Virus record (IMG/VR): IMGVR_UViG_3300021960_006627
Span: 15,804-79,803 of that record
Strand: one strand, 5' to 3'
From: a virus
DNA: 64,000 bases
Positions 1-64,000 of this stretch are shown here, piece by piece. The translations under genes were made by a program, and so were the position numbers. The notes below the pieces were generated by a model that saw only the letters and a program-made list of their open reading frames with translations, had not been told where the DNA came from and ran no database searches. Numbering within the stretch: position 1 is the stretch's first letter; each line of letters begins with the position of its first letter.

Positions 1-2
1 AT

Positions 3-650
3 GGTGCTGAACACTGGGATGGCCGCTCATACATGGATCAACTAACACCTTTTGAACATACAGTGTGTCTTGATGCAGACATGTTATTCCTAAGAGATTA
101 TAGCCATTGGGCAGAATATTTTATTAAAAATTGCGAATTATATATTGCTAATAAATCATTTACCTACAGGGGAGATGTAGTAACAAATGATTATTACAGA
201 AAGTGTTTTACAGCAAACGATTTACCTAATTTATATTCCTTTTATACGTTTTTTGTTAAAGATAGTGCGTTAGCAAAAGATTTCTTTAACTTACAAAGAG
301 CAATTATTGAGAATCCTAATGAGTATGGTAATTTGTTTTTGACAAATTATAAGCCTAGCGTATTAGGAACGGATGAAGCATTTGCACTTGCTGCAAAAAT
401 ATTAGATGTAACTAATGAGATAGCATATCCTTTAGAATTTCCTAGAGTAGTTCATTGCAAGGGAATGATACAAGATTGGCCATGGCCCGCTGAAAGTGTA
501 TTTGATCACGTTGGATTTTATTTTAACACACAAGCACAATTAAAAATAGGAAATTATCAACAGCACGATATTGTTCATTATGTAGAGAAGGATAGAGTTA
601 CACTAGAAACAATAAACATTTTGGAGGAGATAGCATGGAAGAAAAATTAA
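3..650 (+). CDS. GT-A (GT8-like) glycosyltransferase, 5'-truncated by the window
   Basis: TPFEHTVCLDADMLF DxD motif; the frame is open from base 3 (GAEHWDGRSY-MDQ), so the true start lies upstream. Confidence 0.6.
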   Translation, partial: GAEHWDGRSYMDQLTPFEHTVCLDADMLFLRDYSHWAEYFIKNCELYIANKSFTYRGDVVTNDYYRKCFTANDLPNLYSFYTFFVKDSALAKDFFNLQRAIIENPNEYGNLFLTNYKPSVLGTDEAFALAAKILDVTNEIAYPLEFPRVVHCKGMIQDWPWPAESVFDHVGFYFNTQAQLKIGNYQQHDIVHYVEKDRVTLETINILEEIAWKKN

Positions 651-1270
651 AACTTCCTGATTTTGACGAATGGTTGAAAAACTATGTCGCACCAGAAGTA
701 AAGTATCTTGCTGCATATGATAAAGAGACTGGTAGAGTACTAGCAGTTGGCCCAGACTATTCCATTGATACTGATAGATTTAAAAATACAATTTCTATAG
801 AAAATAAAATAGCAGAAGACATAATCACAGGTGAAATAAGAATAAGCAAGTGTTTCATTGATGCAATGTCAGGAAAATTAGAAATAACAGAAGTAAAAAA
901 TTTACACAAGATTGATGATATTCTACATAGGATAGTGGAAGTTCAATGGAGTGAAGTTGAAAAACCTGATATATTCTTAACTTACAATAGTAATAATTTA
1001 ATTGTTGAATTGTCGGAAGAATTTAGCGGCACTAAAAAATTAGATGATAAATTCCAACCAGTATCAAAAAGGAATGTATTCTGGGATGGCGAAACTGAAT
1101 TAAATTTTTTAATTACTGACTATAATGATCCTCACGTTGTTTATGAGGAAGTAAATGTAAAAATAGGTGATTTAAAAAATGCTGTAGAATTTAAGAACTT
1201 AAAATTACCTAAAAGGTTTAGCATATACACCAGAAGATTATTTAAGAATTACGTGTTGGATATTAAATGA
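635..1270 (+). CDS. hypothetical protein
   Basis: 211-aa ORF with GGAGG SD, overlapping both neighbours. Confidence 0.75.
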   Translation: MEEKLKLPDFDEWLKNYVAPEVKYLAAYDKETGRVLAVGPDYSIDTDRFKNTISIENKIAEDIITGEIRISKCFIDAMSGKLEITEVKNLHKIDDILHRIVEVQWSEVEKPDIFLTYNSNNLIVELSEEFSGTKKLDDKFQPVSKRNVFWDGETELNFLITDYNDPHVVYEEVNVKIGDLKNAVEFKNLKLPKRFSIYTRRLFKNYVLDIK

Positions 1271-2175
1271 AAAAGGTAGTAGAGTTTGATGTTTTCTTTC
1301 TTAGTTATGATGAGCCCAATGCTGATCTAAACTATGCGGATCTCTGCAACAAGGTGCCTTGGGCCAAAAGAATACACGGTGTAAAGGGTTCGGATCATGC
1401 ACACAAGGCAGCAGCAGAACAATCAGAAACTGATTGGGTATTAACAGTGGATGCGGATAACATTGTGTATCCGGAATTCTTTGACATAGAAATAGACATG
1501 GACAATCCGGACATTCGTGCATACAGTTGGTGCGGCCGCAACAACGTGAATGGCCTGCGCTATGGCAATGGTGGATTGAAACTGTGGAATAGAGATCACG
1601 TGCTAAACATGAAGACGCATGAAAATGCTGATTCAGAAAGGGCACAGGTTGATTTTTGTTGGGAAGAAGGATACAGAAACTTTCCAAGAACATACAGCGA
1701 TACCGTAATCAACGCAACACCATACATGGCATGGCGTGCTGGATTCAGAGAAGGTGTCAAGATGACGCTGGATGGCGGACTAAAGGTGCCCGCACAGGAA
1801 ATTGAAAAGCGTGTGTGGTGGCATAACATTCATCGCTTAAGGCAGTGGAGCACTGTGGGCAGCCACACAGAGAATGGTCTGTTTGCAATCCTGGGTGCGA
1901 GGCAGGGCAACTATCTTACCAACTGCACGGACTGGGATCATGTGCGTGTGAGGGATTTTGAATTGCTAAAGGAAGAATACGAAACGCATGCCAAGAAATT
2001 TGAGAATGACGAAACGGCAATGATAGAGGAAATTAAATCATTGGGGGAAAAATTAAAACACGGCCTTGGGTTTAACTATCCGTATCTTGATCCTGCGATG
2101 AGCAAATACACCGTGGATCTATACAACGAATCCATTAACATGGGAACAACCTACTACAGCCAAACTTATGTATGA
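1267..2175 (+). CDS. GT-A-like phage glycosyltransferase
   Basis: FFLSYDEPNAD...HGVKGSDHAH...VLTVDADN (DxD), YGNGGLKLW, AWRAGFRE; paralogous to the next gene. Confidence 0.6.
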   Translation: MKKVVEFDVFFLSYDEPNADLNYADLCNKVPWAKRIHGVKGSDHAHKAAAEQSETDWVLTVDADNIVYPEFFDIEIDMDNPDIRAYSWCGRNNVNGLRYGNGGLKLWNRDHVLNMKTHENADSERAQVDFCWEEGYRNFPRTYSDTVINATPYMAWRAGFREGVKMTLDGGLKVPAQEIEKRVWWHNIHRLRQWSTVGSHTENGLFAILGARQGNYLTNCTDWDHVRVRDFELLKEEYETHAKKFENDETAMIEEIKSLGEKLKHGLGFNYPYLDPAMSKYTVDLYNESINMGTTYYSQTYV

Positions 2176-3223
2176 TGTATTTTATGTTAGCAGGGGAGCG
2201 GTAGATCAAGCGGCTTGGGAAAGTTTCAAGCAGCGTGTTCCCAATGCTCAGAAGGCAGAACACTGCGATACATTTGAAAAGGTAGCAAACAAATCACTCA
2301 CAAAACACTTCTGGGCAGTGTGGGATAACATAATCCTGGAGGATAGTTTTGAGTTTGACTATCGCATACCAGAGTGGGATGAAAAATATATCCACGTGTT
2401 CCGCAATGGTGCATACCATGATGGCATCTGCATATTTCCCAAGCGTGCAAGAATATTACAGAGAGAATGGGACTATCGTTTCTTTACCAACAAGAAGGAA
2501 ATGGATATTACTGCAAGCCAACCAGTTCCATATGATGTTGCTTTCATATCCTATCATGAAGAAAACGCAGAAACAAATTTTAATAAACTGCTTGAAAAAG
2601 CACCGCATGCGAAATGGACAAGAGATGTCAAGGGCATACACCAAGCACACATAGAAGCAGCAAGGCGTGCAACCACGGACATGTTCTACATAGTTGATGC
2701 GGATGCTGACGTGTTGGAAGATTTTAACTTTGACATGCAGATACCCTACTATGATTTTAATGCGAGAAAGAGCGTGTATGTTTGGCGCAGCCGTAATCCA
2801 ATAACGGATTTGGAATATGGATACGGTGGAGTAAAACTGTTTCCAAGAGAAGCAACGCTGAACATGGATACAAACACTCCGGACATGACCACGAGCCTTT
2901 CTGACAGTTTCCGTGCAATGGAACAAGTAAGTAACATAACAGCATTTAACACGGATGCATTCAGCACTTGGAAGAGCGCATTCAGAGAGTGTTGCAAGTT
3001 GGCAAGCAGAACCATACGGGGACAGAACGATGATGAAACGGATCAAAGACTTAGCAAGTGGTGTTCGGACTATGGGCGTGACAGACCTTTTGGCGACCAT
3101 GCGATCAATGGCGCCCGTGCTGGCAGGACTTATGGTGTGGCTAACAGTGCTAATCATGATGCTCTTAGGTTAATAAATGATTTTGATTGGTTAAAGGAAC
3201 AGTTTGATGCAGGACAAGGATAG
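2168..3223 (+). CDS. GT-A-like glycosyltransferase with a degenerate duplicated N-terminal domain
   Basis: MYDVFYVS and YDVAFISY repeats; FYIVDADA DxD; YGYGGVKLF; TWKSAFRE. Confidence 0.6.
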   Translation: MYDVFYVSRGAVDQAAWESFKQRVPNAQKAEHCDTFEKVANKSLTKHFWAVWDNIILEDSFEFDYRIPEWDEKYIHVFRNGAYHDGICIFPKRARILQREWDYRFFTNKKEMDITASQPVPYDVAFISYHEENAETNFNKLLEKAPHAKWTRDVKGIHQAHIEAARRATTDMFYIVDADADVLEDFNFDMQIPYYDFNARKSVYVWRSRNPITDLEYGYGGVKLFPREATLNMDTNTPDMTTSLSDSFRAMEQVSNITAFNTDAFSTWKSAFRECCKLASRTIRGQNDDETDQRLSKWCSDYGRDRPFGDHAINGARAGRTYGVANSANHDALRLINDFDWLKEQFDAGQG

Positions 3224-4568
3224 AATACAAAGTTTTGAGCCTATCATGGACGAGATATCGCCCACCTTCTGCATGGCCAAGTGGCACCATACCACAATAT
3301 ATCTGCAGACGGGAGAAACGCACAGTTGCTATCATCCCGCACCACACAAGATTCCACTGGAAGGATTGGAAGAGAATCCAAGCCAACTGCATAACACTCC
3401 ACAGAAGAAAGCGGAGCGACAGCAGATGATCAATGGCGAAAAGCCAAGCGGTTGCCAATACTGCTGGAACATTGAATGCATGGGCAAGGATTACATAAGC
3501 GATAGGAAGGAAAGAAATGCGAGTATCCATACTGAAGAAAGATTTGCTGCAATTAAGGCAGACCCTATGGCTGATGTTAATCCGCAGTATGTAGAAATTT
3601 CATTTGGTAATGAGTGTAACTTCAAGTGCGGTTACTGCCATCCCAAGCACAGCAGCACATATCACAAGGAGATTAGGGATCACGGTCCATACACCATGGT
3701 CAAGAATCATCGCAACGACATTGACTGGTTCAAGATACACAAGGAAGAGGACAATCCATACGTGAAAGCGTTTTGGAAGTGGTGGCCTGAACTGCGTAAG
3801 ACGCTTACAATTTTACGCATCACGGGAGGCGAGCCTCTGCTACAGCAGAGCACGTGGCGCATGTTTGATGAGTTGGAAAAGAATCCAATGCCCAACCTTG
3901 AACTAAACATCAATTCAAACTTTGGTGTCAAGCACATACTGATAGAACGATTTGCTGACAAGGTTAATAGTTTAGTGGAGAAAGGTTGCATCAAGGACTT
4001 CAAGGTATTCACCAGCATGGACACCTGGGGCGAACAGGCGGAATACATCCGCACTGGATTGGATTTGGAGTTATGGGAAAAGAACTTTGACACATACATG
4101 ACCAAGACCAATCATCCACTAACGTTCATGGTCACATTCAACATACTAACCGTTACCAACTTTCACAAATTGTTGGAGAAGTTCCTATACTGGCGCAAGA
4201 AGTATAACGGTAATGAACAAACCAAGTGGCAGCGCATACGCTTTGATACACCCTACCTAAAGGAGCCACTACAGTATGACATGAACATACTGCCCAAGGA
4301 ATACTTCATGCCCTACATGGAAAAGCATTTGCAGTTCATTAAGGACAACATGGATGATATGGATAGGCACAAGTTCAGCGAACTTGAATATGAAAAGTTT
4401 CGCCGCGTAGTTGATTACATGCGAACAACAAATTACTCTGCTGAGAAACTCGCAGAAGGTCACAAGGATTTTTTTAATTGGTTTGCAGAATACGACCGCA
4501 GACGCGGTCTTGACTTTGTCAAGACGTTTCCTGAACTGGAAGAATTTTATTATGACTGCGCCAAGTAA
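3207..4568 (+). CDS. radical SAM protein with N-terminal twitch/SPASM-like Fe-S domain
   Basis: CNFKCGYC (CxxxCxxC), TGGEPL; N-terminal C...SCYH...GCQYCW. Confidence 0.9.
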   Translation: MQDKDRIQSFEPIMDEISPTFCMAKWHHTTIYLQTGETHSCYHPAPHKIPLEGLEENPSQLHNTPQKKAERQQMINGEKPSGCQYCWNIECMGKDYISDRKERNASIHTEERFAAIKADPMADVNPQYVEISFGNECNFKCGYCHPKHSSTYHKEIRDHGPYTMVKNHRNDIDWFKIHKEEDNPYVKAFWKWWPELRKTLTILRITGGEPLLQQSTWRMFDELEKNPMPNLELNINSNFGVKHILIERFADKVNSLVEKGCIKDFKVFTSMDTWGEQAEYIRTGLDLELWEKNFDTYMTKTNHPLTFMVTFNILTVTNFHKLLEKFLYWRKKYNGNEQTKWQRIRFDTPYLKEPLQYDMNILPKEYFMPYMEKHLQFIKDNMDDMDRHKFSELEYEKFRRVVDYMRTTNYSAEKLAEGHKDFFNWFAEYDRRRGLDFVKTFPELEEFYYDCAK

Positions 4569-5742
4569 GACTTTTTGTATTCTACCTTGGATTCATCTAT
4601 ATTCAAATCCTGATGGAACGGTATTACCTTGCTGCGTTGGAGATTGGCAACAATCTATGGGCAATGTCCAGGATGGCGATCTTGGAACAGTGTTTAACAA
4701 TGAAAGTTTCAAGACAATGCGCAAAAATATGTTGGCTGGAGAAAAATGCAGCCAATGCACTGCATGTTATCGAGATGAGGATGCCGGTAATAGCAGTTTT
4801 CGCAAGCATTCAAATGAACAGTTTTCTAAATACATAGACGATGCAATTGCCAATACCAATCCAGATGGAACCCTTGACGATTTCAAACTGAGATATCTTG
4901 ACGTAAGGTGGAGCAATATCTGTAACTTTAAGTGCCGTTCATGTGGTCCGCTTTACTCGAGCAGTTGGGCGCAGGAGCATGGCAGCGAAAAAATCTTTAC
5001 CTATGCTGGCGGAGCAAACAATGATGCACTGTATGAACAGTTTTTACCCCATTTTGATACCATAGAGGAGTTTTATTTTGCCGGAGGCGAACCATTATTA
5101 ACTGACAAACATTACGATATCCTCGAATACTTAATTAAGCATGGAAGAACAGATGTAAAATTAAGATACAACACAAACATGAGCGTTTTAAAATACAAAG
5201 ATAAGAATGTGTTAGACATGTGGAAGCAGTTTTCTAACGTATATATCGGTGCTAGTTTAGATAGTTGGGGACCGCGTGCTGAATATATTAGGCATGGAAC
5301 TATATGGAATGTTATAGAACAAAATATTAGAACTGTAAGAGAACAAGCACCACACGTTCATATGCAAACAAATACAGTTGTATCTATTCTCAATATCAAA
5401 ACACTTACTAATTTTATTGACTACATGCTGGACAGTGGTTTGGTTGATACTAAAAATTACAATCCGCATTTTTATGTAATAATGAATCCTGAATTCTTAA
5501 GCCTACAACTTCTTACAGATGAAGAAATAGCAGATACTATAAAAAAATTAACAGAGTATGCTGATAACAAAGGCGGAAATATTAAAGAAGCACTACAAAC
5601 TGTTATTAATGGCTTAAAATCGACAAAACATAATCCTGATATTATACATAAATTTAAAATTACCATTGATCATCATGATAGAAAACGTAAAGAAGACGGA
5701 CCTCTTATATTTCCTGAACTAGAGGAGTTGATGGAAGAATGA
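4552..5742 (+). CDS. radical SAM protein with N-terminal twitch/SPASM-like domain
   Basis: CNFKCRSC, AGGEPL; N-terminal FCILPW..PDGTVLPCC..GN..CTACY; start moved to MTAPSK. Confidence 0.9.
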   Translation: MTAPSKTFCILPWIHLYSNPDGTVLPCCVGDWQQSMGNVQDGDLGTVFNNESFKTMRKNMLAGEKCSQCTACYRDEDAGNSSFRKHSNEQFSKYIDDAIANTNPDGTLDDFKLRYLDVRWSNICNFKCRSCGPLYSSSWAQEHGSEKIFTYAGGANNDALYEQFLPHFDTIEEFYFAGGEPLLTDKHYDILEYLIKHGRTDVKLRYNTNMSVLKYKDKNVLDMWKQFSNVYIGASLDSWGPRAEYIRHGTIWNVIEQNIRTVREQAPHVHMQTNTVVSILNIKTLTNFIDYMLDSGLVDTKNYNPHFYVIMNPEFLSLQLLTDEEIADTIKKLTEYADNKGGNIKEALQTVINGLKSTKHNPDIIHKFKITIDHHDRKRKEDGPLIFPELEELMEE

Positions 5743-6965
5743 AAATCTACTTTGACACACTGCAAAATAACGACTCTAATCAGAACCAACTAGCCTCAAA
5801 CGGTAAAAATGACTATTGGTTAGTTGCACCAGGAGCACCTATCAAACAAAAGTGTATGGAAATGCAGTTAGATGTTTCGAAGTTAACAGATCTTAACGAA
5901 AAAGGAATATATTTTGTGGATGTAAGGGGAGATCCCAATTGGTGGGCAGGAGTATTGACTAATGCAGGAGTCCCACATAGGCACATATTGTCCAGCCTAA
6001 CCAAGGAAATAAGAAAACTAGCCAAGGAAAAGAAGATTAGGATCGTAATTAATGCGGATAGAGAAGGCGGACCCATGATTACACAGCATTGGGATTGCTT
6101 TTTAACCACGCATATCGCAATGGTTGAACTTGGATTGCCCAAGGACAGCGTTCTAATACTACAGGGCAATAAGAAGATAGAGCATCAGTATCGCAGATGG
6201 CTAAAAGCCAAGGGCCTGGATAGGCTGTATGATGTAATGTATAGCAATCACTTCGGAAACATATTCGGAGATGATAAACTACCAACTGCTCCTGTCATAA
6301 AATATGCCATGGCAAATCCTAACAGCAAGGATTACAACAGCCTTAATAGAGTTTATCGTCCTCAGCGAGGCGCACACCTATATAGATTAATAAAGGATGG
6401 AGCATTGAACAAAGGAATAGTAAGTGGCAATGAAATAAGACTAAGAGATAGAGATACCGAAAGTCTAGTAGGAGATTATTCGGACATAGCCAAGGAGTTT
6501 CCTAAATTCATAGACGGAGATTGGAGCAAGATAAATGCTGCCAATCAGTATAATGTTGAAATTTATAAAAATAGTTTGCTTACTGTGATCACAGAAACCA
6601 TATTCCTACACGATGTTGCATTCATCACGGAAAAGATATTCAAACCCATCACAATGGGGCATCCACTAATACTATTTGCCAGCCAAGGAACCCTGAGATG
6701 CCTGGAGGACATGGGCTTTAGAACGGACTGGTGCGGAATAGATCCTGCATACAATGATATACAAGATAATGTTGAACGCTTTAATGCCACGCAGCAGATT
6801 CTCAATGATTGGATCGCACTGCCACAGGAAGAAAAGATAGCAAGATTAGAAAAGAGCATGGATACAATTCAGCACAATTTTGATTTAATAAGGCGTAGTG
6901 ACTTCTATGCGGATGCAATTAGAGAAGCAGTTGCCAGAACGGAGAAGTATTATGAAACCGTTTAA
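5739..6965 (+). CDS. putative GT-B glycosyltransferase (GT10-like TEK motif)
   Basis: VITET...FITEKIFKPITMGHP; paralog of 7713..8864. Confidence 0.5.
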   Translation: MKIYFDTLQNNDSNQNQLASNGKNDYWLVAPGAPIKQKCMEMQLDVSKLTDLNEKGIYFVDVRGDPNWWAGVLTNAGVPHRHILSSLTKEIRKLAKEKKIRIVINADREGGPMITQHWDCFLTTHIAMVELGLPKDSVLILQGNKKIEHQYRRWLKAKGLDRLYDVMYSNHFGNIFGDDKLPTAPVIKYAMANPNSKDYNSLNRVYRPQRGAHLYRLIKDGALNKGIVSGNEIRLRDRDTESLVGDYSDIAKEFPKFIDGDWSKINAANQYNVEIYKNSLLTVITETIFLHDVAFITEKIFKPITMGHPLILFASQGTLRCLEDMGFRTDWCGIDPAYNDIQDNVERFNATQQILNDWIALPQEEKIARLEKSMDTIQHNFDLIRRSDFYADAIREAVARTEKYYETV

Positions 6966-7713
6966 TGAATACAAGAGATTCTTTGCGTTTGGTTGCAGCC
7001 TAACAAACTACAACTGGCCCACATGGGCTGACATAATAGCAACCGAAGTTCCAGAGTATTACAACTATGGACAGAGTGGTGGCGGCAATCTATTCATAGC
7101 CAACAGCATTGTGGAAGCAAACCTCACACACAAATTTACTGAAGATGATTTGGTTATCGTTATGTGGAGCAGCGTTAGCAGGGAGGATAGATATAAGAAC
7201 AACAGATGGGAAACACCGGGAAACATATACACCCAGGGCGTGATAGACATGGAGTTCGTATATAAGTGGGCAGATGATAGATTCTATCTTATGAGAGATC
7301 TAGGATTGGTTGAACAGACTAGAGTTTATCTTGAACATCTGCCATGCGACTCGGACATGTTAAAGATGGTGGATTTTGAGGAAACAAAAATGTCTGACAA
7401 TATAAAAGGAAATCATCTAGAGGACATATTAAAACTATATTCATCAACGCTTGAATGCGTAAAACCCGCAGTGGTTGATGTTGTGTATGACGGCGTATGG
7501 CCCCAAACACCGATCAAGGGTTGGGGAGGCAAGGGTCAGACAGCAGACTATCATCCCACTCCACTGGGCTATCTTAAATATCTTGAAAAGTTTTATCCAG
7601 TCACTGATGGCATGAGAAGTTATGCACAGGAATATGAGAAGAAAGTATTAGAGTGTAAGACACTGGATGACACACTTAAATTCTGGACACCAAGCGGAGT
7701 GAGTAGATTATAA
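6952..7713 (+). CDS. SGNH/GDSL-like hydrolase or acyltransferase
   Basis: FAFGCSLT block I, NYGQSGGGN block II, DYHP block V. Confidence 0.6.
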   Translation: MKPFNEYKRFFAFGCSLTNYNWPTWADIIATEVPEYYNYGQSGGGNLFIANSIVEANLTHKFTEDDLVIVMWSSVSREDRYKNNRWETPGNIYTQGVIDMEFVYKWADDRFYLMRDLGLVEQTRVYLEHLPCDSDMLKMVDFEETKMSDNIKGNHLEDILKLYSSTLECVKPAVVDVVYDGVWPQTPIKGWGGKGQTADYHPTPLGYLKYLEKFYPVTDGMRSYAQEYEKKVLECKTLDDTLKFWTPSGVSRL

Positions 7714-8864
7714 TGCCCTGCATAAACAAAGATAACCTACCATACGTTTTAACCTACAGCCTGCACGACAAGGAAATTGTTAAAATAAATCCCAATGTTG
7801 GAGTTCGTGCCAAGGATCATGAACCTTATGATTTTTTCTACATACAATTTTCAAATGCTGATAGTTTCAAAATGTTTAGCATAGAAAATATGGTACCTGA
7901 AGATGTTTTGCAGAAAATTAGGAATAGAGAAGTTTTTCTAATGCTTGACAACGGACTGGAACACTTTTATGAATGTGCGGATGCAATTTATCAAGACATT
8001 GTCATCAAGCACAACATACCAGCAGAGCAGATAATATTTCTTTCTGCGATTCCTGATATGAATAAACACGTTGCTAAGGTTGCACGCCAATTACAGCAAT
8101 CTGAAATAAAAGTAGATTGGTTTAGCCTATTTGAAGCCACGGGCAAGGATGCGGCAAGAAATAGTCCAATGGCTCTGCCAAAGAAAAAAGAATATACCAA
8201 GAAGTTTTTAAATCTTAATAGGCGTTGGAGGCTACACCGTCCACTGCTTTTAACTCTTCTCAAATCAAAAAATTTATTGGATGAAGGATACATAAGTTTT
8301 GCACCTAGTGATGATAATAAAGGTTGGAATCATGTATATCCCCAACTACAGTATCTACACCGCGACAACAAGAAAATATCCGCAATATTGGAACAGAATA
8401 AAGACATCGTGGGCATGAAACCCTTGTACCTTGACACAAAGGATCTTGTTACTAACAGAGCAATACATGAAAACTCCATAAATGAATTTTACATGGAAAC
8501 CTATTTCAGCATAGTTAATGAAACTACGTATTATGAAGGAGTTCCTTTTTTAAGTGAAAAGATATTTAAAACCATTGCAATGGGGCATCCGTTCATAATG
8601 GTAACAGCAGCCAACAGCCTACAGTATTTGAAGGAACTTGGATATAAAACTTATGCTCCATTCATAGATGAATCCTATGATACCATAAAGGATGATGGTG
8701 ATAGGATGCTGGCTATTTTGGATGAGGTTAATAGGCTTTGCAAAATGAGTCCAAAGGAATTGCGCAAGACATGGTTGCCAAACGTAAGAACAATAGCAAG
8801 GCACAATAGAAGCATTTTGGTAGGCAAGGATTATGAAAAATTAATAAGGACCATGAACTACTAG
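7713..8864 (+). CDS. putative GT-B glycosyltransferase (GT10-like)
   Basis: FLNLNRRWRLHR; IVNET...FLSEKIFKTIAMGHPF. Confidence 0.5.
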   Translation: MPCINKDNLPYVLTYSLHDKEIVKINPNVGVRAKDHEPYDFFYIQFSNADSFKMFSIENMVPEDVLQKIRNREVFLMLDNGLEHFYECADAIYQDIVIKHNIPAEQIIFLSAIPDMNKHVAKVARQLQQSEIKVDWFSLFEATGKDAARNSPMALPKKKEYTKKFLNLNRRWRLHRPLLLTLLKSKNLLDEGYISFAPSDDNKGWNHVYPQLQYLHRDNKKISAILEQNKDIVGMKPLYLDTKDLVTNRAIHENSINEFYMETYFSIVNETTYYEGVPFLSEKIFKTIAMGHPFIMVTAANSLQYLKELGYKTYAPFIDESYDTIKDDGDRMLAILDEVNRLCKMSPKELRKTWLPNVRTIARHNRSILVGKDYEKLIRTMNY

Positions 8865-9006
8865 CACCGTTTTAAGGCGCCTTAAACGCATTTTAAGCGT
8901 CATACAGCGGTGGTATTAGGTGTAGTGCTATAGTTGAACCCAAGCACAAAAACCAGGTTTAAAAGGCGCTTAAATGCGTTTTTGTAAATACTTTTGGTAT
9001 AACGGT
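8865..9006. repeat. palindrome- and inverted-repeat-rich intergenic element
   Basis: perfect 16-bp palindrome TTTAAGGCGCCTTAAA at 8871-8886; arms AAACGCATTTTAAGCG (8884-8899) and CGCTTAAATGCGTTT (8967-8981). Confidence 0.7.
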
Positions 9007-9019
9007 AAAGGAACGATAA

Positions 9020-10195
9020 ATGAAAATTGGATTTATAGGATTGGGTAAATTGGGCTTGCCCTGCGCAGAAGTAGTAGCCCAAAAAGGACATGACGTAACC
9101 GGGTATGATATAGTTGATGTCCAAACAGATAAAGTCCAATTTAAGACTACCATAGAAGATTGTGTTAAGGATAGAGAAATAGTATTTGTTGCTGTTCCTA
9201 CACCACACGATCCTGCATATGATGGCAGGGCACCTACGGCACACCTTGAACCAAAGGATTTTTCATACGATATAGTCCAAAGTGTTCTCAAGGAAGCAAA
9301 TGAATACATGAACAAGGATCAATTGCTTGTTCTTATATCAACTGTGTTACCTGGAACAGTACGCCGAGAATTTTATCCGTTAGTAACTAATACTAGATTT
9401 GTTTATAATCCATATCTTATTGCAATGGGAACAGTGGCATGGGATATGGTCAATCCTGATATTGTTATGATAGGAACTGAAGATGGAAGCGCCACAGGTG
9501 ATGCGATTGAACTGGTTAGATTCTATCAAACCATAATGGAAAACAATCCCAAGTATGAAATCGGAACCTGGGATGAATGTGAATGCATCAAGGTATTCTA
9601 CAACACATTCATTTCAACCAAGATTGGTTTAGTTAATATGATGCAGGATGTTGCTGAGCGACAGGGCAACATAAACGTGGATAAGGTTACCGAAGCATTA
9701 TCAAACTGCACAAAGAGAATTACAAGTTCAGCATACATGAAGGCAGGCATGGGAGATGGCGGCGGCTGCCATCCAAGAGACAATATCGCACTTCGTTATA
9801 TGGCAGACAAATTAAATCTAGGTTACGATTTGTTTGATGCCGTGATGAATGCACGTGAAAAGCAAGCCAAGAACATGGCTGAAAAATTAGTCGCACTTGC
9901 CAAGGAACATGACCTTCCTATATTATTAAATGGAATAGCATACAAGCCAGGAGTCCCATATCAGGACGGTAGTTACAGTCTATTGGTAGGTCATTATTGC
10001 CATGAATTAGGAAGAGGTCCAATGACTATTGATCCTGCTATTGATTTGGGCAATGGAATGGAATTTAGAGCAGTCGTTCTTCTTGCTCATCCTACTCTTT
10101 ATGTTAAACTCTCAAGTGATAGCATTGTGGTCGATCCTTGGAGAGAACATACTTCGGACAATTATAAAGTTATTCATTACGGAAATACCAGATAA
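9020..10195 (+). CDS. ugd: UDP-glucose/GDP-mannose dehydrogenase family protein
   Basis: GLGKLG Rossmann motif, FVAVPTP, STVLPGT, GGGCHPRD catalytic Cys, GIAYKP. Confidence 0.9.
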   Translation: MKIGFIGLGKLGLPCAEVVAQKGHDVTGYDIVDVQTDKVQFKTTIEDCVKDREIVFVAVPTPHDPAYDGRAPTAHLEPKDFSYDIVQSVLKEANEYMNKDQLLVLISTVLPGTVRREFYPLVTNTRFVYNPYLIAMGTVAWDMVNPDIVMIGTEDGSATGDAIELVRFYQTIMENNPKYEIGTWDECECIKVFYNTFISTKIGLVNMMQDVAERQGNINVDKVTEALSNCTKRITSSAYMKAGMGDGGGCHPRDNIALRYMADKLNLGYDLFDAVMNAREKQAKNMAEKLVALAKEHDLPILLNGIAYKPGVPYQDGSYSLLVGHYCHELGRGPMTIDPAIDLGNGMEFRAVVLLAHPTLYVKLSSDSIVVDPWREHTSDNYKVIHYGNTR

Positions 10196-10226
10196 AAAAA
10201 GGGCCATTTAGGCCCTTTCTTGTTTT
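10195..10226. terminator. bidirectional intrinsic terminator at a convergent junction
   Basis: AAAGGGCC-ATTTA-GGCCCTTT with flanking A and T tracts. Confidence 0.8.
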
Positions 10227-10237
10227 AGTTGGAGAAA

Positions 10238-10546
10238 CTAAAATATTTTATCTGTGCGATTTTTTATTTCGTCTTTCAATTTTTGAATATTAATCTTAAA
10301 GTCTATCTTTTTAATCGTATCTTTGTATTCAGATAGAGTATCCAACAACCTCTTTGCAACATCATTTGGATCTGCATCTTTGAGTTGTTCTCTAATATCT
10401 ATCTGCCAAACACGACCATCGTTAAATTCTAAGATCATAGTATCCACATAAGCGACCGGCATGGTATTCATATACAAATCTTCGAATACTTCTGGCCACT
10501 CCTTAACAATGTGCTTCGGCGGTCTAAAGTACTGCCTATGCGTCAC
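10238..10546 (-). CDS. hypothetical protein
   Basis: ORF in a tightly packed minus-strand operon. Confidence 0.7.
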   Translation of the reverse strand: MTHRQYFRPPKHIVKEWPEVFEDLYMNTMPVAYVDTMILEFNDGRVWQIDIREQLKDADPNDVAKRLLDTLSEYKDTIKKIDFKINIQKLKDEIKNRTDKIF

Positions 10547-10549
10547 TGT

Positions 10550-11179
10550 TTATGCTTCTGCTTTAGCCTTAGTTGTAGTCTTTTTCTTTGGCGGATCTAG
10601 TTCGTCTGCTTCTCTGCGTAAGCGAGCCGCTTCCTTGTACATAGCATCAGCCTGACTACGATATGACCTTGCAAGATCAGAGTCCGAAAGAACACCGTCA
10701 GTTGCAGGAGCCGCAATAGGCTCTTCACTAGGTGTTGTTTCTGGTACAACTGGTTCTGCCACAGTTTCACCTGCTTTTGGAGCACCACTAACAAATGTGT
10801 AAAGTTCATCAACTGCAACATTTTTTTGTTCTGCAATCAAAACGTTTAGTTCAGAAAGAGCAATCTCTTGTGTTGGAGTTGGAGTCATCATTACAGTATC
10901 AGTATCTACTTTCTTAAGTCTTCCCTGTTGCTGAACTCTCTGTAGCATAGGAGTCCCATCAGAGAAATACTTATGGAACATGATCTCACCAAGTTCAAAT
11001 GTTTCTTGCGCTTGTTCTGATTCAATCAGTTTCATTAGTCCATCATGATATTCATCTGGTAAAGTTGCTGTTGGTAATACCAACGCTTTGTTTGACTCAC
11101 CCGGTACGGTTCTAAAAACCACGGCAACTTTATCGCCGGTATTTTTCATTTTACCTACGTGTTTTGTTGTTTTAGCCAT
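10550..11179 (-). CDS. hypothetical protein
   Basis: 209-aa ORF overlapping the upstream gene. Confidence 0.75.
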   Translation of the reverse strand: MAKTTKHVGKMKNTGDKVAVVFRTVPGESNKALVLPTATLPDEYHDGLMKLIESEQAQETFELGEIMFHKYFSDGTPMLQRVQQQGRLKKVDTDTVMMTPTPTQEIALSELNVLIAEQKNVAVDELYTFVSGAPKAGETVAEPVVPETTPSEEPIAAPATDGVLSDSDLARSYRSQADAMYKEAARLRREADELDPPKKKTTTKAKAEA

Positions 11180-11483
11180 TGTTCTCTTCCTTAGGTTCTT
11201 GATTTGCTTGTTGTTGTTTTGTTACATGATCTAGGAATGCTGTAAGTTTATTATATGTCTTACCAACTGCTTCTAGTTCATTTGCCTTAAATGCACCTCT
11301 TTGTGTAGCAATATCAATAATGCTACGAACTGAATTTAGATCGCTAACATTAAGATCTGGTGCTACAGGTGCCTGTGCATTTTGTGCGTCGGGTGTAGGA
11401 ACGGGTCCTGATCCTGCCGCAGGTTGTGTATCTTGTTTTGGAGTTGATTGTTCTGTATCAACTGCTTTTGCTTCTTCTGCCAT
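11172..11483 (-). CDS. hypothetical protein
   Basis: AAGGAG SD; low-complexity N-terminus. Confidence 0.75.
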   Translation of the reverse strand: MAEEAKAVDTEQSTPKQDTQPAAGSGPVPTPDAQNAQAPVAPDLNVSDLNSVRSIIDIATQRGAFKANELEAVGKTYNKLTAFLDHVTKQQQANQEPKEENNG

Positions 11484-11484
11484 A

Positions 11485-11760
11485 TTAGTTTCTCCTTAAG
11501 TATGGGCAACCTAACATAAAGTAGGTTAGTTCTTTTTCATCTTCAAAACCCACAAACGTAGAGTTTTTGAATCTGTTTCCATTATCAATGGAAGGATAAT
11601 TTACAATACAATATCTTCCATTCAATTTCGCCTTGATCCATCCAACAATATTGCTGTCATATCTTTCCCCATCCGAAATTTTGATGGTAGAAAAATGAGG
11701 AGGTAACGTTTTGCTTTCACGCACATTAAGCACGTCTAATGGATTAAGTTCTATCATCAT
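11485..11760 (-). CDS. hypothetical protein
   Basis: ORF starting 4 nt after a TAAATA motif. Confidence 0.7.
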   Translation of the reverse strand: MMIELNPLDVLNVRESKTLPPHFSTIKISDGERYDSNIVGWIKAKLNGRYCIVNYPSIDNGNRFKNSTFVGFEDEKELTYFMLGCPYLRRN

Positions 11761-11792
11761 AAAATATTTATTAACTGCTACTATAATTCTGA

Positions 11793-12185
11793 TTAATCTT
11801 GGCTGAGTCTTTTGGATAGTGCTTTGTTGTATCCCATCTTTTTAACATCACCCGAAAACAAATAAAGTTCAAAAGCGGCTTTTTCCTTTAAAACTGTAAT
11901 TGATTTCTTAGTAATATAATACGGAGATTCGATGAAATTGTCAAGCCATAAAAGCACTTGTGGAGTAATTGAGAAGTCTTTTGGAAAATCAATCTTATAA
12001 ATTTTTATTTTGGCAATTAATTCTATATACTTAATTGCATCGTCAGTTAATCTTAATCCACCAGAATCCTTGCTTCTGATATTCCACCACCATACTAATT
12101 TGTGTTTTTTTATTTCTTCTTCGGTAATTGGATCGTGATTTGCTGCTTTTAAAAATGTTTCCGTGTATTGGTCTTTAACATCCAT
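11793..12185 (-). CDS. hypothetical protein
   Basis: start moved to MDVKDQ, just after the upstream stop. Confidence 0.7.
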   Translation of the reverse strand: MDVKDQYTETFLKAANHDPITEEEIKKHKLVWWWNIRSKDSGGLRLTDDAIKYIELIAKIKIYKIDFPKDFSITPQVLLWLDNFIESPYYITKKSITVLKEKAAFELYLFSGDVKKMGYNKALSKRLSQD

Positions 12186-12186
12186 T

Positions 12187-12471
12187 TCATTTTTCTTTTG
12201 CACCATCAGTAAGTTTATAAACTCCAAACTCATCTGTTTTAAAAAGTCTGTTTAATTTTTTTGCAAGATTTCTAGCATGACCTGGATTTGAAAAGGAAAC
12301 TTTTTTATACTTAGGTCCAGGATAACTGGATACCATGCTGCCGCTCTTAAGATTGAAAGGTTTTCCTTGGTAGAAAACTGCCCATATGGCTTCGCTCTCA
12401 AGTATCTGTTCTAATTTATATGTTTCTCGATTTGTATGTTCGAGTATAACATTAGGTTTAGGTCTGCTCAT
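12187..12471 (-). CDS. hypothetical protein
   Basis: 94-aa basic ORF with SD and TAAATA upstream. Confidence 0.75.
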   Translation of the reverse strand: MSRPKPNVILEHTNRETYKLEQILESEAIWAVFYQGKPFNLKSGSMVSSYPGPKYKKVSFSNPGHARNLAKKLNRLFKTDEFGVYKLTDGAKEK

Positions 12472-12508
12472 TATATACGTAATCCTTTATTAACTACGTA
12501 TATATTTA
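12472..12508 (-). promoter_or_regulatory. late promoter overlapping an RBS-enclosing hairpin
   Basis: TAAATA at 12503-12508; 10-bp arms TATATACGTA/TACGTATATA (12472-12481, 12495-12504); SD lies in the loop. Confidence 0.6.
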
Positions 12509-12514
12509 TCCTTT

Positions 12515-12763
12515 TTAGAAAGATCCCCCGTCCATCTTTACATCTACTTCAGTAGTTGATTGCTTTAAATCCTGTAGCATTTGATGTATTTCACCCACTG
12601 TTTTTCCTAGTTTTGACGTTATGAGTGCTAGTTCAGTAGTAAGGGCTCTTGCTTCTTCAATACTGATTCTAATCTCTTTTTGTTGTGATTTTTCCGCAAC
12701 AGCCGCACGCTGTAACAGCCTCTCAACGCTGGGTAATGAATCGGGTATGTTATTTTGAGACAT
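12515..12763 (-). CDS. hypothetical protein
   Basis: packed ORF. Confidence 0.7.
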   Translation of the reverse strand: MSQNNIPDSLPSVERLLQRAAVAEKSQQKEIRISIEEARALTTELALITSKLGKTVGEIHQMLQDLKQSTTEVDVKMDGGSF

Positions 12764-13223
12764 TTGCTAGTACCTGTTTCATTTCTATGTCTGTTTTAAA
12801 TGGGCCTCTATATTCATAGCGTTGTAGTGTTATAAGTTTAGGACAGAAACTTTTTACCCATCCTTTTTCAAATTTAATGGTATAATATCCTGCACAGTAT
12901 AGACTCTTACTATCCTTGCTCTTTGTGAATAACGGAAGTTTCTTTTGTATATCGTACATGCTATTGTGTGGTTTAGTACTGCAAGAATATCCATGAACTT
13001 CATTTGGAAGCGAATTATCTGCTTCTTTAATAATCTTTGCAAAAAATCCCTTGCCAAATTGTTGTGTTACGCTTTCTTTATTATTAAAAACTTTCACACC
13101 TTGTTCATTGCTCAATATAAATTTATTTTCTTCGTTCTTTCTAAGTGTTGCTACCTTAAATCCATCTTCTTCTACGATCCAAAATTTGTTTGCAATAATT
13201 GGTTTTGCTTGAATGATAGTCAT
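12750..13223 (-). CDS. hypothetical protein
   Basis: packed ORF, GAGG SD. Confidence 0.75.
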   Translation of the reverse strand: MTIIQAKPIIANKFWIVEEDGFKVATLRKNEENKFILSNEQGVKVFNNKESVTQQFGKGFFAKIIKEADNSLPNEVHGYSCSTKPHNSMYDIQKKLPLFTKSKDSKSLYCAGYYTIKFEKGWVKSFCPKLITLQRYEYRGPFKTDIEMKQVLANVSK

Positions 13224-14215
13224 CCGTTATACCTCGCATTTAATGGCTCAGAATAAGCCTGTGCTTGATCTGAAATCTTTTTCAAATCATAAAGGTGACA
13301 AAACTTCATTAGTCTAATACCCACCTGGCTTATATTTTTATCTGCTGAAACAGCCTTGTTAATAGTTTCCTTAATAATTTCTTTTATATCATTAGGTTGA
13401 TGAGCTAAATCTATTAGCACTCTATTTCTTTCATAGTCTTCAAGAACTCGATGCTCTTTACCATTATGATCAACCCAACGTTGTAACATAAGATTGTTCC
13501 AACTAAATCCTTTAGTTTGCCTGTCATTAAATGCTTCTTGTAAGCCCACTTTGTTTTTAGTGCCTTTTGTACGCACACCTGGATAAGCACTGAATACATT
13601 ATCACTAGTGTCACCTCTCATGCATTTTTCAAATAGTAACCATTCTGGATTAGGAACGGCCTTAGGTTCTTTAGTTTTTTTATCAATTACAACTTGTCCT
13701 TTTTTATCAAAGAAGCCTTCGTGTGTTGTTGTGATTTCTTGCACACCATTGTATAGTTTTACATTAGGTGCAATTAACTGTTGAAAGTCTGTGTCTGTTG
13801 AAATAATCACGTGTTTGCTATCAGGATGTTGCTGTATCCAGCCTGCAATAAGATCATCTGCTTCCAGTTGTGGGTGCTGTAGTACCGTGCAGTTAGTCTT
13901 ATCTGTTACGAATTCCTTAAATGTATCAAACGCTTCCCAGAATACAGTTTCCTCATCCTGCTGTTTTTCAGTAAGAGCATCACGTGCTTCTTGCCTATTA
14001 CGCTTGTAAGGCTCATAATGGTCCTTACGCCAACTGCGTCCTTCTAAGCAAAACACAACATGACTGCCATTAAAATCTTGCCAAGCCTTCTTGATGCTGT
14101 TTAGCGTGATATGAAAAGCCATGCCCAACTTAATGTCAGCATCTCCATTTATTACATGCCTCGCACGAAAGAACGTGTTCGCAGTATCTACTATTATATG
14201 ACACATTTTACTCAT
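13220..14215 (-). CDS. rnh: T4-type RNase H / 5'-3' exonuclease (FEN family)
   Basis: IIVDTAN, SWRKDHYEPYKRNR, EADDLIA, ISTDTDFQQL, GDTSDNV. Confidence 0.9.
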   Translation of the reverse strand: MSKMCHIIVDTANTFFRARHVINGDADIKLGMAFHITLNSIKKAWQDFNGSHVVFCLEGRSWRKDHYEPYKRNRQEARDALTEKQQDEETVFWEAFDTFKEFVTDKTNCTVLQHPQLEADDLIAGWIQQHPDSKHVIISTDTDFQQLIAPNVKLYNGVQEITTTHEGFFDKKGQVVIDKKTKEPKAVPNPEWLLFEKCMRGDTSDNVFSAYPGVRTKGTKNKVGLQEAFNDRQTKGFSWNNLMLQRWVDHNGKEHRVLEDYERNRVLIDLAHQPNDIKEIIKETINKAVSADKNISQVGIRLMKFCHLYDLKKISDQAQAYSEPLNARYNG

Positions 14216-14561
14216 TATCTCTTTTAACAGCACTGGCATCTATGCTACCAGTGTCAAGTGGTCCTCCGTAGTCACCATCGACTACAACGTTTGCACAAAG
14301 TTCTCGGAACCAACGATCAACAATTTCCTCATCCTTGTCGCCTTCTACTCCGTAACCCTGTTGTTTTAATTGTACTATGAAATGTTCATTCCAGTCAAGT
14401 TCAAAAAAGCCATTTCGAACATTTTCCTTATTAACGTGAGTATTCAAAACACCCACCCAAGGTTCCTTCTTCATCGTTGCCTTTTCCTTTTCTGTAAGTC
14501 CAGGCTTAGATGTGTCCGGCTCTTTCTTCTTGAACATTTTCTTTATAAAGTCCATACTCAT
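14208..14561 (-). CDS. hypothetical protein
   Basis: packed ORF. Confidence 0.7.
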   Translation of the reverse strand: MSMDFIKKMFKKKEPDTSKPGLTEKEKATMKKEPWVGVLNTHVNKENVRNGFFELDWNEHFIVQLKQQGYGVEGDKDEEIVDRWFRELCANVVVDGDYGGPLDTGSIDASAVKRDNE

Positions 14562-14564
14562 TCC

Positions 14565-15485
14565 TTATGTTCCGATCGCATTACCAAAAAGATAAACATG
14601 AACCCTTGCCGCCACGTTGTATCCTCTTTGGAAAGCCATCTTAGCAACTGCTCCGGCCGTTGCTGTTTGTTCTTCTTCTCTGGCACCAACGGGCATTACC
14701 CATATTGGATAATCAACACCCTGTGCCTTAAATTGTGCGATGACACTCTCCATCTCATCCCACTGTTGCTGTTCGGAACCTACAACAAATTTTAGTTGTC
14801 CTCTGTCACTCAAACTTCTGTATTCTGCTACCACTTCAGGCTTAATCGCCTTCTTCGCAGTCTCACCTGCCACCGTCCATAGTTTAGGACTCACACTAAA
14901 GAACAATTCAACGTCCTTGGTAACTTCGTTATCCACGTGCCAAAAGTCCTTGAACTCCTGTGTAAGTGCCTGTGTGCCGTTAGTTTCAAACGTAACACTT
15001 GCTGGCATATTGTTTAATCTTTTAAATTCTGTCATGATACCGATGAACGCTTCCTGTGCGTGTTTCATCAGCGGCTCGCCGCCCGTAACACAGAAGTGCT
15101 GTCTCTGTCCTGTTACAGGATGTAAAAATAAACCTTCTGGATTACTATCCGTTCTAAGTGTGTCAATTAGTTGATGTGCAAGTTCAACTGCGGTCTTTTG
15201 CCCCATTAGGTGCTTAAACTTCTTGCTCCACGTGTAACTGCTGTCACAACCCTTATCCCATACAGGCAAATCTTCAACACGAGTTACCGTGCTTGTGTCA
15301 AACTTTTCAAACGGCAAATCATGAGTATCAGGATTAGTAGGATCAGTCTGTCCAAAACCATTGCACTGTAGATTGCACAAAAAGAAACGCACCCAAGCAG
15401 TGGGCACACCCGTGTAATGTCCTTCACCCTGTATGCTGTGAAAGATTTCGCTATAGTAATATTTCTTGTCAGTTGCTATTGTCAT
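14565..15485 (-). CDS. queE: 7-carboxy-7-deazaguanine synthase (QueE-type radical SAM)
   Basis: SEIFHSIQGEG, VRFFLCNLQC...GCDS, TGGEPL, ETNGT, SVSPKL, LKFVV, RVH. Confidence 0.85.
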   Translation of the reverse strand: MTIATDKKYYYSEIFHSIQGEGHYTGVPTAWVRFFLCNLQCNGFGQTDPTNPDTHDLPFEKFDTSTVTRVEDLPVWDKGCDSSYTWSKKFKHLMGQKTAVELAHQLIDTLRTDSNPEGLFLHPVTGQRQHFCVTGGEPLMKHAQEAFIGIMTEFKRLNNMPASVTFETNGTQALTQEFKDFWHVDNEVTKDVELFFSVSPKLWTVAGETAKKAIKPEVVAEYRSLSDRGQLKFVVGSEQQQWDEMESVIAQFKAQGVDYPIWVMPVGAREEEQTATAGAVAKMAFQRGYNVAARVHVYLFGNAIGT

Positions 15486-15684
15486 TATCTATATTATACG
15501 CTTTCTGTCCTGAATTGTCAAGAACTTTCTTGAGTGACCACGTGCCATTGCCGTTATCAGCCCAATCCAAAGTATCTCCAATTTGCCATCCAATTGATTC
15601 AAGCATATCCGGGGGAAGTGGCAAAACCAAATTGTCCTCATCCTCCGGATCCTGCTCCACTGTTACGGTCCAAGTCTTGGACAT
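15469..15684 (-). CDS. AbrB/MazE-like swapped-hairpin DNA-binding protein
   Basis: LVLPLPPDMLESIGWQIGDTLDW pattern. Confidence 0.6.
   Translation of the reverse strand: MSKTWTVTVEQDPEDEDNLVLPLPPDMLESIGWQIGDTLDWADNGNGTWSLKKVLDNSGQKAYNIDNDNSN
15493..15521 (-). promoter_or_regulatory. consensus sigma70 promoter for queE (likely leaderless)
   Basis: TTGACA-17-TATAAT, 7 nt before the ATG. Confidence 0.8.
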
Positions 15685-15695
15685 GTTTCAACTCC

Positions 15696-15914
15696 TTATT
15701 CGATGAAGTATTTTTTCAAGACTGACAGTTGATCATCATATTCCGCAATAATTTTCAACTCCTTCTCGATCGCTTCCAAAATGTCTGGATGCTCACCAAC
15801 GCCCGCAGCACGTTTTAGATAGACTTCAACGTTCATTGCGTGTTTGGCAATATGACCTTCCGCATGCTGTTTAATAGCGTTGATCATATTATCTCGATTG
15901 TATTCCTTAGCCAT
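15696..15914 (-). CDS. hypothetical protein
   Basis: AAGGAG SD before MAKEY. Confidence 0.7.
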   Translation of the reverse strand: MAKEYNRDNMINAIKQHAEGHIAKHAMNVEVYLKRAAGVGEHPDILEAIEKELKIIAEYDDQLSVLKKYFIE

Positions 15915-15925
15915 TGTTTTCTCCT

Positions 15926-16330
15926 TTAACACCCTTCACCATTCACAATGTCTTCTATGTCCATTTGTGATGGATCGGGTTCATTTTTTCTGTAATTGCC
16001 CTTTTCGGGTATTACGTGTCTTACTCCACCCCGAGGATCTTCCATGTCACCCTTGCGGCGTGGGATTAGATGTACGTGTGGCCACATGACTGTTTGTCCT
16101 GCTGCCTCACCGATGTTCTGCCCTAAGTTATAGGCATCACAGTATCCCCTTTGCACCCAATCGTATCCCCAGGCATATGCGGCCTTGTAACAGGCAGCAA
16201 GTTTATCCCAGGTTTCTTCCTTGGGCACAAAAAGAATGTGTCCTTCCGTTACCGGAAAACCATCCTTAAAAACGGTAAAATCTCTCGTGTCAATCACGAT
16301 GTCCGTCCAAGGTATGTCCTTAAATTCCAT
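15926..16330 (-). CDS. HIT-family nucleotide hydrolase
   Basis: DGFPVTEGHILFVPK, GEAAGQTVMWPHVHLIPR. Confidence 0.9.
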   Translation of the reverse strand: MEFKDIPWTDIVIDTRDFTVFKDGFPVTEGHILFVPKEETWDKLAACYKAAYAWGYDWVQRGYCDAYNLGQNIGEAAGQTVMWPHVHLIPRRKGDMEDPRGGVRHVIPEKGNYRKNEPDPSQMDIEDIVNGEGC

Positions 16331-16656
16331 TATTCAGTCTCAACCTCTGCAATGTGTTCCTCGAATTCCTCATAACCATACCAAGACTTTAGGTCCTCCG
16401 CAAAGTCATCATCCTTCTTGGCCCACTGCCAAATGGCGTCCTGTTGGTCTTGTTTGAGTTCATTGAAACTGGCTCGGAAGTATCCTGCCTGCTCGGCGCT
16501 GGCTTCCTCACGAAGTTCTTCCGCTGATGCCCAATCCTCTTCCTCATCACTCTCGCTCAATTCGTCAGCCTCAACCCAACTGTCCCAAGCGGCCGAGTGT
16601 GCTTCTTCATTTAGATTGCTTATGATGCTATGAGCCTCATCCTTGCTTATTGTCAT
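16330..16656 (-). CDS. highly acidic hypothetical protein
   Basis: D/E/W-rich 108-aa ORF. Confidence 0.65.
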   Translation of the reverse strand: MTISKDEAHSIISNLNEEAHSAAWDSWVEADELSESDEEEDWASAEELREEASAEQAGYFRASFNELKQDQQDAIWQWAKKDDDFAEDLKSWYGYEEFEEHIAEVETE

Positions 16657-16801
16657 TCATGTACTCCCTTTTGTACCATTTATAAAATTCTGGATTCTCA
16701 TTAAAAATTAGTGGAATTTGATCCGCTGGAACCTGCTCGGATCTAATGCAGGTTGCGAGTGCTTCCCAATCTTCCTTTCTGTAGATAACCTTGATTGCCA
16801 T
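16637..16801 (-). CDS. small hypothetical protein (not in ORF track)
   Basis: MAIKVIYRKEDWEALATCIRSEQVP...KQG, 54 aa, fills the gap exactly. Confidence 0.6.
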   Translation of the reverse strand: MAIKVIYRKEDWEALATCIRSEQVPADQIPLIFNENPEFYKWYKREYMNDNKQG

Positions 16802-17032
16802 CTAAAACCCCCTACCTCTGTTTATTTGATATACCTTTGGACCGGGTGTTGTAAATTCAAAACCCATCTTGTTGCCAACATAAACTCTACCATTGTATTC
16901 CATGTGAATCTTGTTTGTTGCTAACCAAATATCTAAAAATTGTTTTTCTTCAAATCTTTCAACTTCTGCTTCTGCTACCTTGTCATTGTCAGTGCAGGTT
17001 ACGGTGCAGGTTTTATCGTATTCTGTTGGCAT
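16802..17032 (-). CDS. hypothetical protein
   Basis: start MPTEY coupled to the upstream stop. Confidence 0.65.
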   Translation of the reverse strand: MPTEYDKTCTVTCTDNDKVAEAEVERFEEKQFLDIWLATNKIHMEYNGRVYVGNKMGFEFTTPGPKVYQINRGRGF

Positions 17033-17589
17033 TAATATTCTCCTACGTTTTCCCAAGGATAAACTAACCATACATCTTCCTCGGCTTTGTTTACTTCATT
17101 ACAATAGTACGAAACACCATCAAAATTACTTGCTAGATTTTCTGTTAATACTGCGAAACGTACATTGTCTCCCCAAATCTGATCCCATACAGGACTATGT
17201 GATAAACAACTGCTCTTCCAATCTTGTTTAATCCAATTAAATGTTGCACCAGTATCATTAATGTCGTCTATGATAAGAATGTTCTTGCCCATTGGCGTAT
17301 TTTTAAACTGTCCCATCTCCGGAGCAAATGATCCTTCGTTGTCATAACCGTAGGCATCCTCGGCCATCCAAGCATTGCTTTCTAAATGGCTTGTATCATC
17401 ACGTAGTGCAACCTTGAGTGCTTCACAACGAATGCCTGTCATATTACTAATAATAGTAGCAGGAACATTACCTCCACGTGTAATGCCCACGATGTAGTCT
17501 GGCTTCCAGTTATCCTTGTACATTTGTGTGACTATATTTACACACATTTTTTCTACGTCCTGCCATGTGTAATAAACTTTTTTAACCAT
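17032..17589 (-). CDS. type I purine phosphoribosyltransferase (Gpt-like)
   Basis: IVGITRGG, ILIIDDINDTGAT PRPP loop, WLVYPWE. Confidence 0.85.
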   Translation of the reverse strand: MVKKVYYTWQDVEKMCVNIVTQMYKDNWKPDYIVGITRGGNVPATIISNMTGIRCEALKVALRDDTSHLESNAWMAEDAYGYDNEGSFAPEMGQFKNTPMGKNILIIDDINDTGATFNWIKQDWKSSCLSHSPVWDQIWGDNVRFAVLTENLASNFDGVSYYCNEVNKAEEDVWLVYPWENVGEY

Positions 17590-17890
17590 TTTGCTCCCCT
17601 AGAGTAAAATCAATTTTCTTTACATTTGCCCAGAGGAAACTTCTCCAGCCCTTGGCATTAACATCATAAACAGCCAATGACGTAGGAACTTTATCTTCCT
17701 TTTTATCTTCTGTTACCTGGGTCTTGGGATGAAACTCTTTTGGTATTAGATCAAAGTTAAGAGTGGAATTCATTTTTCTTTCCTCGCCATCCTTTTTAGT
17801 AAAGGTAACAACTACTTCCTGCTTCCTTAGAAGACCCAATAACCAATCACGTCCCTCAGGCGTGTCTATTTCATTATGTGTTTCTTGCAT
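17582..17890 (-). CDS. SH3/Sm-like beta-barrel protein (WYL_2-like)
   Basis: VTFTKKDGEERKM..T...VYDVNAKGWRSF. Confidence 0.6.
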   Translation of the reverse strand: MQETHNEIDTPEGRDWLLGLLRKQEVVVTFTKKDGEERKMNSTLNFDLIPKEFHPKTQVTEDKKEDKVPTSLAVYDVNAKGWRSFLWANVKKIDFTLGEQNG

Positions 17891-18371
17891 TCAAATATTC
17901 CTCATTGTGTATCCACTTGTAACCACGGTCCATGTCTTCTGTATCGACGTATGGAAGGAATCCCCATTCCTTCTTTTTCTTGCCCATGAAGAACAGGCTC
18001 CAGCACGGAATCTCATTTCCCGCTTCATCCTTCTCCAGTTCAAGCCAGTGTAGATCATCTGCTGATCTAATGCGGAAGTGTCCAGGACCTCTCCATACTC
18101 TGGTGCTGCCTATCACGCCTCCCGTTGTTTCGTTGGTTAGTGGAATGTGTTCCCAGTATCCACCCTTTAGTATCAGTGTTGCATATCCCCAGGGATGATC
18201 GTGTAGCACGGGTTCATCACTTACCATTACCTTGTGAAGGGTAATGTTGAAAGGAAAACGATTCCTGTCCTTTAAAAAAACATAATAGCGGTCAAGATAG
18301 GGTATCTTGCCGTCTCTGTCATATATGGTTCGCTTGCGACCAATCTTATCAAGCAGTTTCAAAAACATCAA
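17874..18371 (-). CDS. cupin-like protein
   Basis: LHDHPW..LILKGGYWE...HWLEL. Confidence 0.55.
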   Translation of the reverse strand: MMFLKLLDKIGRKRTIYDRDGKIPYLDRYYVFLKDRNRFPFNITLHKVMVSDEPVLHDHPWGYATLILKGGYWEHIPLTNETTGGVIGSTRVWRGPGHFRIRSADDLHWLELEKDEAGNEIPCWSLFFMGKKKKEWGFLPYVDTEDMDRGYKWIHNEEYLNARNT

Positions 18372-18783
18372 TGCCTCTTTCTTTTAGATAGCGTTTCAGT
18401 TCCTTGTCCGTGGGCTGAACGCCATAGTTTTGCTTGAAAAATATCTCGTAACTATCACTGCCATACTTTCCAATGCCATATAACATTGTAGCATCATTTC
18501 CGTCCCATGTCAAGTAGTCTTGTGACATTTGGCGCAGAGCACGTTCTCGCCTGTTATAAAAGCCCAATTCTCGTATGATTTCTATCACCTGTTCTGGTGT
18601 GCTTTTTAGGAACTTTCGTGGAGTATTCCATTTGGATAGGAATTTTGGAAGCACTCGCTTTACCTGCACTCGATCAGTTTGGTTGAGCATGATCACTCCA
18701 ACCATGTGCTGCCAGGCGCCATCAATCTGTTCCTGCACCATTAGATCATCACGCAAGGGTTTTCCAGGGCTGAACTTTCGCAT
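18349..18783 (-). CDS. HhH-GPD DNA glycosylase, MBD4-like
   Basis: IMLNQT, LGFYNRR, LYGIGKYGSDSYEIF, PTDKEL. Confidence 0.8.
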   Translation of the reverse strand: MRKFSPGKPLRDDLMVQEQIDGAWQHMVGVIMLNQTDRVQVKRVLPKFLSKWNTPRKFLKSTPEQVIEIIRELGFYNRRERALRQMSQDYLTWDGNDATMLYGIGKYGSDSYEIFFKQNYGVQPTDKELKRYLKERGIDVFETA

Positions 18784-18946
18784 ATACTTCCTTCACTCTC
18801 TTGTTATACTCGTCCTCGTTAACAGCAAGATTATTTAGGTGCTGTTTCCAAATCCTCTTCATATCGTCCGATATGTTCGGAGTTGCAAGTATTAGTTTTA
18901 GATTCTTACAACGCTTCTGCTGTAGTTCTTCCGAATAAGGTCCCAT
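18749..18946 (-). CDS. hypothetical protein
   Basis: packed ORF. Confidence 0.6.
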   Translation of the reverse strand: MGPYSEELQQKRCKNLKLILATPNISDDMKRIWKQHLNNLAVNEDEYNKRVKEVYAKVQPWKTLA

Positions 18947-19142
18947 AGTCTATTCCTTTCATTGGACAGTGCTTTCTGCTCAGCCTTACCTTGTGAGGAG
19001 TAAGGTCATGTAGTGTGGTCATATCGACTAACTTAATACCACGCAAATTATACATCAGTGCTTCGTTGGGTGTTAGAATCTTGATGTCCGTTTGTGTCTT
19101 CTGTGGTTGAACGGCATACACTCGTTCTTGGTTAAGATTCAT
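18906..19142 (-). CDS. hypothetical protein
   Basis: packed ORF. Confidence 0.5.
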   Translation of the reverse strand: MNLNQERVYAVQPQKTQTDIKILTPNEALMYNLRGIKLVDMTTLHDLTPHKVRLSRKHCPMKGIDYGTLFGRTTAEAL

Positions 19143-19333
19143 TATACCAACTCCTCTGCAATGCCTAGTATTTCAGCCGCAGCAAGAGCCAGTGCAAGTA
19201 ATACTATTGAACCCGTATAGACTGCAACCAAACAACCTATCAGTCTTAAGCCGCTTTTAATTAAACTTACATAAAAATGTCCCTTGCCTGGATCTTTGGC
19301 TGCTGGAACATATACTCTTTCTGGTATTGGCAT
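19142..19333 (-). CDS. small membrane protein
   Basis: hydrophobic C-terminal half; AAGGAG SD. Confidence 0.65.
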   Translation of the reverse strand: MPIPERVYVPAAKDPGKGHFYVSLIKSGLRLIGCLVAVYTGSIVLLALALAAAEILGIAEELV

Positions 19334-19344
19334 ATTTAATCTCC

Positions 19345-20031
19345 TTATCTTGGTGCAAACTCTTGTTGCAATTTAATATTGTCCATGAACTCTTTCTTAG
19401 TTCCTGGATCATCCTTGAAACTGCCTTCCAACACGGTTGTCTGCGTTAGACTGCTGTGTGCCATGATGCCTCTATTCTCACAGCAACCATGCGTTGCTTG
19501 AATATACACACCAATGTTCTTTGAGTTCGTTGCTTTCTTAATTTCACGTGCAATGTCATTGCACAGTTCTTCCTGTAAGGTTCCACGCCTTGCACACCAC
19601 TGTGCGATACGTGTGTATTTAGAAAGTCCAATTACCTTGCCATTTGGAATAATACCAATGTATGCCACGCCTGTTACTGGTTGATGATGATGCGAACAAA
19701 CACTCTTTAGTTCGCTTCTTACAACCAACATGCCCGTGTAAGCATCTTCACCTTCGTTTGGAAATGCTGTTGCCGTAGGAATCTTATCATAACGACCCTG
19801 CATTAGTTCATTGTAATACATTTTAGCAAGGCGTTTAGCAGTACCGTGGCTGTTAGGATCAGTTGCCCTATCAATGATAAGACTGTCCAAAACACCCTCA
19901 AACTTTTCCGCGGCTTCCTCGATTAGTTTTTCTTTTTCGCCAGCATAGATGAATTCACTAATATTATCGCCGGCCCAGTAACGCTTGTTAGCGTCCTTAA
20001 TTCTGCGTGTTACTTCTTCGTATTTTTTCAA
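19345..20031 (-). CDS. folE: GTP cyclohydrolase I
   Basis: SVCSHHHQP, VIGLSKYTR, LQEEL, ATHGCCENRG. Confidence 0.95.
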   Translation of the reverse strand: MKKYEEVTRRIKDANKRYWAGDNISEFIYAGEKEKLIEEAAEKFEGVLDSLIIDRATDPNSHGTAKRLAKMYYNELMQGRYDKIPTATAFPNEGEDAYTGMLVVRSELKSVCSHHHQPVTGVAYIGIIPNGKVIGLSKYTRIAQWCARRGTLQEELCNDIAREIKKATNSKNIGVYIQATHGCCENRGIMAHSSLTQTTVLEGSFKDDPGTKKEFMDNIKLQQEFAPR

Positions 20032-20071
20032 TTTGTGTCTCCGATGTTAAGGCAGTGGATTGCCATTGTTG

Positions 20072-21112
20072 TTATTTTAAAACCTTTAGTAGATTTCCGC
20101 AACCGAAATAATCTCCATTCAGTTTATACACCTGTTTATTTAGGCTTACGAGATAATCCTTGTAATTTTCCATATAATCAACAATCTTGTCCATTACTTG
20201 TTTCTTGTGCTTCTTGTAAGATTCCATTGATTCAGTCCATTCTGATGGATACTTGAATCTATCAAGTGCCATCTCACTGTAACTCAATCTGTCCGGAACC
20301 ATGGGCAATGCTCCTACCAGAGCACCCTCATACCAACTAATGCCCAGCGTTTCTTGTAGGTTCGCACTAAACACAAGTTTCGCCTCTCCCAGCAGGTTGT
20401 GGTATTCGTTCTTTGTTAGTGGCCTTTCCTGGCACACCACAAAGTTGTATTGTGGTAAGGATTCTTTTAGATCCTGGAATATGGGCAGTTGCTTTTCTGG
20501 AGCAATTCTGTGCGGAAATAGCACAGTATTAGTTTTCTTCATGCCCTTGTACATTGTGAGTGTTTGATCCATGTATTCAAATGGCCATCCCGTTCTTACT
20601 ACTTTGCTTCTGTCCAATTCTGGAAATGATTCAAAGAACATGTCGATGTGGAATTCACTTGCGAAGAAATTATGATCAAAGCATTCATACATGCTTCTTT
20701 CTGCATTTCTTACCCAAGGTTTATCACCTATAAGCCTGCCAAGGAAATCAGCAGGATCGTAACTACCAGCGTGCCAAAGACCACCGATTCTAATGTTAAT
20801 GCCCAGTAACTCAGCCATGTATTTAAGTTGGATAACAGTCGGGTTCCAAGCGTCCGTATATAGGAAATAATCTCCATCCTTCACTTCTCCTTTGCAGAAT
20901 GCTTCCGCGATCTGCATCAATTGGTTTGATTTATAAACATTGGTTCCACCAAAGTTGAGGAACGCCCCGGGCGTTGTTGCCTGAGGCGTATCCCCACCAT
21001 TTAATACTCTAACGGTATGGCCGTGAGCCTTCAGCAGTTTGGGAAATTCAGTCTTCCACTGTTTTGTGTAGCGTGTTTCTACTGCTTCGAGATCAACCAA
21101 CCATACATTCAT
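20072..21112 (-). CDS. GT-B (GT4-like) glycosyltransferase in the deazaguanine cluster
   Basis: FPHRIAPEK, SANLQETLGISWYEG (ExxGxxxxE), PDRLSYSE. Confidence 0.8.
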   Translation of the reverse strand: MNVWLVDLEAVETRYTKQWKTEFPKLLKAHGHTVRVLNGGDTPQATTPGAFLNFGGTNVYKSNQLMQIAEAFCKGEVKDGDYFLYTDAWNPTVIQLKYMAELLGINIRIGGLWHAGSYDPADFLGRLIGDKPWVRNAERSMYECFDHNFFASEFHIDMFFESFPELDRSKVVRTGWPFEYMDQTLTMYKGMKKTNTVLFPHRIAPEKQLPIFQDLKESLPQYNFVVCQERPLTKNEYHNLLGEAKLVFSANLQETLGISWYEGALVGALPMVPDRLSYSEMALDRFKYPSEWTESMESYKKHKKQVMDKIVDYMENYKDYLVSLNKQVYKLNGDYFGCGNLLKVLK

Positions 21113-21315
21113 TAGTTCTTCCTTTTAAATTTTTTATTCTTTCGATTGCGGTTACTGTACATTCTCCACGCATAACTTGCGTTGTTGTAGAGATCCTTTT
21201 CATTGAAAGGAAGTAAGTTACCGCGGTTGTCAAGATTGAAACGACAGAAGTCCTTAAAACGCTCAAGATCGTTAAAAACTTTATCGTAGGCTTCACGATT
21301 GAATTGAATAGCCAT
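21112..21315 (-). CDS. hypothetical protein
   Basis: coupled ORF with SD. Confidence 0.6.
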   Translation of the reverse strand: MAIQFNREAYDKVFNDLERFKDFCRFNLDNRGNLLPFNEKDLYNNASYAWRMYSNRNRKNKKFKRKN

Positions 21316-21330
21316 TTTATTTCACCTTTA

Positions 21331-21771
21331 TTACTTTGCATACTCAATGTGGGCACCGTTTTCTCCATCTTCACTTACGTCAATATGGACTTCACGGCCT
21401 GGGTGTTTGGCAATGATCTGTTCATACAAATCATCTGCCATCATTTCACAACTCTTATAATCTAACTCAAGTGTCTTCTCCTGATACAGTTTTTCTAACC
21501 AACGTTTAAATTGAATAAACTCAATATCTCTGTCGTTGTGTGTTACAGTGATACCGACCTTAAAATGGAATATGTGTCTGTGGGGATAACCCAAGAACGA
21601 AACATCATATTCATCACCTGTTGCAAGACTGGGATCATCCAGTGCCGCAGGATACTTGTGGATACCTTCCTTGCGGAACGTAACCCAAATCATTCTCTTT
21701 GCCGTATTCATGATACGTCTGTGATTGTCTTCTGCCATTGCTTCTTTCATCATTTCATCAGTTATGCTCAT
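21331..21771 (-). CDS. T-fold QueD-like protein (DpdL-type)
   Basis: GIH, LGYPHRHIF (LxxxHRHxF in place of QueD CxxxHGH), SCEMMA, VSEDGENG. Confidence 0.75.
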   Translation of the reverse strand: MSITDEMMKEAMAEDNHRRIMNTAKRMIWVTFRKEGIHKYPAALDDPSLATGDEYDVSFLGYPHRHIFHFKVGITVTHNDRDIEFIQFKRWLEKLYQEKTLELDYKSCEMMADDLYEQIIAKHPGREVHIDVSEDGENGAHIEYAK

Positions 21772-21789
21772 AGTATAGCGCCTTTTCTG

Positions 21790-22320
21790 TTAGTTGTCAT
21801 CCACAATCTTATCGTTTTTGTATTCATTCCATTCCGTAAATTTGGAACGGTCCATCAAGTCATGTAGGCTGTGGCACCATACACCTGGATTGGTTGCTTC
21901 AAAACCCTTGTCATCAATTTTGAGCATTGTGTTATAGTTCCAAAGTTTTATGTAAGGTATTGGAACCCTAATCTGTGGAATGAATCTATCATACTCAACC
22001 AATGGTCCTTCGAGAAACTCCCCGGCAGCATTGATTGGAATATCCAAACTGCAAAACAAATCATCCTTGAGAAATGGTTCAATCATCTTTTCCCATTCCT
22101 CATAATAGTCCGCACTGTGATTCTGTGAAGCAGGATCGAAACTGTGATTGGCACCAAAGAAGATGTGTTTAACATCCTGTGCATGATCCCTAATGATGCT
22201 CGGATCATTTAGACCCGTAACGAATAGAGTTTGCATTCCGTGTGCAGGAGTTTTTTCAACTTCTACACCTGTAAAAAATCCTACGTCACTTGCACTACCA
22301 GTTTCATAATCACGTTGCAT
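21790..22320 (-). CDS. hypothetical protein of the deazaguanine cluster
   Basis: 176-aa ORF between the TGT-like and T-fold genes. Confidence 0.75.
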   Translation of the reverse strand: MQRDYETGSASDVGFFTGVEVEKTPAHGMQTLFVTGLNDPSIIRDHAQDVKHIFFGANHSFDPASQNHSADYYEEWEKMIEPFLKDDLFCSLDIPINAAGEFLEGPLVEYDRFIPQIRVPIPYIKLWNYNTMLKIDDKGFEATNPGVWCHSLHDLMDRSKFTEWNEYKNDKIVDDN

Positions 22321-22496
22321 TATGCGTGTTCCTTCTCCAGTTTCTCGATTTCATCCTTCATCTTGAGTCGATCTCGTTTCATTTCGGAAATTTCCTCATC
22401 AGTAAATTTACCGGTCTTCTCCATAGTATCGATCTTCTTATTTAGGTATTGGTGTGTTTCCCTTAACCATTTCAGCCTTTGTGTATAGTCACCCAT
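22320..22496 (-). CDS. DUF465/YdcH-like coiled-coil protein
   Basis: H..L.KKI...EMKRDRLKMKDEI; GGAGG SD. Confidence 0.55.
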   Translation of the reverse strand: MGDYTQRLKWLRETHQYLNKKIDTMEKTGKFTDEEISEMKRDRLKMKDEIEKLEKEHA

Positions 22497-22497
22497 A

Positions 22498-24045
22498 TCA
22501 CGCCTCCTGTAGTTGTTTCTCCAATTTGTCCAACTCGCCATCTTCTCGATCATCTGACCAAGGCGTTTTCTCTTCTCCATCGTTGTCTACCTCCACGAAC
22601 ATCCTGTTAAATTCGTTAGTAACACCACCACGCAGCCTTGCACCTTCGAGATCCTTAAGGAAACTGTCTGCTAGTTTAATCATAGCAAATGCTTCATCCT
22701 TGGTCTTGCACTCAAACAGTTCTTCTACGAATCTATCAAAGTATAGGATGTTGCGTGGCACCCAATCACTGTATTCATCACTCTTGTCTGCTTCTTTAAC
22801 TTTTCTCCAACGTCTCCAGTCTGGACGTTCTTTAGCCAATTCAATATCAGTTAAGTTATTAGCACGTTGAACAGCAACAATGTGTTGATAAACATTGTGT
22901 GCCATCATAAGTGCATAACCAAAACTATCCCACGATGTTTTTCCTTCCTTACCGATCTTGTTAAGCATTCCTGGCGCATAGTGGCATATGTCCGCGATGC
23001 TAAGGCGTCTGCCAATTTCGCTTTCGAACGGGAAAGGAATATCATGCCGCTTGGCAAGACTCTTATTATCAGGGGCCTTGTCCATAATAACTGACCAACG
23101 CTTACTTGTGTGTTGGGAGTTAGTATATACCAACCCGTGTGCTGTAGCAATAAAAGGACTTGCGCAGTCGAAACTGATTGTAAAGTTTTCATTGATGTGT
23201 TTGCGAACCTGTCTTTGAATTGAAGTTAAGTAGCATGACCAATCAAGTTGTGCCGTGCCTAGGAAGTGCATCCAGTCCTTGCCTTCCAGCATGCCATCAA
23301 ACTTCATAGTCATTAAGCGTCTTAGTGTAATTGGCATCTTGCACATGTTAGCACCACCCATAGCCCAACCTTCGCAGGCCTTGTCCTTCCATATCTTAGG
23401 ATCGGAGAATTCTTTAACACCTTCATACCACTTCTCAGCGGTATCCCAGTCTGAACCCTGTAATACGTTTAGGAATTTAGTAGCACCAAGTCTGCGCTCT
23501 AGCCAATACTTGTTGTTAAAACGTGTCTTGTCCAAGCAGTCCTCAAAACTCTTTAGTCCTGTCTTAGGCGAATGAATGTGGTCACATGCCCAAGTCGGAA
23601 CGTCAAGTAGCATTGACCAATCTGCTGTTAGTTCAAGCCAATTAAGAATATCATCTCTAACCTTATTAGCAGCCGCACCTTCAAAGTTTAGCCAATCAAA
23701 CTTAAGAACACCCTTACCAACCTGATATCCACCCGAGTCACCAAGTATCATGGTCTTTCCTCTATCTCGACTCTGTACCATTGCATCCTGATCCATTGTC
23801 TTATCAAGATTTAATTGTGCGTGTCCTGCTGAATACAATCCATACTTGTATGTAAAGTATCCTTCTTCTTCATTTAAAAAGTTCATACCTTCGATGCCGC
23901 GATCAAAACCCTGCGGAATACGTTCTTTAGGAACAAACTCTTCCTTACGTTGTTTAGCAATATAAGTGCTGAAGAAAGAACTAATAGCAGGCAAATACAC
24001 TGCGTAGTCTTTCTGTAATGGTGTTAGATTGACTGGTTTTTTCAT
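22498..24045 (-). CDS. TGT-fold guanine transglycosylase (DpdA-like)
   Basis: GDSGGYQ, MLLD, VLQG, GWAMGG, HFLG, SFDCASP (catalytic Asp), AHN. Confidence 0.8.
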   Translation of the reverse strand: MKKPVNLTPLQKDYAVYLPAISSFFSTYIAKQRKEEFVPKERIPQGFDRGIEGMNFLNEEEGYFTYKYGLYSAGHAQLNLDKTMDQDAMVQSRDRGKTMILGDSGGYQVGKGVLKFDWLNFEGAAANKVRDDILNWLELTADWSMLLDVPTWACDHIHSPKTGLKSFEDCLDKTRFNNKYWLERRLGATKFLNVLQGSDWDTAEKWYEGVKEFSDPKIWKDKACEGWAMGGANMCKMPITLRRLMTMKFDGMLEGKDWMHFLGTAQLDWSCYLTSIQRQVRKHINENFTISFDCASPFIATAHGLVYTNSQHTSKRWSVIMDKAPDNKSLAKRHDIPFPFESEIGRRLSIADICHYAPGMLNKIGKEGKTSWDSFGYALMMAHNVYQHIVAVQRANNLTDIELAKERPDWRRWRKVKEADKSDEYSDWVPRNILYFDRFVEELFECKTKDEAFAMIKLADSFLKDLEGARLRGGVTNEFNRMFVEVDNDGEEKTPWSDDREDGELDKLEKQLQEA

Positions 24046-24053
24046 AACTTTAT

Positions 24054-24791
24054 TTAGGCCGCCTGTGCTGGAATGATATATTTGTATTTTGCCAAACCGC
24101 TATCTAATTCAATCTGAATGGCCCCTTCGTTTGAAATACTCATCTTGGTGTTATTCACATCAGCAATTTTTAGAATTGCAAGGATGCTCGCAACAGGCCA
24201 AGTCCAACCACGATCCAACTTACCTTCAACATTAGTAGCAAAAATAAATTCACCGCCATGCGTTGAAGCATCACCAAAGATAAACTTCAAATTACCATCT
24301 TCAGTCTTTGCTAAGAATGTTGGATGTTCTGGATTTGCACCAGCCTGGAAATTAAAACGCTGAACGCCTGCCAGTGTAGGCACAACTTCCACGTCCCAAT
24401 TAACTCCACGGAACTTTACCGTTTTCATCTTTTCGTTAATGATTTCCATGTTCATAAAACGATAATCGTTCTTGAAGTCACCATCCTTGTTTTCAAAGTG
24501 AATGCCTACAGGAATAGTTGCACCATTGCGTTCCGCACTTGTGATACTAATCTTTGCATCATCCTTGTATTCACTACCATCTAGCAAATACTTTAGTTTT
24601 TGTAGTTGTGGCATGCCAAATACACCTAGCATATCCGGATAAGGATTGTTTGTATCCGCCTCCATAATTACTGATCTATCATCAGCCATAGAAAACATTG
24701 CAGTCTTATCTCCCTCACCTGTAACCTTTACAGTTGTAAGAAAGCCTAAGTTCTGTGTATGTCCTACGATATCTTGTAAAATGTCTTTCAT
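24054..24791 (-). CDS. DNA polymerase sliding clamp (gp45-like)
   Basis: 245-aa beta-rich protein next to polB, C-terminal YKYIIPA. Confidence 0.6.
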   Translation of the reverse strand: MKDILQDIVGHTQNLGFLTTVKVTGEGDKTAMFSMADDRSVIMEADTNNPYPDMLGVFGMPQLQKLKYLLDGSEYKDDAKISITSAERNGATIPVGIHFENKDGDFKNDYRFMNMEIINEKMKTVKFRGVNWDVEVVPTLAGVQRFNFQAGANPEHPTFLAKTEDGNLKFIFGDASTHGGEFIFATNVEGKLDRGWTWPVASILAILKIADVNNTKMSISNEGAIQIELDSGLAKYKYIIPAQAA

Positions 24792-24848
24792 TGAATTCTC
24801 CTATACATTACATTATATTTAGGTTTTGTATAAAACACAAGTCCTTTT

Positions 24849-27512
24849 TTACTCAAAATCAAATAATTTATTAAAGTTATTGTCATTTCGAGTTTGACTA
24901 ATGTCCCATTCCAATACACCAATTAAGTTTTTAAGTTTTTCATCGATAACTGTATTTTCCATAGTAGCATCATCGAATGGTAAATCCTTAAACCATTCCG
25001 GCAGTCTTAGTTCATCTACCGGATATGCCACACTTGTGTAACCCATTGGGTTATCCTTAACCTTACAGACAATGACCTTTGCACCGTCTGTGATATTCAC
25101 TGAATACTTGTCACCGTTCATGCGTTTAAGTGTGTTCCAATTAATACTTGCTCGAACGTGTCCAGGCATATTTGCCTTTCCTGCTTTCTTTTCTTTGGCT
25201 TCATACTCAGTAATCTTGTTTGCACGTTTAGGCGAACCTTTTTCCCAACCAGGACGTGCTTTGAATTCTGTTCTAAATTCTGTAATGTAATCCAATACAT
25301 CTTCCTTTTCTTTTCCTGACAGAACCATTTCCAATACGTTACTTAGGAAGTCTTGGATGACAACAGGAGTATCCGAACGCTTGAGATCGAGACCCATCGC
25401 CTTAATTTTACCTGGCTTGCCCTCTGTGTCTGTTCTAAAACCTTCAATGTCATAGTAGAGAACTGCATATCTTTTCTTTGTAATAAACAGTCCTTTGCTC
25501 GCAACAATTTCTCTAGCAGCCGCAATCACTTCCGAACGCTTCTTGGGACAGTGAAATGCTTGGCTCATAAATTTTCCAAATGTGGCATTTGTAGTTTCGC
25601 CGATAGTGTCATACAGTTCTACAACGCTATCCTTTGTCCAAGGAATAGTTCCTGCGTCAATATCTTTCTTAAGTGTGCTATATGCACTAAAGTATGTAGA
25701 ATCTGTATCACCATAAACAATTGCCTTACCTGTATGATCATAGTCGCCTGTTACGATCTCATTGATTTTAGCAGCCATGTGTTTGGTAATGCTTCGTCCT
25801 GTAAGTGTAACACTCTGACCAATCCTGTTGTCGAAAAATCTACAGCCTGGATTTAGGATTGCACCATACAAACTGTTGAGCAAAATCTTCTTGACCAACT
25901 GTCGCTTTGCCCAGTATTCTTCTTCAATCTTGTTGCCTGCGTTCTGGCTTTCCTTCTGCTTGGCCTGCATCTCCTTACGTTCCTTGTACCAACGTGCGAG
26001 TAGGCCGGGTATCACGCCTTCCTTTTCATAAGTGAAGATTGTGCCATTGGCACTCAGCATCCAAGGTTGGTTGCTTTCATAGATTAAATCATATATCTGT
26101 GCGGCACTTAATGTATCGTTGTCACCGTTCTCCCAATCAATTGTGATCTGTCTGCCTATTTCCTTTTCCATTACAGAACTGTATTCAACACTACCAAACA
26201 TACCTTCCCATGCACTTGCAAAGGATTTGCCCTTGGCCATTTGTCCATCAATGTGTGCTTTGGTACCATCCTGCCGTAGTTGCCCAACAACAGTTTCAGG
26301 CCCCATGTTCAATGCTCTAATAACACTAGGATACAGTGAATTCAAGTCAACCGATCCAATCCACTCGTGTATGCCCTTCTTAGGATACGCAACATAAGCA
26401 CCTGCTGCCGGCTCTGAGCCAGGCTCACGTTTCACTCTGTTCGGAACAATCATTCCACGTCTGTGTGCTTCGTTGATAATGCCCTGTTCTGTAACAGCAA
26501 CAGCACCCATTGTGGTTTGTATAAGCACAGTGTTTTCGTGTGCAATAGTGTTTGCAAGGTCAATAAACTTTAGTTTCTTGTCCAGTTTATCAAGCAGTGC
26601 AGTATCCTGCCTGTTGTATTCAATGAACGTTCTAAAGTCATTGTTGTATAGTGCATCAAGGCTTCCTTCATACACGGTTTTCTTTTCGCCTACTTCTAGT
26701 TCGCCAATAGCATCTAGTCGATATGTGTGTCTTTCTTCATAGTTGTATTTTCTGTAAAGTTCCAAACTATCCACATGCACACGACCAACTAGATCATATG
26801 TTGTAGATTCCTTACCAAACTTTTCATATGTTCTTTTTTTAGGATATTGATCCCACAAGCACAAACGTCTTGTATCTTCTTTGCTTAAAACTTTAATAAT
26901 ACGGTTAACAGTGTAGGGCATATCATAACCTTCACTGTTCCAGCCACTTAGCACATCCGCATCCTGTATCAGGTCAAGAAACGCATCAAGCATATCCGCT
27001 TCGTTTTCATAAAGTATTGTGTTTGGAATACCTTCAATTGCCTTTTGTGCTTCTGCCATCGATAGTGTCTTAGGTGGAATAGCAAGACAGATTAGTTCTT
27101 CCATCCACTGCAAATGCACCGCAATGGAAGTGATTGGCATGAATGCATCCTCAGGAGAAGCATAGCCACGCTCCGGATCGAAATCAACCTCAATATCCCA
27201 AAATGCAACATTCAGTTTTGGTGCATCAATGTTTAGATAGTTGTCTTCAAGACAACGATAGATAGGATTAATATCGCTTTCGTATAATTTCTTGTTGGAA
27301 TGGATCGCAAGTTCCTTGCGAAGTTCTTTAATATTCTTTGCACTTACTCGCTGTAGTGCTTCACCATAGATTGATTGGTGCTTTCCTCTTGGATCTTTAT
27401 AATAGAATATGTGTCGGGGTTGATACTCTGTGAAACTTCTCTTGCCGTTCTTTCTTTCGACAATTCGAATAATGTCTTCGTTGCGATCATAGAACGCATC
27501 TACGTAACTCAT
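24849..27512 (-). CDS. family B DNA polymerase
   Basis: DIEVD ExoI, GWNSEGYD, YNRQD, DLNSLYPS, KILLNSLYG, YGDTDS, KKRY. Confidence 0.97.
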   Translation of the reverse strand: MSYVDAFYDRNEDIIRIVERKNGKRSFTEYQPRHIFYYKDPRGKHQSIYGEALQRVSAKNIKELRKELAIHSNKKLYESDINPIYRCLEDNYLNIDAPKLNVAFWDIEVDFDPERGYASPEDAFMPITSIAVHLQWMEELICLAIPPKTLSMAEAQKAIEGIPNTILYENEADMLDAFLDLIQDADVLSGWNSEGYDMPYTVNRIIKVLSKEDTRRLCLWDQYPKKRTYEKFGKESTTYDLVGRVHVDSLELYRKYNYEERHTYRLDAIGELEVGEKKTVYEGSLDALYNNDFRTFIEYNRQDTALLDKLDKKLKFIDLANTIAHENTVLIQTTMGAVAVTEQGIINEAHRRGMIVPNRVKREPGSEPAAGAYVAYPKKGIHEWIGSVDLNSLYPSVIRALNMGPETVVGQLRQDGTKAHIDGQMAKGKSFASAWEGMFGSVEYSSVMEKEIGRQITIDWENGDNDTLSAAQIYDLIYESNQPWMLSANGTIFTYEKEGVIPGLLARWYKERKEMQAKQKESQNAGNKIEEEYWAKRQLVKKILLNSLYGAILNPGCRFFDNRIGQSVTLTGRSITKHMAAKINEIVTGDYDHTGKAIVYGDTDSTYFSAYSTLKKDIDAGTIPWTKDSVVELYDTIGETTNATFGKFMSQAFHCPKKRSEVIAAAREIVASKGLFITKKRYAVLYYDIEGFRTDTEGKPGKIKAMGLDLKRSDTPVVIQDFLSNVLEMVLSGKEKEDVLDYITEFRTEFKARPGWEKGSPKRANKITEYEAKEKKAGKANMPGHVRASINWNTLKRMNGDKYSVNITDGAKVIVCKVKDNPMGYTSVAYPVDELRLPEWFKDLPFDDATMENTVIDEKLKNLIGVLEWDISQTRNDNNFNKLFDFE

Positions 27513-27616
27513 CTTTTCTCCTTACATGCCATTTTCGGCTGGCAAATACCAAACAGTCCTTTAGTGGCGGACAAAACCTTCTTCACTATTATATATCCTT
27601 GCAAATCATCATGCAA
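27513..27616 (-). promoter_or_regulatory. polymerase promoter and two-hairpin leader
   Basis: TTGCAT-17-TATAAT (27616-27588); hairpins GTCC-9-GGAC and TGCCA-8-TGGCA just before AAGGAG. Confidence 0.55.
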
Positions 27617-27839
27617 GATAAAACAGGCTAATACCAATAATGCCCACTGCGCTTAGAACCGCATTTGTAACTATCAGTGCAGGTTCCTTCCACATGAACG
27701 AAACAATCAACCAAACTATACCACCCGCGGCAAGCAGTGCTGGCCCCAGCGGATACAAATTAGGAAATGTTGCATTAACAAATGTTCCTATGATTAAGAT
27801 TATAGTTGCTACCCATTTGAGTATTGAATCAATTTTCAT
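27609..27839 (-). CDS. small 3-TM membrane protein
   Basis: three hydrophobic segments. Confidence 0.7.
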   Translation of the reverse strand: MKIDSILKWVATIILIIGTFVNATFPNLYPLGPALLAAGGIVWLIVSFMWKEPALIVTNAVLSAVGIIGISLFYLA

Positions 27840-28209
27840 TTATTTTTTCTTCCACTGTAGCCACAGTTGTATCAGTTTCATTCGATGCTTGAATTCCTTC
27901 TTCTGCGTTTTGGCTATCTTCTGTTCCGTTGTCTTCATCTTCTATGACCTCTGTTGGTTTTAACATTGGAATTCCGGTTCTATCAAACCACCTACCATCG
28001 TCAGTGACGAAGCAGTGTGATTTAAAATTGTTTCCGTCTATTCCCCTTAGGATAAGTTGCTTCTTGTGTATCTTTCCTTTATAAGTCGAATAATCTGCCT
28101 GTATTAATCTTAACTGACCACCACTTGCTGGGCTTCCGTAAATTCTGTCCGCCGGCTCTCCGTTCATACCTATGTGATTAGAAACAATGATGTAATTGTT
28201 ATTTTCCAT
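27829..28209 (-). CDS. hypothetical protein
   Basis: packed ORF with acidic tail. Confidence 0.65.
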   Translation of the reverse strand: MENNNYIIVSNHIGMNGEPADRIYGSPASGGQLRLIQADYSTYKGKIHKKQLILRGIDGNNFKSHCFVTDDGRWFDRTGIPMLKPTEVIEDEDNGTEDSQNAEEGIQASNETDTTVATVEEKINEN

Positions 28210-28426
28210 TGCGTTGATCAATAATTTTCTTTATGTGCATTAGGTTTTCAGGAACTTCCCAACCAAAAACTGATGCTAGATTAACACCACTGTTTTCGTA
28301 TTCTAGTTCCTTAGCACCTCTTTTCATTCCAAAACCGAGACCTCCTTTTGTCTTGGTATGTCTCTTAGGGTCGTATTGAGATTCGTCTTTGTATTGCACT
28401 TTTTTATATCTCTTTCTTTGTCTCAT
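28199..28426 (-). CDS. basic hypothetical protein
   Basis: 8 nt downstream of a sigma70 -10 box. Confidence 0.6.
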   Translation of the reverse strand: MRQRKRYKKVQYKDESQYDPKRHTKTKGGLGFGMKRGAKELEYENSGVNLASVFGWEVPENLMHIKKIIDQRNGK

Positions 28427-28434
28427 ATGTTAGT

Positions 28435-28463
28435 ATTGTAACACAGACTAGAGTGTCTGTCAA
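28435..28463 (-). promoter_or_regulatory. sigma70 promoter
   Basis: TTGACA-17-TACAAT. Confidence 0.7.
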
Positions 28464-28627
28464 GAGGGATTTTTAACTTCTTTTGCGTGTCCTGACTTTT
28501 GGCATATTGGACAGGAATATTTGTTTTTTTCTATTTGTAATTTTTCTTCCATGGTTGGCATGGTCCAATAGAATCCACAATTTTGGCATGAAAGGTGCCA
28601 TATTATTTCTTTTTGTGCTCTGAACAT
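28460..28627 (-). CDS. small zinc-ribbon protein (not in ORF track)
   Basis: MFRAQKEIIWHLSCQNCGFYW...YSCPICQKSG, 55 aa, coupled to the upstream stop. Confidence 0.65.
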   Translation of the reverse strand: MFRAQKEIIWHLSCQNCGFYWTMPTMEEKLQIEKNKYSCPICQKSGHAKEVKNPS

Positions 28628-28914
28628 TACCACAAATTTGCTGCTATGCCAAATCCAAAGATATTGACAATGCTAAAGTAAAAAGTAAGTACCATTACCC
28701 ATGCTGCTCCTCTTCTATATGCAGCGTAGCATTGAGTAATACTACCAATGAAAAAATTAGGATAAACAATAAGCATATTAGGATCACGTGCATTGAAAGC
28801 AAGTGTTAGGCTTGCACCAACCGTAAATATAAAACTTACAAGTTCAAAACAAAATGCAACTTTGTCACTGTGAAAACTGTTTAGCCAGAAGGCTTTTATA
28901 TTAGTGAGAATCAA
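28627..28914 (-). CDS. small 3-TM membrane protein
   Basis: three hydrophobic segments. Confidence 0.65.
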   Translation of the reverse strand: MILTNIKAFWLNSFHSDKVAFCFELVSFIFTVGASLTLAFNARDPNMLIVYPNFFIGSITQCYAAYRRGAAWVMVLTFYFSIVNIFGFGIAANLW

Positions 28915-28923
28915 AATTTATCC

Positions 28924-29199
28924 TTATTGTGCTGAATTATCTGATGGAAGATTATTTGTGATTCCTAGGATACTTTCAATTTCTTCCCATTCTTCACTGT
29001 GTCTTGACCAATCACCTTTGTGTGCAATTTTAATTGCCTTGTTAATTGTGCTTGGTTTGATTTGTAATTCTTCTGCTACTGCTTTAACAGTATCTTTTAA
29101 ACCTTCATTTAAATCTTCAACTTCTCTTAGTACGTTTGATCCTTCTTTGATTAAGCGATCTAGTTTTGCTTTTTCTTCTGGTCCATAATGTCTTGACAT
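28924..29199 (-). CDS. T4 DsbA-like double-stranded DNA-binding protein
   Basis: LIKEGS...LKDTVKAVAEELQIKPSTINKAIKIAHK; AGGAG SD; TTGACT-17-TATAAT upstream. Confidence 0.55.
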   Translation of the reverse strand: MSRHYGPEEKAKLDRLIKEGSNVLREVEDLNEGLKDTVKAVAEELQIKPSTINKAIKIAHKGDWSRHSEEWEEIESILGITNNLPSDNSAQ

Positions 29200-29236
29200 T
29201 TATTTCTCCTAGTTAATGTGTATATTATATAGTCAC

Positions 29237-29270
29237 AAAAAAAGCCAGTCAACTAATTAACTGGCTTTTT
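29237..29270 (-). terminator. intrinsic terminator
   Basis: AAAAAGCCAGT...ACTGGCTTTTT with a U tract on the minus strand. Confidence 0.8.
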
Positions 29271-29288
29271 GTTAATTTTGGTAAAAAA

Positions 29289-30230
29289 TTATTTGCCGCA
29301 GTTTGGACCACAGTTGCAATCGTCGCCGCAATTGCCTTTGCACTCGCAATCTGGACCACAGTTACAATCCTTTCCTTCGTTTAAGCCTTTTTCAACAACG
29401 TCATACATTTCAAAACGTCCGCCGTTTCTTTCATATAGCATTGCAGCAAAAATTTCCTGCTTGTTTGTTTCTTCAACTTTTGAAACAGCAACTCTGTTTG
29501 CCCAGTTCCAAAGAACATCGTCCATAGGATCGATAGCCTGCTGTCCGCCGCTTTCGCGTACCATCTTCATCATTTCAACGAATGACATCTTAGGTTCAAC
29601 GGATTCCTTGACCGTTTCTTTTTTCTTTTTAGGTTCTTTGGCTTCGTCCATTTCTTTATCATCAGACTTCTTGCCTTTTACCATATTCTTAAATTTTTCC
29701 TGTGCTTTCTTCTGTGCTGCTGATTTCTTAGCCTCAACTATTTCGCCGTCCATGTCTTCAAATGTAACGGATTCGTTTTTCTTTTTCTTCTTGTATTCTT
29801 CCATACAAGACTCAATCATTTCTTTTAATTTTTCTTGATCGCAGCCTGAATATTCCTTGCAAATTGCTGCTTTAGTCATGCCCTTGCCACACATTAATAA
29901 AACTTCTTTCTTGCTAGGCATTTTTTCTTTGTTGTCGCCTTTTTCTGCTTTGACAACTTGTTCTGCTTCTTTTACAGGCTCTTTCTTTTTCTTAGCATCT
30001 TTAGCAGCCTTCTTCATAGGCTCTTTCTTGTCGCCATCTTTGTCCATATCAAGAAAGTCTGGTTTTGCTGCTTCTTTTACTTTTGAATCTTTTTTCGCTT
30101 CGGTAACTACTTCTTTAGCACCCAGCGCAATACCTGTTGATTCCGCCAGTTGTGTGAAATGCTGTAAATCCTGACCTGGCGTAGTAGGATCTAATTCGCG
30201 CATCTTTTTAATTATATTTCTAAAGTCCAT
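29289..30230 (-). CDS. K/E-rich putative internal head protein with Cys-rich tail
   Basis: many VxE sites, DFLDMDKDGDKKE, C-terminal CNCGPDCECKGNCGDDCNCGPNC. Confidence 0.6.
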   Translation of the reverse strand: MDFRNIIKKMRELDPTTPGQDLQHFTQLAESTGIALGAKEVVTEAKKDSKVKEAAKPDFLDMDKDGDKKEPMKKAAKDAKKKKEPVKEAEQVVKAEKGDNKEKMPSKKEVLLMCGKGMTKAAICKEYSGCDQEKLKEMIESCMEEYKKKKKNESVTFEDMDGEIVEAKKSAAQKKAQEKFKNMVKGKKSDDKEMDEAKEPKKKKETVKESVEPKMSFVEMMKMVRESGGQQAIDPMDDVLWNWANRVAVSKVEETNKQEIFAAMLYERNGGRFEMYDVVEKGLNEGKDCNCGPDCECKGNCGDDCNCGPNCGK

Positions 30231-30256
30231 CGTAGTTTCCTTTGTATAGTAAGTAT

Positions 30257-30670
30257 TTATCTTCTTACCGGGTTCTCACCAAAAATACTATTCTTCATAT
30301 CCAGCGCATTTTTAGCAGTTCCGTTGGCTGCTTTTGGCTGTTTAACCACAGGTTGTGGTGGTGCTTTTGTACCTGATTTACCAGGACTTCCTGTATATGA
30401 CTTCTTACCACGTGCTTTGCCTGGGCTTAGATGTGGTGCTTCTACACTTGCTATATTACCAGAACTCGTAGCGCCTGCTGTGGCAGATTCCATCTTTTCT
30501 TTATCCTTGTCCAATGCTGCTTTACGCTTCATTATTTCTTTTTTAAGTTCAGGATCCTTTGATGTGTTTGGATCTGCCTGTAGATCCTGTAGTGCTTTTT
30601 GTTTCGCGTGGTAATCAGCCTTGTCTTTTGTAGGCGTATATGCTTCTGAAAATAGTTCGTTTAATTTCAT
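30257..30670 (-). CDS. putative internal head protein
   Basis: N-terminus MKLNELFSE. Confidence 0.55.
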   Translation of the reverse strand: MKLNELFSEAYTPTKDKADYHAKQKALQDLQADPNTSKDPELKKEIMKRKAALDKDKEKMESATAGATSSGNIASVEAPHLSPGKARGKKSYTGSPGKSGTKAPPQPVVKQPKAANGTAKNALDMKNSIFGENPVRR

Positions 30671-30678
30671 ATTATTAT

Positions 30679-30879
30679 TTAGCCCTTGTTGCGTCCGCTT
30701 TTCATATTTGCGCACCAGTGATACATTTTAGCACGTTCTCCACTAGCATTTTTAGCCTTTTTACGTAGGCTAGTTACGCTTCCTTTACAACTAGCACCAG
30801 CACGTTTTACACGTCCTGGACGGCTCTTGCCCTTCTTCTTACCATCAGCAAAGTTTTCAACTAGTTCAAATATTCTCAT
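30679..30879 (-). CDS. putative internal head peptide
   Basis: MRIFELVE followed by a basic two-Cys module. Confidence 0.55.
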   Translation of the reverse strand: MRIFELVENFADGKKKGKSRPGRVKRAGASCKGSVTSLRKKAKNASGERAKMYHWCANMKSGRNKG

Positions 30880-31853
30880 TTCTTCTTGCGTCCTGCGCAG
30901 TGTGCTTTTTGGCTAAAGCCCTTTGGATTAGAGCAGTTGATGCTTTTCTTGTATTTGGCACTCCACTTTTCTTCTATGTAATTTCTAATTAGGCTTTGGA
31001 AACTTTCTTCTATCTCTGCCTTTAGTTTTTTAGCAGTCCTCTCAAACTTGTGATCCTTGTGCTTGAACCCTATGCCTCCGGCACTTTCCCACGCTGCAAT
31101 ATTAACACCATAATCGTCAATGAGGATATTAGGTGTGCCGTCGGGGTTTGTCGCATACTTCGCCTTATCCTTTGTTATGATGACTTCAGTTGGTGGGAAG
31201 AAGTCTAGATTCTTTTCAATCCATTCGCGCTTGTGTGGTTCCGATTTAGGATCGTTAGCCAATGGTGAACTTAGAATCTTGTAGTTTCCTTTAACCTGTT
31301 TAATAATGCCGAGTAATTTTTTTGCGTTTGATGTAAGAGGAATGTTTAACCAAAAGTCTTCCTCGTCTCTAATTTTTTTAAGTGCTGGTTCGATTTCGTC
31401 CTTATTAATTTCTCTCCAGTCCTTGCCTACCAACTTCTTCCACTCACCAAAGAAGTCTGCTAGAACACCATCCATATCAACATATATTTCTGATTTAGGA
31501 TTTAGTCCTTGGAACATATCCTCATAGGCTATGCTTTCCTTTTTCTTTTTCTTCTTGGGGAATAATTTCTTAACGTTCATGTATTCGCCGCCTACGGGAA
31601 CGTCTGCTGTTGCATTCTGTTTTGTAACTATGCCAACACCTGCTGCTTCTTCAGATGTTTTCTTTTTGGTAGGTAATCCCTTGTGCTTGGTTTTAGCAAA
31701 GTCTTTGACATCACTCTTTTTCATATCTTTAGCAACTTTGCCTGCTTCGCCAGACTTTTTCATATCGCCCTTTTGCATTGCTCTTACAATACCAAAGAAC
31801 TGCTGCTGCTTTTTGCTAACTGCTTTTTCAGATATGATCTCGTATGCTCTCAT
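30876..31853 (-). CDS. modular protein with a HAD 5'(3')-deoxyribonucleotidase-like domain
   Basis: MRAYEIISE; YVDMDGVLADF, ILSSP, K, ILIDD; basic modules on both sides. Confidence 0.75.
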   Translation of the reverse strand: MRAYEIISEKAVSKKQQQFFGIVRAMQKGDMKKSGEAGKVAKDMKKSDVKDFAKTKHKGLPTKKKTSEEAAGVGIVTKQNATADVPVGGEYMNVKKLFPKKKKKKESIAYEDMFQGLNPKSEIYVDMDGVLADFFGEWKKLVGKDWREINKDEIEPALKKIRDEEDFWLNIPLTSNAKKLLGIIKQVKGNYKILSSPLANDPKSEPHKREWIEKNLDFFPPTEVIITKDKAKYATNPDGTPNILIDDYGVNIAAWESAGGIGFKHKDHKFERTAKKLKAEIEESFQSLIRNYIEEKWSAKYKKSINCSNPKGFSQKAHCAGRKKK

Positions 31854-32050
31854 TCTATGGGTTTCTCGCCTGTTAGTTTTGGTAGTGCGAACCACAACTT
31901 AAACCATTCAGGGGTTCCTGGTTGTATGTTGTGTTTCTTTTCTAGATATTGTTTTTCCGTGCCTGTGATCGATAGATTGGGTCCGTCATATGCTTTCCAG
32001 CCATGACGTTCATAGATGCCCGCAAGTCTTTTTAACTCTTCTATCTCCAT
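31850..32050 (-). CDS. hypothetical protein
   Basis: MEIEELKRLAGI; IQPGTPEWFKLWF. Confidence 0.65.
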   Translation of the reverse strand: MEIEELKRLAGIYERHGWKAYDGPNLSITGTEKQYLEKKHNIQPGTPEWFKLWFALPKLTGEKPIE

Positions 32051-32991
32051 TACATCTTAACACAATTATCAACTCGTTTGCCACCCTTCATCTTGGTGCC
32101 CATGCGCTTGTAGCCTTTCCAGCATACCTTGCCATCAACGCCCTTTTGCTTTTCTTCATTAACACTTTCATACTGCTTTTGCATTTCTTCTGGTAGTGCC
32201 GTAAAGCGAGCCTTGCCACATTCTGAACATACTGCTTCGTTTGTTCTTTTTAATGCTTTGGCTACACTAGGATGGTCTGCTAGTCCAGGAGCAATTTTGT
32301 TTATCACTTCCACTGCACCCGTGTAGTTACCGCCCTTGTATCTTGGATCGTTTAAAACACCAAAGGCCATCTTGATTTCCTTGTCGGAAAATCCTATGTT
32401 GTCCTTGTCGTGCATGTCCTCTTCTGTTCTATCTCCATCAACATCAGGAACGTTTAGTTCATTTTCCAAGTAATGTTTGGCCTTGCTGATCATTTGTAGG
32501 CTCTTAACAACCTTTGCCTGCCACCAGTGGGGGAAATCACTGTCAGCGGGTAGGTCTTCTAGCATTTCAAACATCTCTTTGGCATACTTTGCCATTTGGT
32601 AAAGTTCCTTGCGAATCATGTTACGCTCATCATCTGTATGTCCGATAGGGGTATTTTCGGTTGCTACAGATTCTTCTTTTTCATCTTCATCTGGCTTAGG
32701 ATCCGGATCCTTAACTTTTTGTAATGAAGTGTCCTTTTGCTGTTGAGCCCATTTCATCATCTTCAAGATCTGTTCCTTACTCAGTCTAACCTTTTTAGAA
32801 AGTTCGTCTATGCTTGATGCTCCGCCAGGCTCACCGTATCTTGTTAGTTCGTCACCGAGTCTACCTAGCACGTTTGATAGTGCGTCATCCTTGACTGTGA
32901 CTGATTTATCCATTAGTATTCTTCCCATTCGGGCAAGTTCTCCACCTGCCGGATTAGTATATGCCGATCTTTCTTTATCCATTATACCCAT
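32050..32991 (-). CDS. modular putative internal head protein
   Basis: segments delimited by xxE sites; C-terminal CWKGYKRMGTKMKGGKRVDNCVK. Confidence 0.6.
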   Translation of the reverse strand: MGIMDKERSAYTNPAGGELARMGRILMDKSVTVKDDALSNVLGRLGDELTRYGEPGGASSIDELSKKVRLSKEQILKMMKWAQQQKDTSLQKVKDPDPKPDEDEKEESVATENTPIGHTDDERNMIRKELYQMAKYAKEMFEMLEDLPADSDFPHWWQAKVVKSLQMISKAKHYLENELNVPDVDGDRTEEDMHDKDNIGFSDKEIKMAFGVLNDPRYKGGNYTGAVEVINKIAPGLADHPSVAKALKRTNEAVCSECGKARFTALPEEMQKQYESVNEEKQKGVDGKVCWKGYKRMGTKMKGGKRVDNCVKM

Positions 32992-33005
32992 TGTTTTCCC
33001 CTTGT

Positions 33006-33620
33006 TTAATCCTCGGTATTATCCGATAATCCCATTCCTTTTCTTACTGCGGCGAATAATTCTTCCGCATGTTCTCCAGCACCTGTGTGTGCTGTGAAAC
33101 TTTTTAAATCGTTATTAGCGGCATCTTCTCTTGCTTTGGTTCCGCTTATGCCTTCAACACCCTCTGCTCCGTCCTCTCTTGCGCCTGCGCTTACAAACTC
33201 AAGAGTTTCAAATTTGTATTTGTTTTCCAAAGGACCCTTCTTTCCCTCTTCCTTTCCGTTGTATGCAACCAATTGATCGTATAAATTCTTTCTATCATCT
33301 CCACCCACGAATGTTGCATGTGTGTAGCCTTGGTCATTTAGATATTGTGCAACCTTGGTTATTGTGTTTAGGTTCGTGTCCTCAACTACATTATCTGCAT
33401 ATTCAGAATGTATCTTTCTAATAAAATCTACCTTGGCAGAATAGTCTAGTGGATTCTTTTTTGCGTCCTGGCTCATGGTAGTAAAGATTTTCATGTCTCC
33501 TCCTTGTGCCTTCATTTTTTTGAAAACTTCCTTGTGTCCTAAGGTAGGAGGATTAAACCTTCCAAAGCAGAAGGTTACGTGTTTGTCAGTATCTGCTTCG
33601 AATAATTCTCTAATCTTCAT
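33006..33620 (-). CDS. HIGH-family nucleotidyltransferase (cytidyltransferase/NMNAT-like)
   Basis: MKIRELFE; FGRFNPPTLGH, KNPL, VGGDDR, ISGTKAR. Confidence 0.8.
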   Translation of the reverse strand: MKIRELFEADTDKHVTFCFGRFNPPTLGHKEVFKKMKAQGGDMKIFTTMSQDAKKNPLDYSAKVDFIRKIHSEYADNVVEDTNLNTITKVAQYLNDQGYTHATFVGGDDRKNLYDQLVAYNGKEEGKKGPLENKYKFETLEFVSAGAREDGAEGVEGISGTKAREDAANNDLKSFTAHTGAGEHAEELFAAVRKGMGLSDNTED

Positions 33621-33945
33621 AGTCGCCACGCTCTATGTATTTTTCCTGTTCTCCGGAAATAGTTCTCGCTAATGCTATAATATTTTCCTTATTAATTTTG
33701 TCCTGCATGTCTTCTATAGAAAATTTATTACAGTACATTTCTTTACACTGTTCTAATGGCTTGATATATATTTTATAAGCGTCAGGATGACCTTTATATT
33801 TCATGTGTTTCTTAATTGCAGGAAACAATACTTTACTCATTACTTCATTATCACTATCGATGAATATCTTTAGATCTTCGATATAGTTTATGTCATCGTT
33901 ATCCGATGGTGCGCCTATGGGTGAGAATAATTCATTTAGTTTCAT
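33610..33945 (-). CDS. hypothetical protein
   Basis: N-terminus MKLNELFS. Confidence 0.65.
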   Translation of the reverse strand: MKLNELFSPIGAPSDNDDINYIEDLKIFIDSDNEVMSKVLFPAIKKHMKYKGHPDAYKIYIKPLEQCKEMYCNKFSIEDMQDKINKENIIALARTISGEQEKYIERGDYED

Positions 33946-33948
33946 CAG

Positions 33949-34629
33949 TTACCATTTCCTACATGACCAGTATCGTGCTTTTGTTCTTGGACCCGGGTTA
34001 TCACAATTGTGTCTAGCACGGAATGATTTTCTACGTGCTGGATTAGATTTTTTAATACGCATATTAGGATCACCAAAATTTACTTTCTTTACATTTTTAG
34101 TCTTTGGATCTCTGACATATACCTTAAACTTTTTAACATCACCCTGCATGGGTTTGCCAAGTTTAACCTTGCGTCCTCTGTATTCTGCTTCATCTACAAT
34201 ATCTTCGTGCCAAGGTAAGAAACCATAATACTCGTAGAACTCCTCACCTTCAAATGTTTGTTCGTCGGATTCGTCTGCGCTTTCCCCTTGCGAGTATTTG
34301 TTATCGGAATTCTTGATAATATCCATAGCATCGTCAAATGCAGCATCCATTGCTGCTTCGTGATCCGGACCATCGGATTGGACAACAGCAGTTGCTAGTT
34401 CGTCGTCTAGTTTATTGTTGCCGTCGCCTTCTGCTTCACCTCTTAGCGAGTTAGGATCAACTTCAGCATAGTAACCATGCTCATCGCTTTGCTTAATTTG
34501 TGCTTTGTAGTATAGTGTTCCGAAGCCTGTTTCACCATCATCACCAGTAAATTCAAATTCAGTCTCACCCTCCATTTCCTTGGGCATGAAACCTTCTAAT
34601 AGTTGTAGTTTGTCCAATAGATCTCGCAT
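33949..34629 (-). CDS. acidic/basic modular putative internal protein
   Basis: MRDLLDKLQLLE; acidic body; C-terminal EAEYRGRKV...SFRARHNC...YWSCRKW. Confidence 0.65.
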   Translation of the reverse strand: MRDLLDKLQLLEGFMPKEMEGETEFEFTGDDGETGFGTLYYKAQIKQSDEHGYYAEVDPNSLRGEAEGDGNNKLDDELATAVVQSDGPDHEAAMDAAFDDAMDIIKNSDNKYSQGESADESDEQTFEGEEFYEYYGFLPWHEDIVDEAEYRGRKVKLGKPMQGDVKKFKVYVRDPKTKNVKKVNFGDPNMRIKKSNPARRKSFRARHNCDNPGPRTKARYWSCRKW

Positions 34630-34678
34630 AGCATAATCCCTTTATAGATTTATACTGTATTTAGCGCAGAATGTAAAG

Positions 34679-35032
34679 TTAATAGTTATAGCGAATTTCG
34701 GTAATAGTACCGTTTTGCAGGTTATATCCTGCCCTAATCCACACAAATTTGCCAGTAAATGTGCGTGTGTATGTGCCCTGAGAGAATAAACTGCTATCTC
34801 CACCAATTTCTGTAGATCCTATATCAACCCAGTCATTATCTCCGGGATATTGCTCGAGCGTTCCTTGAATTTTGACTGTGCCAACAAAATTATCTAATAC
34901 GTATGCAACTGTATGCACTCCATCACCATTACTATGATATCCAGCCCCCTTAGACTTTTCTCCATAGGAAAATGTGGAATCTGCTGCTACTGCATCGATG
35001 TTTGATAATAATGTTTTAGTTTCTATAGGCAT
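34679..35032 (-). CDS. hypothetical (virion-type beta) protein
   Basis: FVGTVKIQGTL..DWVDI..FTGKFVWIRA; TAAATA 4 nt upstream. Confidence 0.65.
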   Translation of the reverse strand: MPIETKTLLSNIDAVAADSTFSYGEKSKGAGYHSNGDGVHTVAYVLDNFVGTVKIQGTLEQYPGDNDWVDIGSTEIGGDSSLFSQGTYTRTFTGKFVWIRAGYNLQNGTITEIRYNY

Positions 35033-35039
35033 ACTGTAT

Positions 35040-35723
35040 TTATCGGTTTATCACGTATTTGTGAACTCTGCCTAGTACTTCTGATGACCTTAATTTAATC
35101 ATTAGTAGTGTGGATTCACTATCAACGTATATGTATCTACGGTCCCAATTTGATTCAGTAGAAAGCAACCACTTTTTAATAGAACTAGTAAATGTAATAT
35201 TTGGTCTTTGATTATCTAACCAATTTGCTAATGCAGCCTTTTCGTCCCGTCTAACTCTATGTGGTTTGAGATATACCTTAAATTGATACTTGTCGTGTGG
35301 TAATTTCTTGCAAAAAATTTCTTTATTGCTTTCTAGCAATTGTTGTTCCTTGCCTTTTTCCGGTTGTGATCTTAATACACAAAATTGTTCGAATTCTAAT
35401 CCTATTGTATTATACATAGATTTATCATTGGTGTAAAAATCTATATAATCCCCTTCTAGTCTCTTGGACCATGTCTTATTATCATATTGATTTAATATGC
35501 CTATAAGTTTTATCCAATGATGTGAATTATCACGTAGTTCCTTAAATACTCTATCTCTCCATTTTGTTCCTTCAGAGAAGTCCTGCTGAACGCATTTGTT
35601 TAATACTTCATCCAATGAATTATATCTAAGAGATGCGCTTCCTTTTAAGTTTAACGTAATTTTATAGATGTATTTGTTATAAAACTTTTTTTTCGTTTTT
35701 TTAGGTGTCGGAAGTTTGTTCAT
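35040..35723 (-). CDS. hypothetical protein
   Basis: 227-aa ORF overlapping the clpA end. Confidence 0.7.
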   Translation of the reverse strand: MNKLPTPKKTKKKFYNKYIYKITLNLKGSASLRYNSLDEVLNKCVQQDFSEGTKWRDRVFKELRDNSHHWIKLIGILNQYDNKTWSKRLEGDYIDFYTNDKSMYNTIGLEFEQFCVLRSQPEKGKEQQLLESNKEIFCKKLPHDKYQFKVYLKPHRVRRDEKAALANWLDNQRPNITFTSSIKKWLLSTESNWDRRYIYVDSESTLLMIKLRSSEVLGRVHKYVINR

Positions 35724-38058
35724 TTTCCTGCTGTTCCTTGCTTGCTTTTTCCTCTAGGGCTTTTGCTTTAAGTGCTTTCTTTTCAGCCTTTGTAAGAGGT
35801 TTAGGCATCTCTTGGATGTCAAAAACAGGTTCATTATCCGAAATGCTAATAGTAACCTTTCCGCCATTAACTAAATCGCCAAACAATACTTTTTTACTTA
35901 AAGGTGTTTTAATCTTGTTATCGATTATTCTTGACAATGGTCTAGCACCCATCTTAGGACTATACCCTTCTTTAGATAACCAATCAATAGCATCCTGTTC
36001 TGCATTAATTAAAATATTTTTATCTTTTAATTGTGCATTTAAGTCGCTTATAAATTTCTTTACAATGCTTGACATAACACTTGATGATAATTTATTGAAC
36101 TTAATAGTACCATCTAATCTGTTTCTAAATTCAGGAGTAAAGAATTTTTTAACTGCCTTCTCGTCCTCATCATCTTTTTCGAGGTCATCAAAGCCAATTG
36201 TATTTGTTTCATTATCGGCAGCACCGAGATTTGATGTCATAATAAGAATTGTGTTTCTACCGTCAGCCTGCTTGCCGTTGCTTCCCGTAACAAATCCATT
36301 ATCCATAAATTGTAAAAGTATGTTAGATACATCTTGGTGTGCTTTTTCTATTTCATCTAATAATAGTATAGCGTTTGGACTTTCTTGCAATTTAGTAATC
36401 AACTGTCCTGCATTTTCTTCATAACCAACGTATCCCGGAGGAGCACCAATTAATCTTGCCACCGAGTGTTTCTCTTGATATTCACTCATGTCAAAACGTA
36501 AAAGTGTCATGCCCATTTTTTCAGCAAGTTGTTTCGCTGTTTCGGTCTTACCACAGCCTGTTGGTCCAAGGAATAAGAAACTACCGATTGGTTTATTAGG
36601 TGATTTTAATCCTGCTTGGGCAACAAATATTTTATCCAAGAGTGTTTCAACGGCACTATCCTGGCCATATACCACTGACTTCATTGAGCCTTCAAGGCCT
36701 GAAAGATTTTTACTTTCCTTCTGGGCAACAGTTTCTAAAGGCATATTAATCATCTTAGAAAGTTCGTATGTAATTTGTTCAACATCGACTATCTGTTGTA
36801 CTCCTTCTTCAACTGGATCATCATTTAATTTGTATCTTGCTGATGCACAGTCTATGATATCAATAGCCTTGTCAGGTAGTTTTTTATCAGCCATGTATTT
36901 TACTGATAACTTAACTGCCTGATCGATCGCTTCATCGGTAATGGCAACATTGTGATGATTCTCGTAATACTTTTTTAGGCCCTTGATAATTTTTACAGTA
37001 AGTTCTGCTGTAGGCTCGTCAATGGTCAATCTATGAAAACGTCTCATTAAAGCACGATCCTTTTCAAAGTACTTGCGATATTCCTCCCAGGTAGTTGAAG
37101 CAATCACTTTAAGATTTCCTTTAGCAAGAGCAGGTTTAAGCATGTTTGCTAGATCGTTTGAATTTTGACTCGCAGTTCCTGCACCACTCATCATGTGTGC
37201 TTCATCAATGAAAAGAATAATTTTTCCTTTTCTATCCAGCGCCATAAGAACCGCTTTAATTCTTTCTTCAAAATCGCCACGGTATTTTGAACCAGCAACA
37301 AGTGCTCCGATATCCAAACTAAAAACGGAATGATCCTGAATAAACTTAGGAACTTTCTTTTCAAAAATCTTTCTTGCTAGTCCTTCTGCTATAGCGGTTT
37401 TACCCACCCCAGGATCACCAACTAATAAAACATTGGATTTATTTCTTCTAGCGAGTACTAGTTCTATGTTTTCTATTTCATCGTCACGTCCAATTACAGG
37501 ATCAATAACTTTTTGTTTTGCTTTTAAGGATAGATTATCACAGAAAGTGTTAATAATTTTATCCATTTGATCGTTTGACAATGCTGCTTCTCTTCCTTCT
37601 TCTGCAAATGGATCTTCATCACCTATGAAATGATCTTGGAAATGCTGTACAAATTTTTCTTTTGTTATACCACCTTTGGTAAGGAAGTAAAATGCAAATG
37701 AATTCTTTTCAGATAATATGCTTATAATAACATCAGCAGTTTCCATTTGATTACGACCGCTGAATAACACTTGTGTGAAGCATCTATTTAAAACACGTTC
37801 GACGGTGTTTGTTTTTTTAGGAACAAAAATTTCTTCTGTTGTTATAATATCTTTTAGATTGTTCTTTAGATAGTGTTCAATATTTGATCTAATATATTCA
37901 ACATCAGCACCATATGCCTTTAAGCCTTCGTACGAATCTTTATCAGAAAAGATTGCAAAAGTAAGATGTTCAATTGTAATAAGTTTGTGCTTGAACTTTT
38001 TTGCTATTTCAATTGAGTCGTCAAAAATCTTTTGTAGTTGTTGGCTAGGCTCTATCAT
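35701..38058 (-). CDS. clpA: ClpA ATP-dependent chaperone / protease ATPase subunit
   Basis: N-domain, GDPGVGKT, FIDEAH, GPTGCGKT, RLIGAPPGYVG, TIGF ClpP-docking loop, GARPL; no ClpB M-domain. Confidence 0.92.
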   Translation of the reverse strand: MIEPSQQLQKIFDDSIEIAKKFKHKLITIEHLTFAIFSDKDSYEGLKAYGADVEYIRSNIEHYLKNNLKDIITTEEIFVPKKTNTVERVLNRCFTQVLFSGRNQMETADVIISILSEKNSFAFYFLTKGGITKEKFVQHFQDHFIGDEDPFAEEGREAALSNDQMDKIINTFCDNLSLKAKQKVIDPVIGRDDEIENIELVLARRNKSNVLLVGDPGVGKTAIAEGLARKIFEKKVPKFIQDHSVFSLDIGALVAGSKYRGDFEERIKAVLMALDRKGKIILFIDEAHMMSGAGTASQNSNDLANMLKPALAKGNLKVIASTTWEEYRKYFEKDRALMRRFHRLTIDEPTAELTVKIIKGLKKYYENHHNVAITDEAIDQAVKLSVKYMADKKLPDKAIDIIDCASARYKLNDDPVEEGVQQIVDVEQITYELSKMINMPLETVAQKESKNLSGLEGSMKSVVYGQDSAVETLLDKIFVAQAGLKSPNKPIGSFLFLGPTGCGKTETAKQLAEKMGMTLLRFDMSEYQEKHSVARLIGAPPGYVGYEENAGQLITKLQESPNAILLLDEIEKAHQDVSNILLQFMDNGFVTGSNGKQADGRNTILIMTSNLGAADNETNTIGFDDLEKDDEDEKAVKKFFTPEFRNRLDGTIKFNKLSSSVMSSIVKKFISDLNAQLKDKNILINAEQDAIDWLSKEGYSPKMGARPLSRIIDNKIKTPLSKKVLFGDLVNGGKVTISISDNEPVFDIQEMPKPLTKAEKKALKAKALEEKASKEQQENEQTSDT

Positions 38059-38584
38059 TTTTTATTTTTTTCCTTAACTTATTTAATTTCTTCATTGCTA
38101 ATTGTAACTTCAGTTTCCCCACTCTGTCAAGAAAAGTTACGCCATTTAGGTGATCAAACTCATGCTGAAAACATTTGGCTAGATATCCTTCAATTCTACC
38201 TTCTTTGGTTTCGCCCTTGGCATTTTGCCATTGGCCTACTATCCATGTGGGTCTAGTAACCTTTAATAATAATCCTGGAAAACTTAAACACCCTTCGGTG
38301 TCTAATATTGTTTCTTTGCTGGCTTCTAACACTGTTGGGTTAAAAAGAGCAAATGGTTTTGGAAAGTTAGGCAAATCTTCACTACCCATTACAAAGACAC
38401 GTTTCTTGAGATCAATTTGATTAGCCGCTAACCCTATTCCTTTATGCTGGATCATAAAATTACACATGTCCCATTCTAATTTTTCAGGATCATATTTTTC
38501 CTTATCGAACTCCCAAACATCGCTGGCTTGGTTTAGTGCTTCGTGCAATCCTAATTTATAATCTATGTCTAGTTTATATTCCAT
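38045..38584 (-). CDS. def: peptide deformylase
   Basis: GIGLAANQ, EGCLS, QHEFDHL. Confidence 0.95.
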   Translation of the reverse strand: MEYKLDIDYKLGLHEALNQASDVWEFDKEKYDPEKLEWDMCNFMIQHKGIGLAANQIDLKKRVFVMGSEDLPNFPKPFALFNPTVLEASKETILDTEGCLSFPGLLLKVTRPTWIVGQWQNAKGETKEGRIEGYLAKCFQHEFDHLNGVTFLDRVGKLKLQLAMKKLNKLRKKIKNDRA

Positions 38585-39422
38585 TTTTTAATTTTGCAAT
38601 TATTTCTAATTGATCCTTGGTTAATTTTTTTGGTACCTGTGCCTTAATCCTAATAAGCAGATCACCATTTCTTTTTGTTCTAATGTTTGGTAATCCTTCG
38701 CTTTTACAACTTAGGACAGTATCCGGTTGTGTTCCAGCAGGAATGTTAATTTCTAAATTCTTGCCAGTGAGTGTTTTGATATTTGTTTTGCAACCTAACA
38801 TAAGATCGAAAACATTTATTTTAGACTCACATAGTATATTATCCCCGTGTCTTTCAAACACCGGGTGATTCCGAACACGGATAGTAACAATCAAATCACC
38901 GGGCCTAAATCCAGGATGTAGATCCTCACCCATTCCTTGATATCTTATTTGTTGTCCCGACTCAATACCTTTTGGTATGTTTATCGTTATCAATTTAGTT
39001 TGACCATTCGACATCTGTAATTCCACGGCAACGTCCTTGCCCGTCATTACATCTTCCAAAAATACATCAAATGCTATATTGGTTGAATGATTTTGTCTAG
39101 GAGCTCTGTTTCTATTTCCAAACCCCATTCCCCTGAATAGGTCTTCCATATCATCAAATGCACTCCCTGCACCACCCCATCTAAAGTCAAATCCTTGGAA
39201 GCCATTTCGGAATTGATCGCCTTTTGGACCTTTATAATCGTAATTTGATTTTGTTTCGGGATTACTAAGACAATCGTATGCTTCCCTAATGTGCATGAAT
39301 TTTACTTCATCACCGCCTCTGTCAGGGTGATGTTGCATGGCTAATTTTCTGTAGGCGGCCTTTATTTCAGCAGGTGATGCGTCTCTTTTTACACCTAAAG
39401 TTTCGTAATAATCTCGAGCCAT
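38574..39422 (-). CDS. dnaJ: type II DnaJ (CbpA-like) co-chaperone
   Basis: DYYETLGV..HHPDRGG J-domain, G/F region, C-terminal domains, no zinc finger. Confidence 0.9.
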   Translation of the reverse strand: MARDYYETLGVKRDASPAEIKAAYRKLAMQHHPDRGGDEVKFMHIREAYDCLSNPETKSNYDYKGPKGDQFRNGFQGFDFRWGGAGSAFDDMEDLFRGMGFGNRNRAPRQNHSTNIAFDVFLEDVMTGKDVAVELQMSNGQTKLITINIPKGIESGQQIRYQGMGEDLHPGFRPGDLIVTIRVRNHPVFERHGDNILCESKINVFDLMLGCKTNIKTLTGKNLEINIPAGTQPDTVLSCKSEGLPNIRTKRNGDLLIRIKAQVPKKLTKDQLEIIAKLKNGI

Positions 39423-39461
39423 AATAAAAAGGATCCTCCTTAAGCAATCCTTTATTATTTA
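39421..39461 (-). promoter_or_regulatory. late promoter overlapping an RBS-enclosing hairpin
   Basis: TAAATA at 39456-39461; ATAATAAAGGAT / ATCCTTTTTATTAT around AAGGAGG. Confidence 0.55.
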
Positions 39462-39489
39462 ACTGAAATGTTAAGGGGACAAAAATTTT

Positions 39490-39819
39490 TTATTTGTCAA
39501 TTTTCTTGCTGGATCCAGTATATAAACCAAACCAAGCAGCACCAGCACCAACAACAATACTAATCAAACCTGATTGTTCCATAGTTGGATTTGGAAGTTC
39601 CATATACCAAATTACACATTTGTATAACAAAATAATGTATGTTGTAATGAATACTCTTGGAAAAATTCTCCAACTATCCACTGCTCTTGCTAAATGGATT
39701 AACTTTGCGTAAGGATTAGGACCGAGGTCCTTAACTGAAGTATCAACTTCAAGTTGAACATTTACCTTTTTAGAAACAGCATCCTTATCTGCTGGAACTA
39801 CAATTTTATCTTCTGCCAT
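39490..39819 (-). CDS. putative holin
   Basis: two TM segments, basic C-terminus, position in the lysis cassette. Confidence 0.55.
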   Translation of the reverse strand: MAEDKIVVPADKDAVSKKVNVQLEVDTSVKDLGPNPYAKLIHLARAVDSWRIFPRVFITTYIILLYKCVIWYMELPNPTMEQSGLISIVVGAGAAWFGLYTGSSKKIDK

Positions 39820-39844
39820 TTTACACGCTCCTTAATATACATAT

Positions 39845-40231
39845 TTATTCTGATTTGGCTGGGTTTTCTTCTGGCTTAACAGCGTTTTCATAATAAACGA
39901 TAATTTGTTTTTGCTGTTCAATGTAACGTCTTAGTTCAGCAAAGTTTAAAGATAAGTTTTCGTAGTCTTTTACGCTAATGGCAATGTATGCATCCGCTCC
40001 ATTCTTGGCTTCAAATTCCTTAACGAATTCTTCATAGTTCTCTTTTGAGACCACATAGATCTTAACATCGTTCAATTGAACGGCTTTAGGTTGTGCAACG
40101 ATAGGAACTGTAGTTTTTACAGTATTAGTTACTATTTTTATCTGCGGTTCCGGTCTGAGCAGGCTGCACCCCGATGTTAGCATTAGGGTCAGTGATAGAC
40201 TCAAGATCATCCCATAGTTTATCAGTCGCAT
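39845..40231 (-). CDS. o-spanin (lipoprotein)
   Basis: lipobox LTSGC; overlaps the i-spanin 3' end. Confidence 0.7.
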   Translation of the reverse strand: MRLINYGMILSLSLTLMLTSGCSLLRPEPQIKIVTNTVKTTVPIVAQPKAVQLNDVKIYVVSKENYEEFVKEFEAKNGADAYIAISVKDYENLSLNFAELRRYIEQQKQIIVYYENAVKPEENPAKSE

Positions 40232-40556
40232 TTTGCATCCTCTTTTCAATTAAACCTGGCTTCTTGTTAGCCAAGTGTGTTAAGTTATGTTTCTGTAGAG
40301 TAGCACGAAGTTCATCTCCATACTTCTCCGCCTTTTGTAAATCGCTTGATAACTGAAGATTGAGTTCTCCCAATCTAACAGTTTCGGCTCTTTCAAGTTT
40401 CAATGAGTTCTCGCTAGTTTCCAGCGCCACTTCCATCTTTGCTACATTGGCTCTTGCTGTTTCCAAATCACTCTGTAATTTTTTAACATAGAAAAACCCT
40501 CCAGCGGCTGCTGTGATTACCACTAGTATGATAGCGATTCTAATTGAACTAAACAT
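40125..40556 (-). CDS. i-spanin
   Basis: N-terminal TM plus coiled coil. Confidence 0.7.
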   Translation of the reverse strand: MFSSIRIAIILVVITAAAGGFFYVKKLQSDLETARANVAKMEVALETSENSLKLERAETVRLGELNLQLSSDLQKAEKYGDELRATLQKHNLTHLANKKPGLIEKRMQNATDKLWDDLESITDPNANIGVQPAQTGTADKNSN

Positions 40557-40704
40557 GGTTCCTCCAAAATTCATCTAAGGTCATAGTATCATGCCTTGCG
40601 TTTTCACACACTACTATTTCAATAGGTTGGTTGTCGCCATCTGTGAAAGTTTCTACCAACTTACCTTCGTGTTCTCTTCCGCAATTTAGACAGGCTTTAC
40701 TCAT
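40549..40704 (-). CDS. small Cys/His protein (not in ORF track)
   Basis: MSKACLNCGREH...VVCEN...; 51 aa; ATGA-coupled to the endolysin stop. Confidence 0.55.
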   Translation of the reverse strand: MSKACLNCGREHEGKLVETFTDGDNQPIEIVVCENARHDTMTLDEFWRNHV

Positions 40705-41213
40705 ACCATTGATAGTGCAAGTTCGGTAGTTTCATCAACTCTGCGAGTCCAACCTCTGCCAAATGTTTCAAAAGTTGAAAGTGATTCGTAGTATGACTGT
40801 CGTGCTGCTTGGAAGTTCTTAATGGCATTCTCAATACCGTGTTCATCGATGTATTCACCTAACTTTCTAAGTGTGTTAGGACCAATGCCACCGTCAGCAA
40901 CAGTGCCAATCATTGTCTGCAAATATTTTGCTGAACGTCCTGTTCCTGCATTGACACCAAAGTCAAATACACATAAGTCAAGACCTGCTGGAATGTCATC
41001 GCACTTCATACGTCCCCAGTAGTTCTTTTCGTAGATCGGCGCAACGTCTTCGACAGTTAAATCTTTCATGTCCTTGGTACCACCGAAATCTTCGTAAACT
41101 CTTTTTGTAACACCTAGGTTAGTTTCACCACCTGGATCCTTTGGATGATTTACATATCCACCTTCGTGATGTAAAATTGTTTCTAAACATTTTTGATAGT
41201 TTTCTTTTGCCAT
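40701..41213 (-). CDS. endolysin, glycoside hydrolase family 108 with peptidoglycan-binding domain
   Basis: HEGGYVNHPKDPGGETNLGVT; DGGIGPNT; FGRGWTRR. Confidence 0.92.
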   Translation of the reverse strand: MAKENYQKCLETILHHEGGYVNHPKDPGGETNLGVTKRVYEDFGGTKDMKDLTVEDVAPIYEKNYWGRMKCDDIPAGLDLCVFDFGVNAGTGRSAKYLQTMIGTVADGGIGPNTLRKLGEYIDEHGIENAIKNFQAARQSYYESLSTFETFGRGWTRRVDETTELALSMV

Positions 41214-41216
41214 TGT

Positions 41217-41957
41217 TTATATCCTTTTTAAAACCATTGACTTTGTATCGTTGGTGAATAAGAAATTATCACCAAATTTAGTAATGTTATAGTCTCCCAT
41301 AACTTTAGTTAGCCAGAAAATTTCCGCAGTAGAATTATCATCTACCTGCATATCTTCTAAGCCTTCAATAAGTTTGCTATCACCTTCTTGGACAATTTCA
41401 AACTCAACCGAAACATCAAAAGGTTTTAGAATTTTTATTTTGTTATTTTCTAAAACTAAATCGTCCATTAACGTTTTGCTAAAGAAACTTTTTACTTCAT
41501 CCGTTCTGAACTTTTGCATTTTTTGTTCGTAAATTTTATTAGAACTAGGAACAATCTCTTTAAGATTTTCCTTTGTTGCTTCTCTTTTCTTCTTGTCTTT
41601 GTAATAGGTAAATTTCCAATCATCTATGTTTGCAATTTTGCTAATTCCAAAAAGCATTTCGGTTATATGATCTGCTATTTTAGAACTTCTTTCAACTTCT
41701 ACAAAAATAGAATATTCACCTTCCTCATTTTCGCCTGCGCTTACATCAGCGTCAAGAACAAAAGGATATCCTTTTTCTATAAACTCCATCATGTCCTTTG
41801 CTGGGTATCTGTCTTTTGCCTGGAATGTAAGTACGCAAACATCCTTATCCTCGCCCATCTTTGAACGGAATGTATCTATTTCAAATATAGGATATATGGT
41901 ATCTTCTAAATCACCACGTCGCAAACCTTCATTTATGATCTTATTCTGGTTGCTCAT
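41217..41957 (-). CDS. hypothetical protein
   Basis: 246-aa ORF. Confidence 0.75.
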   Translation of the reverse strand: MSNQNKIINEGLRRGDLEDTIYPIFEIDTFRSKMGEDKDVCVLTFQAKDRYPAKDMMEFIEKGYPFVLDADVSAGENEEGEYSIFVEVERSSKIADHITEMLFGISKIANIDDWKFTYYKDKKKREATKENLKEIVPSSNKIYEQKMQKFRTDEVKSFFSKTLMDDLVLENNKIKILKPFDVSVEFEIVQEGDSKLIEGLEDMQVDDNSTAEIFWLTKVMGDYNITKFGDNFLFTNDTKSMVLKRI

Positions 41958-42465
41958 TTTCTGTTCCTTGTGCTGCCTGTTCAGCAGGTTCTAGTTGTGC
42001 ATTTACACCTACCTGTGAAAGAATATCTTGAACTTTGTTTTTATCAAGATTAGTATAACCTCTATCGATATTCTTCATTAATCTCTTAGGCATCTTAATT
42101 CTAACCATCCATATGTTATCGTAGTCTAACTTACCTTTTCTTGTTCCTGGTCTGATATCGTCTGGTGTTTTAATTTTTCTAACGCTGGACATAACACTTT
42201 CAGCATATCCTACCTTGCATCCGTACTCTAACAGTCTCTTACCTCCCGCAGGCTCCGGCATCTTATCTTTTGGCCACATAAATGTGCATTCGATAAAATA
42301 TCTATCTTCCTTGGGTCCTTCGACTAATTCACCGTCTAACCAGTTGTCGAATACGTATATGTCTAATTCGTCAAATACACGCTCAAAGTCCTTAAGAAGG
42401 TTTAAACTGTTGTTTGAACCATAAATCTGTTCTATGTTTGCTATAATGTCTTTTATTTCGGCCAT
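41941..42465 (-). CDS. hypothetical protein
   Basis: 174-aa ORF with AGGAG SD and TAAATA at 42481-42486. Confidence 0.75.
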   Translation of the reverse strand: MAEIKDIIANIEQIYGSNNSLNLLKDFERVFDELDIYVFDNWLDGELVEGPKEDRYFIECTFMWPKDKMPEPAGGKRLLEYGCKVGYAESVMSSVRKIKTPDDIRPGTRKGKLDYDNIWMVRIKMPKRLMKNIDRGYTNLDKNKVQDILSQVGVNAQLEPAEQAAQGTENEQPE

Positions 42466-42624
42466 ATTAGTCTCCTAATGTATTTATCGTTTTTAATATG
42501 TTATGCTATAATTTTCCTTTTTATCTATTAAATACTTGTATGTTCGATTACGGACTTTTGACAATTTACACACCTTTAAACTCCGTTGTCGAGCACATCT
42601 TACAAACGGAGGACATTCCTTAAT

Positions 42625-43344
42625 ATGAAGAGAAAACACAAGGCTCACGCGGCCCATAACGCAGCGTATAACAACATTGTGAATATCAATTCGCGTAAAT
42701 CAAAAAGAATAGACATCATCCCAAAAAACTTCAATCAAGAAATTTACCTTAAAAAGTTAAACCAAGAGCATAATCATATATTATTTGCCATTGGTCCTGC
42801 TGGAACGGGTAAAACAATGATTGCAGTTCAATGGGCAATTAATGAGTTTAAGGACAATTTATGCGATAAGATCGTAATCACGAGACCTGCGGTATCGGTG
42901 GATGAACAACATGGATTTTTGCCAGGGGATCTAAATGAAAAGATGGCTCCATGGACTCGTCCAATATTTGACGTTTTTTCGGACAATTTCTGCCAAGCAG
43001 AGATTGAAAGACAAGTAAGGGAGGGGATAGTTGAAGTAGCACCTTTAGCATACATGCGAGGAAGAACATTTAAAAACTCTGTTATCATAGCAGATGAAAT
43101 GCAAAACGCAACACCTAGTCAGATGAAAATGCTTTTAACTAGGTTAGGAGAAGGATCGAAGATGGTGGTAACCGGAGACTTGCAACAGGCAGATCGACCT
43201 AGCAACAACGGATTACTTCAGTTCCTCGAGTTGTATAACAACTTTAGTAACCATCAGTATGTTGATATCTGTCGTTTCTCAAGACAGGATATCGAGAGAC
43301 ACGAAGCGGTTAAGGAAATTTTAGAAATTTACGGAGACGAGTAA
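42625..43344 (+). CDS. phoH: PhoH-like ATPase
   Basis: GPAGTGKT, TRPAV, GFLPG, LAYMRGRTF, DEMQN, LTRLG, GDLQQ. Confidence 0.95.
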   Translation: MKRKHKAHAAHNAAYNNIVNINSRKSKRIDIIPKNFNQEIYLKKLNQEHNHILFAIGPAGTGKTMIAVQWAINEFKDNLCDKIVITRPAVSVDEQHGFLPGDLNEKMAPWTRPIFDVFSDNFCQAEIERQVREGIVEVAPLAYMRGRTFKNSVIIADEMQNATPSQMKMLLTRLGEGSKMVVTGDLQQADRPSNNGLLQFLELYNNFSNHQYVDICRFSRQDIERHEAVKEILEIYGDE

Positions 43345-43348
43345 TAGA

Positions 43349-43377
43349 ATGGTGGGGGCTCACGCTCCCACTATTTT
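43349..43377. terminator. terminator hairpin between convergent phoH and ferredoxin genes
   Basis: ATGGTGGGGGC-TCAC-GCTCCCACTAT-TTT. Confidence 0.65.
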
Positions 43378-43694
43378 GCTTTAAACAATTTAATTTTATC
43401 TGAGTGTTTGCCATCTGAATACTCTAGCCAATCTTCCATTGGTTCTTTTTCTTCAGTAATATTTGGCCAAAGATTAGAAAAATATTCATTGTGCTTGTAC
43501 CATTTATCATCAACATCATCGGTTTGATAAATTGCTTTTTCAGGACACTCAGGAATACATACTCCGCAATCAATACATTCGTCTGGATTAATTACTAGCA
43601 TGTTGGGACCTTCATAAAAACAATCAACTGGACAAACACTTACGCAAGTAGTGTGTTTGCAATTAATACATTTGTCATCTACTAAATGTGCCAT
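43371..43694 (-). CDS. fdxA: FdxA-type dicluster ferredoxin
   Basis: [30 protein letters not shown]. Confidence 0.9.
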
Positions 43695-43703
43695 ATTATA
43701 CTC

Positions 43704-44105
43704 CTAAGCGTTTGCTATTCTTATTATTCTACTAATTAGTTGTCCCAAGCCATTCTGCCTCTGCAGAGTAAGCAGTTCCTTGATTCCCAGTTGTTCAAAG
43801 TCATCAACAGTAAGGTGTGCTACCTCGCTTTTGTGACAACCATTTACTATGTCCGTCACTACCTTGGCAGTTCCCTTTGTTATGAAAGCATCACCATCTG
43901 CACGATAACGCATCAAGTTATCATTGTCCGCACCGCCTATGATCCATAACTTTGAGGCACAGCCGTGTATTCTGTTTTGTTCTGTCTTGGCTTCTTCTGG
44001 TAGGGGTTCCACTTCGCGTGCCTTATCCACCAAATATTGTAGCCTGTCATGCCCTTCAAGCAACTTAAGATCCTCACCAGCCTCTCTAATTCTGTCCAAG
44101 ATCAT
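43704..44105 (-). CDS. sufE: SufE-family sulfur acceptor
   Basis: NRIHGCASKLW, DGDAFITKG, LTLQRQNG. Confidence 0.88.
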   Translation of the reverse strand: MILDRIREAGEDLKLLEGHDRLQYLVDKAREVEPLPEEAKTEQNRIHGCASKLWIIGGADNDNLMRYRADGDAFITKGTAKVVTDIVNGCHKSEVAHLTVDDFEQLGIKELLTLQRQNGLGQLISRIIRIANA

Positions 44106-44350
44106 ACTCCTACCCAATTCCATACTCCTCTTACAGCAAGAAGCAAGTACATTAATTCCATTAACGCCCTCGGAACGTCTTTATCTTTTATTCCCATCCA
44201 TATCCATATGCTACAGGATGCCAACGCAACTGCCCATCCAAGCCACTGCACATTGGGATTACCTCCACTCAGTGTGAATGCACTGACCATTGCCAGTATG
44301 AATCCCAACCATCTCCAACCATCTATCTTATTATAATATCTTATTTTCAA
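44102..44350 (-). CDS. small 3-TM membrane protein
   Basis: three hydrophobic Trp-rich segments. Confidence 0.65.
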   Translation of the reverse strand: MKIRYYNKIDGWRWLGFILAMVSAFTLSGGNPNVQWLGWAVALASCSIWIWMGIKDKDVPRALMELMYLLLAVRGVWNWVGV

Positions 44351-45265
44351 CTATAACCTTGCCAGTTTAATTAACACTGCGGCAAGATTTATTTCAGGAT
44401 CAGCAACCAATGTGTGATCCACGAGTCCCTGTTTAATAATCAAGACAGCCGTGTCCTGTTTTTCTTCTTCACCAAAAATTTCTAAATTGTCATACAGCCA
44501 ACGATACACTTCTTCCATTTCTTCTGCTTTTAGTTTTCCGCAAAGCAATTGTCTTGCTTCTGTAATCTTGCCTGCCTTAAACAATTCAACCATGTCAAAT
44601 TTCCAATCAGCAGCACCCTCATCGCCCTTGCTTGGAGCATGTAGTTTGCCATCACTGACATTCTGTTGCACCATGTTGATGCATTTTCTCAAATCCGGAT
44701 ATGTTGCTTTTACGTACAGATCAAGTGTTTCAAGATCAACATCTACTTTTTCTTCTACGAGGATTGTTGCTACTCTTGCCGTAAATTCTGTCTGGTCAAT
44801 TCGTTCAATGTGATAGCCCTGGCATCTTGAATGCAGTGCAGGAATAATTCTGTTAGGGTAGTTACAGGTTAAAATAAAACGTGCCGTGTTATGATACTCT
44901 TCCATAACACCACGCAGTGCTGCCTGTGCGTTTGGACTCAAGTAATCAGCCTCATCAAGTAGCACAACCTTGAATGGACCAAATGGAATCATCTGCACAA
45001 AGTTTGTGATCTTGTCACGAACAGCATCCACACTGTTTGTTCGACTTGCATTAATCTCTAGCACATCATAGTCGGGTATCTCAAGTTCGTTAATAAGAAT
45101 CTTAGCCATTGTGGTCTTACCAATTCCTGCTGCACCACTAAACAATAAATGTGGAATTGATTTTTCTTTGATCCAACTTTGCGCTTGTTTTCGTTGATTG
45201 TCATCTCTGAAAACATAGCCATCTAGTGACTTGGGACGATATTTTTCAACCCATAATTCTTTCAT
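44351..45265 (-). CDS. clamp loader AAA+ subunit (RFC-small/gp44-like)
   Basis: LWVEKYRP, GAAGIGKTT, INAS, LDEAD, SRC. Confidence 0.93.
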   Translation of the reverse strand: MKELWVEKYRPKSLDGYVFRDDNQRKQAQSWIKEKSIPHLLFSGAAGIGKTTMAKILINELEIPDYDVLEINASRTNSVDAVRDKITNFVQMIPFGPFKVVLLDEADYLSPNAQAALRGVMEEYHNTARFILTCNYPNRIIPALHSRCQGYHIERIDQTEFTARVATILVEEKVDVDLETLDLYVKATYPDLRKCINMVQQNVSDGKLHAPSKGDEGAADWKFDMVELFKAGKITEARQLLCGKLKAEEMEEVYRWLYDNLEIFGEEEKQDTAVLIIKQGLVDHTLVADPEINLAAVLIKLARL

Positions 45266-45441
45266 TACATTCTCACTCTATTTGATGTTTCTGATGCAAA
45301 GGCCATTAGTATCATAGACACATATAATATAGGCCATGCCCAGCCTGTTAGGTGTCCTAGGATGTGTAATACCATAAGTGAAATGCCTGCTGCACCCATA
45401 GTTGTTATTCCTGTTTTTTGTAATCCATCTGGTAGTTTCAT
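45265..45441 (-). CDS. small 2-TM protein (not in ORF track)
   Basis: MKLPDGLQKTG...GWAWPILYV, 58 aa, fills the gap. Confidence 0.6.
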   Translation of the reverse strand: MKLPDGLQKTGITTMGAAGISLMVLHILGHLTGWAWPILYVSMILMAFASETSNRVRM

Positions 45442-45444
45442 GTT

Positions 45445-45855
45445 TTATCCTTTATCCTTTATCCTTTTTCTTAAGCCGCTTGTGCTGAAAGAGTGTTTCC
45501 TACTATTATAGTATATTTTTATCCCCTTGTCAAGACATAATTGCTTGCCCGTATAATCTTTGGACTTGTATTCCTCTCCAATAAAACGCACATCAATTTT
45601 ATATGTTAGAAATATGTCCAAAAGGTCCTGTTCAGTGGCATAGGGAATAATTTCATCAATATACTTGCAGCCTTCCAATTGCACGTATCTTTCAAATACA
45701 CTTTGGATGGGTTTGTTCTTTTCGGGTCTATCAATTGTGGGATCAGTTTGTAGTCCTACAATCATATAATCACAGTTTGATCTTGCTTCTTTTAACATTG
45801 CCACGTGTCCGCTGTGGAACAAATCAAATGCTGATGCCGTGAATCCTACTTTCAC
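45445..45855 (-). CDS. glycerol-3-phosphate cytidylyltransferase-like (TagD family)
   Basis: FDLFHSGH, IVGLQTD, ER, FSTSGLR. Confidence 0.88.
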   Translation of the reverse strand: MKVGFTASAFDLFHSGHVAMLKEARSNCDYMIVGLQTDPTIDRPEKNKPIQSVFERYVQLEGCKYIDEIIPYATEQDLLDIFLTYKIDVRFIGEEYKSKDYTGKQLCLDKGIKIYYNSRKHSFSTSGLRKRIKDKG

Positions 45856-46028
45856 GAAACACCTCCGGGTGGCGTTAGATCAGGAGTAATGCAGTGTAGT
45901 GCAACATATCCTGGGTAGAAATTATTTGCTGTGGCAATGCCTTGATCACAGTTTTCAAATTCACCTACCACAATGGGATTGCCATTGTAGGCTGCGATCA
46001 TCCATACATATACTATAAATGATTTCAA
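45852..46028 (-). CDS. small hypothetical protein (not in ORF track)
   Basis: TTG start after AAGGAG; 58 aa; overlaps both neighbours by 4 nt. Confidence 0.5.
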   Translation of the reverse strand: MKSFIVYVWMIAAYNGNPIVVGEFENCDQGIATANNFYPGYVALHCITPDLTPPGGVS

Positions 46029-46351
46029 AACTTTCTCCTTCCGTCAAACACACAAACAAAATATAATTCTTCGTTACCTGCATGAACACGATGAAACACA
46101 CCGTCCTCGATTAATACAGTATCACCCGCTTCAACATTGTGTGTAACATCATCAAGTTCCATGGTTCCACTGCCTTCTAAAAACATATAGACCTCTTCTT
46201 GCCCTTCGTGCTTGTGTCCGCTTGTGCTTTTGCGTGGATTTAATCTTGTGCTACTCACAACAAGATTTTTTAGTGTTGTATTATCTTTTACAATATAGCG
46301 GTCGTCATTCTTAACAACTACGCCTTCTATACTTGAACTTTTAAATTTCAT
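46025..46351 (-). CDS. cupin_2 domain protein
   Basis: HKHEGQEEVY..GSG...GVFHRV. Confidence 0.85.
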   Translation of the reverse strand: MKFKSSSIEGVVVKNDDRYIVKDNTTLKNLVVSSTRLNPRKSTSGHKHEGQEEVYMFLEGSGTMELDDVTHNVEAGDTVLIEDGVFHRVHAGNEELYFVCVFDGRRKF

Positions 46352-46761
46352 TGTCTCTCCCAAGTGCTGTCTGCTGTGAGTTTAAAACTGCCCTTGCAAT
46401 CCCAAGAAACTCTTTCCGGTTCTATTATGCTTAGGAACAGTTTATCATCATAACCAACGTATAGATGATATGTCTTACCCACGACAGGAATAAAAGCATA
46501 CTTTGCATTATACACTAGTTCAGTGTCGTTTGCAAGTTCTACCAGTTCAAAATATTGCCGTTTTAGATCTTCAAAACGTGTTTCCAAAAGATGCGTGGCA
46601 TTGACTCCTCGTTCATTCTTGTGTTTAAGCACGTCAGGAATGGTAAATGCAGGAGCACCAACATTCGTAGGATATGGTAGTGAGTTTGGATTATCCACTA
46701 CATTATCTGGCTTCTTCTTAGAGATCTCCGTCCTTCCTATTTTCGCTGTAATGCACATCAA
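46348..46761 (-). CDS. DUF2452-like protein
   Basis: LPYPTNVGAPAF, FIPVVGKTYHLY. Confidence 0.55.
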   Translation of the reverse strand: MMCITAKIGRTEISKKKPDNVVDNPNSLPYPTNVGAPAFTIPDVLKHKNERGVNATHLLETRFEDLKRQYFELVELANDTELVYNAKYAFIPVVGKTYHLYVGYDDKLFLSIIEPERVSWDCKGSFKLTADSTWERQ

Positions 46762-47161
46762 ACTCTCCGCCTGGATATCGTGCCTTGAGTTTCTCCACGT
46801 TTTCCTCCACTACTTCGTTAGGGTCAAGATCCAATGCTCTGCAAGTATTAACCCAATACCAAAGAATATCGCCCAGTTCTCGTTTAAGGTGAAAGCGAAC
46901 ATCCTCGTTCCAAGGTTTGCCTTGGAATATAACCTTTTTAATAATTTCATTTAGTTCTCCAGTTTCTGAACTCAAACCGATGCCACCCGTAAGCAGTAAT
47001 GAAACATTGCACGGTGCTTCGTCCTGCACTTCTGCTTCTGTTTTGTGTGCATAGCCACTTAGATATCCCAAGCGTCCATACAAGCGATTTGGATCATTTG
47101 ATTCGTCAGATGTAACCTTTTCTACGAATTCCTTGTATTTGTTTAGATCAATGTTAGACAA
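46718..47161 (-). CDS. mazG: MazG-like NTP pyrophosphohydrolase
   Basis: ETGELNEIIKK, ELGDILWY, NVEKLKARYP. Confidence 0.88.
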   Translation of the reverse strand: MSNIDLNKYKEFVEKVTSDESNDPNRLYGRLGYLSGYAHKTEAEVQDEAPCNVSLLLTGGIGLSSETGELNEIIKKVIFQGKPWNEDVRFHLKRELGDILWYWVNTCRALDLDPNEVVEENVEKLKARYPGGEFDVHYSENRKDGDL

Positions 47162-47185
47162 TTTAAACTCCTCTAATTTACATAT

Positions 47186-47214
47186 ATTATATACTATCTG
47201 TTAATACATGTCAA
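47186..47214 (-). promoter_or_regulatory. consensus sigma70 promoter of the mazG to ferredoxin operon
   Basis: TTGACA-17-TATAAT. Confidence 0.8.
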
Positions 47215-47264
47215 GAGTTCTGGTAAATATTTTTATAACAATCGTTATGCAAAAGGAGAATCCC

Positions 47265-47453
47265 ATGATTAGAAATCTTAACGTAAACCTCGAAGTAGGG
47301 CAAGAAATCCTTGTTGGCAAGAACAATAGCAAGGCTAAGATTACCAAAATTGAATTCCATCCAAAGTCAGGGGAGGTATCCATAAACACCACACGTGGGC
47401 CGAGAAAGGCATTGACCTTTAGGCTGTGTCCAGATAAAGCACTCAGTTATTAA
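47265..47453 (+). CDS. small hypothetical protein
   Basis: AAGGAG SD before MIRNL; TAAATA at about 47224. Confidence 0.6.
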   Translation: MIRNLNVNLEVGQEILVGKNNSKAKITKIEFHPKSGEVSINTTRGPRKALTFRLCPDKALSY

Positions 47454-47479
47454 CTGCTAGTTTATATCTAAATACTATT

Positions 47480-47716
47480 ATGAAATGGTTCATAATAGTG
47501 TTAATGATGGGAACCTATCCCGACGGCAGCAAGGATGTATTCTGGTATCAGCAACCTAAGTTTGATACCGTGGAAGAATGCAAACTTTATGTTGGCTACA
47601 ATGCTGGTTCAATCAAACGAGATATGCAGATAGAGTTTCAACTAAAACCAGTAGAAATGGTCTATTGTGTTCGTGAAGATAAACTTGATGTTTTTGGAGT
47701 TCCTACAGCAATCTAG
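47480..47716 (+). CDS. small exported or membrane-anchored protein
   Basis: hydrophobic N-terminus, two Cys; TAAATA 5 nt upstream. Confidence 0.6.
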   Translation: MKWFIIVLMMGTYPDGSKDVFWYQQPKFDTVEECKLYVGYNAGSIKRDMQIEFQLKPVEMVYCVREDKLDVFGVPTAI

Positions 47717-48105
47717 TTATTGACAAACATTCCAGGGTCGAATGTTGCCTGAGAACCGTCACTGTATTCTTTACCGAAGTATGCAAGATCCGACGGTGCT
47801 TCGTTTTGCCATGCAATAATAGATTCAACTTCCACTTTTTGTAAATCTATCTTTTTGCCCTGCTCGTCTTCTATGTCAATTTTTCTGGTCCATCGACCAT
47901 GCTCGATTAAAATCCAGTCACCCACATTGTATGGATCAGTATTCTCAGGTCCTTTTGCATATACCTGAGCCCATCTTGGTTTTACACCATGTGCCTTTGC
48001 ATCATCCGATTGAATGATGATACCGCCTGCTGTTTTAGTTTCTCCGAAGTGCATATTTGTAACTAAAACATCCGCATGAATTGGTCTGATCTTTCCTTTA
48101 ATCAT
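47713..48105 (-). CDS. groES: GroES-like co-chaperonin
   Basis: IRPIHADVLV, TKTAGGIII, VYAKGP, VGDWIL. Confidence 0.8.
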   Translation of the reverse strand: MIKGKIRPIHADVLVTNMHFGETKTAGGIIIQSDDAKAHGVKPRWAQVYAKGPENTDPYNVGDWILIEHGRWTRKIDIEDEQGKKIDLQKVEVESIIAWQNEAPSDLAYFGKEYSDGSQATFDPGMFVNN

Positions 48106-48116
48106 GTTCTACCTTT

Positions 48117-48350
48117 CTAAGTATTTTTCTTTGATCTGCTTACTATTTCTTCTTTTACTGCTCTAGGATTGCGCTTATAGTAATCTGCTAAAACTTCTTC
48201 TCTTGTTCTAACAATTTTTCCGCCCTTACCAATTTCATCGCCTCGAGCATTTACTTTAGCATTACCTACAGCAGGAAGCAATTCATTGCGTAGGTTAAGT
48301 TTTTCCATGTCAATTTCTTTTCCACGCATACTTTTAACTGTCTTACCCAT
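48117..48350 (-). CDS. hypothetical protein
   Basis: AAGGAG SD. Confidence 0.7.
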   Translation of the reverse strand: MGKTVKSMRGKEIDMEKLNLRNELLPAVGNAKVNARGDEIGKGGKIVRTREEVLADYYKRNPRAVKEEIVSRSKKNT

Positions 48351-48822
48351 TGTTTTCTCCTTTAAAGAATTCGTTTAGTGGTATATCGTATTTAATCGAG
48401 TTGATCTTATGGACCCCTAATAAGTGAAGAACGTAACTAGCCACGCTGGATCCTCTACCTACACCCCAAACTATTCCTTGTTTTCTTAGTGTATCTACTA
48501 TGTATTTCATTTGTTTCAACAGCATTAGTAAGTTTCTATTTTCATATTCTTCCAGTTCTATATTAACTCTATCAACTTCTTGCTGTGTTTTACATAGATC
48601 CAATACATATTTCTTAATATCCATTTTCTTATATGAATCAGGCATGAACCAATTATTTGGATTGAGTTCCTTTTTTGGAACTGGATAATCCAAAAATTCT
48701 TTTTTAATCTTATTTGTGTATTTCGTGAGATCGTAATCTGTGACACAATCGGATAGAATATCCGGACCATGTTTTAACACTCCATTTATTAAGTCTTCGA
48801 TTGTGTTTATCTTAATCGACAT
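48343..48822 (-). CDS. stand-alone DNA polymerase III alpha (DnaE) palm fragment
   Basis: RVNIEL..., GIVWGVGRGSSVASYVLHLLGV...IKYDI; ends before the PDxD motif. Confidence 0.75.
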   Translation of the reverse strand: MSIKINTIEDLINGVLKHGPDILSDCVTDYDLTKYTNKIKKEFLDYPVPKKELNPNNWFMPDSYKKMDIKKYVLDLCKTQQEVDRVNIELEEYENRNLLMLLKQMKYIVDTLRKQGIVWGVGRGSSVASYVLHLLGVHKINSIKYDIPLNEFFKGENNG

Positions 48823-49048
48823 TAATTAATTGATCCAAATCCTTATCTTGATCATTTGTTTTAATAGGTTGCATTGCTCTTCTGCGTATCTCATCTCTAT
48901 ATATTGTAACAAATGTTTGGAGTTGTGTCAATAGTTCTCCCTTGCCTAAACGTGCGGCTTGGGTGTATTTTTTGCTCAATTCGGATATTCTTTCTTGTAA
49001 TTGAGTGTCGTTTAATTCTTTGGGATCTTCTTGAAATGGGTGGAACAT
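48812..49048 (-). CDS. hypothetical protein
   Basis: coupled ORF. Confidence 0.65.
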   Translation of the reverse strand: MFHPFQEDPKELNDTQLQERISELSKKYTQAARLGKGELLTQLQTFVTIYRDEIRRRAMQPIKTNDQDKDLDQLINVD

Positions 49049-49650
49049 TAACTAAATTTTCCTAGGTATCTCATGAAAATTACTCCTGCACTGTGTCTCC
49101 AAACTTCTATGAATACAGGATCAGTTTCACTATCTAGTGTAATTGTTCCTGGAAAAGATGGATCCTTTTTAATTACAGTACCGCCCGATGTTATAAAACT
49201 AACGGTTGTATTAACGCTACCTGATCTGTAAAGTTCTAGTGTTACCTTCCCCATACCGATCGGTGTTATTTCTGAAGTAAAGACTGGATCTCCCGGAAAA
49301 TTTAAAAAATCAACATTTATATTTGCTGCTACACGATAAATTTGATAGTTACCATTTTCATAATCAACGGTAGTTGGACTGGCTGAAACTGCGCCTGCAT
49401 CAAATTTCTGTGTTCTATTGTTTTGTAGTAATGCTCTTTGAATCTTTTTAAGTTCAAAATCATTATCTACATTAACTTTAGCAGTATTATCCTGGAGACC
49501 TGTGATTTCGTCCTTAGCATTTCGTAGGCTGGTTTTGATGGTATCAAAGTTATCTCTGAAAACCTGTGTGTCATTGTCCTGTCCAGCAACAGGAAAATTT
49601 TCGTTAATGCTTAGATAGTTTATATTACTAGCCACTGTTTTTGTCTCCAA
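49048..49650 (-). CDS. putative virion (baseplate/fibre-associated) protein
   Basis: INENFPVAGQDNDTQVFRDNF; TAAATA motifs upstream. Confidence 0.55.
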   Translation of the reverse strand: METKTVASNINYLSINENFPVAGQDNDTQVFRDNFDTIKTSLRNAKDEITGLQDNTAKVNVDNDFELKKIQRALLQNNRTQKFDAGAVSASPTTVDYENGNYQIYRVAANINVDFLNFPGDPVFTSEITPIGMGKVTLELYRSGSVNTTVSFITSGGTVIKKDPSFPGTITLDSETDPVFIEVWRHSAGVIFMRYLGKFS

Positions 49651-49696
49651 TTATATTTATACATATTTATCACTTAACTACTGCAAGAATAATTAT

Positions 49697-52192
49697 CTAG
49701 GATCTGTTTGCTGTAATATCATTCTGGAGAGATACTTCTCTCTGAGGAAATGCTAGATAAGTGTCCTGTATTTCACCCTCTATTATGTCTATAACGTATC
49801 GATCTGCAACAAAATCCAGCGTTTTAAAGTCAAAATTACTAGCCTTTATTCTTGCCATAACGCTATCTGCTCTACCAGGGTTAGCATAACATAGAACTAA
49901 TGATTTTGTAAAACCTAGTTCAGCAACTCCATTTTCTTGAATACTGCGCATCCATAAAGGTAAAAACTCTCTATCTCGTAATCCTATATCTTTAATACGC
50001 TTCCTCATATTTTTGGTGCTGTTAGGAAACACCCTTTGAAGATCAGCATCACTAACAAATGGTATATCACTGTCAACTTTTATTGCATCATAACTTACCA
50101 ATACCTTACTGTTAATATTATCCTTAAGTTCTACTGTAGGACTTATACTTTTTCCATTTTTTTCTAAATCATCTATGATTTCTACATAGATTACTTCATA
50201 AACTGTTTCTTGTGTATCAGGATCTTTTGCTTCTGCTTTTTTAACATCGCCTAGAGTAAATCTTTTTCTATAGTGATTTCTACTCATTGCTTGAATATAC
50301 TTTACTGCTTCCTTACTTTCTATTCCTGCAAAGATTAAACTTTTAATTTCTGATTGTATTCCAAAATTATCATCACCGTATCTATAAATGTCACCCGGCG
50401 AAAAAATTGTGGCATCTGTAATGAAGTTGAACCATGATAATCTCTTGGACTTCTCCTGAAATGCTTTAGCATATAAATTTGCGAATGTTGCAGTATTTTC
50501 GGAAATTACTGTAATCTTAAATTCTTTTAATGATTCTGCAAAGTTTGCTCCATCTCTAGCACGAATTGTAAAATAAAACTCTTTATCGAAACTAGTTGTT
50601 TCTGAATCAAATGTATTAGTGAAAGATCTTGAACCAGTAGAATCAATCAAACTTGAATCCCGTTCAAAGAACCTTGTTAAACCATCATTATCGGAATCAG
50701 CAAACTGTCTAACTTTTCCCTGTATAACGCCTGTTGGTAAGAAACTTAAACCTGGAGGTAATTCACCTTCTACTAAATCATAAATGACCCTGCCACCGTA
50801 TAATAAACTTTTTGCTTCAACAAATAATTTGCTAGGTTGATTGGGTTTAATACTTCCCCTATCCATATCGCTGACCCATTCTATGGCACTTTCAATTTCG
50901 CCTATTATGTCAATAGTAAATGTTTTATCAACTGTGCTAACTCCTAGTTCCCATACTGATGTATCTTGGTTTGGTATAACATTTTGATGTATCTGTTTAG
51001 ATACATAGATGAAACCTTCGAATCTAACCGCTTCATTGATTTGATAAATTCTAGTTGAATTCCAATCTCCGACTAGGGTATAATCTGCTTCGGCAAGTGT
51101 AATTGGAAAATTTACGGCCTTTAGAGTAAATTTATATGTTTTAGTAACTGCTGCCTGATAAGGAACACGACCTGCTAGTTCTCCTGTTTTAGTATCAAGT
51201 TCTAGTCCCGGCGGAAACGTGCTGTCTGTGCCATCAGGATTTCTATCAACATAAAAATAACTAAGTGTTCCTGAAAGTGTTGGAGGATCATACACGTCTA
51301 AGAAAATCGTAAGATAATTGTTCGCTCTCCATCTACCTAGATAAGAATCAGTAAGCCATAACGGTGTTCGATCTCTGGAACTATCTGCTTGGAATAAGTT
51401 TGTATCTACTTGTAATAGTGTGTTGTCCGCTTGTAGAAACTCTTCGGTCACAACATAAATTTTAAAAATTCTATTTACTGCATTGACGCCATCAGTTACA
51501 GCAATGCCGAAAGTGTATATTCTGCTCAGTTTCTGTGGTGTTCTTCCTTGCTCTCCGTAATCAAATGTTTGGTTATCATAAAAATATGTGTCAAAACCAG
51601 TTGAATTATTTTTTGCCACATCCAGTGGAACAGTGTCAAATGAATGTGTATCATATGCTCCTGTTGGGTTGGCATCGTAGTCTAGTGCTAGAACAGGTTC
51701 TGTAAATCCTGTTATTCTTCCAGTCTTGGATATTGTTAAACCGGGAGGTAATTTTCCACTGTTAGGAACCAAATAATATTCAAGAGTATCACCAGCAACT
51801 ACATCAGTGTCTGTGGCCGATAATTGAAAATCCACTTTTGAATCGTCAAGAACAAAATATGCTTCTCCTGGACCAACATTTAAAAATCCTTCTTCGGTAA
51901 TCCATTCTGGAAAATCTGCTCCATCGACAGATAGTTTAAATGTTCTATCCTTTTCGTCTTCTCCATCAAATGCTCTAATCACAAAACGTGATTCTGTAAA
52001 TTTTGTAACCTCTACTGGGGTGCCTTTAATTTGATTATCTTTTAAAAAAAGACCTTGGGGAAGCGATCCTGCAATGACAGAATAGGTAATTGTGTTACTA
52101 GTATCAGTGGTTGCCGAGACAGGAATATTTACGGTAATTCTTTCTTCAAGAACTCCAAGGTCTCCTGCTGGCGTTGTCCAAGTTACTGCCAT
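49697..52192 (-). CDS. Ig-repeat baseplate-type structural protein
   Basis: repeated GxLPxGL putative Ig modules; position among fibre genes. Confidence 0.6.
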   Translation of the reverse strand: MAVTWTTPAGDLGVLEERITVNIPVSATTDTSNTITYSVIAGSLPQGLFLKDNQIKGTPVEVTKFTESRFVIRAFDGEDEKDRTFKLSVDGADFPEWITEEGFLNVGPGEAYFVLDDSKVDFQLSATDTDVVAGDTLEYYLVPNSGKLPPGLTISKTGRITGFTEPVLALDYDANPTGAYDTHSFDTVPLDVAKNNSTGFDTYFYDNQTFDYGEQGRTPQKLSRIYTFGIAVTDGVNAVNRIFKIYVVTEEFLQADNTLLQVDTNLFQADSSRDRTPLWLTDSYLGRWRANNYLTIFLDVYDPPTLSGTLSYFYVDRNPDGTDSTFPPGLELDTKTGELAGRVPYQAAVTKTYKFTLKAVNFPITLAEADYTLVGDWNSTRIYQINEAVRFEGFIYVSKQIHQNVIPNQDTSVWELGVSTVDKTFTIDIIGEIESAIEWVSDMDRGSIKPNQPSKLFVEAKSLLYGGRVIYDLVEGELPPGLSFLPTGVIQGKVRQFADSDNDGLTRFFERDSSLIDSTGSRSFTNTFDSETTSFDKEFYFTIRARDGANFAESLKEFKITVISENTATFANLYAKAFQEKSKRLSWFNFITDATIFSPGDIYRYGDDNFGIQSEIKSLIFAGIESKEAVKYIQAMSRNHYRKRFTLGDVKKAEAKDPDTQETVYEVIYVEIIDDLEKNGKSISPTVELKDNINSKVLVSYDAIKVDSDIPFVSDADLQRVFPNSTKNMRKRIKDIGLRDREFLPLWMRSIQENGVAELGFTKSLVLCYANPGRADSVMARIKASNFDFKTLDFVADRYVIDIIEGEIQDTYLAFPQREVSLQNDITANRS

Positions 52193-52204
52193 TGGTTACC
52201 TCCG

Positions 52205-52783
52205 TTAAGTAATGCTACCACAGTCCAAATTCAAATCTGAATCGAGTGTTAATGTTCCAAAGTCAGCGTTGGACATTTGCATTGATAACTGTATAGCATT
52301 TTCATATGATCCATTAATAGTTCCAAAATCATATGTTGTTAGATATTCAGTTACCGGCACAACATTTTTAAATCTTACAGTGCTTCCTATAGCAGTTACT
52401 TCAATGTCCTTTATTCCTGTTTCGGAAGCAGGAGCACTAGCACCTTCTAGTGTTATCTGTTGGTGTGTATTTGCATAAACGCTTCCGCTATCAGTATCAA
52501 ATCTAATGAATGCATCAGGAGCGGTATTTGTTATTTCAATGTTGTCTGCATTGTCAGTTAATACTATTTTAGTACCAGCAACAAGTCTTTTAAATTGTAA
52601 ATCTGATCCTGTTTTCTGTTTGAATATTCCTGCACCAACACTGCCTGCATTGGTTACCGTTACCGTTAGTTCGTCATTAAGGTCTGCAAAGTTAGCATTA
52701 ACTTTTTCAAATGCGGTTCTTAGATCGTCACCAGTACCGTCATTTACCAAGTTACCTATATTAATTGTCTGTAAAGTTGCCAT
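52205..52783 (-). CDS. baseplate/fibre protein with gp9/gp10-like N-terminus
   Basis: INIGNLVNDGTGDDLRTAFEKVNANF. Confidence 0.7.
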   Translation of the reverse strand: MATLQTINIGNLVNDGTGDDLRTAFEKVNANFADLNDELTVTVTNAGSVGAGIFKQKTGSDLQFKRLVAGTKIVLTDNADNIEITNTAPDAFIRFDTDSGSVYANTHQQITLEGASAPASETGIKDIEVTAIGSTVRFKNVVPVTEYLTTYDFGTINGSYENAIQLSMQMSNADFGTLTLDSDLNLDCGSIT

Positions 52784-52803
52784 TTTGCTTCCTATATCTA
52801 TAT

Positions 52804-53058
52804 TTAGTGGAGATCAGCCCACCCTGCTGTGCTGTCATTGTTCGCATCCGCAGCATATCCTTGAAATTTTCCTGTTGTTGTATTATAAACCATCATTCCA
52901 AAAACTGGTGTAAGTGCATCTATCTGGGCCTGTGTTAACTGAGGAGGCCCAACATATAACTCATCAAAGTTTTGGTTAATCTTATTAAACGCAGTGCGTA
53001 GAGTATCCCCTGTTCTGTCGTTTGCGGAAGTTCCGATATTTACGGTTAATTTACTCAT
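52804..53058 (-). CDS. mini fibre/baseplate protein with gp9/gp10-like N-terminus
   Basis: VNIGTSANDRTGDTLRTAFNKINQNF; GMMVYNTTTGKFQGY. Confidence 0.7.
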   Translation of the reverse strand: MSKLTVNIGTSANDRTGDTLRTAFNKINQNFDELYVGPPQLTQAQIDALTPVFGMMVYNTTTGKFQGYAADANNDSTAGWADLH

Positions 53059-53059
53059 C

Positions 53060-55969
53060 TTACGCTCCCGTTCCAGCATTTAATGTTTTGATCAACGTGG
53101 CCAATCTATCCAGCGCCTCGCCTACGGTCGTCGGAGGAGTTCCATTCCAATCACTAGGTGTAGTTGGATAGTATGCTAGACTACCATCTATACCATTAAT
53201 AATAACTGTGGAATCATCAGCAAACACCGATCCAACTAAATTACCTCTAATGCTTTCTGATTCAATCGGACCGACTATCTTACCTGCAACAGCATCAACT
53301 AACACTGTGGAATCATCAGCAAACAATGAACCAGTCATGTCGCCTGTGTGGTAACCTGTGGTATTACCCGTAACACCACCTGATGCTACAATATTTCTAT
53401 TTGCATTAATTGTGTATCCAACACCTGCTGTAAGATCTAAATCTCCCGTAGCAACAATTTGTATTGCACCAGTTGCTGTATCAACAACGTATCCTGATGC
53501 ACCTGCTAGTGCTGGATTGTCTTGTGCTGGTGTGTTGCCGTCTTGGAATATGCTTCTAATTGTTGCAAGTGATGGTTTGCTAATAACCGGAGCAATGTAT
53601 GTGTTATGGAATGCATAACCTAATGGGTTATTTGCTAGAATGCCTGCTTGGGTACGCATATCATCTGTCCACTCTGGAGCAAGACTTCCACCGTCCCATA
53701 ATTCTGTGTATTCAAACATACAGAAGTTTAATAGATACAAGTATTCTTTTGCGGCTACTTCAAATGCATCAGGATCGGTTTTGAAAGCACCCGGACTTGG
53801 CTCGTAGCCTGATGGATCCCACTTGCCGGCATCGTATGCCTCTACCATTGCATTGTACAAATCACTGGTGTCCCAATCAGCGGCTAAGAACTCATATAAT
53901 TTTATGTCATCTGCAGGTAAACCGTGCATGTGTAGCGTATGGAATACGTGTTCAATTACTTCTTGTGCATCTGTATCTCCAACACCATATCCAGCACCTG
54001 TCGAATTCAAATACCACACCATATCGTTTTGAACAGTATTATCAAACAAGTCTGTTAGATTCCAATATATAATACCTTCGTCAGTTAAGAAGTTTGTGGA
54101 GTAATCTGCACCAGCACCTCTTGCCACTCTTTGTATGGTTGGAAGTCCTTCGTGATATGTTCCTGTGTCACCACTTAGTGTTTTAATTAACGCTCTTTGA
54201 TATTCTTGGTTAATACCTTCGCCAGTTGGATCTGTAAACAATTCAAACATGCGACCAACTTTTTCTAACCAAGCATCTGGTACTGCTGTTTGTCCACCTA
54301 CGGTTCCAGCACCCATAATTCTTACACCGTTGGTTGTAACTTCACGCTTGAAGAAATCACTGCCATCGCCAACAACATTAATAATTGGGCCATTGTTGTA
54401 TTCTGGATCTAATGTGCCACCATTTTCAATAGTTAGAAAACCGTTATATCCAGCCGTCCAAGTTTGATTTTTAAGTGTTCCGTAAAAGTCACCGTATATC
54501 TCACCTTCAACAGCATCAACAAGTTTCGTTGAATCATCACCAAATATTGAACCCTTGACATCGCCAGTGTGATAACCTGTTGTGTCTCCGGTTACATTTC
54601 CTAGGACATTGCCTGTTAAATTACCCGTAACATTTCCCGTAACATTTCCTGTTAGGTCGGTAAAGAAACCTGCGGAAGCATAAATTTTATTTTCGACAGC
54701 ATCAACCATAATGGATGAGTCATCTGCAAACACACTACCTGAAATATCAATGTTCTGATCCAGTGTAATTGTTAGTGTATCAGTTGCTGGTGTGGTTGTT
54801 AGGATTATACCATAACCCTCTGTCATTGTCAGGGTGTCTGATGTATTATCAGCCTGTATTGCATCGACAATAGGATCAGTACCACTTACGAAGAATTTTT
54901 GGAATGTATTAACAGCAGGAGCACTGTTGGATACCGTTGCAATACCCGTTACCGGATCTGCGGAAACCGTAATACCAAAACCTGCCTGCACTTCAATAAC
55001 ACCGGTGTTTGTAAGTGTAAGAGTGCCCGTGCTACCACTTGTAATTATTCCCGTGCCTGCTGCCCTACCTGTTGCTATTGCAGGTAATACAGTACCGTTT
55101 GCTACGCTTAATACACCGTTGTTGGTTACTGTAATGCTTCCTGTTGTTGCACTAACACTTATTCCCGAACCACTGTTTAATTCTGTTACACCATCATTAA
55201 TAAATGTTATGCTATCAGCATCGGAACCTGCGACCAACTGCATACCTGTGCCTGCATAGAATGAAAGTGTATCATTAGTATGATCAGCCTCAACAGTATC
55301 ACCGTCGTCAAGATTAATATAACGGAAGTATCTCTTTTCAGGATCGATGATCAAGTCACCATTTATGGTAGAACCAAATGGTAAATCAACAACACCACCT
55401 GATCCTTTTATTTGTGCAGAACCTAGCCATAATCCATTATTTTCATTTCCAGGTACTGCTGAATGTTCGCCTGCATAAACTGCTTTCCAGGGTTTAGTAA
55501 TACTTCCTAAATTTAGTGTTGCTACTGAGTTTGGAGATACATTCGAATTTAAGTTTTCAAAATCAATACCAGCATACTCTGAAAAACCTTGTATCTTACC
55601 GCCGCCTGAAGAATATGCATCATAAGTTGTTCCATCCACACTAGTTGTTAGATCTTCATCCGAATATAATAATACTTCCGTATCACTTTCATATCTTACA
55701 TAATAATCATTGTTATCCAGTTGTGTAACACCTGTATTAAAAATGAATACCTGTTGGTTATCTACTAAGTCATGAACTTCGGTTGTAACTATTCTTACTG
55801 GATTACTTTCAGCAGTTCCTGATTCAATGTGTGCGATATCTAATTCTCTTTCGCGTGCAAGATTAGCACCAATGATTGTAAAGTTCTCATTTACTTTATC
55901 AAAGGCTTCCTTGATTCTGCTCCACACTAGTGGTGGATTACCTGGATTTATATTATTATCGTATGCCAT
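53060..55969 (-). CDS. tail fibre with repeats and an inserted globular domain
   Basis: GNVT repeats; four GS[VIL]F[AG]DDS repeats; insert containing EVIEHVFHTLH. Confidence 0.7.
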   Translation of the reverse strand: MAYDNNINPGNPPLVWSRIKEAFDKVNENFTIIGANLARERELDIAHIESGTAESNPVRIVTTEVHDLVDNQQVFIFNTGVTQLDNNDYYVRYESDTEVLLYSDEDLTTSVDGTTYDAYSSGGGKIQGFSEYAGIDFENLNSNVSPNSVATLNLGSITKPWKAVYAGEHSAVPGNENNGLWLGSAQIKGSGGVVDLPFGSTINGDLIIDPEKRYFRYINLDDGDTVEADHTNDTLSFYAGTGMQLVAGSDADSITFINDGVTELNSGSGISVSATTGSITVTNNGVLSVANGTVLPAIATGRAAGTGIITSGSTGTLTLTNTGVIEVQAGFGITVSADPVTGIATVSNSAPAVNTFQKFFVSGTDPIVDAIQADNTSDTLTMTEGYGIILTTTPATDTLTITLDQNIDISGSVFADDSSIMVDAVENKIYASAGFFTDLTGNVTGNVTGNLTGNVLGNVTGDTTGYHTGDVKGSIFGDDSTKLVDAVEGEIYGDFYGTLKNQTWTAGYNGFLTIENGGTLDPEYNNGPIINVVGDGSDFFKREVTTNGVRIMGAGTVGGQTAVPDAWLEKVGRMFELFTDPTGEGINQEYQRALIKTLSGDTGTYHEGLPTIQRVARGAGADYSTNFLTDEGIIYWNLTDLFDNTVQNDMVWYLNSTGAGYGVGDTDAQEVIEHVFHTLHMHGLPADDIKLYEFLAADWDTSDLYNAMVEAYDAGKWDPSGYEPSPGAFKTDPDAFEVAAKEYLYLLNFCMFEYTELWDGGSLAPEWTDDMRTQAGILANNPLGYAFHNTYIAPVISKPSLATIRSIFQDGNTPAQDNPALAGASGYVVDTATGAIQIVATGDLDLTAGVGYTINANRNIVASGGVTGNTTGYHTGDMTGSLFADDSTVLVDAVAGKIVGPIESESIRGNLVGSVFADDSTVIINGIDGSLAYYPTTPSDWNGTPPTTVGEALDRLATLIKTLNAGTGA

Positions 55970-58900
55970 TATGATCTACCCACCGCTATTTCAATTGTTC
56001 CAATATGATCACTATCGTAATCCTCGATGGCCTTACCAACTATTGTTCCTACCTTAGGATCATTAGTTGCAGTTGCTACACCGTGTATTCCTGCATTAAC
56101 TAATATGTCACCTTTTTTGATCTTTCCAACTACCTTACATGGAACCCTACCTGTAAGTGCAACAAGATTTTTTAACCCTGGACATGCACTATACATTACG
56201 TAAGCAGCAGTGTTAGATACAACACCTGCCACCCTTGTATCGCCTTGCTTGTTTGAAGTTGTGACTTCCTTGTCACCACCAAATACTAACACAGTCCCGA
56301 CTTCGTATTCCTTGTCACCCTCGTAGTATTCTGCAACGTCCGCTGAGTATGTTGCCTCAAATCTTGATTCATTTGGAGAACTGCCTGTTAATGTCCATCT
56401 ACCTGTTACAGTTCCTGCTGTGGTATTACCACCTGTTGATAATGCAAGTGTTGTTACCTGACTTGCTGTTATAGGAGCGTCATTTAATCCGTCCTGTGTT
56501 TTAAATTCATGCAGGTCGTTCCAATAACTATTTTTCTTATCTGATGCAAGAGTACCGTCTTGTAGGTAGATACCACCATTAGTTCCATATGTATGTAATC
56601 TTATAAATCCACTTGAACCACCTAACGATCCTGTATCTAGTGCTTCAATTCCATCTATTTCTAAAGATTGTAGATCACCAATTCTTGCTGCAAAGTCACC
56701 ATTGCTATCACGCTGAATTAATTTATTATTGTCACTTGCTCCGCCATATGCAGCACTGGCTTCAATTACGGTGTAATCTCCATCTGCTGAACTGCTTCCT
56801 GCATTAACTCTTCTTAATAATCCTGTGCTTGAATACTGTGATTTCTTGATTGATCCACCTTGATCAACCACTGTTGTAAATGCAATATCAACGGCATCGT
56901 CTGTTGATAATTGATTGTTACCCAATACACTCTTGGTAGCAATCTGTGCAAGTGCGGTCTTAGGTACTCCGTTGTTCTTAAGTGTTACCCAACCATTACT
57001 TACAACAAACTGTGCGTTATCAAAACTTGACAATCCACTTGCGGCTTGAATAACAGCAGCAGTTCCTGTTGGAGCGAGGGCACTTGCTACTGCAAGTTCC
57101 ATATCCAATTTGCTTTGTTCTATTCCAGCAGTGCTGTTAATATCAGCATTTACAATTACATCTGGACTTATGGATGTGGTAACTGTGTTTGCCGTAGAAT
57201 CTATATCTAAAACAACATCGCCTTGAACTTCTGCGTTAATTGCATTGTTGCCATCACCTGTGAAGATCATGATGTCATTTGCTTTTAGATTAGTAAATGT
57301 GAATTCCTGTAGGTTTGCGTAGGTCAAACTTCTTAGATTGACAGCGTCGGTAGGATCAGTAGGATTGGCAAGATCTACGATTTTGTTGCTTCCTAGATCC
57401 ATGTCCGCTTTCATCTGTAACTGTCCATCCAGCGCCATGTAACCACCACTAATTGGTGGTATTAAATTAGCCTGTGGTATTATTGATCCACTGTGTGAAA
57501 TACCCAATCTTCTTTCAATGTAAAGTCGAGTTGCGTTTTCAGTCGGTACTGTATCAACAGCGTTATCAGTCATACCTGAGTCTGTTGAGAATTCAGCAAT
57601 AGGAACACCACGCTTAAATCCAATACCGTCCAAGTTACTCAACGCAATCGCAGCAGAGAATGTAACCTGTCCAGTTCCCTGATCAACGCTAAAGTAAGGT
57701 CCTACTCTAAAATTACCAAATTGGTCCGTGGTTACATAGAACACACGCCCCACTGACCTTTCATCTGTTTCAGTGTCCTGATTGATAGCATTTACTGGAG
57801 GACCAAATATTTCGTTAGGATAGTTAGTATCAGCATATGAACCAGTACCAATGTCAAGTAAATCATGTGATGTAACTCTGGTCAATGAAATTCTAATTGT
57901 AAGATCACCTTCTGCACCAACAGTTCTAATTGGTACCGCTGATCTTATGGTATAGGTAGCCTGATAATCTACTAAACCATCCACTAATGGTCTATCTATG
58001 GTAATTCTTGCAAAAGGCTCACTTAGTGCTTCTTCAGAAGCATATGTATCAATGGTGTATTCTTCACCGTTAAAAACAAATCGACTACCAGGAACTCTTG
58101 AACGCTCCTGTGGTGCAACCGGAACAACAGCAAATGTATCATCACCCGCTCTACCAGTTACCAAACCAAAACTATGTGTGCCTGATTGTATTCCTGAAGT
58201 TTCCAGCTCTATTGATGAAGCAAGTGCAGGTGGTTGAATGCTAACTGTAAATTGAACCGAACTAGCACCAAGTGCGTCTGCATCGTTATCATAAACAAAA
58301 TAATGACTATTTTCATTTAAACCCGTAGGAAGTGTTCCCGTAGTTTCTATTCTAATTACATCACCAACTGACAATCCATGTGGTGTTGAAGTAGTAAATA
58401 CTCCCGGGTTGGCTACTGATATTGATGAAAGTGTTGTTGCACCAGTTACATATTCACCTGGCTTGTAAAGTGTTAAATCAACATAGTTATAGTTTTCTCT
58501 AAGAGTTGTTTTGGCCAAACCTTCTACGGCCATTAACTGTGTGCCGGTTCCTGGTGCGGTTACTTGTTCAGGCACTGCCGTAGGAGCAGTTCCAATTTCA
58601 AAATCAAATTCGGCTAAGTTTTCTTCTAGAACATAATAAACTTCTGCTTCAGTAATTCCTGTAGGCAATGCTCCGCCACTGTTTTCAAAGGACAGTAGAT
58701 AGTTTCTTTGTTGCTTGTGTGGTATGGTAGCCTTGAGTGTAAGGCTAGTTCCATTCGTTAATGTTACTGCACTTCCGCCTAATGTAGTGGATAATTTTAA
58801 TTCATTGTAATTAGGAACGTCTATCACATAATAGGTTGTTCCAGCAGTTAATCCGTTGGAAGTAGTTTTAGGTTTAAATTTATCATCCACTCTCAGCGTA

Positions 58901-61900
58901 TGAGGCTGTGAAGTAGTTATAGTATCCGTACCAGTAATATCTGTTATGGTTACAAGGAACGATACTTTTGTTGGGTTGGCAGTTGTAAATTCAACTTCAA
59001 ACTGTCCTCTCGTATCCGTAAAATCTTCAAACTGTAACACACGATATACATCGGATGATTCATCCAGTCTTAAACCTGTTGATGGTCTAGTTGCAACTTC
59101 AACAATATCACCAGTTAAGATAATTTGCGAATTGGAACGCAATGACATCTTTGTGTCATTAGGTATTTGATCGAACAAGCCGTCAAAGTTTCCTGTTTCA
59201 TCTGACGTTAGGTTAAGTCTTGCCACTCCTGGAGGTAGATCCTGTGTTGTAACAGATGTTACAGGATATCTAAATATTAAATTGCCGTGATCAACTTCAA
59301 GTTCTGAATTGTTTAGCGGAGTATAATCATAGTTATAAACATATAAGAACAATCCTTCGGCAGCGTTAGCATAAGTGGCGCTTGGAAAATAACAATCAAC
59401 ACGCTGTGCCAAATCATAGTACATTGTTACAGGAGTAGGAACCTCTAATGGATCACTTCCTTCTGCAACTAGAGCATAGATACCGTGTGCAGATGAGCCG
59501 CCAACTGAACGTATTTGCGCACCATTCGCTGACATGTATGAAGCGTAACAATAATATGTGAACATTGATACTGCTTCTGTCAATCCACCGTTGGTAGCCA
59601 ATAGGCCGTAACCCATGTCAGCAACCTGCGTAAAGTCATTTGAAAGCATTGATCTATTACCAGGCATCAATACTTCATAATTCCTTTGGAAACTGTGTGT
59701 TCCACTTCCTGAACTTATAGTTGCAATTAATGACGTACTACCAAGTGTATCCGTAATTCTAAAGGTGTTGTTGGTTAAACCACTGGTAGCAACATAATAT
59801 TCTTGTCCTGCTACCAATGGTGATGGCAGCGTTCCTGTGGTTGTGAATTTAATTATTGCTCCAGCCTGTAATCTATGATCAGAAAGTGTGAATACTGCTG
59901 GAGTCCCCACGCTTATTGATGTAAGCGTCTTACTTCCTGGTGCTCTGGTAAATGGTGTTGTTTCGTCAAGAACGAATGTCGCTGTTGATCCTGCTGGGTC
60001 GTAAACAAAATCTCTAACGTAGTTGACTCTATAAACCGCATCATCAACAATAAAGGAAGCCGGAAGATTGGGTGTTCTCTCCAATCCACCAACTGTAATT
60101 CGAGTATTGCCTGTACCGGATATAGTTGTTTCATGTGTAAATTGTAGGTTACCAGAGAAGCCATCAACAAACATACCACCAGCAAATGTTTGTGCATTTA
60201 TTGATTTACTAAATGATGCTGATTCTTGACAGTATGGTGATTTAGCAAGTATCTGTCCAGTTGGGTCAAGCACCATCATGAATCCACCATGTCCCTGACA
60301 TGTTACAGCACGAATGATATCTGCATCATTCATCAAGAAAACATCTAGTTGATCATTTTCTTTAGGTAAGTTTGCAACGCCACTTGCACTCATTACATTT
60401 TTCAATGCGCTCACGAGTGCAGTTGTTACTGAGGTAGTACCTGATTCAGCCACATAAGCATTATCAATTATCTGCGGATTGGTTGAAGAACTGGAAACTT
60501 GGTCTAATATTGTTGTGTTGGTAACAGCAGCATTAATCAGATACAATGCTCTATCAATTCCTGCTAGAGTTTCACTCAGTTGGTCAGTGATTGCTTTTCG
60601 GCCACTTGCACTTTGAAAATATTTTAGTCCTGCAGATATTGTTCTATTATACTCGCCGTACTTGAGATCAAAAACAATGGCGTCTAATATTAATCCTACA
60701 TCTCTTTTACAAGTAGCACTGTTGTATGTAAATGATATATCAAATGGTGCCGTGTTTGTTGCAATTTGTTGATCAATCCAAGCAATCGTTTCATTCTGAA
60801 TGAATGATTTGTTCAAACGAATAAGTTCTGCTGCTGATTTATATCCGCCACCGTTATCAATTTTAGTATATACAGGCTGTGATGTATCAGATAGATAGTG
60901 ATAACCGTACAGTCTATCAGTCACCGTTAATCCATCGATGACAGGGTCTCTTCTAAATTTTGAAAAAGCCCACGGAGAACTAGATGTTCCTGGTCTTGGT
61001 TTTATAATTACACGCCTAAATTCATTACCAATTATGGCAACATTCTGAGGAATCTTAATTGGATAGTTCTCTTCGTATATTCCACTCTCAACGAATATAG
61101 AAATCTGTATCTGTTTGGTAATATCACCGTATGATATTGGTTCGCCAATTTCAAAGGCACCATACTTGATATCTATATCAAAAATTTCTCTACCTTCTGA
61201 ATCCAAAGCACCTGTGTGTGCTAGTATCTGCGCAAGGGCACCGGAAGTCTCACCTCTTAGATATAACCCTTCTCTCAAGTCTCTTGTTCTAAATGCAACA
61301 GGGGTGTCAGTTAATACGTCTCCAGTAAAGTCTGTTCGCTGACCAGCAGTTTCTAAAAGGAACCTAGGTAGATCAACAGTGACTGAAGGTATAATAGTAA
61401 ACCCGCTTCCTGCATCTGTTACTTCTATTCCAGTTATAGTTCCTGCGGATACAGTTGCAATACCAAATGCACCTTGTGCTGAAGTATCTGCTGCATCAGG
61501 AGTAATTCTAACTGACACCAAACTATATCCGGAACCTGGATTAGTTATTGTAACGTTATTAACTTTATATGTAATATTGAAAGTCGCACCACCACCAAAC
61601 GCACTATCGGTTACGGAACTAACACCCGTAATTCCTGGCAGCACACTAAAATTACCAGATGACAGTTGTTTAAATGTTGCGATTGGTCCTGGATCAGTAT
61701 TTCTTAAACTTAGAACTTCATAGCGTGCATTGTTAGCACTACCAAACGTGCTACCAATTTCAAGAATATCACCTATCTTATAGTTTGATCCTGGTGCATT
61801 AATTTCAATTGTATCGATACTCATCGTTGCAACACCAGCAAAACCTATACCGCTATCTGGTGAAGTATCAATAGCGTCAAGAGTTACTATGTTGTTACCG

Positions 61901-62706
61901 TTATTGTATGTTAATAATTTTTTATAAGGACCTATATCATTAATTGAATCTAAAACTATTTCTTCTGCTCTCTTACAAGCGGCTTCGATAGTTTTATAAG
62001 CATAAGCAAGTGCTCTACCCTGTAGAGCAGGACTTACTCCTGGCCTTTCATCTGATCCTGAAGTTGCAACATATAAATTAACGCTACTACCAAATGATGC
62101 ACCATCCACATAACTTTTTGTTGCAGCAATTAATCCATTGTAGATTACGTCATCTTCTGGTTCTGGGGATCTAGATAATACTAAAGGACCAGTCATGGTT
62201 CCAAATGCACTATTTGGATTTCCTGTTTCAGGGTCGATGGCATTTACACCACCTCTAGAAATTTTAGTATCTACGTATTCTTTGTTTGCTGCTTGAGTGG
62301 GATCGACTGGAGTGTCCATGTCGAGAATTTTGTATGTATTACCACCCGATTTAACAGATAGGTTTCCGCCTAATTGTGGAGTGGTATCACCCGAAATTTC
62401 AGAAAATTCTGTTGATATAATGATCTGATTGGCATTACTTATTGTATCTACATTAACACCTACACCAGCAGTAATTTGTTTAAATTTAACACCGTCTGTA
62501 GTTTCATTGACTGTAACAACTGCACCTTCATTTCCTAAGAATGTTGCAGGAGTATCGTCCAGCCCGATGAATGTTAATCTTTCGCCTAAGCCTAGCGAAC
62601 TGTATAGTTCTTTAAAGTTATCATTAACTTTACTAAACGAATCTCTAATACTATCGCCGGTTCCGTCATTGCCAACTACACCGGTATCAATAACTTTTCT
62701 TGCCAT
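55969..62706 (-). CDS. giant tail fibre/spike (2245 aa) with C-terminal intramolecular-chaperone-like domain
   Basis: NDGTGDSIRDSFSKVNDNF N-terminus; AANKEYVD fibre motifs; C-terminal ADVAEYY...GVVS...VALTGRVPCKV..GDIL (peptidase G2/IMC-like). Confidence 0.75.
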   Translation of the reverse strand: MARKVIDTGVVGNDGTGDSIRDSFSKVNDNFKELYSSLGLGERLTFIGLDDTPATFLGNEGAVVTVNETTDGVKFKQITAGVGVNVDTISNANQIIISTEFSEISGDTTPQLGGNLSVKSGGNTYKILDMDTPVDPTQAANKEYVDTKISRGGVNAIDPETGNPNSAFGTMTGPLVLSRSPEPEDDVIYNGLIAATKSYVDGASFGSSVNLYVATSGSDERPGVSPALQGRALAYAYKTIEAACKRAEEIVLDSINDIGPYKKLLTYNNGNNIVTLDAIDTSPDSGIGFAGVATMSIDTIEINAPGSNYKIGDILEIGSTFGSANNARYEVLSLRNTDPGPIATFKQLSSGNFSVLPGITGVSSVTDSAFGGGATFNITYKVNNVTITNPGSGYSLVSVRITPDAADTSAQGAFGIATVSAGTITGIEVTDAGSGFTIIPSVTVDLPRFLLETAGQRTDFTGDVLTDTPVAFRTRDLREGLYLRGETSGALAQILAHTGALDSEGREIFDIDIKYGAFEIGEPISYGDITKQIQISIFVESGIYEENYPIKIPQNVAIIGNEFRRVIIKPRPGTSSSPWAFSKFRRDPVIDGLTVTDRLYGYHYLSDTSQPVYTKIDNGGGYKSAAELIRLNKSFIQNETIAWIDQQIATNTAPFDISFTYNSATCKRDVGLILDAIVFDLKYGEYNRTISAGLKYFQSASGRKAITDQLSETLAGIDRALYLINAAVTNTTILDQVSSSSTNPQIIDNAYVAESGTTSVTTALVSALKNVMSASGVANLPKENDQLDVFLMNDADIIRAVTCQGHGGFMMVLDPTGQILAKSPYCQESASFSKSINAQTFAGGMFVDGFSGNLQFTHETTISGTGNTRITVGGLERTPNLPASFIVDDAVYRVNYVRDFVYDPAGSTATFVLDETTPFTRAPGSKTLTSISVGTPAVFTLSDHRLQAGAIIKFTTTGTLPSPLVAGQEYYVATSGLTNNTFRITDTLGSTSLIATISSGSGTHSFQRNYEVLMPGNRSMLSNDFTQVADMGYGLLATNGGLTEAVSMFTYYCYASYMSANGAQIRSVGGSSAHGIYALVAEGSDPLEVPTPVTMYYDLAQRVDCYFPSATYANAAEGLFLYVYNYDYTPLNNSELEVDHGNLIFRYPVTSVTTQDLPPGVARLNLTSDETGNFDGLFDQIPNDTKMSLRSNSQIILTGDIVEVATRPSTGLRLDESSDVYRVLQFEDFTDTRGQFEVEFTTANPTKVSFLVTITDITGTDTITTSQPHTLRVDDKFKPKTTSNGLTAGTTYYVIDVPNYNELKLSTTLGGSAVTLTNGTSLTLKATIPHKQQRNYLLSFENSGGALPTGITEAEVYYVLEENLAEFDFEIGTAPTAVPEQVTAPGTGTQLMAVEGLAKTTLRENYNYVDLTLYKPGEYVTGATTLSSISVANPGVFTTSTPHGLSVGDVIRIETTGTLPTGLNENSHYFVYDNDADALGASSVQFTVSIQPPALASSIELETSGIQSGTHSFGLVTGRAGDDTFAVVPVAPQERSRVPGSRFVFNGEEYTIDTYASEEALSEPFARITIDRPLVDGLVDYQATYTIRSAVPIRTVGAEGDLTIRISLTRVTSHDLLDIGTGSYADTNYPNEIFGPPVNAINQDTETDERSVGRVFYVTTDQFGNFRVGPYFSVDQGTGQVTFSAAIALSNLDGIGFKRGVPIAEFSTDSGMTDNAVDTVPTENATRLYIERRLGISHSGSIIPQANLIPPISGGYMALDGQLQMKADMDLGSNKIVDLANPTDPTDAVNLRSLTYANLQEFTFTNLKANDIMIFTGDGNNAINAEVQGDVVLDIDSTANTVTTSISPDVIVNADINSTAGIEQSKLDMELAVASALAPTGTAAVIQAASGLSSFDNAQFVVSNGWVTLKNNGVPKTALAQIATKSVLGNNQLSTDDAVDIAFTTVVDQGGSIKKSQYSSTGLLRRVNAGSSSADGDYTVIEASAAYGGASDNNKLIQRDSNGDFAARIGDLQSLEIDGIEALDTGSLGGSSGFIRLHTYGTNGGIYLQDGTLASDKKNSYWNDLHEFKTQDGLNDAPITASQVTTLALSTGGNTTAGTVTGRWTLTGSSPNESRFEATYSADVAEYYEGDKEYEVGTVLVFGGDKEVTTSNKQGDTRVAGVVSNTAAYVMYSACPGLKNLVALTGRVPCKVVGKIKKGDILVNAGIHGVATATNDPKVGTIVGKAIEDYDSDHIGTIEIAVGRS

Positions 62707-62785
62707 CTTTTCCCCTGAAGGTCCTTTTTACCTAAGTATTTATCAATTCATTCTATAAGCCTAATGTAAAATAGTAAATATAACT

Positions 62786-63073
62786 ATGTTTTTAGGTACA
62801 GAACAAAAAATAACCGAACACACACGTAAGAGCAAGTTAGGTAAGGAACACAAGTATAAGCGTGTTAAAACCATAGCAAAACTCCAATGCGATAACTGTG
62901 ACAGTGTATTTACCAGGGATTTAAAAAAGATCAGCAGAGCCCGGCTGAATAACAATTATTTTCATGTGTGTTCGAATTGTGATGCAAAAAGATTTGCACA
63001 AAAGAAGGGTGTAGAACAGAAGCACATATGGGACATGCCTGTTAATTCTGATATTGAAATTTCTAAATATTAA
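62786..63073 (+). CDS. small Zn-binding hypothetical protein
   Basis: CDNC...CSNC; TAAATA 5 nt upstream. Confidence 0.65.
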   Translation: MFLGTEQKITEHTRKSKLGKEHKYKRVKTIAKLQCDNCDSVFTRDLKKISRARLNNNYFHVCSNCDAKRFAQKKGVEQKHIWDMPVNSDIEISKY

Positions 63074-63396
63074 ACTGAAAAACTTTCGCCGCAACCGCAA
63101 CTTGATGTGCTGTTGGGATTTTTAACCTGTAGGTAAGAACCAAACACTTCTTCAACATAGTCTATTTCAGTACCTATCACATATAGCATGCTGGCACTAT
63201 CTATTGCGAATTCACCGTTTGATAATTGTATTGTTTCGTCATCAAACTCCTTGGAGTCTGTCATTTTCCATTCGTATTGAAAGCCGGCACAGCCACCGCC
63301 CTTAACCTGAAGTCTGACGATAGGCTGGCCCTGCTTCTCAATAAGGCTTTCCATGTGCCTTCTAGCCGAATCTGTAAGATTGACTACGTCGGCCAT
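63070..63396 (-). CDS. iscA: A-type Fe-S carrier (IscA/HesB/ErpA)
   Basis: GGGCAGFQY, NPNSTSSCGCGESF. Confidence 0.92.
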   Translation of the reverse strand: MADVVNLTDSARRHMESLIEKQGQPIVRLQVKGGGCAGFQYEWKMTDSKEFDDETIQLSNGEFAIDSASMLYVIGTEIDYVEEVFGSYLQVKNPNSTSSCGCGESFSV

Positions 63397-63569
63397 TACT
63401 CGCTCTTCCAGATAGTCCAAGCGCCATATGCGATGGCTGCATATGCTAAAATTCCTGCAATAGGTTTAGCAATTAAAACAACTACTCCTAGTGCGATTAA
63501 TACTGCTCCGTCCCACGATGTTCTTTCTGTGAAACGCTTTGCTACCCATCCTTTGAATTTATCTAACAT
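63396..63569 (-). CDS. small membrane protein
   Basis: ERTSWDG plus two TM segments; AAGGAG SD. Confidence 0.65.
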   Translation of the reverse strand: MLDKFKGWVAKRFTERTSWDGAVLIALGVVVLIAKPIAGILAYAAIAYGAWTIWKSE

Positions 63570-63579
63570 AGTTTTCTCC

Positions 63580-63735
63580 TTATTTAGATTTGCGTGGTCT
63601 GCCACGTTTGGCAGGTGCTTTCTTGGCCGCGGGTTTCTTCTTTGCGGCCGGTTTATTTTTCACAACCATTTCCTCAGTAAGAACCAAAGGTTCCTTTTTG
63701 GAAGGCGCGAAAAAATTCTTTAACCAATTAAACAT
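63580..63735 (-). CDS. AT-hook / histone-H1-like microprotein (not in ORF track)
   Basis: MFNWLKNFF...KPAAKKKPAAKKAPAKRGRPRKSK, 51 aa, AAGGAG SD. Confidence 0.65.
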   Translation of the reverse strand: MFNWLKNFFAPSKKEPLVLTEEMVVKNKPAAKKKPAAKKAPAKRGRPRKSK

Positions 63736-63736
63736 A

Positions 63737-64000
63737 TTATTCTCCTTGTAATCTGTCGTTGACTATTGACCAGTTTATAATTTGCCATATTGAATTTAGA
63801 TACTTGTCCTTGGTAGTATCAAGCAAATACGAGTGTTCCCACATGTCTATCGGCAGTGCAATTTTCATTGCCTGCTTGAAACCTTGATTGGGTATGAGCC
63901 CAATCTTTCCCTTGACATCCATGTAACACCAACCGCTACCTTGCAGTTCTTTTGCTTTGGCTATGAATTCTTCCTTGAATTTTTCGTATGATCCGAACTT
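63737..64000 (-). CDS. sod: Fe/Mn superoxide dismutase, C-terminal part (5'-truncated by the window)
   Basis: FGSYEKFKEEF..QGSGW, IDMWEHSY, INW. Confidence 0.88.
   Translation of the reverse strand, partial: KFGSYEKFKEEFIAKAKELQGSGWCYMDVKGKIGLIPNQGFKQAMKIALPIDMWEHSYLLDTTKDKYLNSIWQIINWSIVNDRLQGE

Follow-up and report, generated by a model that had tools for sequence, protein, structure and literature searches.

The closest described counterpart of the locus analysed here is the DpdL/DpdA3 system of the Cellulophaga phage phiST, which generates dDG (Cui et al. 2023, PMC10516641). DpdL is a QueD paralogue defined by the signature LxxxHRHxF (PMC10516641), and its role as a CDG decarboxylase yielding 7-deazaguanine has been proposed in the literature. 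Bacterial Dpd systems (dpdA-K), which place dPreQ0 or dADG in DNA, likewise employ a DpdA-type transglycosylase, encoded in a mobile chromosomal island. Sugars are attached to another non-canonical DNA base, 5-hydroxymethylcytosine, by the alpha- and beta-glucosyltransferases of phage T4, which are GT-B enzymes, and to a 7-deazaguanine derivative in RNA by the animal mannosyltransferase QTMAN (GTDC1), a GT4-class enzyme that modifies the cyclopentenediol hydroxyl of tRNA queuosine. GT4 enzymes paired with PIG-L deacetylases, such as BshA with BshB and MshA with MshB, instead make low-molecular-weight thiols. No description of a sugar-bearing deazaguanine DNA base was found in the literature.

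The window, meaning the whole 64,000-nucleotide stretch analysed, is a marine jumbo-phage fragment harbouring genes for the replacement of guanine in DNA by 7-deazaguanine; every feature described is on the minus strand. The relevant run is bounded upstream by a family B DNA polymerase gene (24849..27512; Pfam DNA_pol_B 1.9e-33, exonuclease domain 6e-17, phrog_262 2.9e-198), the product of which is 51% identical to the polymerase of Sinorhizobium phage Phosso, followed by a gene for a sliding-clamp-like protein (24054..24791; phrog_12062 8e-35); this gene recurs in 65 of the 80 related loci, and its syntenic Phosso homologue is annotated as a sliding clamp. There follow a 515 aa DpdA-like enzyme with a TGT fold (22498..24045), a small DUF465 protein (22320..22580; Pfam 5.5e-11), a conserved 176 aa protein (21790..22320), DpdL (21331..21771), a 67 aa ORF with a basic tail (21112..21315), the stop of which overlaps the start of a 346 aa GT-B glycosyltransferase (GT; 20072..21112), and the GTP cyclohydrolase I FolE (19345..20031; Pfam GTP_cyclohydroI 8.5e-41, above cut-off; phrog_2197). 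Further downstream is a QueE-like radical SAM enzyme, or CDG synthase (14565..15485), which is 37% identical to the 7-carboxy-7-deazaguanine synthase of phage PA5oct (2e-59) and similar to E. coli QueE (6nhl; 1.1e-5), and which matches NCBIfam QueE models at around 1e-11, under their cut-offs. A search for QueC and for the queuosine genes QueF, QueA and QueG found none of them.

The 515 aa protein has no sequence match in Pfam, NCBIfam or the PDB, and its assignment comes from an AF2 model (pLDDT 79.5), for which the top 50 Foldseek matches are all bacterial TGT (E ~1e-8). VIA Z scores were 18.0 for QTRT2, 17.8 for ArcTGT, 17.0 for TGT, 15.5 for DpdA (7ui4) and 13.9 for Cap10, against at most 11.8 for generic TIM barrels; together with the family invariants GDSGG(Y/F)Q (D103), FDCA (D293) and GWAMGG, the model indicates a putative DpdA-like member of the TGT superfamily, not assigned to a subfamily. 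DpdL carries an exact signature, LGYPHRHIF (L60, H64, R65, H66, F68), which is invariant in the family alignment, and is 34% identical to the DpdL of phiST (CGPG_00067; tblastn, 2e-11). The window and phiST thus have in common FolE, QueE, an LxxxHRHxF QueD paralogue, a TGT-superfamily transglycosylase, adjoining polymerase genes and the lack of QueC, which supports the identification of the run as a DpdL-type 7-deazaguanine DNA-modification module. An earlier note, made from the sequence alone, had proposed such an operon, and this is borne out by these genes, as are the order and coordinates it gave. By contrast, phiST has no GT homologue, its DpdA3 is only 259 aa long and has no significant profile similarity to the 515 aa enzyme, and the marine module additionally includes the 176 aa protein, a phosphoribosyltransferase (PRTase) and a HIT protein.

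The GT in the run is real: its AF2 model (pLDDT 96.6) adopts a GT-B fold over the full length, and the motifs FPHRIAPEK, QETLGISWYEG and VPDRLSYSE, picked out beforehand, are all present and near-invariant in the family. A Pfam search with it gave no hit at E<=1, whereas 52 of 64 relatives weakly match Glycos_transf_1. The EX7E motif (E254-x7-E262), R202 and K207 are conserved in the family, as are many residues of the acceptor-side N-domain, in spite of a mean identity of only 33%; fold and motifs together suggest an active retaining GT4-type enzyme. Its nearest structures by Foldseek and VIA are generic retaining GT4/GT5 enzymes (Z 20-26), including glycogen synthase, sucrose-phosphate synthase (Z 25.7) and BshA (Z 25.1). 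The earlier note had seen a specific resemblance to QTMAN, but the features shared with it are the R-x4-K and EX7E-type elements general to GT4 enzymes. Of the 42 Pfam families hit by the 64 relatives, the top 25 by number of matches do not include the QTMAN_N domain (PF12038), and a search for it of five GT-bearing bacterial genomes returned nothing beyond one weak, chance-level match (E 0.8). With this domain not detected in these searches and no special likeness to QTMAN, a specific relationship is not supported; the analysis yielded no evidence of specific common descent, and the suggested prokaryotic origin of QTMAN finds no support in the analysis.

The new result is that this GT stays linked to dpdA and dpdL well outside the source phage, at four evolutionary depths: close viral, distant viral, cultured phages and bacterial genomes. 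The lack of GT-dpdA synteny in relatives had been named beforehand as a refutation; the synteny is present, and the proposal is not refuted on this count. The same gene block recurs in 80 close IMG/VR loci, with DpdA-like genes in 74, DpdL in 78 and a fixed order, and the arrangement is therefore not due to chance. In 80 distant group-A viral loci, where the GT is ~25-35% identical, the DpdL signature is found in 73, FolE in 66 and QueE in 65; overall, DpdL lies within 10 kb of the GT in 151 of 160 viral loci. Deazaguanine genes also surround GT homologues in the cultured phages PA5oct, where the dpdA-like gene is directly upstream, ACP17, where the GT lies between a 424 aa TGT-like gene and dpdL, Phosso, X1, where an annotated TGT directly follows the GT, and Xanthomonas phage PhiXhv-12, where it adjoins Gat-QueC, a sugar oxidoreductase and a PIG-L deacetylase. 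This last pairing recalls that of BshA with BshB, although the partners of the GT are here Gat-QueC, DpdA-like and DpdL proteins. A DpdA-like gene is adjacent to the GT in 33 of 43 bacterial loci, and a Vut_1/YhhQ-type transporter family adjoins it in 16 of 24 clustered isolate-type loci. The alphaproteobacterial isolate islands differ from Dpd systems in lacking dpdB-K and in carrying the GT, a YhhQ-like transporter, a MASE1 histidine kinase with a LuxR regulator, a small recombinase and sometimes DpdL and PTPS.

Deazaguanine gene sets with this GT inside them occur in many phages that are unrelated to one another, and in some bacteria, which suggests a sugar-bearing DNA base that has yet to be described. 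We lean towards the reading, which we hold slightly more probable than its negation, that the GT transfers a sugar to 7-deazaguanine, be it already in DNA or still to be inserted. FolE and QueE, with a QueD from another part of the genome, would convert GTP to 7-carboxy-7-deazaguanine, DpdL would convert this to 7-deazaguanine, and the large DpdA-like enzyme would replace guanine residues of the DNA with the deazapurine; the GT would contribute an integral, optional fourth step, moving a sugar from an NDP-sugar to the deazaguanine. Folds, motifs, gene order and conserved linkage are what the analysis shows, whereas the glycosylated base, its deazaguanine acceptor, the sugar, the receiving atom and the step, DNA or free base, at which transfer would occur are matters of inference. 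The GT might act after insertion, in the manner of the T4 glucosyltransferases on hmC, the proposed logic of both being post-replicative addition of a sugar to an already non-canonical base as a defence against host nucleases; alternatively, it may act on the free base, which DpdA would then insert. Against glycosylation of deazaguanine, 7-deazaguanine has no hydroxyl and hence no ordinary O-acceptor, so that the sugar would have to be joined through a C- or N-linkage or, on CDG, through an ester; the T4 enzymes have a hydroxymethyl handle that the presumed deazapurine acceptor lacks. The T4 alpha-glucosyltransferase (1y6f) aligns with the GT model full-length at Z 18.8, with no sequence relationship and at a greater structural distance than the small-molecule GT4s. 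DpdL systems also function without this GT, as in phiST, which has plain dDG; RHph_I1_18 and Ahp1 lack it too. In favour of the same reading, ACP17 dpdL and dpdA expressed in E. coli gave no dDG. The likely advantage of the sugar is that host enzymes recognising plain deazaguanine would be evaded: phage DNA containing dDG is attacked by host glycosylases (bioRxiv 10.1101/2025.10.29.685425), providing a selective reason for further decoration. A further point for this reading is that the DNA of PA5oct is resistant at five G-containing restriction sites and holds a modified G that was not identified (PMC12191111), and the idea of a sugar-bearing base is therefore directly testable.

An unlikely alternative, the strongest of those considered, is that the GT glycosylates a soluble intermediate or by-product, such as a pterin, CDG or a PRTase-made deazapurine nucleotide, perhaps protecting, sequestering or activating a precursor, and that the sugar never enters DNA. 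The closeness of BshA and sucrose-phosphate synthase fits this, as do the matches to tetrahydrobiopterin glucosyltransferases (5zer, Z 20.3; 9v0l in Foldseek), pterins being made by FolE with a PTPS-type enzyme. The marine clade also conserves a PRTase (17032..17589; Pfam Pribosyltran 8.1e-10; inside the module in 70/80 loci) and a HIT-family protein (15926..16330; Pfam HIT 7.7e-10; 53/80), so some of the steps could take place at the nucleotide level, a point counted against the sugar on deazaguanine. However, the most constant neighbour of the GT is not FolE but the DNA/RNA transglycosylase-like enzyme with DpdL, and bacterial islands devoid of FolE and QueE retain the GT, DpdA-like gene and transporter; moreover, a glycosylated free base could itself be a DpdA substrate, which would merge this alternative with the favoured reading.

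Less probable again is a target unrelated to deazaguanine, be it a different base in DNA, a glycan of the virion or host, or a protein, with the GT merely travelling with a replication and nucleotide-metabolism block. The fold alone does not name the acceptor, and five loci (L114, L156, L162, L166 and L167) have no detectable deazaguanine genes within 10 kb, which also counts against deazaguanine as the acceptor. Yet the linkage, besides its frequency among viral loci, survives in the alphaproteobacterial islands, where replication genes are absent, and under the other gene orders of X1, ACP17 and PhiXhv-12. That the module acts on RNA, with the TGT-fold enzyme placing deazaguanine in tRNA for QTMAN-like glycosylation, is very improbable: the 515 aa model does match tRNA TGTs slightly better than DpdA and QTMAN is itself of the GT4 class, but QTMAN_N, QueC and the queuosine genes were not found in the searches above, queuosine lies beyond the reach of the phage pathway, the phiST module yields dDG in DNA, and PA5oct, whose DNA resists restriction, carries the same pairing of a DpdA-like enzyme with the GT.

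The remaining genes vary in their constancy. The 176 aa gene, found in 76 of the 80 related loci and each time flanked by the DpdA-like gene and DpdL, has homologues in Phosso and ACP17 and no match in Pfam, NCBIfam, PDB profiles or the Atlas, while the 67 aa ORF (60/80) matches no Pfam, phrog or NCBIfam family. The DUF465 gene occurs in only eight loci and is probably outside the module core. A conserved 165 aa protein (17874..18371), without a Pfam or NCBIfam match, is encoded in 51/80 loci, mostly immediately 3' of the GT, and an HhH-GPD DNA-glycosylase-like protein (18349..18783; Pfam 2.1e-10), present in 25/80 at varying positions, is accessory. Immediately upstream of the QueE-like gene lies a perfect TTGACA-17-TATAAT (15521-15493).

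The module that bears the GT is a variant of deazaguanine modification systems already known, the GT being optional: DpdL is found without it in phiST, RHph_I1_18 and Ahp1. The module lies on the 79.8 kb IMG/VR viral contig that contains the window, estimated to be around 22% complete, the family B polymerase of which (polB, 24849-27512) shares 44-51% identity with those of the jumbo phages Sinorhizobium Phosso, Agrobacterium Atu_ph07 and Vibrio 2.275.O and of the Rak2-like group. Downstream of polB, and likewise on the minus strand, are found a clamp-like gene (24054-24791), a 515 aa DpdA-like ORF (P0001, 22498-24045), a DUF465 gene (22320-22580), a 176 aa ORF (21790-22320), a 146 aa ORF assigned to DpdL (21331-21771), a 67 aa ORF (21112-21315), a 346 aa ORF predicted to encode the glycosyltransferase (GT; P0002, 20072-21112) and FolE (19345-20031), coordinates that agree with the order from polB and clamp through GT to FolE proposed in the earlier note. 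A gene for a QueE-like radical SAM enzyme (14565-15485, minus strand) is located farther downstream, separated from FolE by genes for an HhH-GPD protein, a 165 aa protein of unknown function, a PRTase and a HIT protein. The region had no DNA match among cultured phages by megablast, and four proteins of the module, including P0001 and P0002, matched nothing in sequence searches of Pfam, NCBIfam or the PDB; these two were identified only through structure prediction.

For the 515 aa protein, searching with either the sequence or a 23-sequence profile yielded no match in Pfam, NCBIfam or the PDB, including the Pfam TGT (PF01702) and DpdA (PF23859) families. Its AlphaFold model (pLDDT 79.5) is a TGT-type (beta/alpha)8 barrel, the best 50 Foldseek matches to which were all bacterial tRNA-guanine transglycosylases (E about 1e-8). 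Similarly, in the Foldseek-independent VIA comparison the top five positions were occupied by TGT-superfamily members, namely QTRT2 (Z 18.0), archaeosine TGT (17.8), TGT (17.0), the DNA preQ0 insertase DpdA (7ui4; 15.5) and Cap10 (13.9), with other TIM barrels scoring at most 11.8. The motifs GDSGGYQ (D103) and FDCA (D293) are invariant across 23 sequences of 40-89% identity, and represent the two catalytic-aspartate motifs of TGT, D103 and D293 being equated with D102 and D280 of the Z. mobilis enzyme. Judged by its modelled fold, the product of 22498-24045 is a DpdA-like member of the TGT/DpdA superfamily. Placement within DpdA1-4 was not reached, because the hhalign profile comparison with ACP17 DpdA (E 0.006) and phiST DpdA3 (E 0.003) was weak, both matches being of low probability. 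A homologue 42% identical is found in PA5oct, a phage with restriction-resistant DNA (PMC12191111), which hints indirectly at DNA, and not tRNA, as the substrate.

The 146 aa protein (21331-21771) contains the sequence LGYPHRHIF (L60, H64, R65, H66 and F68), invariant in the alignment of its relatives. This corresponds to the signature LxxxHRHxF, which replaces the CxxxHGH of QueD and is the means by which Cui et al. tell the two proteins apart (PMC10516641). When compared by tblastn with the coordinates of phiST CGPG_00067, a DpdL, the protein showed 34% identity over 82% of its length (2e-11); signature and homology together identify it, at the level of sequence, as DpdL. FolE, QueD and QueE yield 7-carboxy-7-deazaguanine (CDG), from which DpdL has been proposed to yield 7-deazaguanine, but heterologous tests of this decarboxylation have failed, and dDG, the 7-deazaguanine nucleoside in DNA, was not obtained with ACP17 dpdL and dpdA in E. 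coli (PMC10516641). FolE and QueE are both encoded within the window, alongside DpdL and the DpdA-like protein, and neither QueC nor a canonical QueD was detected on the approximately 22% complete, 79.8 kb contig. Among five larger related contigs, three have a PTPS elsewhere and none has a QueC above the cut-off. As no QueC was found, the pathway would end at CDG or 7-deazaguanine, as in phiST, in the DNA of which dG is fully replaced by dDG.

The GT alone matched no Pfam family at E<=1. Its model, built with 64 diverse relatives (pLDDT 96.6), has a predicted GT-B fold, in which two Rossmann-like domains are separated by a cleft. Full-length VIA matches to GT4 and GT5 structures (Z 20-26, rmsd 2.7-3.9 A over 290-320 residues) were accompanied by Foldseek matches to such structures with E of 1e-11 to 1e-8. 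The closest by VIA were sucrose-phosphate synthase (Z 25.7), BshA (25.1), glycogen synthase (22.6) and PimB' (22.3), with lower scores for tetrahydrobiopterin glucosyltransferase (20.3) and T4 alpha-glucosyltransferase (18.8). The EX7E motif is present as E254-TLGISWY-E262, with E262 invariant and E254 at least 90% conserved, and the latter level of conservation also applies to R202 and K207 of the sequence FPHRIAPEK; the family profile aligns this EX7E/R-K region to the GT4 structures 8xsg (3e-5) and 2f9f. Weak matches to Glycos_transf_1 (PF00534) were found in 52 of the 64 relatives, the best at 5.7e-9. On the strength of the model, P0002 is a retaining GT4-like GT-B glycosyltransferase. A complex prediction for GT and DpdL scored 0.00, which speaks neither for nor against contact between them.

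It had earlier been suggested that the GT resembles QTMAN/GTDC1, based on similarities between their motifs. These are generic donor-binding motifs of GT4 enzymes, and therefore a reading specific to QTMAN, the enzyme that mannosylates queuosine-34 in tRNA-Asp, is unsupported; the nearest structures are likewise generic retaining GT4 and GT5 enzymes. The QTMAN_N domain (PF12038, formerly DUF3524) was absent from the matches of P0002 at E<=1, fell outside the 25 families matched most often out of the 42 from Pfam that were found in the 64 relatives, and gave a single weak match (E 0.8) when five bacterial genomes carrying the GT were searched in six frames. The Foldseek and VIA lists contain no QTMAN entry, which is uninformative in that the library may not include a QTMAN structure.

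The GT family is very abundant, with members in cultured phages and bacterial chromosomal islands. All 8000 candidates scored in a word-indexed search were relatives, giving a family of at least 8000, and an exhaustive search returned 1230 cluster representatives at 50% identity; the family tree has two main groups. Around the close relatives, comprising 80 IMG/VR loci with GT 66-94% identical, gene order is nearly fixed: the clamp is followed by the DpdA-like gene (74 of 80 loci), the 176 aa protein (76), a T-fold protein (79, with the DpdL signature in 78), in places the 67 aa ORF, and the GT, after which come the 165 aa protein, PRTase, HIT, FolE and QueE. The 176 aa protein has only low-feature, chance-level neighbours in the ESM Atlas.

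The distant viral set, 80 loci from non-marine samples belonging to the other group of the tree (group A), has the DpdL signature within 10 kb of the GT in 73 cases, canonical QueD in 47, FolE in 66 and QueE in 65. The gene 3' of the GT in these loci encodes a DSG-motif protein (FxDSGAPS...SVDS), whose Atlas neighbours are named as queuine tRNA-ribosyltransferase/TGT or DpdA. It had no PDB-profile match and no significant hhalign match, and the Pfam DpdA family matched one of 25 such proteins (E 0.014), such that its kinship to TGT/DpdA is only a lead. Besides QueE, a radical SAM enzyme of approximately 450 aa is encoded directly 5' of the GT, which could be involved in tailoring of the base or the sugar. 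Instances of this gene are found at L119:8601-9992, L096:8562-10001 and L145:2122-3657, one of them with a SPASM domain.

Several cultured phages harbour comparable gene sets. PA5oct encodes, in this order, the DpdA-like protein, GT, a DpdL-like protein and QueE; ACP17 encodes QueD, FolE, a homologue of the 176 aa protein, a 424 aa TGT-like protein, GT, DpdL and QueE; Phosso has the 176 aa homologue, DpdL, GT, FolE and QueE; and Xanthomonas X1 has FolE, GT, an annotated TGT, DpdL and QueE. In ACP17, an Acidovorax phage, the GT is positioned exactly between the 424 aa TGT-like gene and dpdL (L003:7718-10401). Across 43 bacterial-genome loci, a DpdA-like gene adjoins the GT in 33 and DpdL in 25. 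The linkage of GT, dpdA and dpdL, put forward in the earlier note as a means of checking its proposal, is thus retained in close and distant viral loci, cultured phages and bacterial genomes, making the transglycosylase the constant partner of the GT and DpdL the next most constant.

The Xanthomonas phage PhiXhv-12 has a GT 25% identical, whose neighbours are a PIG-L deacetylase, a GNAT protein, a GFO/IDH/MocA oxidoreductase and a fusion of GATase with QueC that bears the erroneous annotation GlmS (glutamine-fructose-6-phosphate aminotransferase). The whole resembles a set for sugar tailoring joined to a deazaguanine gene, and the tailoring genes suggest GlcNAc to GlcN chemistry in that phage. 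At this locus (L090:1475-9902) the GNAT fusion lies upstream, and the Gat-QueC fusion is followed by the deacetylase, GT and oxidoreductase.

In the proposed mechanism, the GT would transfer a sugar from an NDP-sugar onto deazaguanine, in DNA or prior to insertion; base insertion by DpdA-family enzymes is described in the literature as post-replicative. Based on the folds, catalytic motifs and linkage, we modestly favour glycosylation of deazaguanine, at either stage, as the role of the GT. The chemical weak point is that 7-deazaguanine has no hydroxyl, and hence the sugar would need a C-, N- or acyl linkage. In a sugar-bearing base, the sugar would be held by a C- or N-glycosidic bond or, on CDG, by an acyl-glycosidic one, and we know of no natural DNA base for which such chemistry has been described. 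It is proposed tentatively that many phages and alphaproteobacterial mobile islands write sugar-bearing 7-deazaguanine into DNA by means of a conserved DpdA-like/GT4 pair, joined by DpdL in cases where plain 7-deazaguanine is the base. A sugar-bearing deazaguanine, if true, would explain both the failed reconstitution with ACP17 DpdL and DpdA and the unidentified modified G for which there is prior evidence in PA5oct, a cultured GT-bearing phage (PMC12191111).

Alternatively, the GT might act on a soluble intermediate (a pterin, a base or a nucleotide), which appears unlikely. Within the module (15926-18371), the 80 close loci retain the PRTase in 70 cases, as counted by plain tblastn, HIT in 53 and the 165 aa protein in 51. 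In the pathways to deazapurine antibiotics, the nucleotide is assembled by PRTases, and the conservation of PRTase and HIT leaves room for a nucleotide-level branch, making such a route to modified guanine possible in the marine clade; set against this is the constancy of the transglycosylase as partner of the GT in phages and bacteria alike. An acceptor unrelated to deazaguanine is quite improbable, the linkage of the GT to deazaguanine genes extending over both groups of the tree. That the module is directed at tRNA, as the tRNA-guanine transglycosylases heading the Foldseek matches might suggest, is very improbable, and the searches made found neither QueC nor later queuosine genes in it.

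Viral DNA is known to contain eight derivatives of 7-deazaguanine (PMC10516641), none of them sugar-bearing, and a literature search found no paper on glycosylated deazaguanine in DNA or on this GT. If the preferred reading of a glycosylated deazapurine is true, it would constitute a natural DNA base of a new class, a purine counterpart to T4 glucosyl-hmC, and would probably alter how sensitive the DNA is to restriction enzymes, Dag glycosylases and END nucleases. Phage DNA modified with dDG has been found to be destroyed by host glycosylases (bioRxiv 10.1101/2025.10.29.685425). The hypothesis of a sugar-bearing base is open to direct test with existing cultured phages.

In isolates of Pelagibacterium, Devosia, Ochrobactrum, Methylobacterium, Sulfitobacter, Shimia and Magnetospirillum, the GT is found in an island with a Vut_1/YhhQ-type (queuosine-precursor-type) transporter, a MASE1 histidine kinase and LuxR regulator, a 545-864 aa protein of unknown function and a small integrase or resolvase. 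FolE and QueE are absent from these alphaproteobacterial islands, which may be an undescribed bacterial deazaguanine DNA-modification or defence island and may represent a new system of self-modification or defence. Examples, in which a DpdA-like enzyme is also encoded, are L181:3042-9035, L192:4517-10584 and L196:4240-12673; DpdL and PTPS occur only in some.

A small HhH-GPD DNA-glycosylase-like gene (18349-18783) lies inside the module of the window, and is found in 25 of the 80 close relatives at varying positions. Promoter and terminator scans overall gave no excess over the shuffled background. A perfect sigma-70 consensus, TTGACA-17 nt-TATAAT (15493-15521, minus strand), is situated 8 nt 5' of the queE start, and is the sole 12/12 match across the 15 kb scanned. 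An adjacent pair of radical-SAM-like ORFs was also found on the plus strand, at 3195-4565 and 4411-5739, using an HMM derived from QueE.
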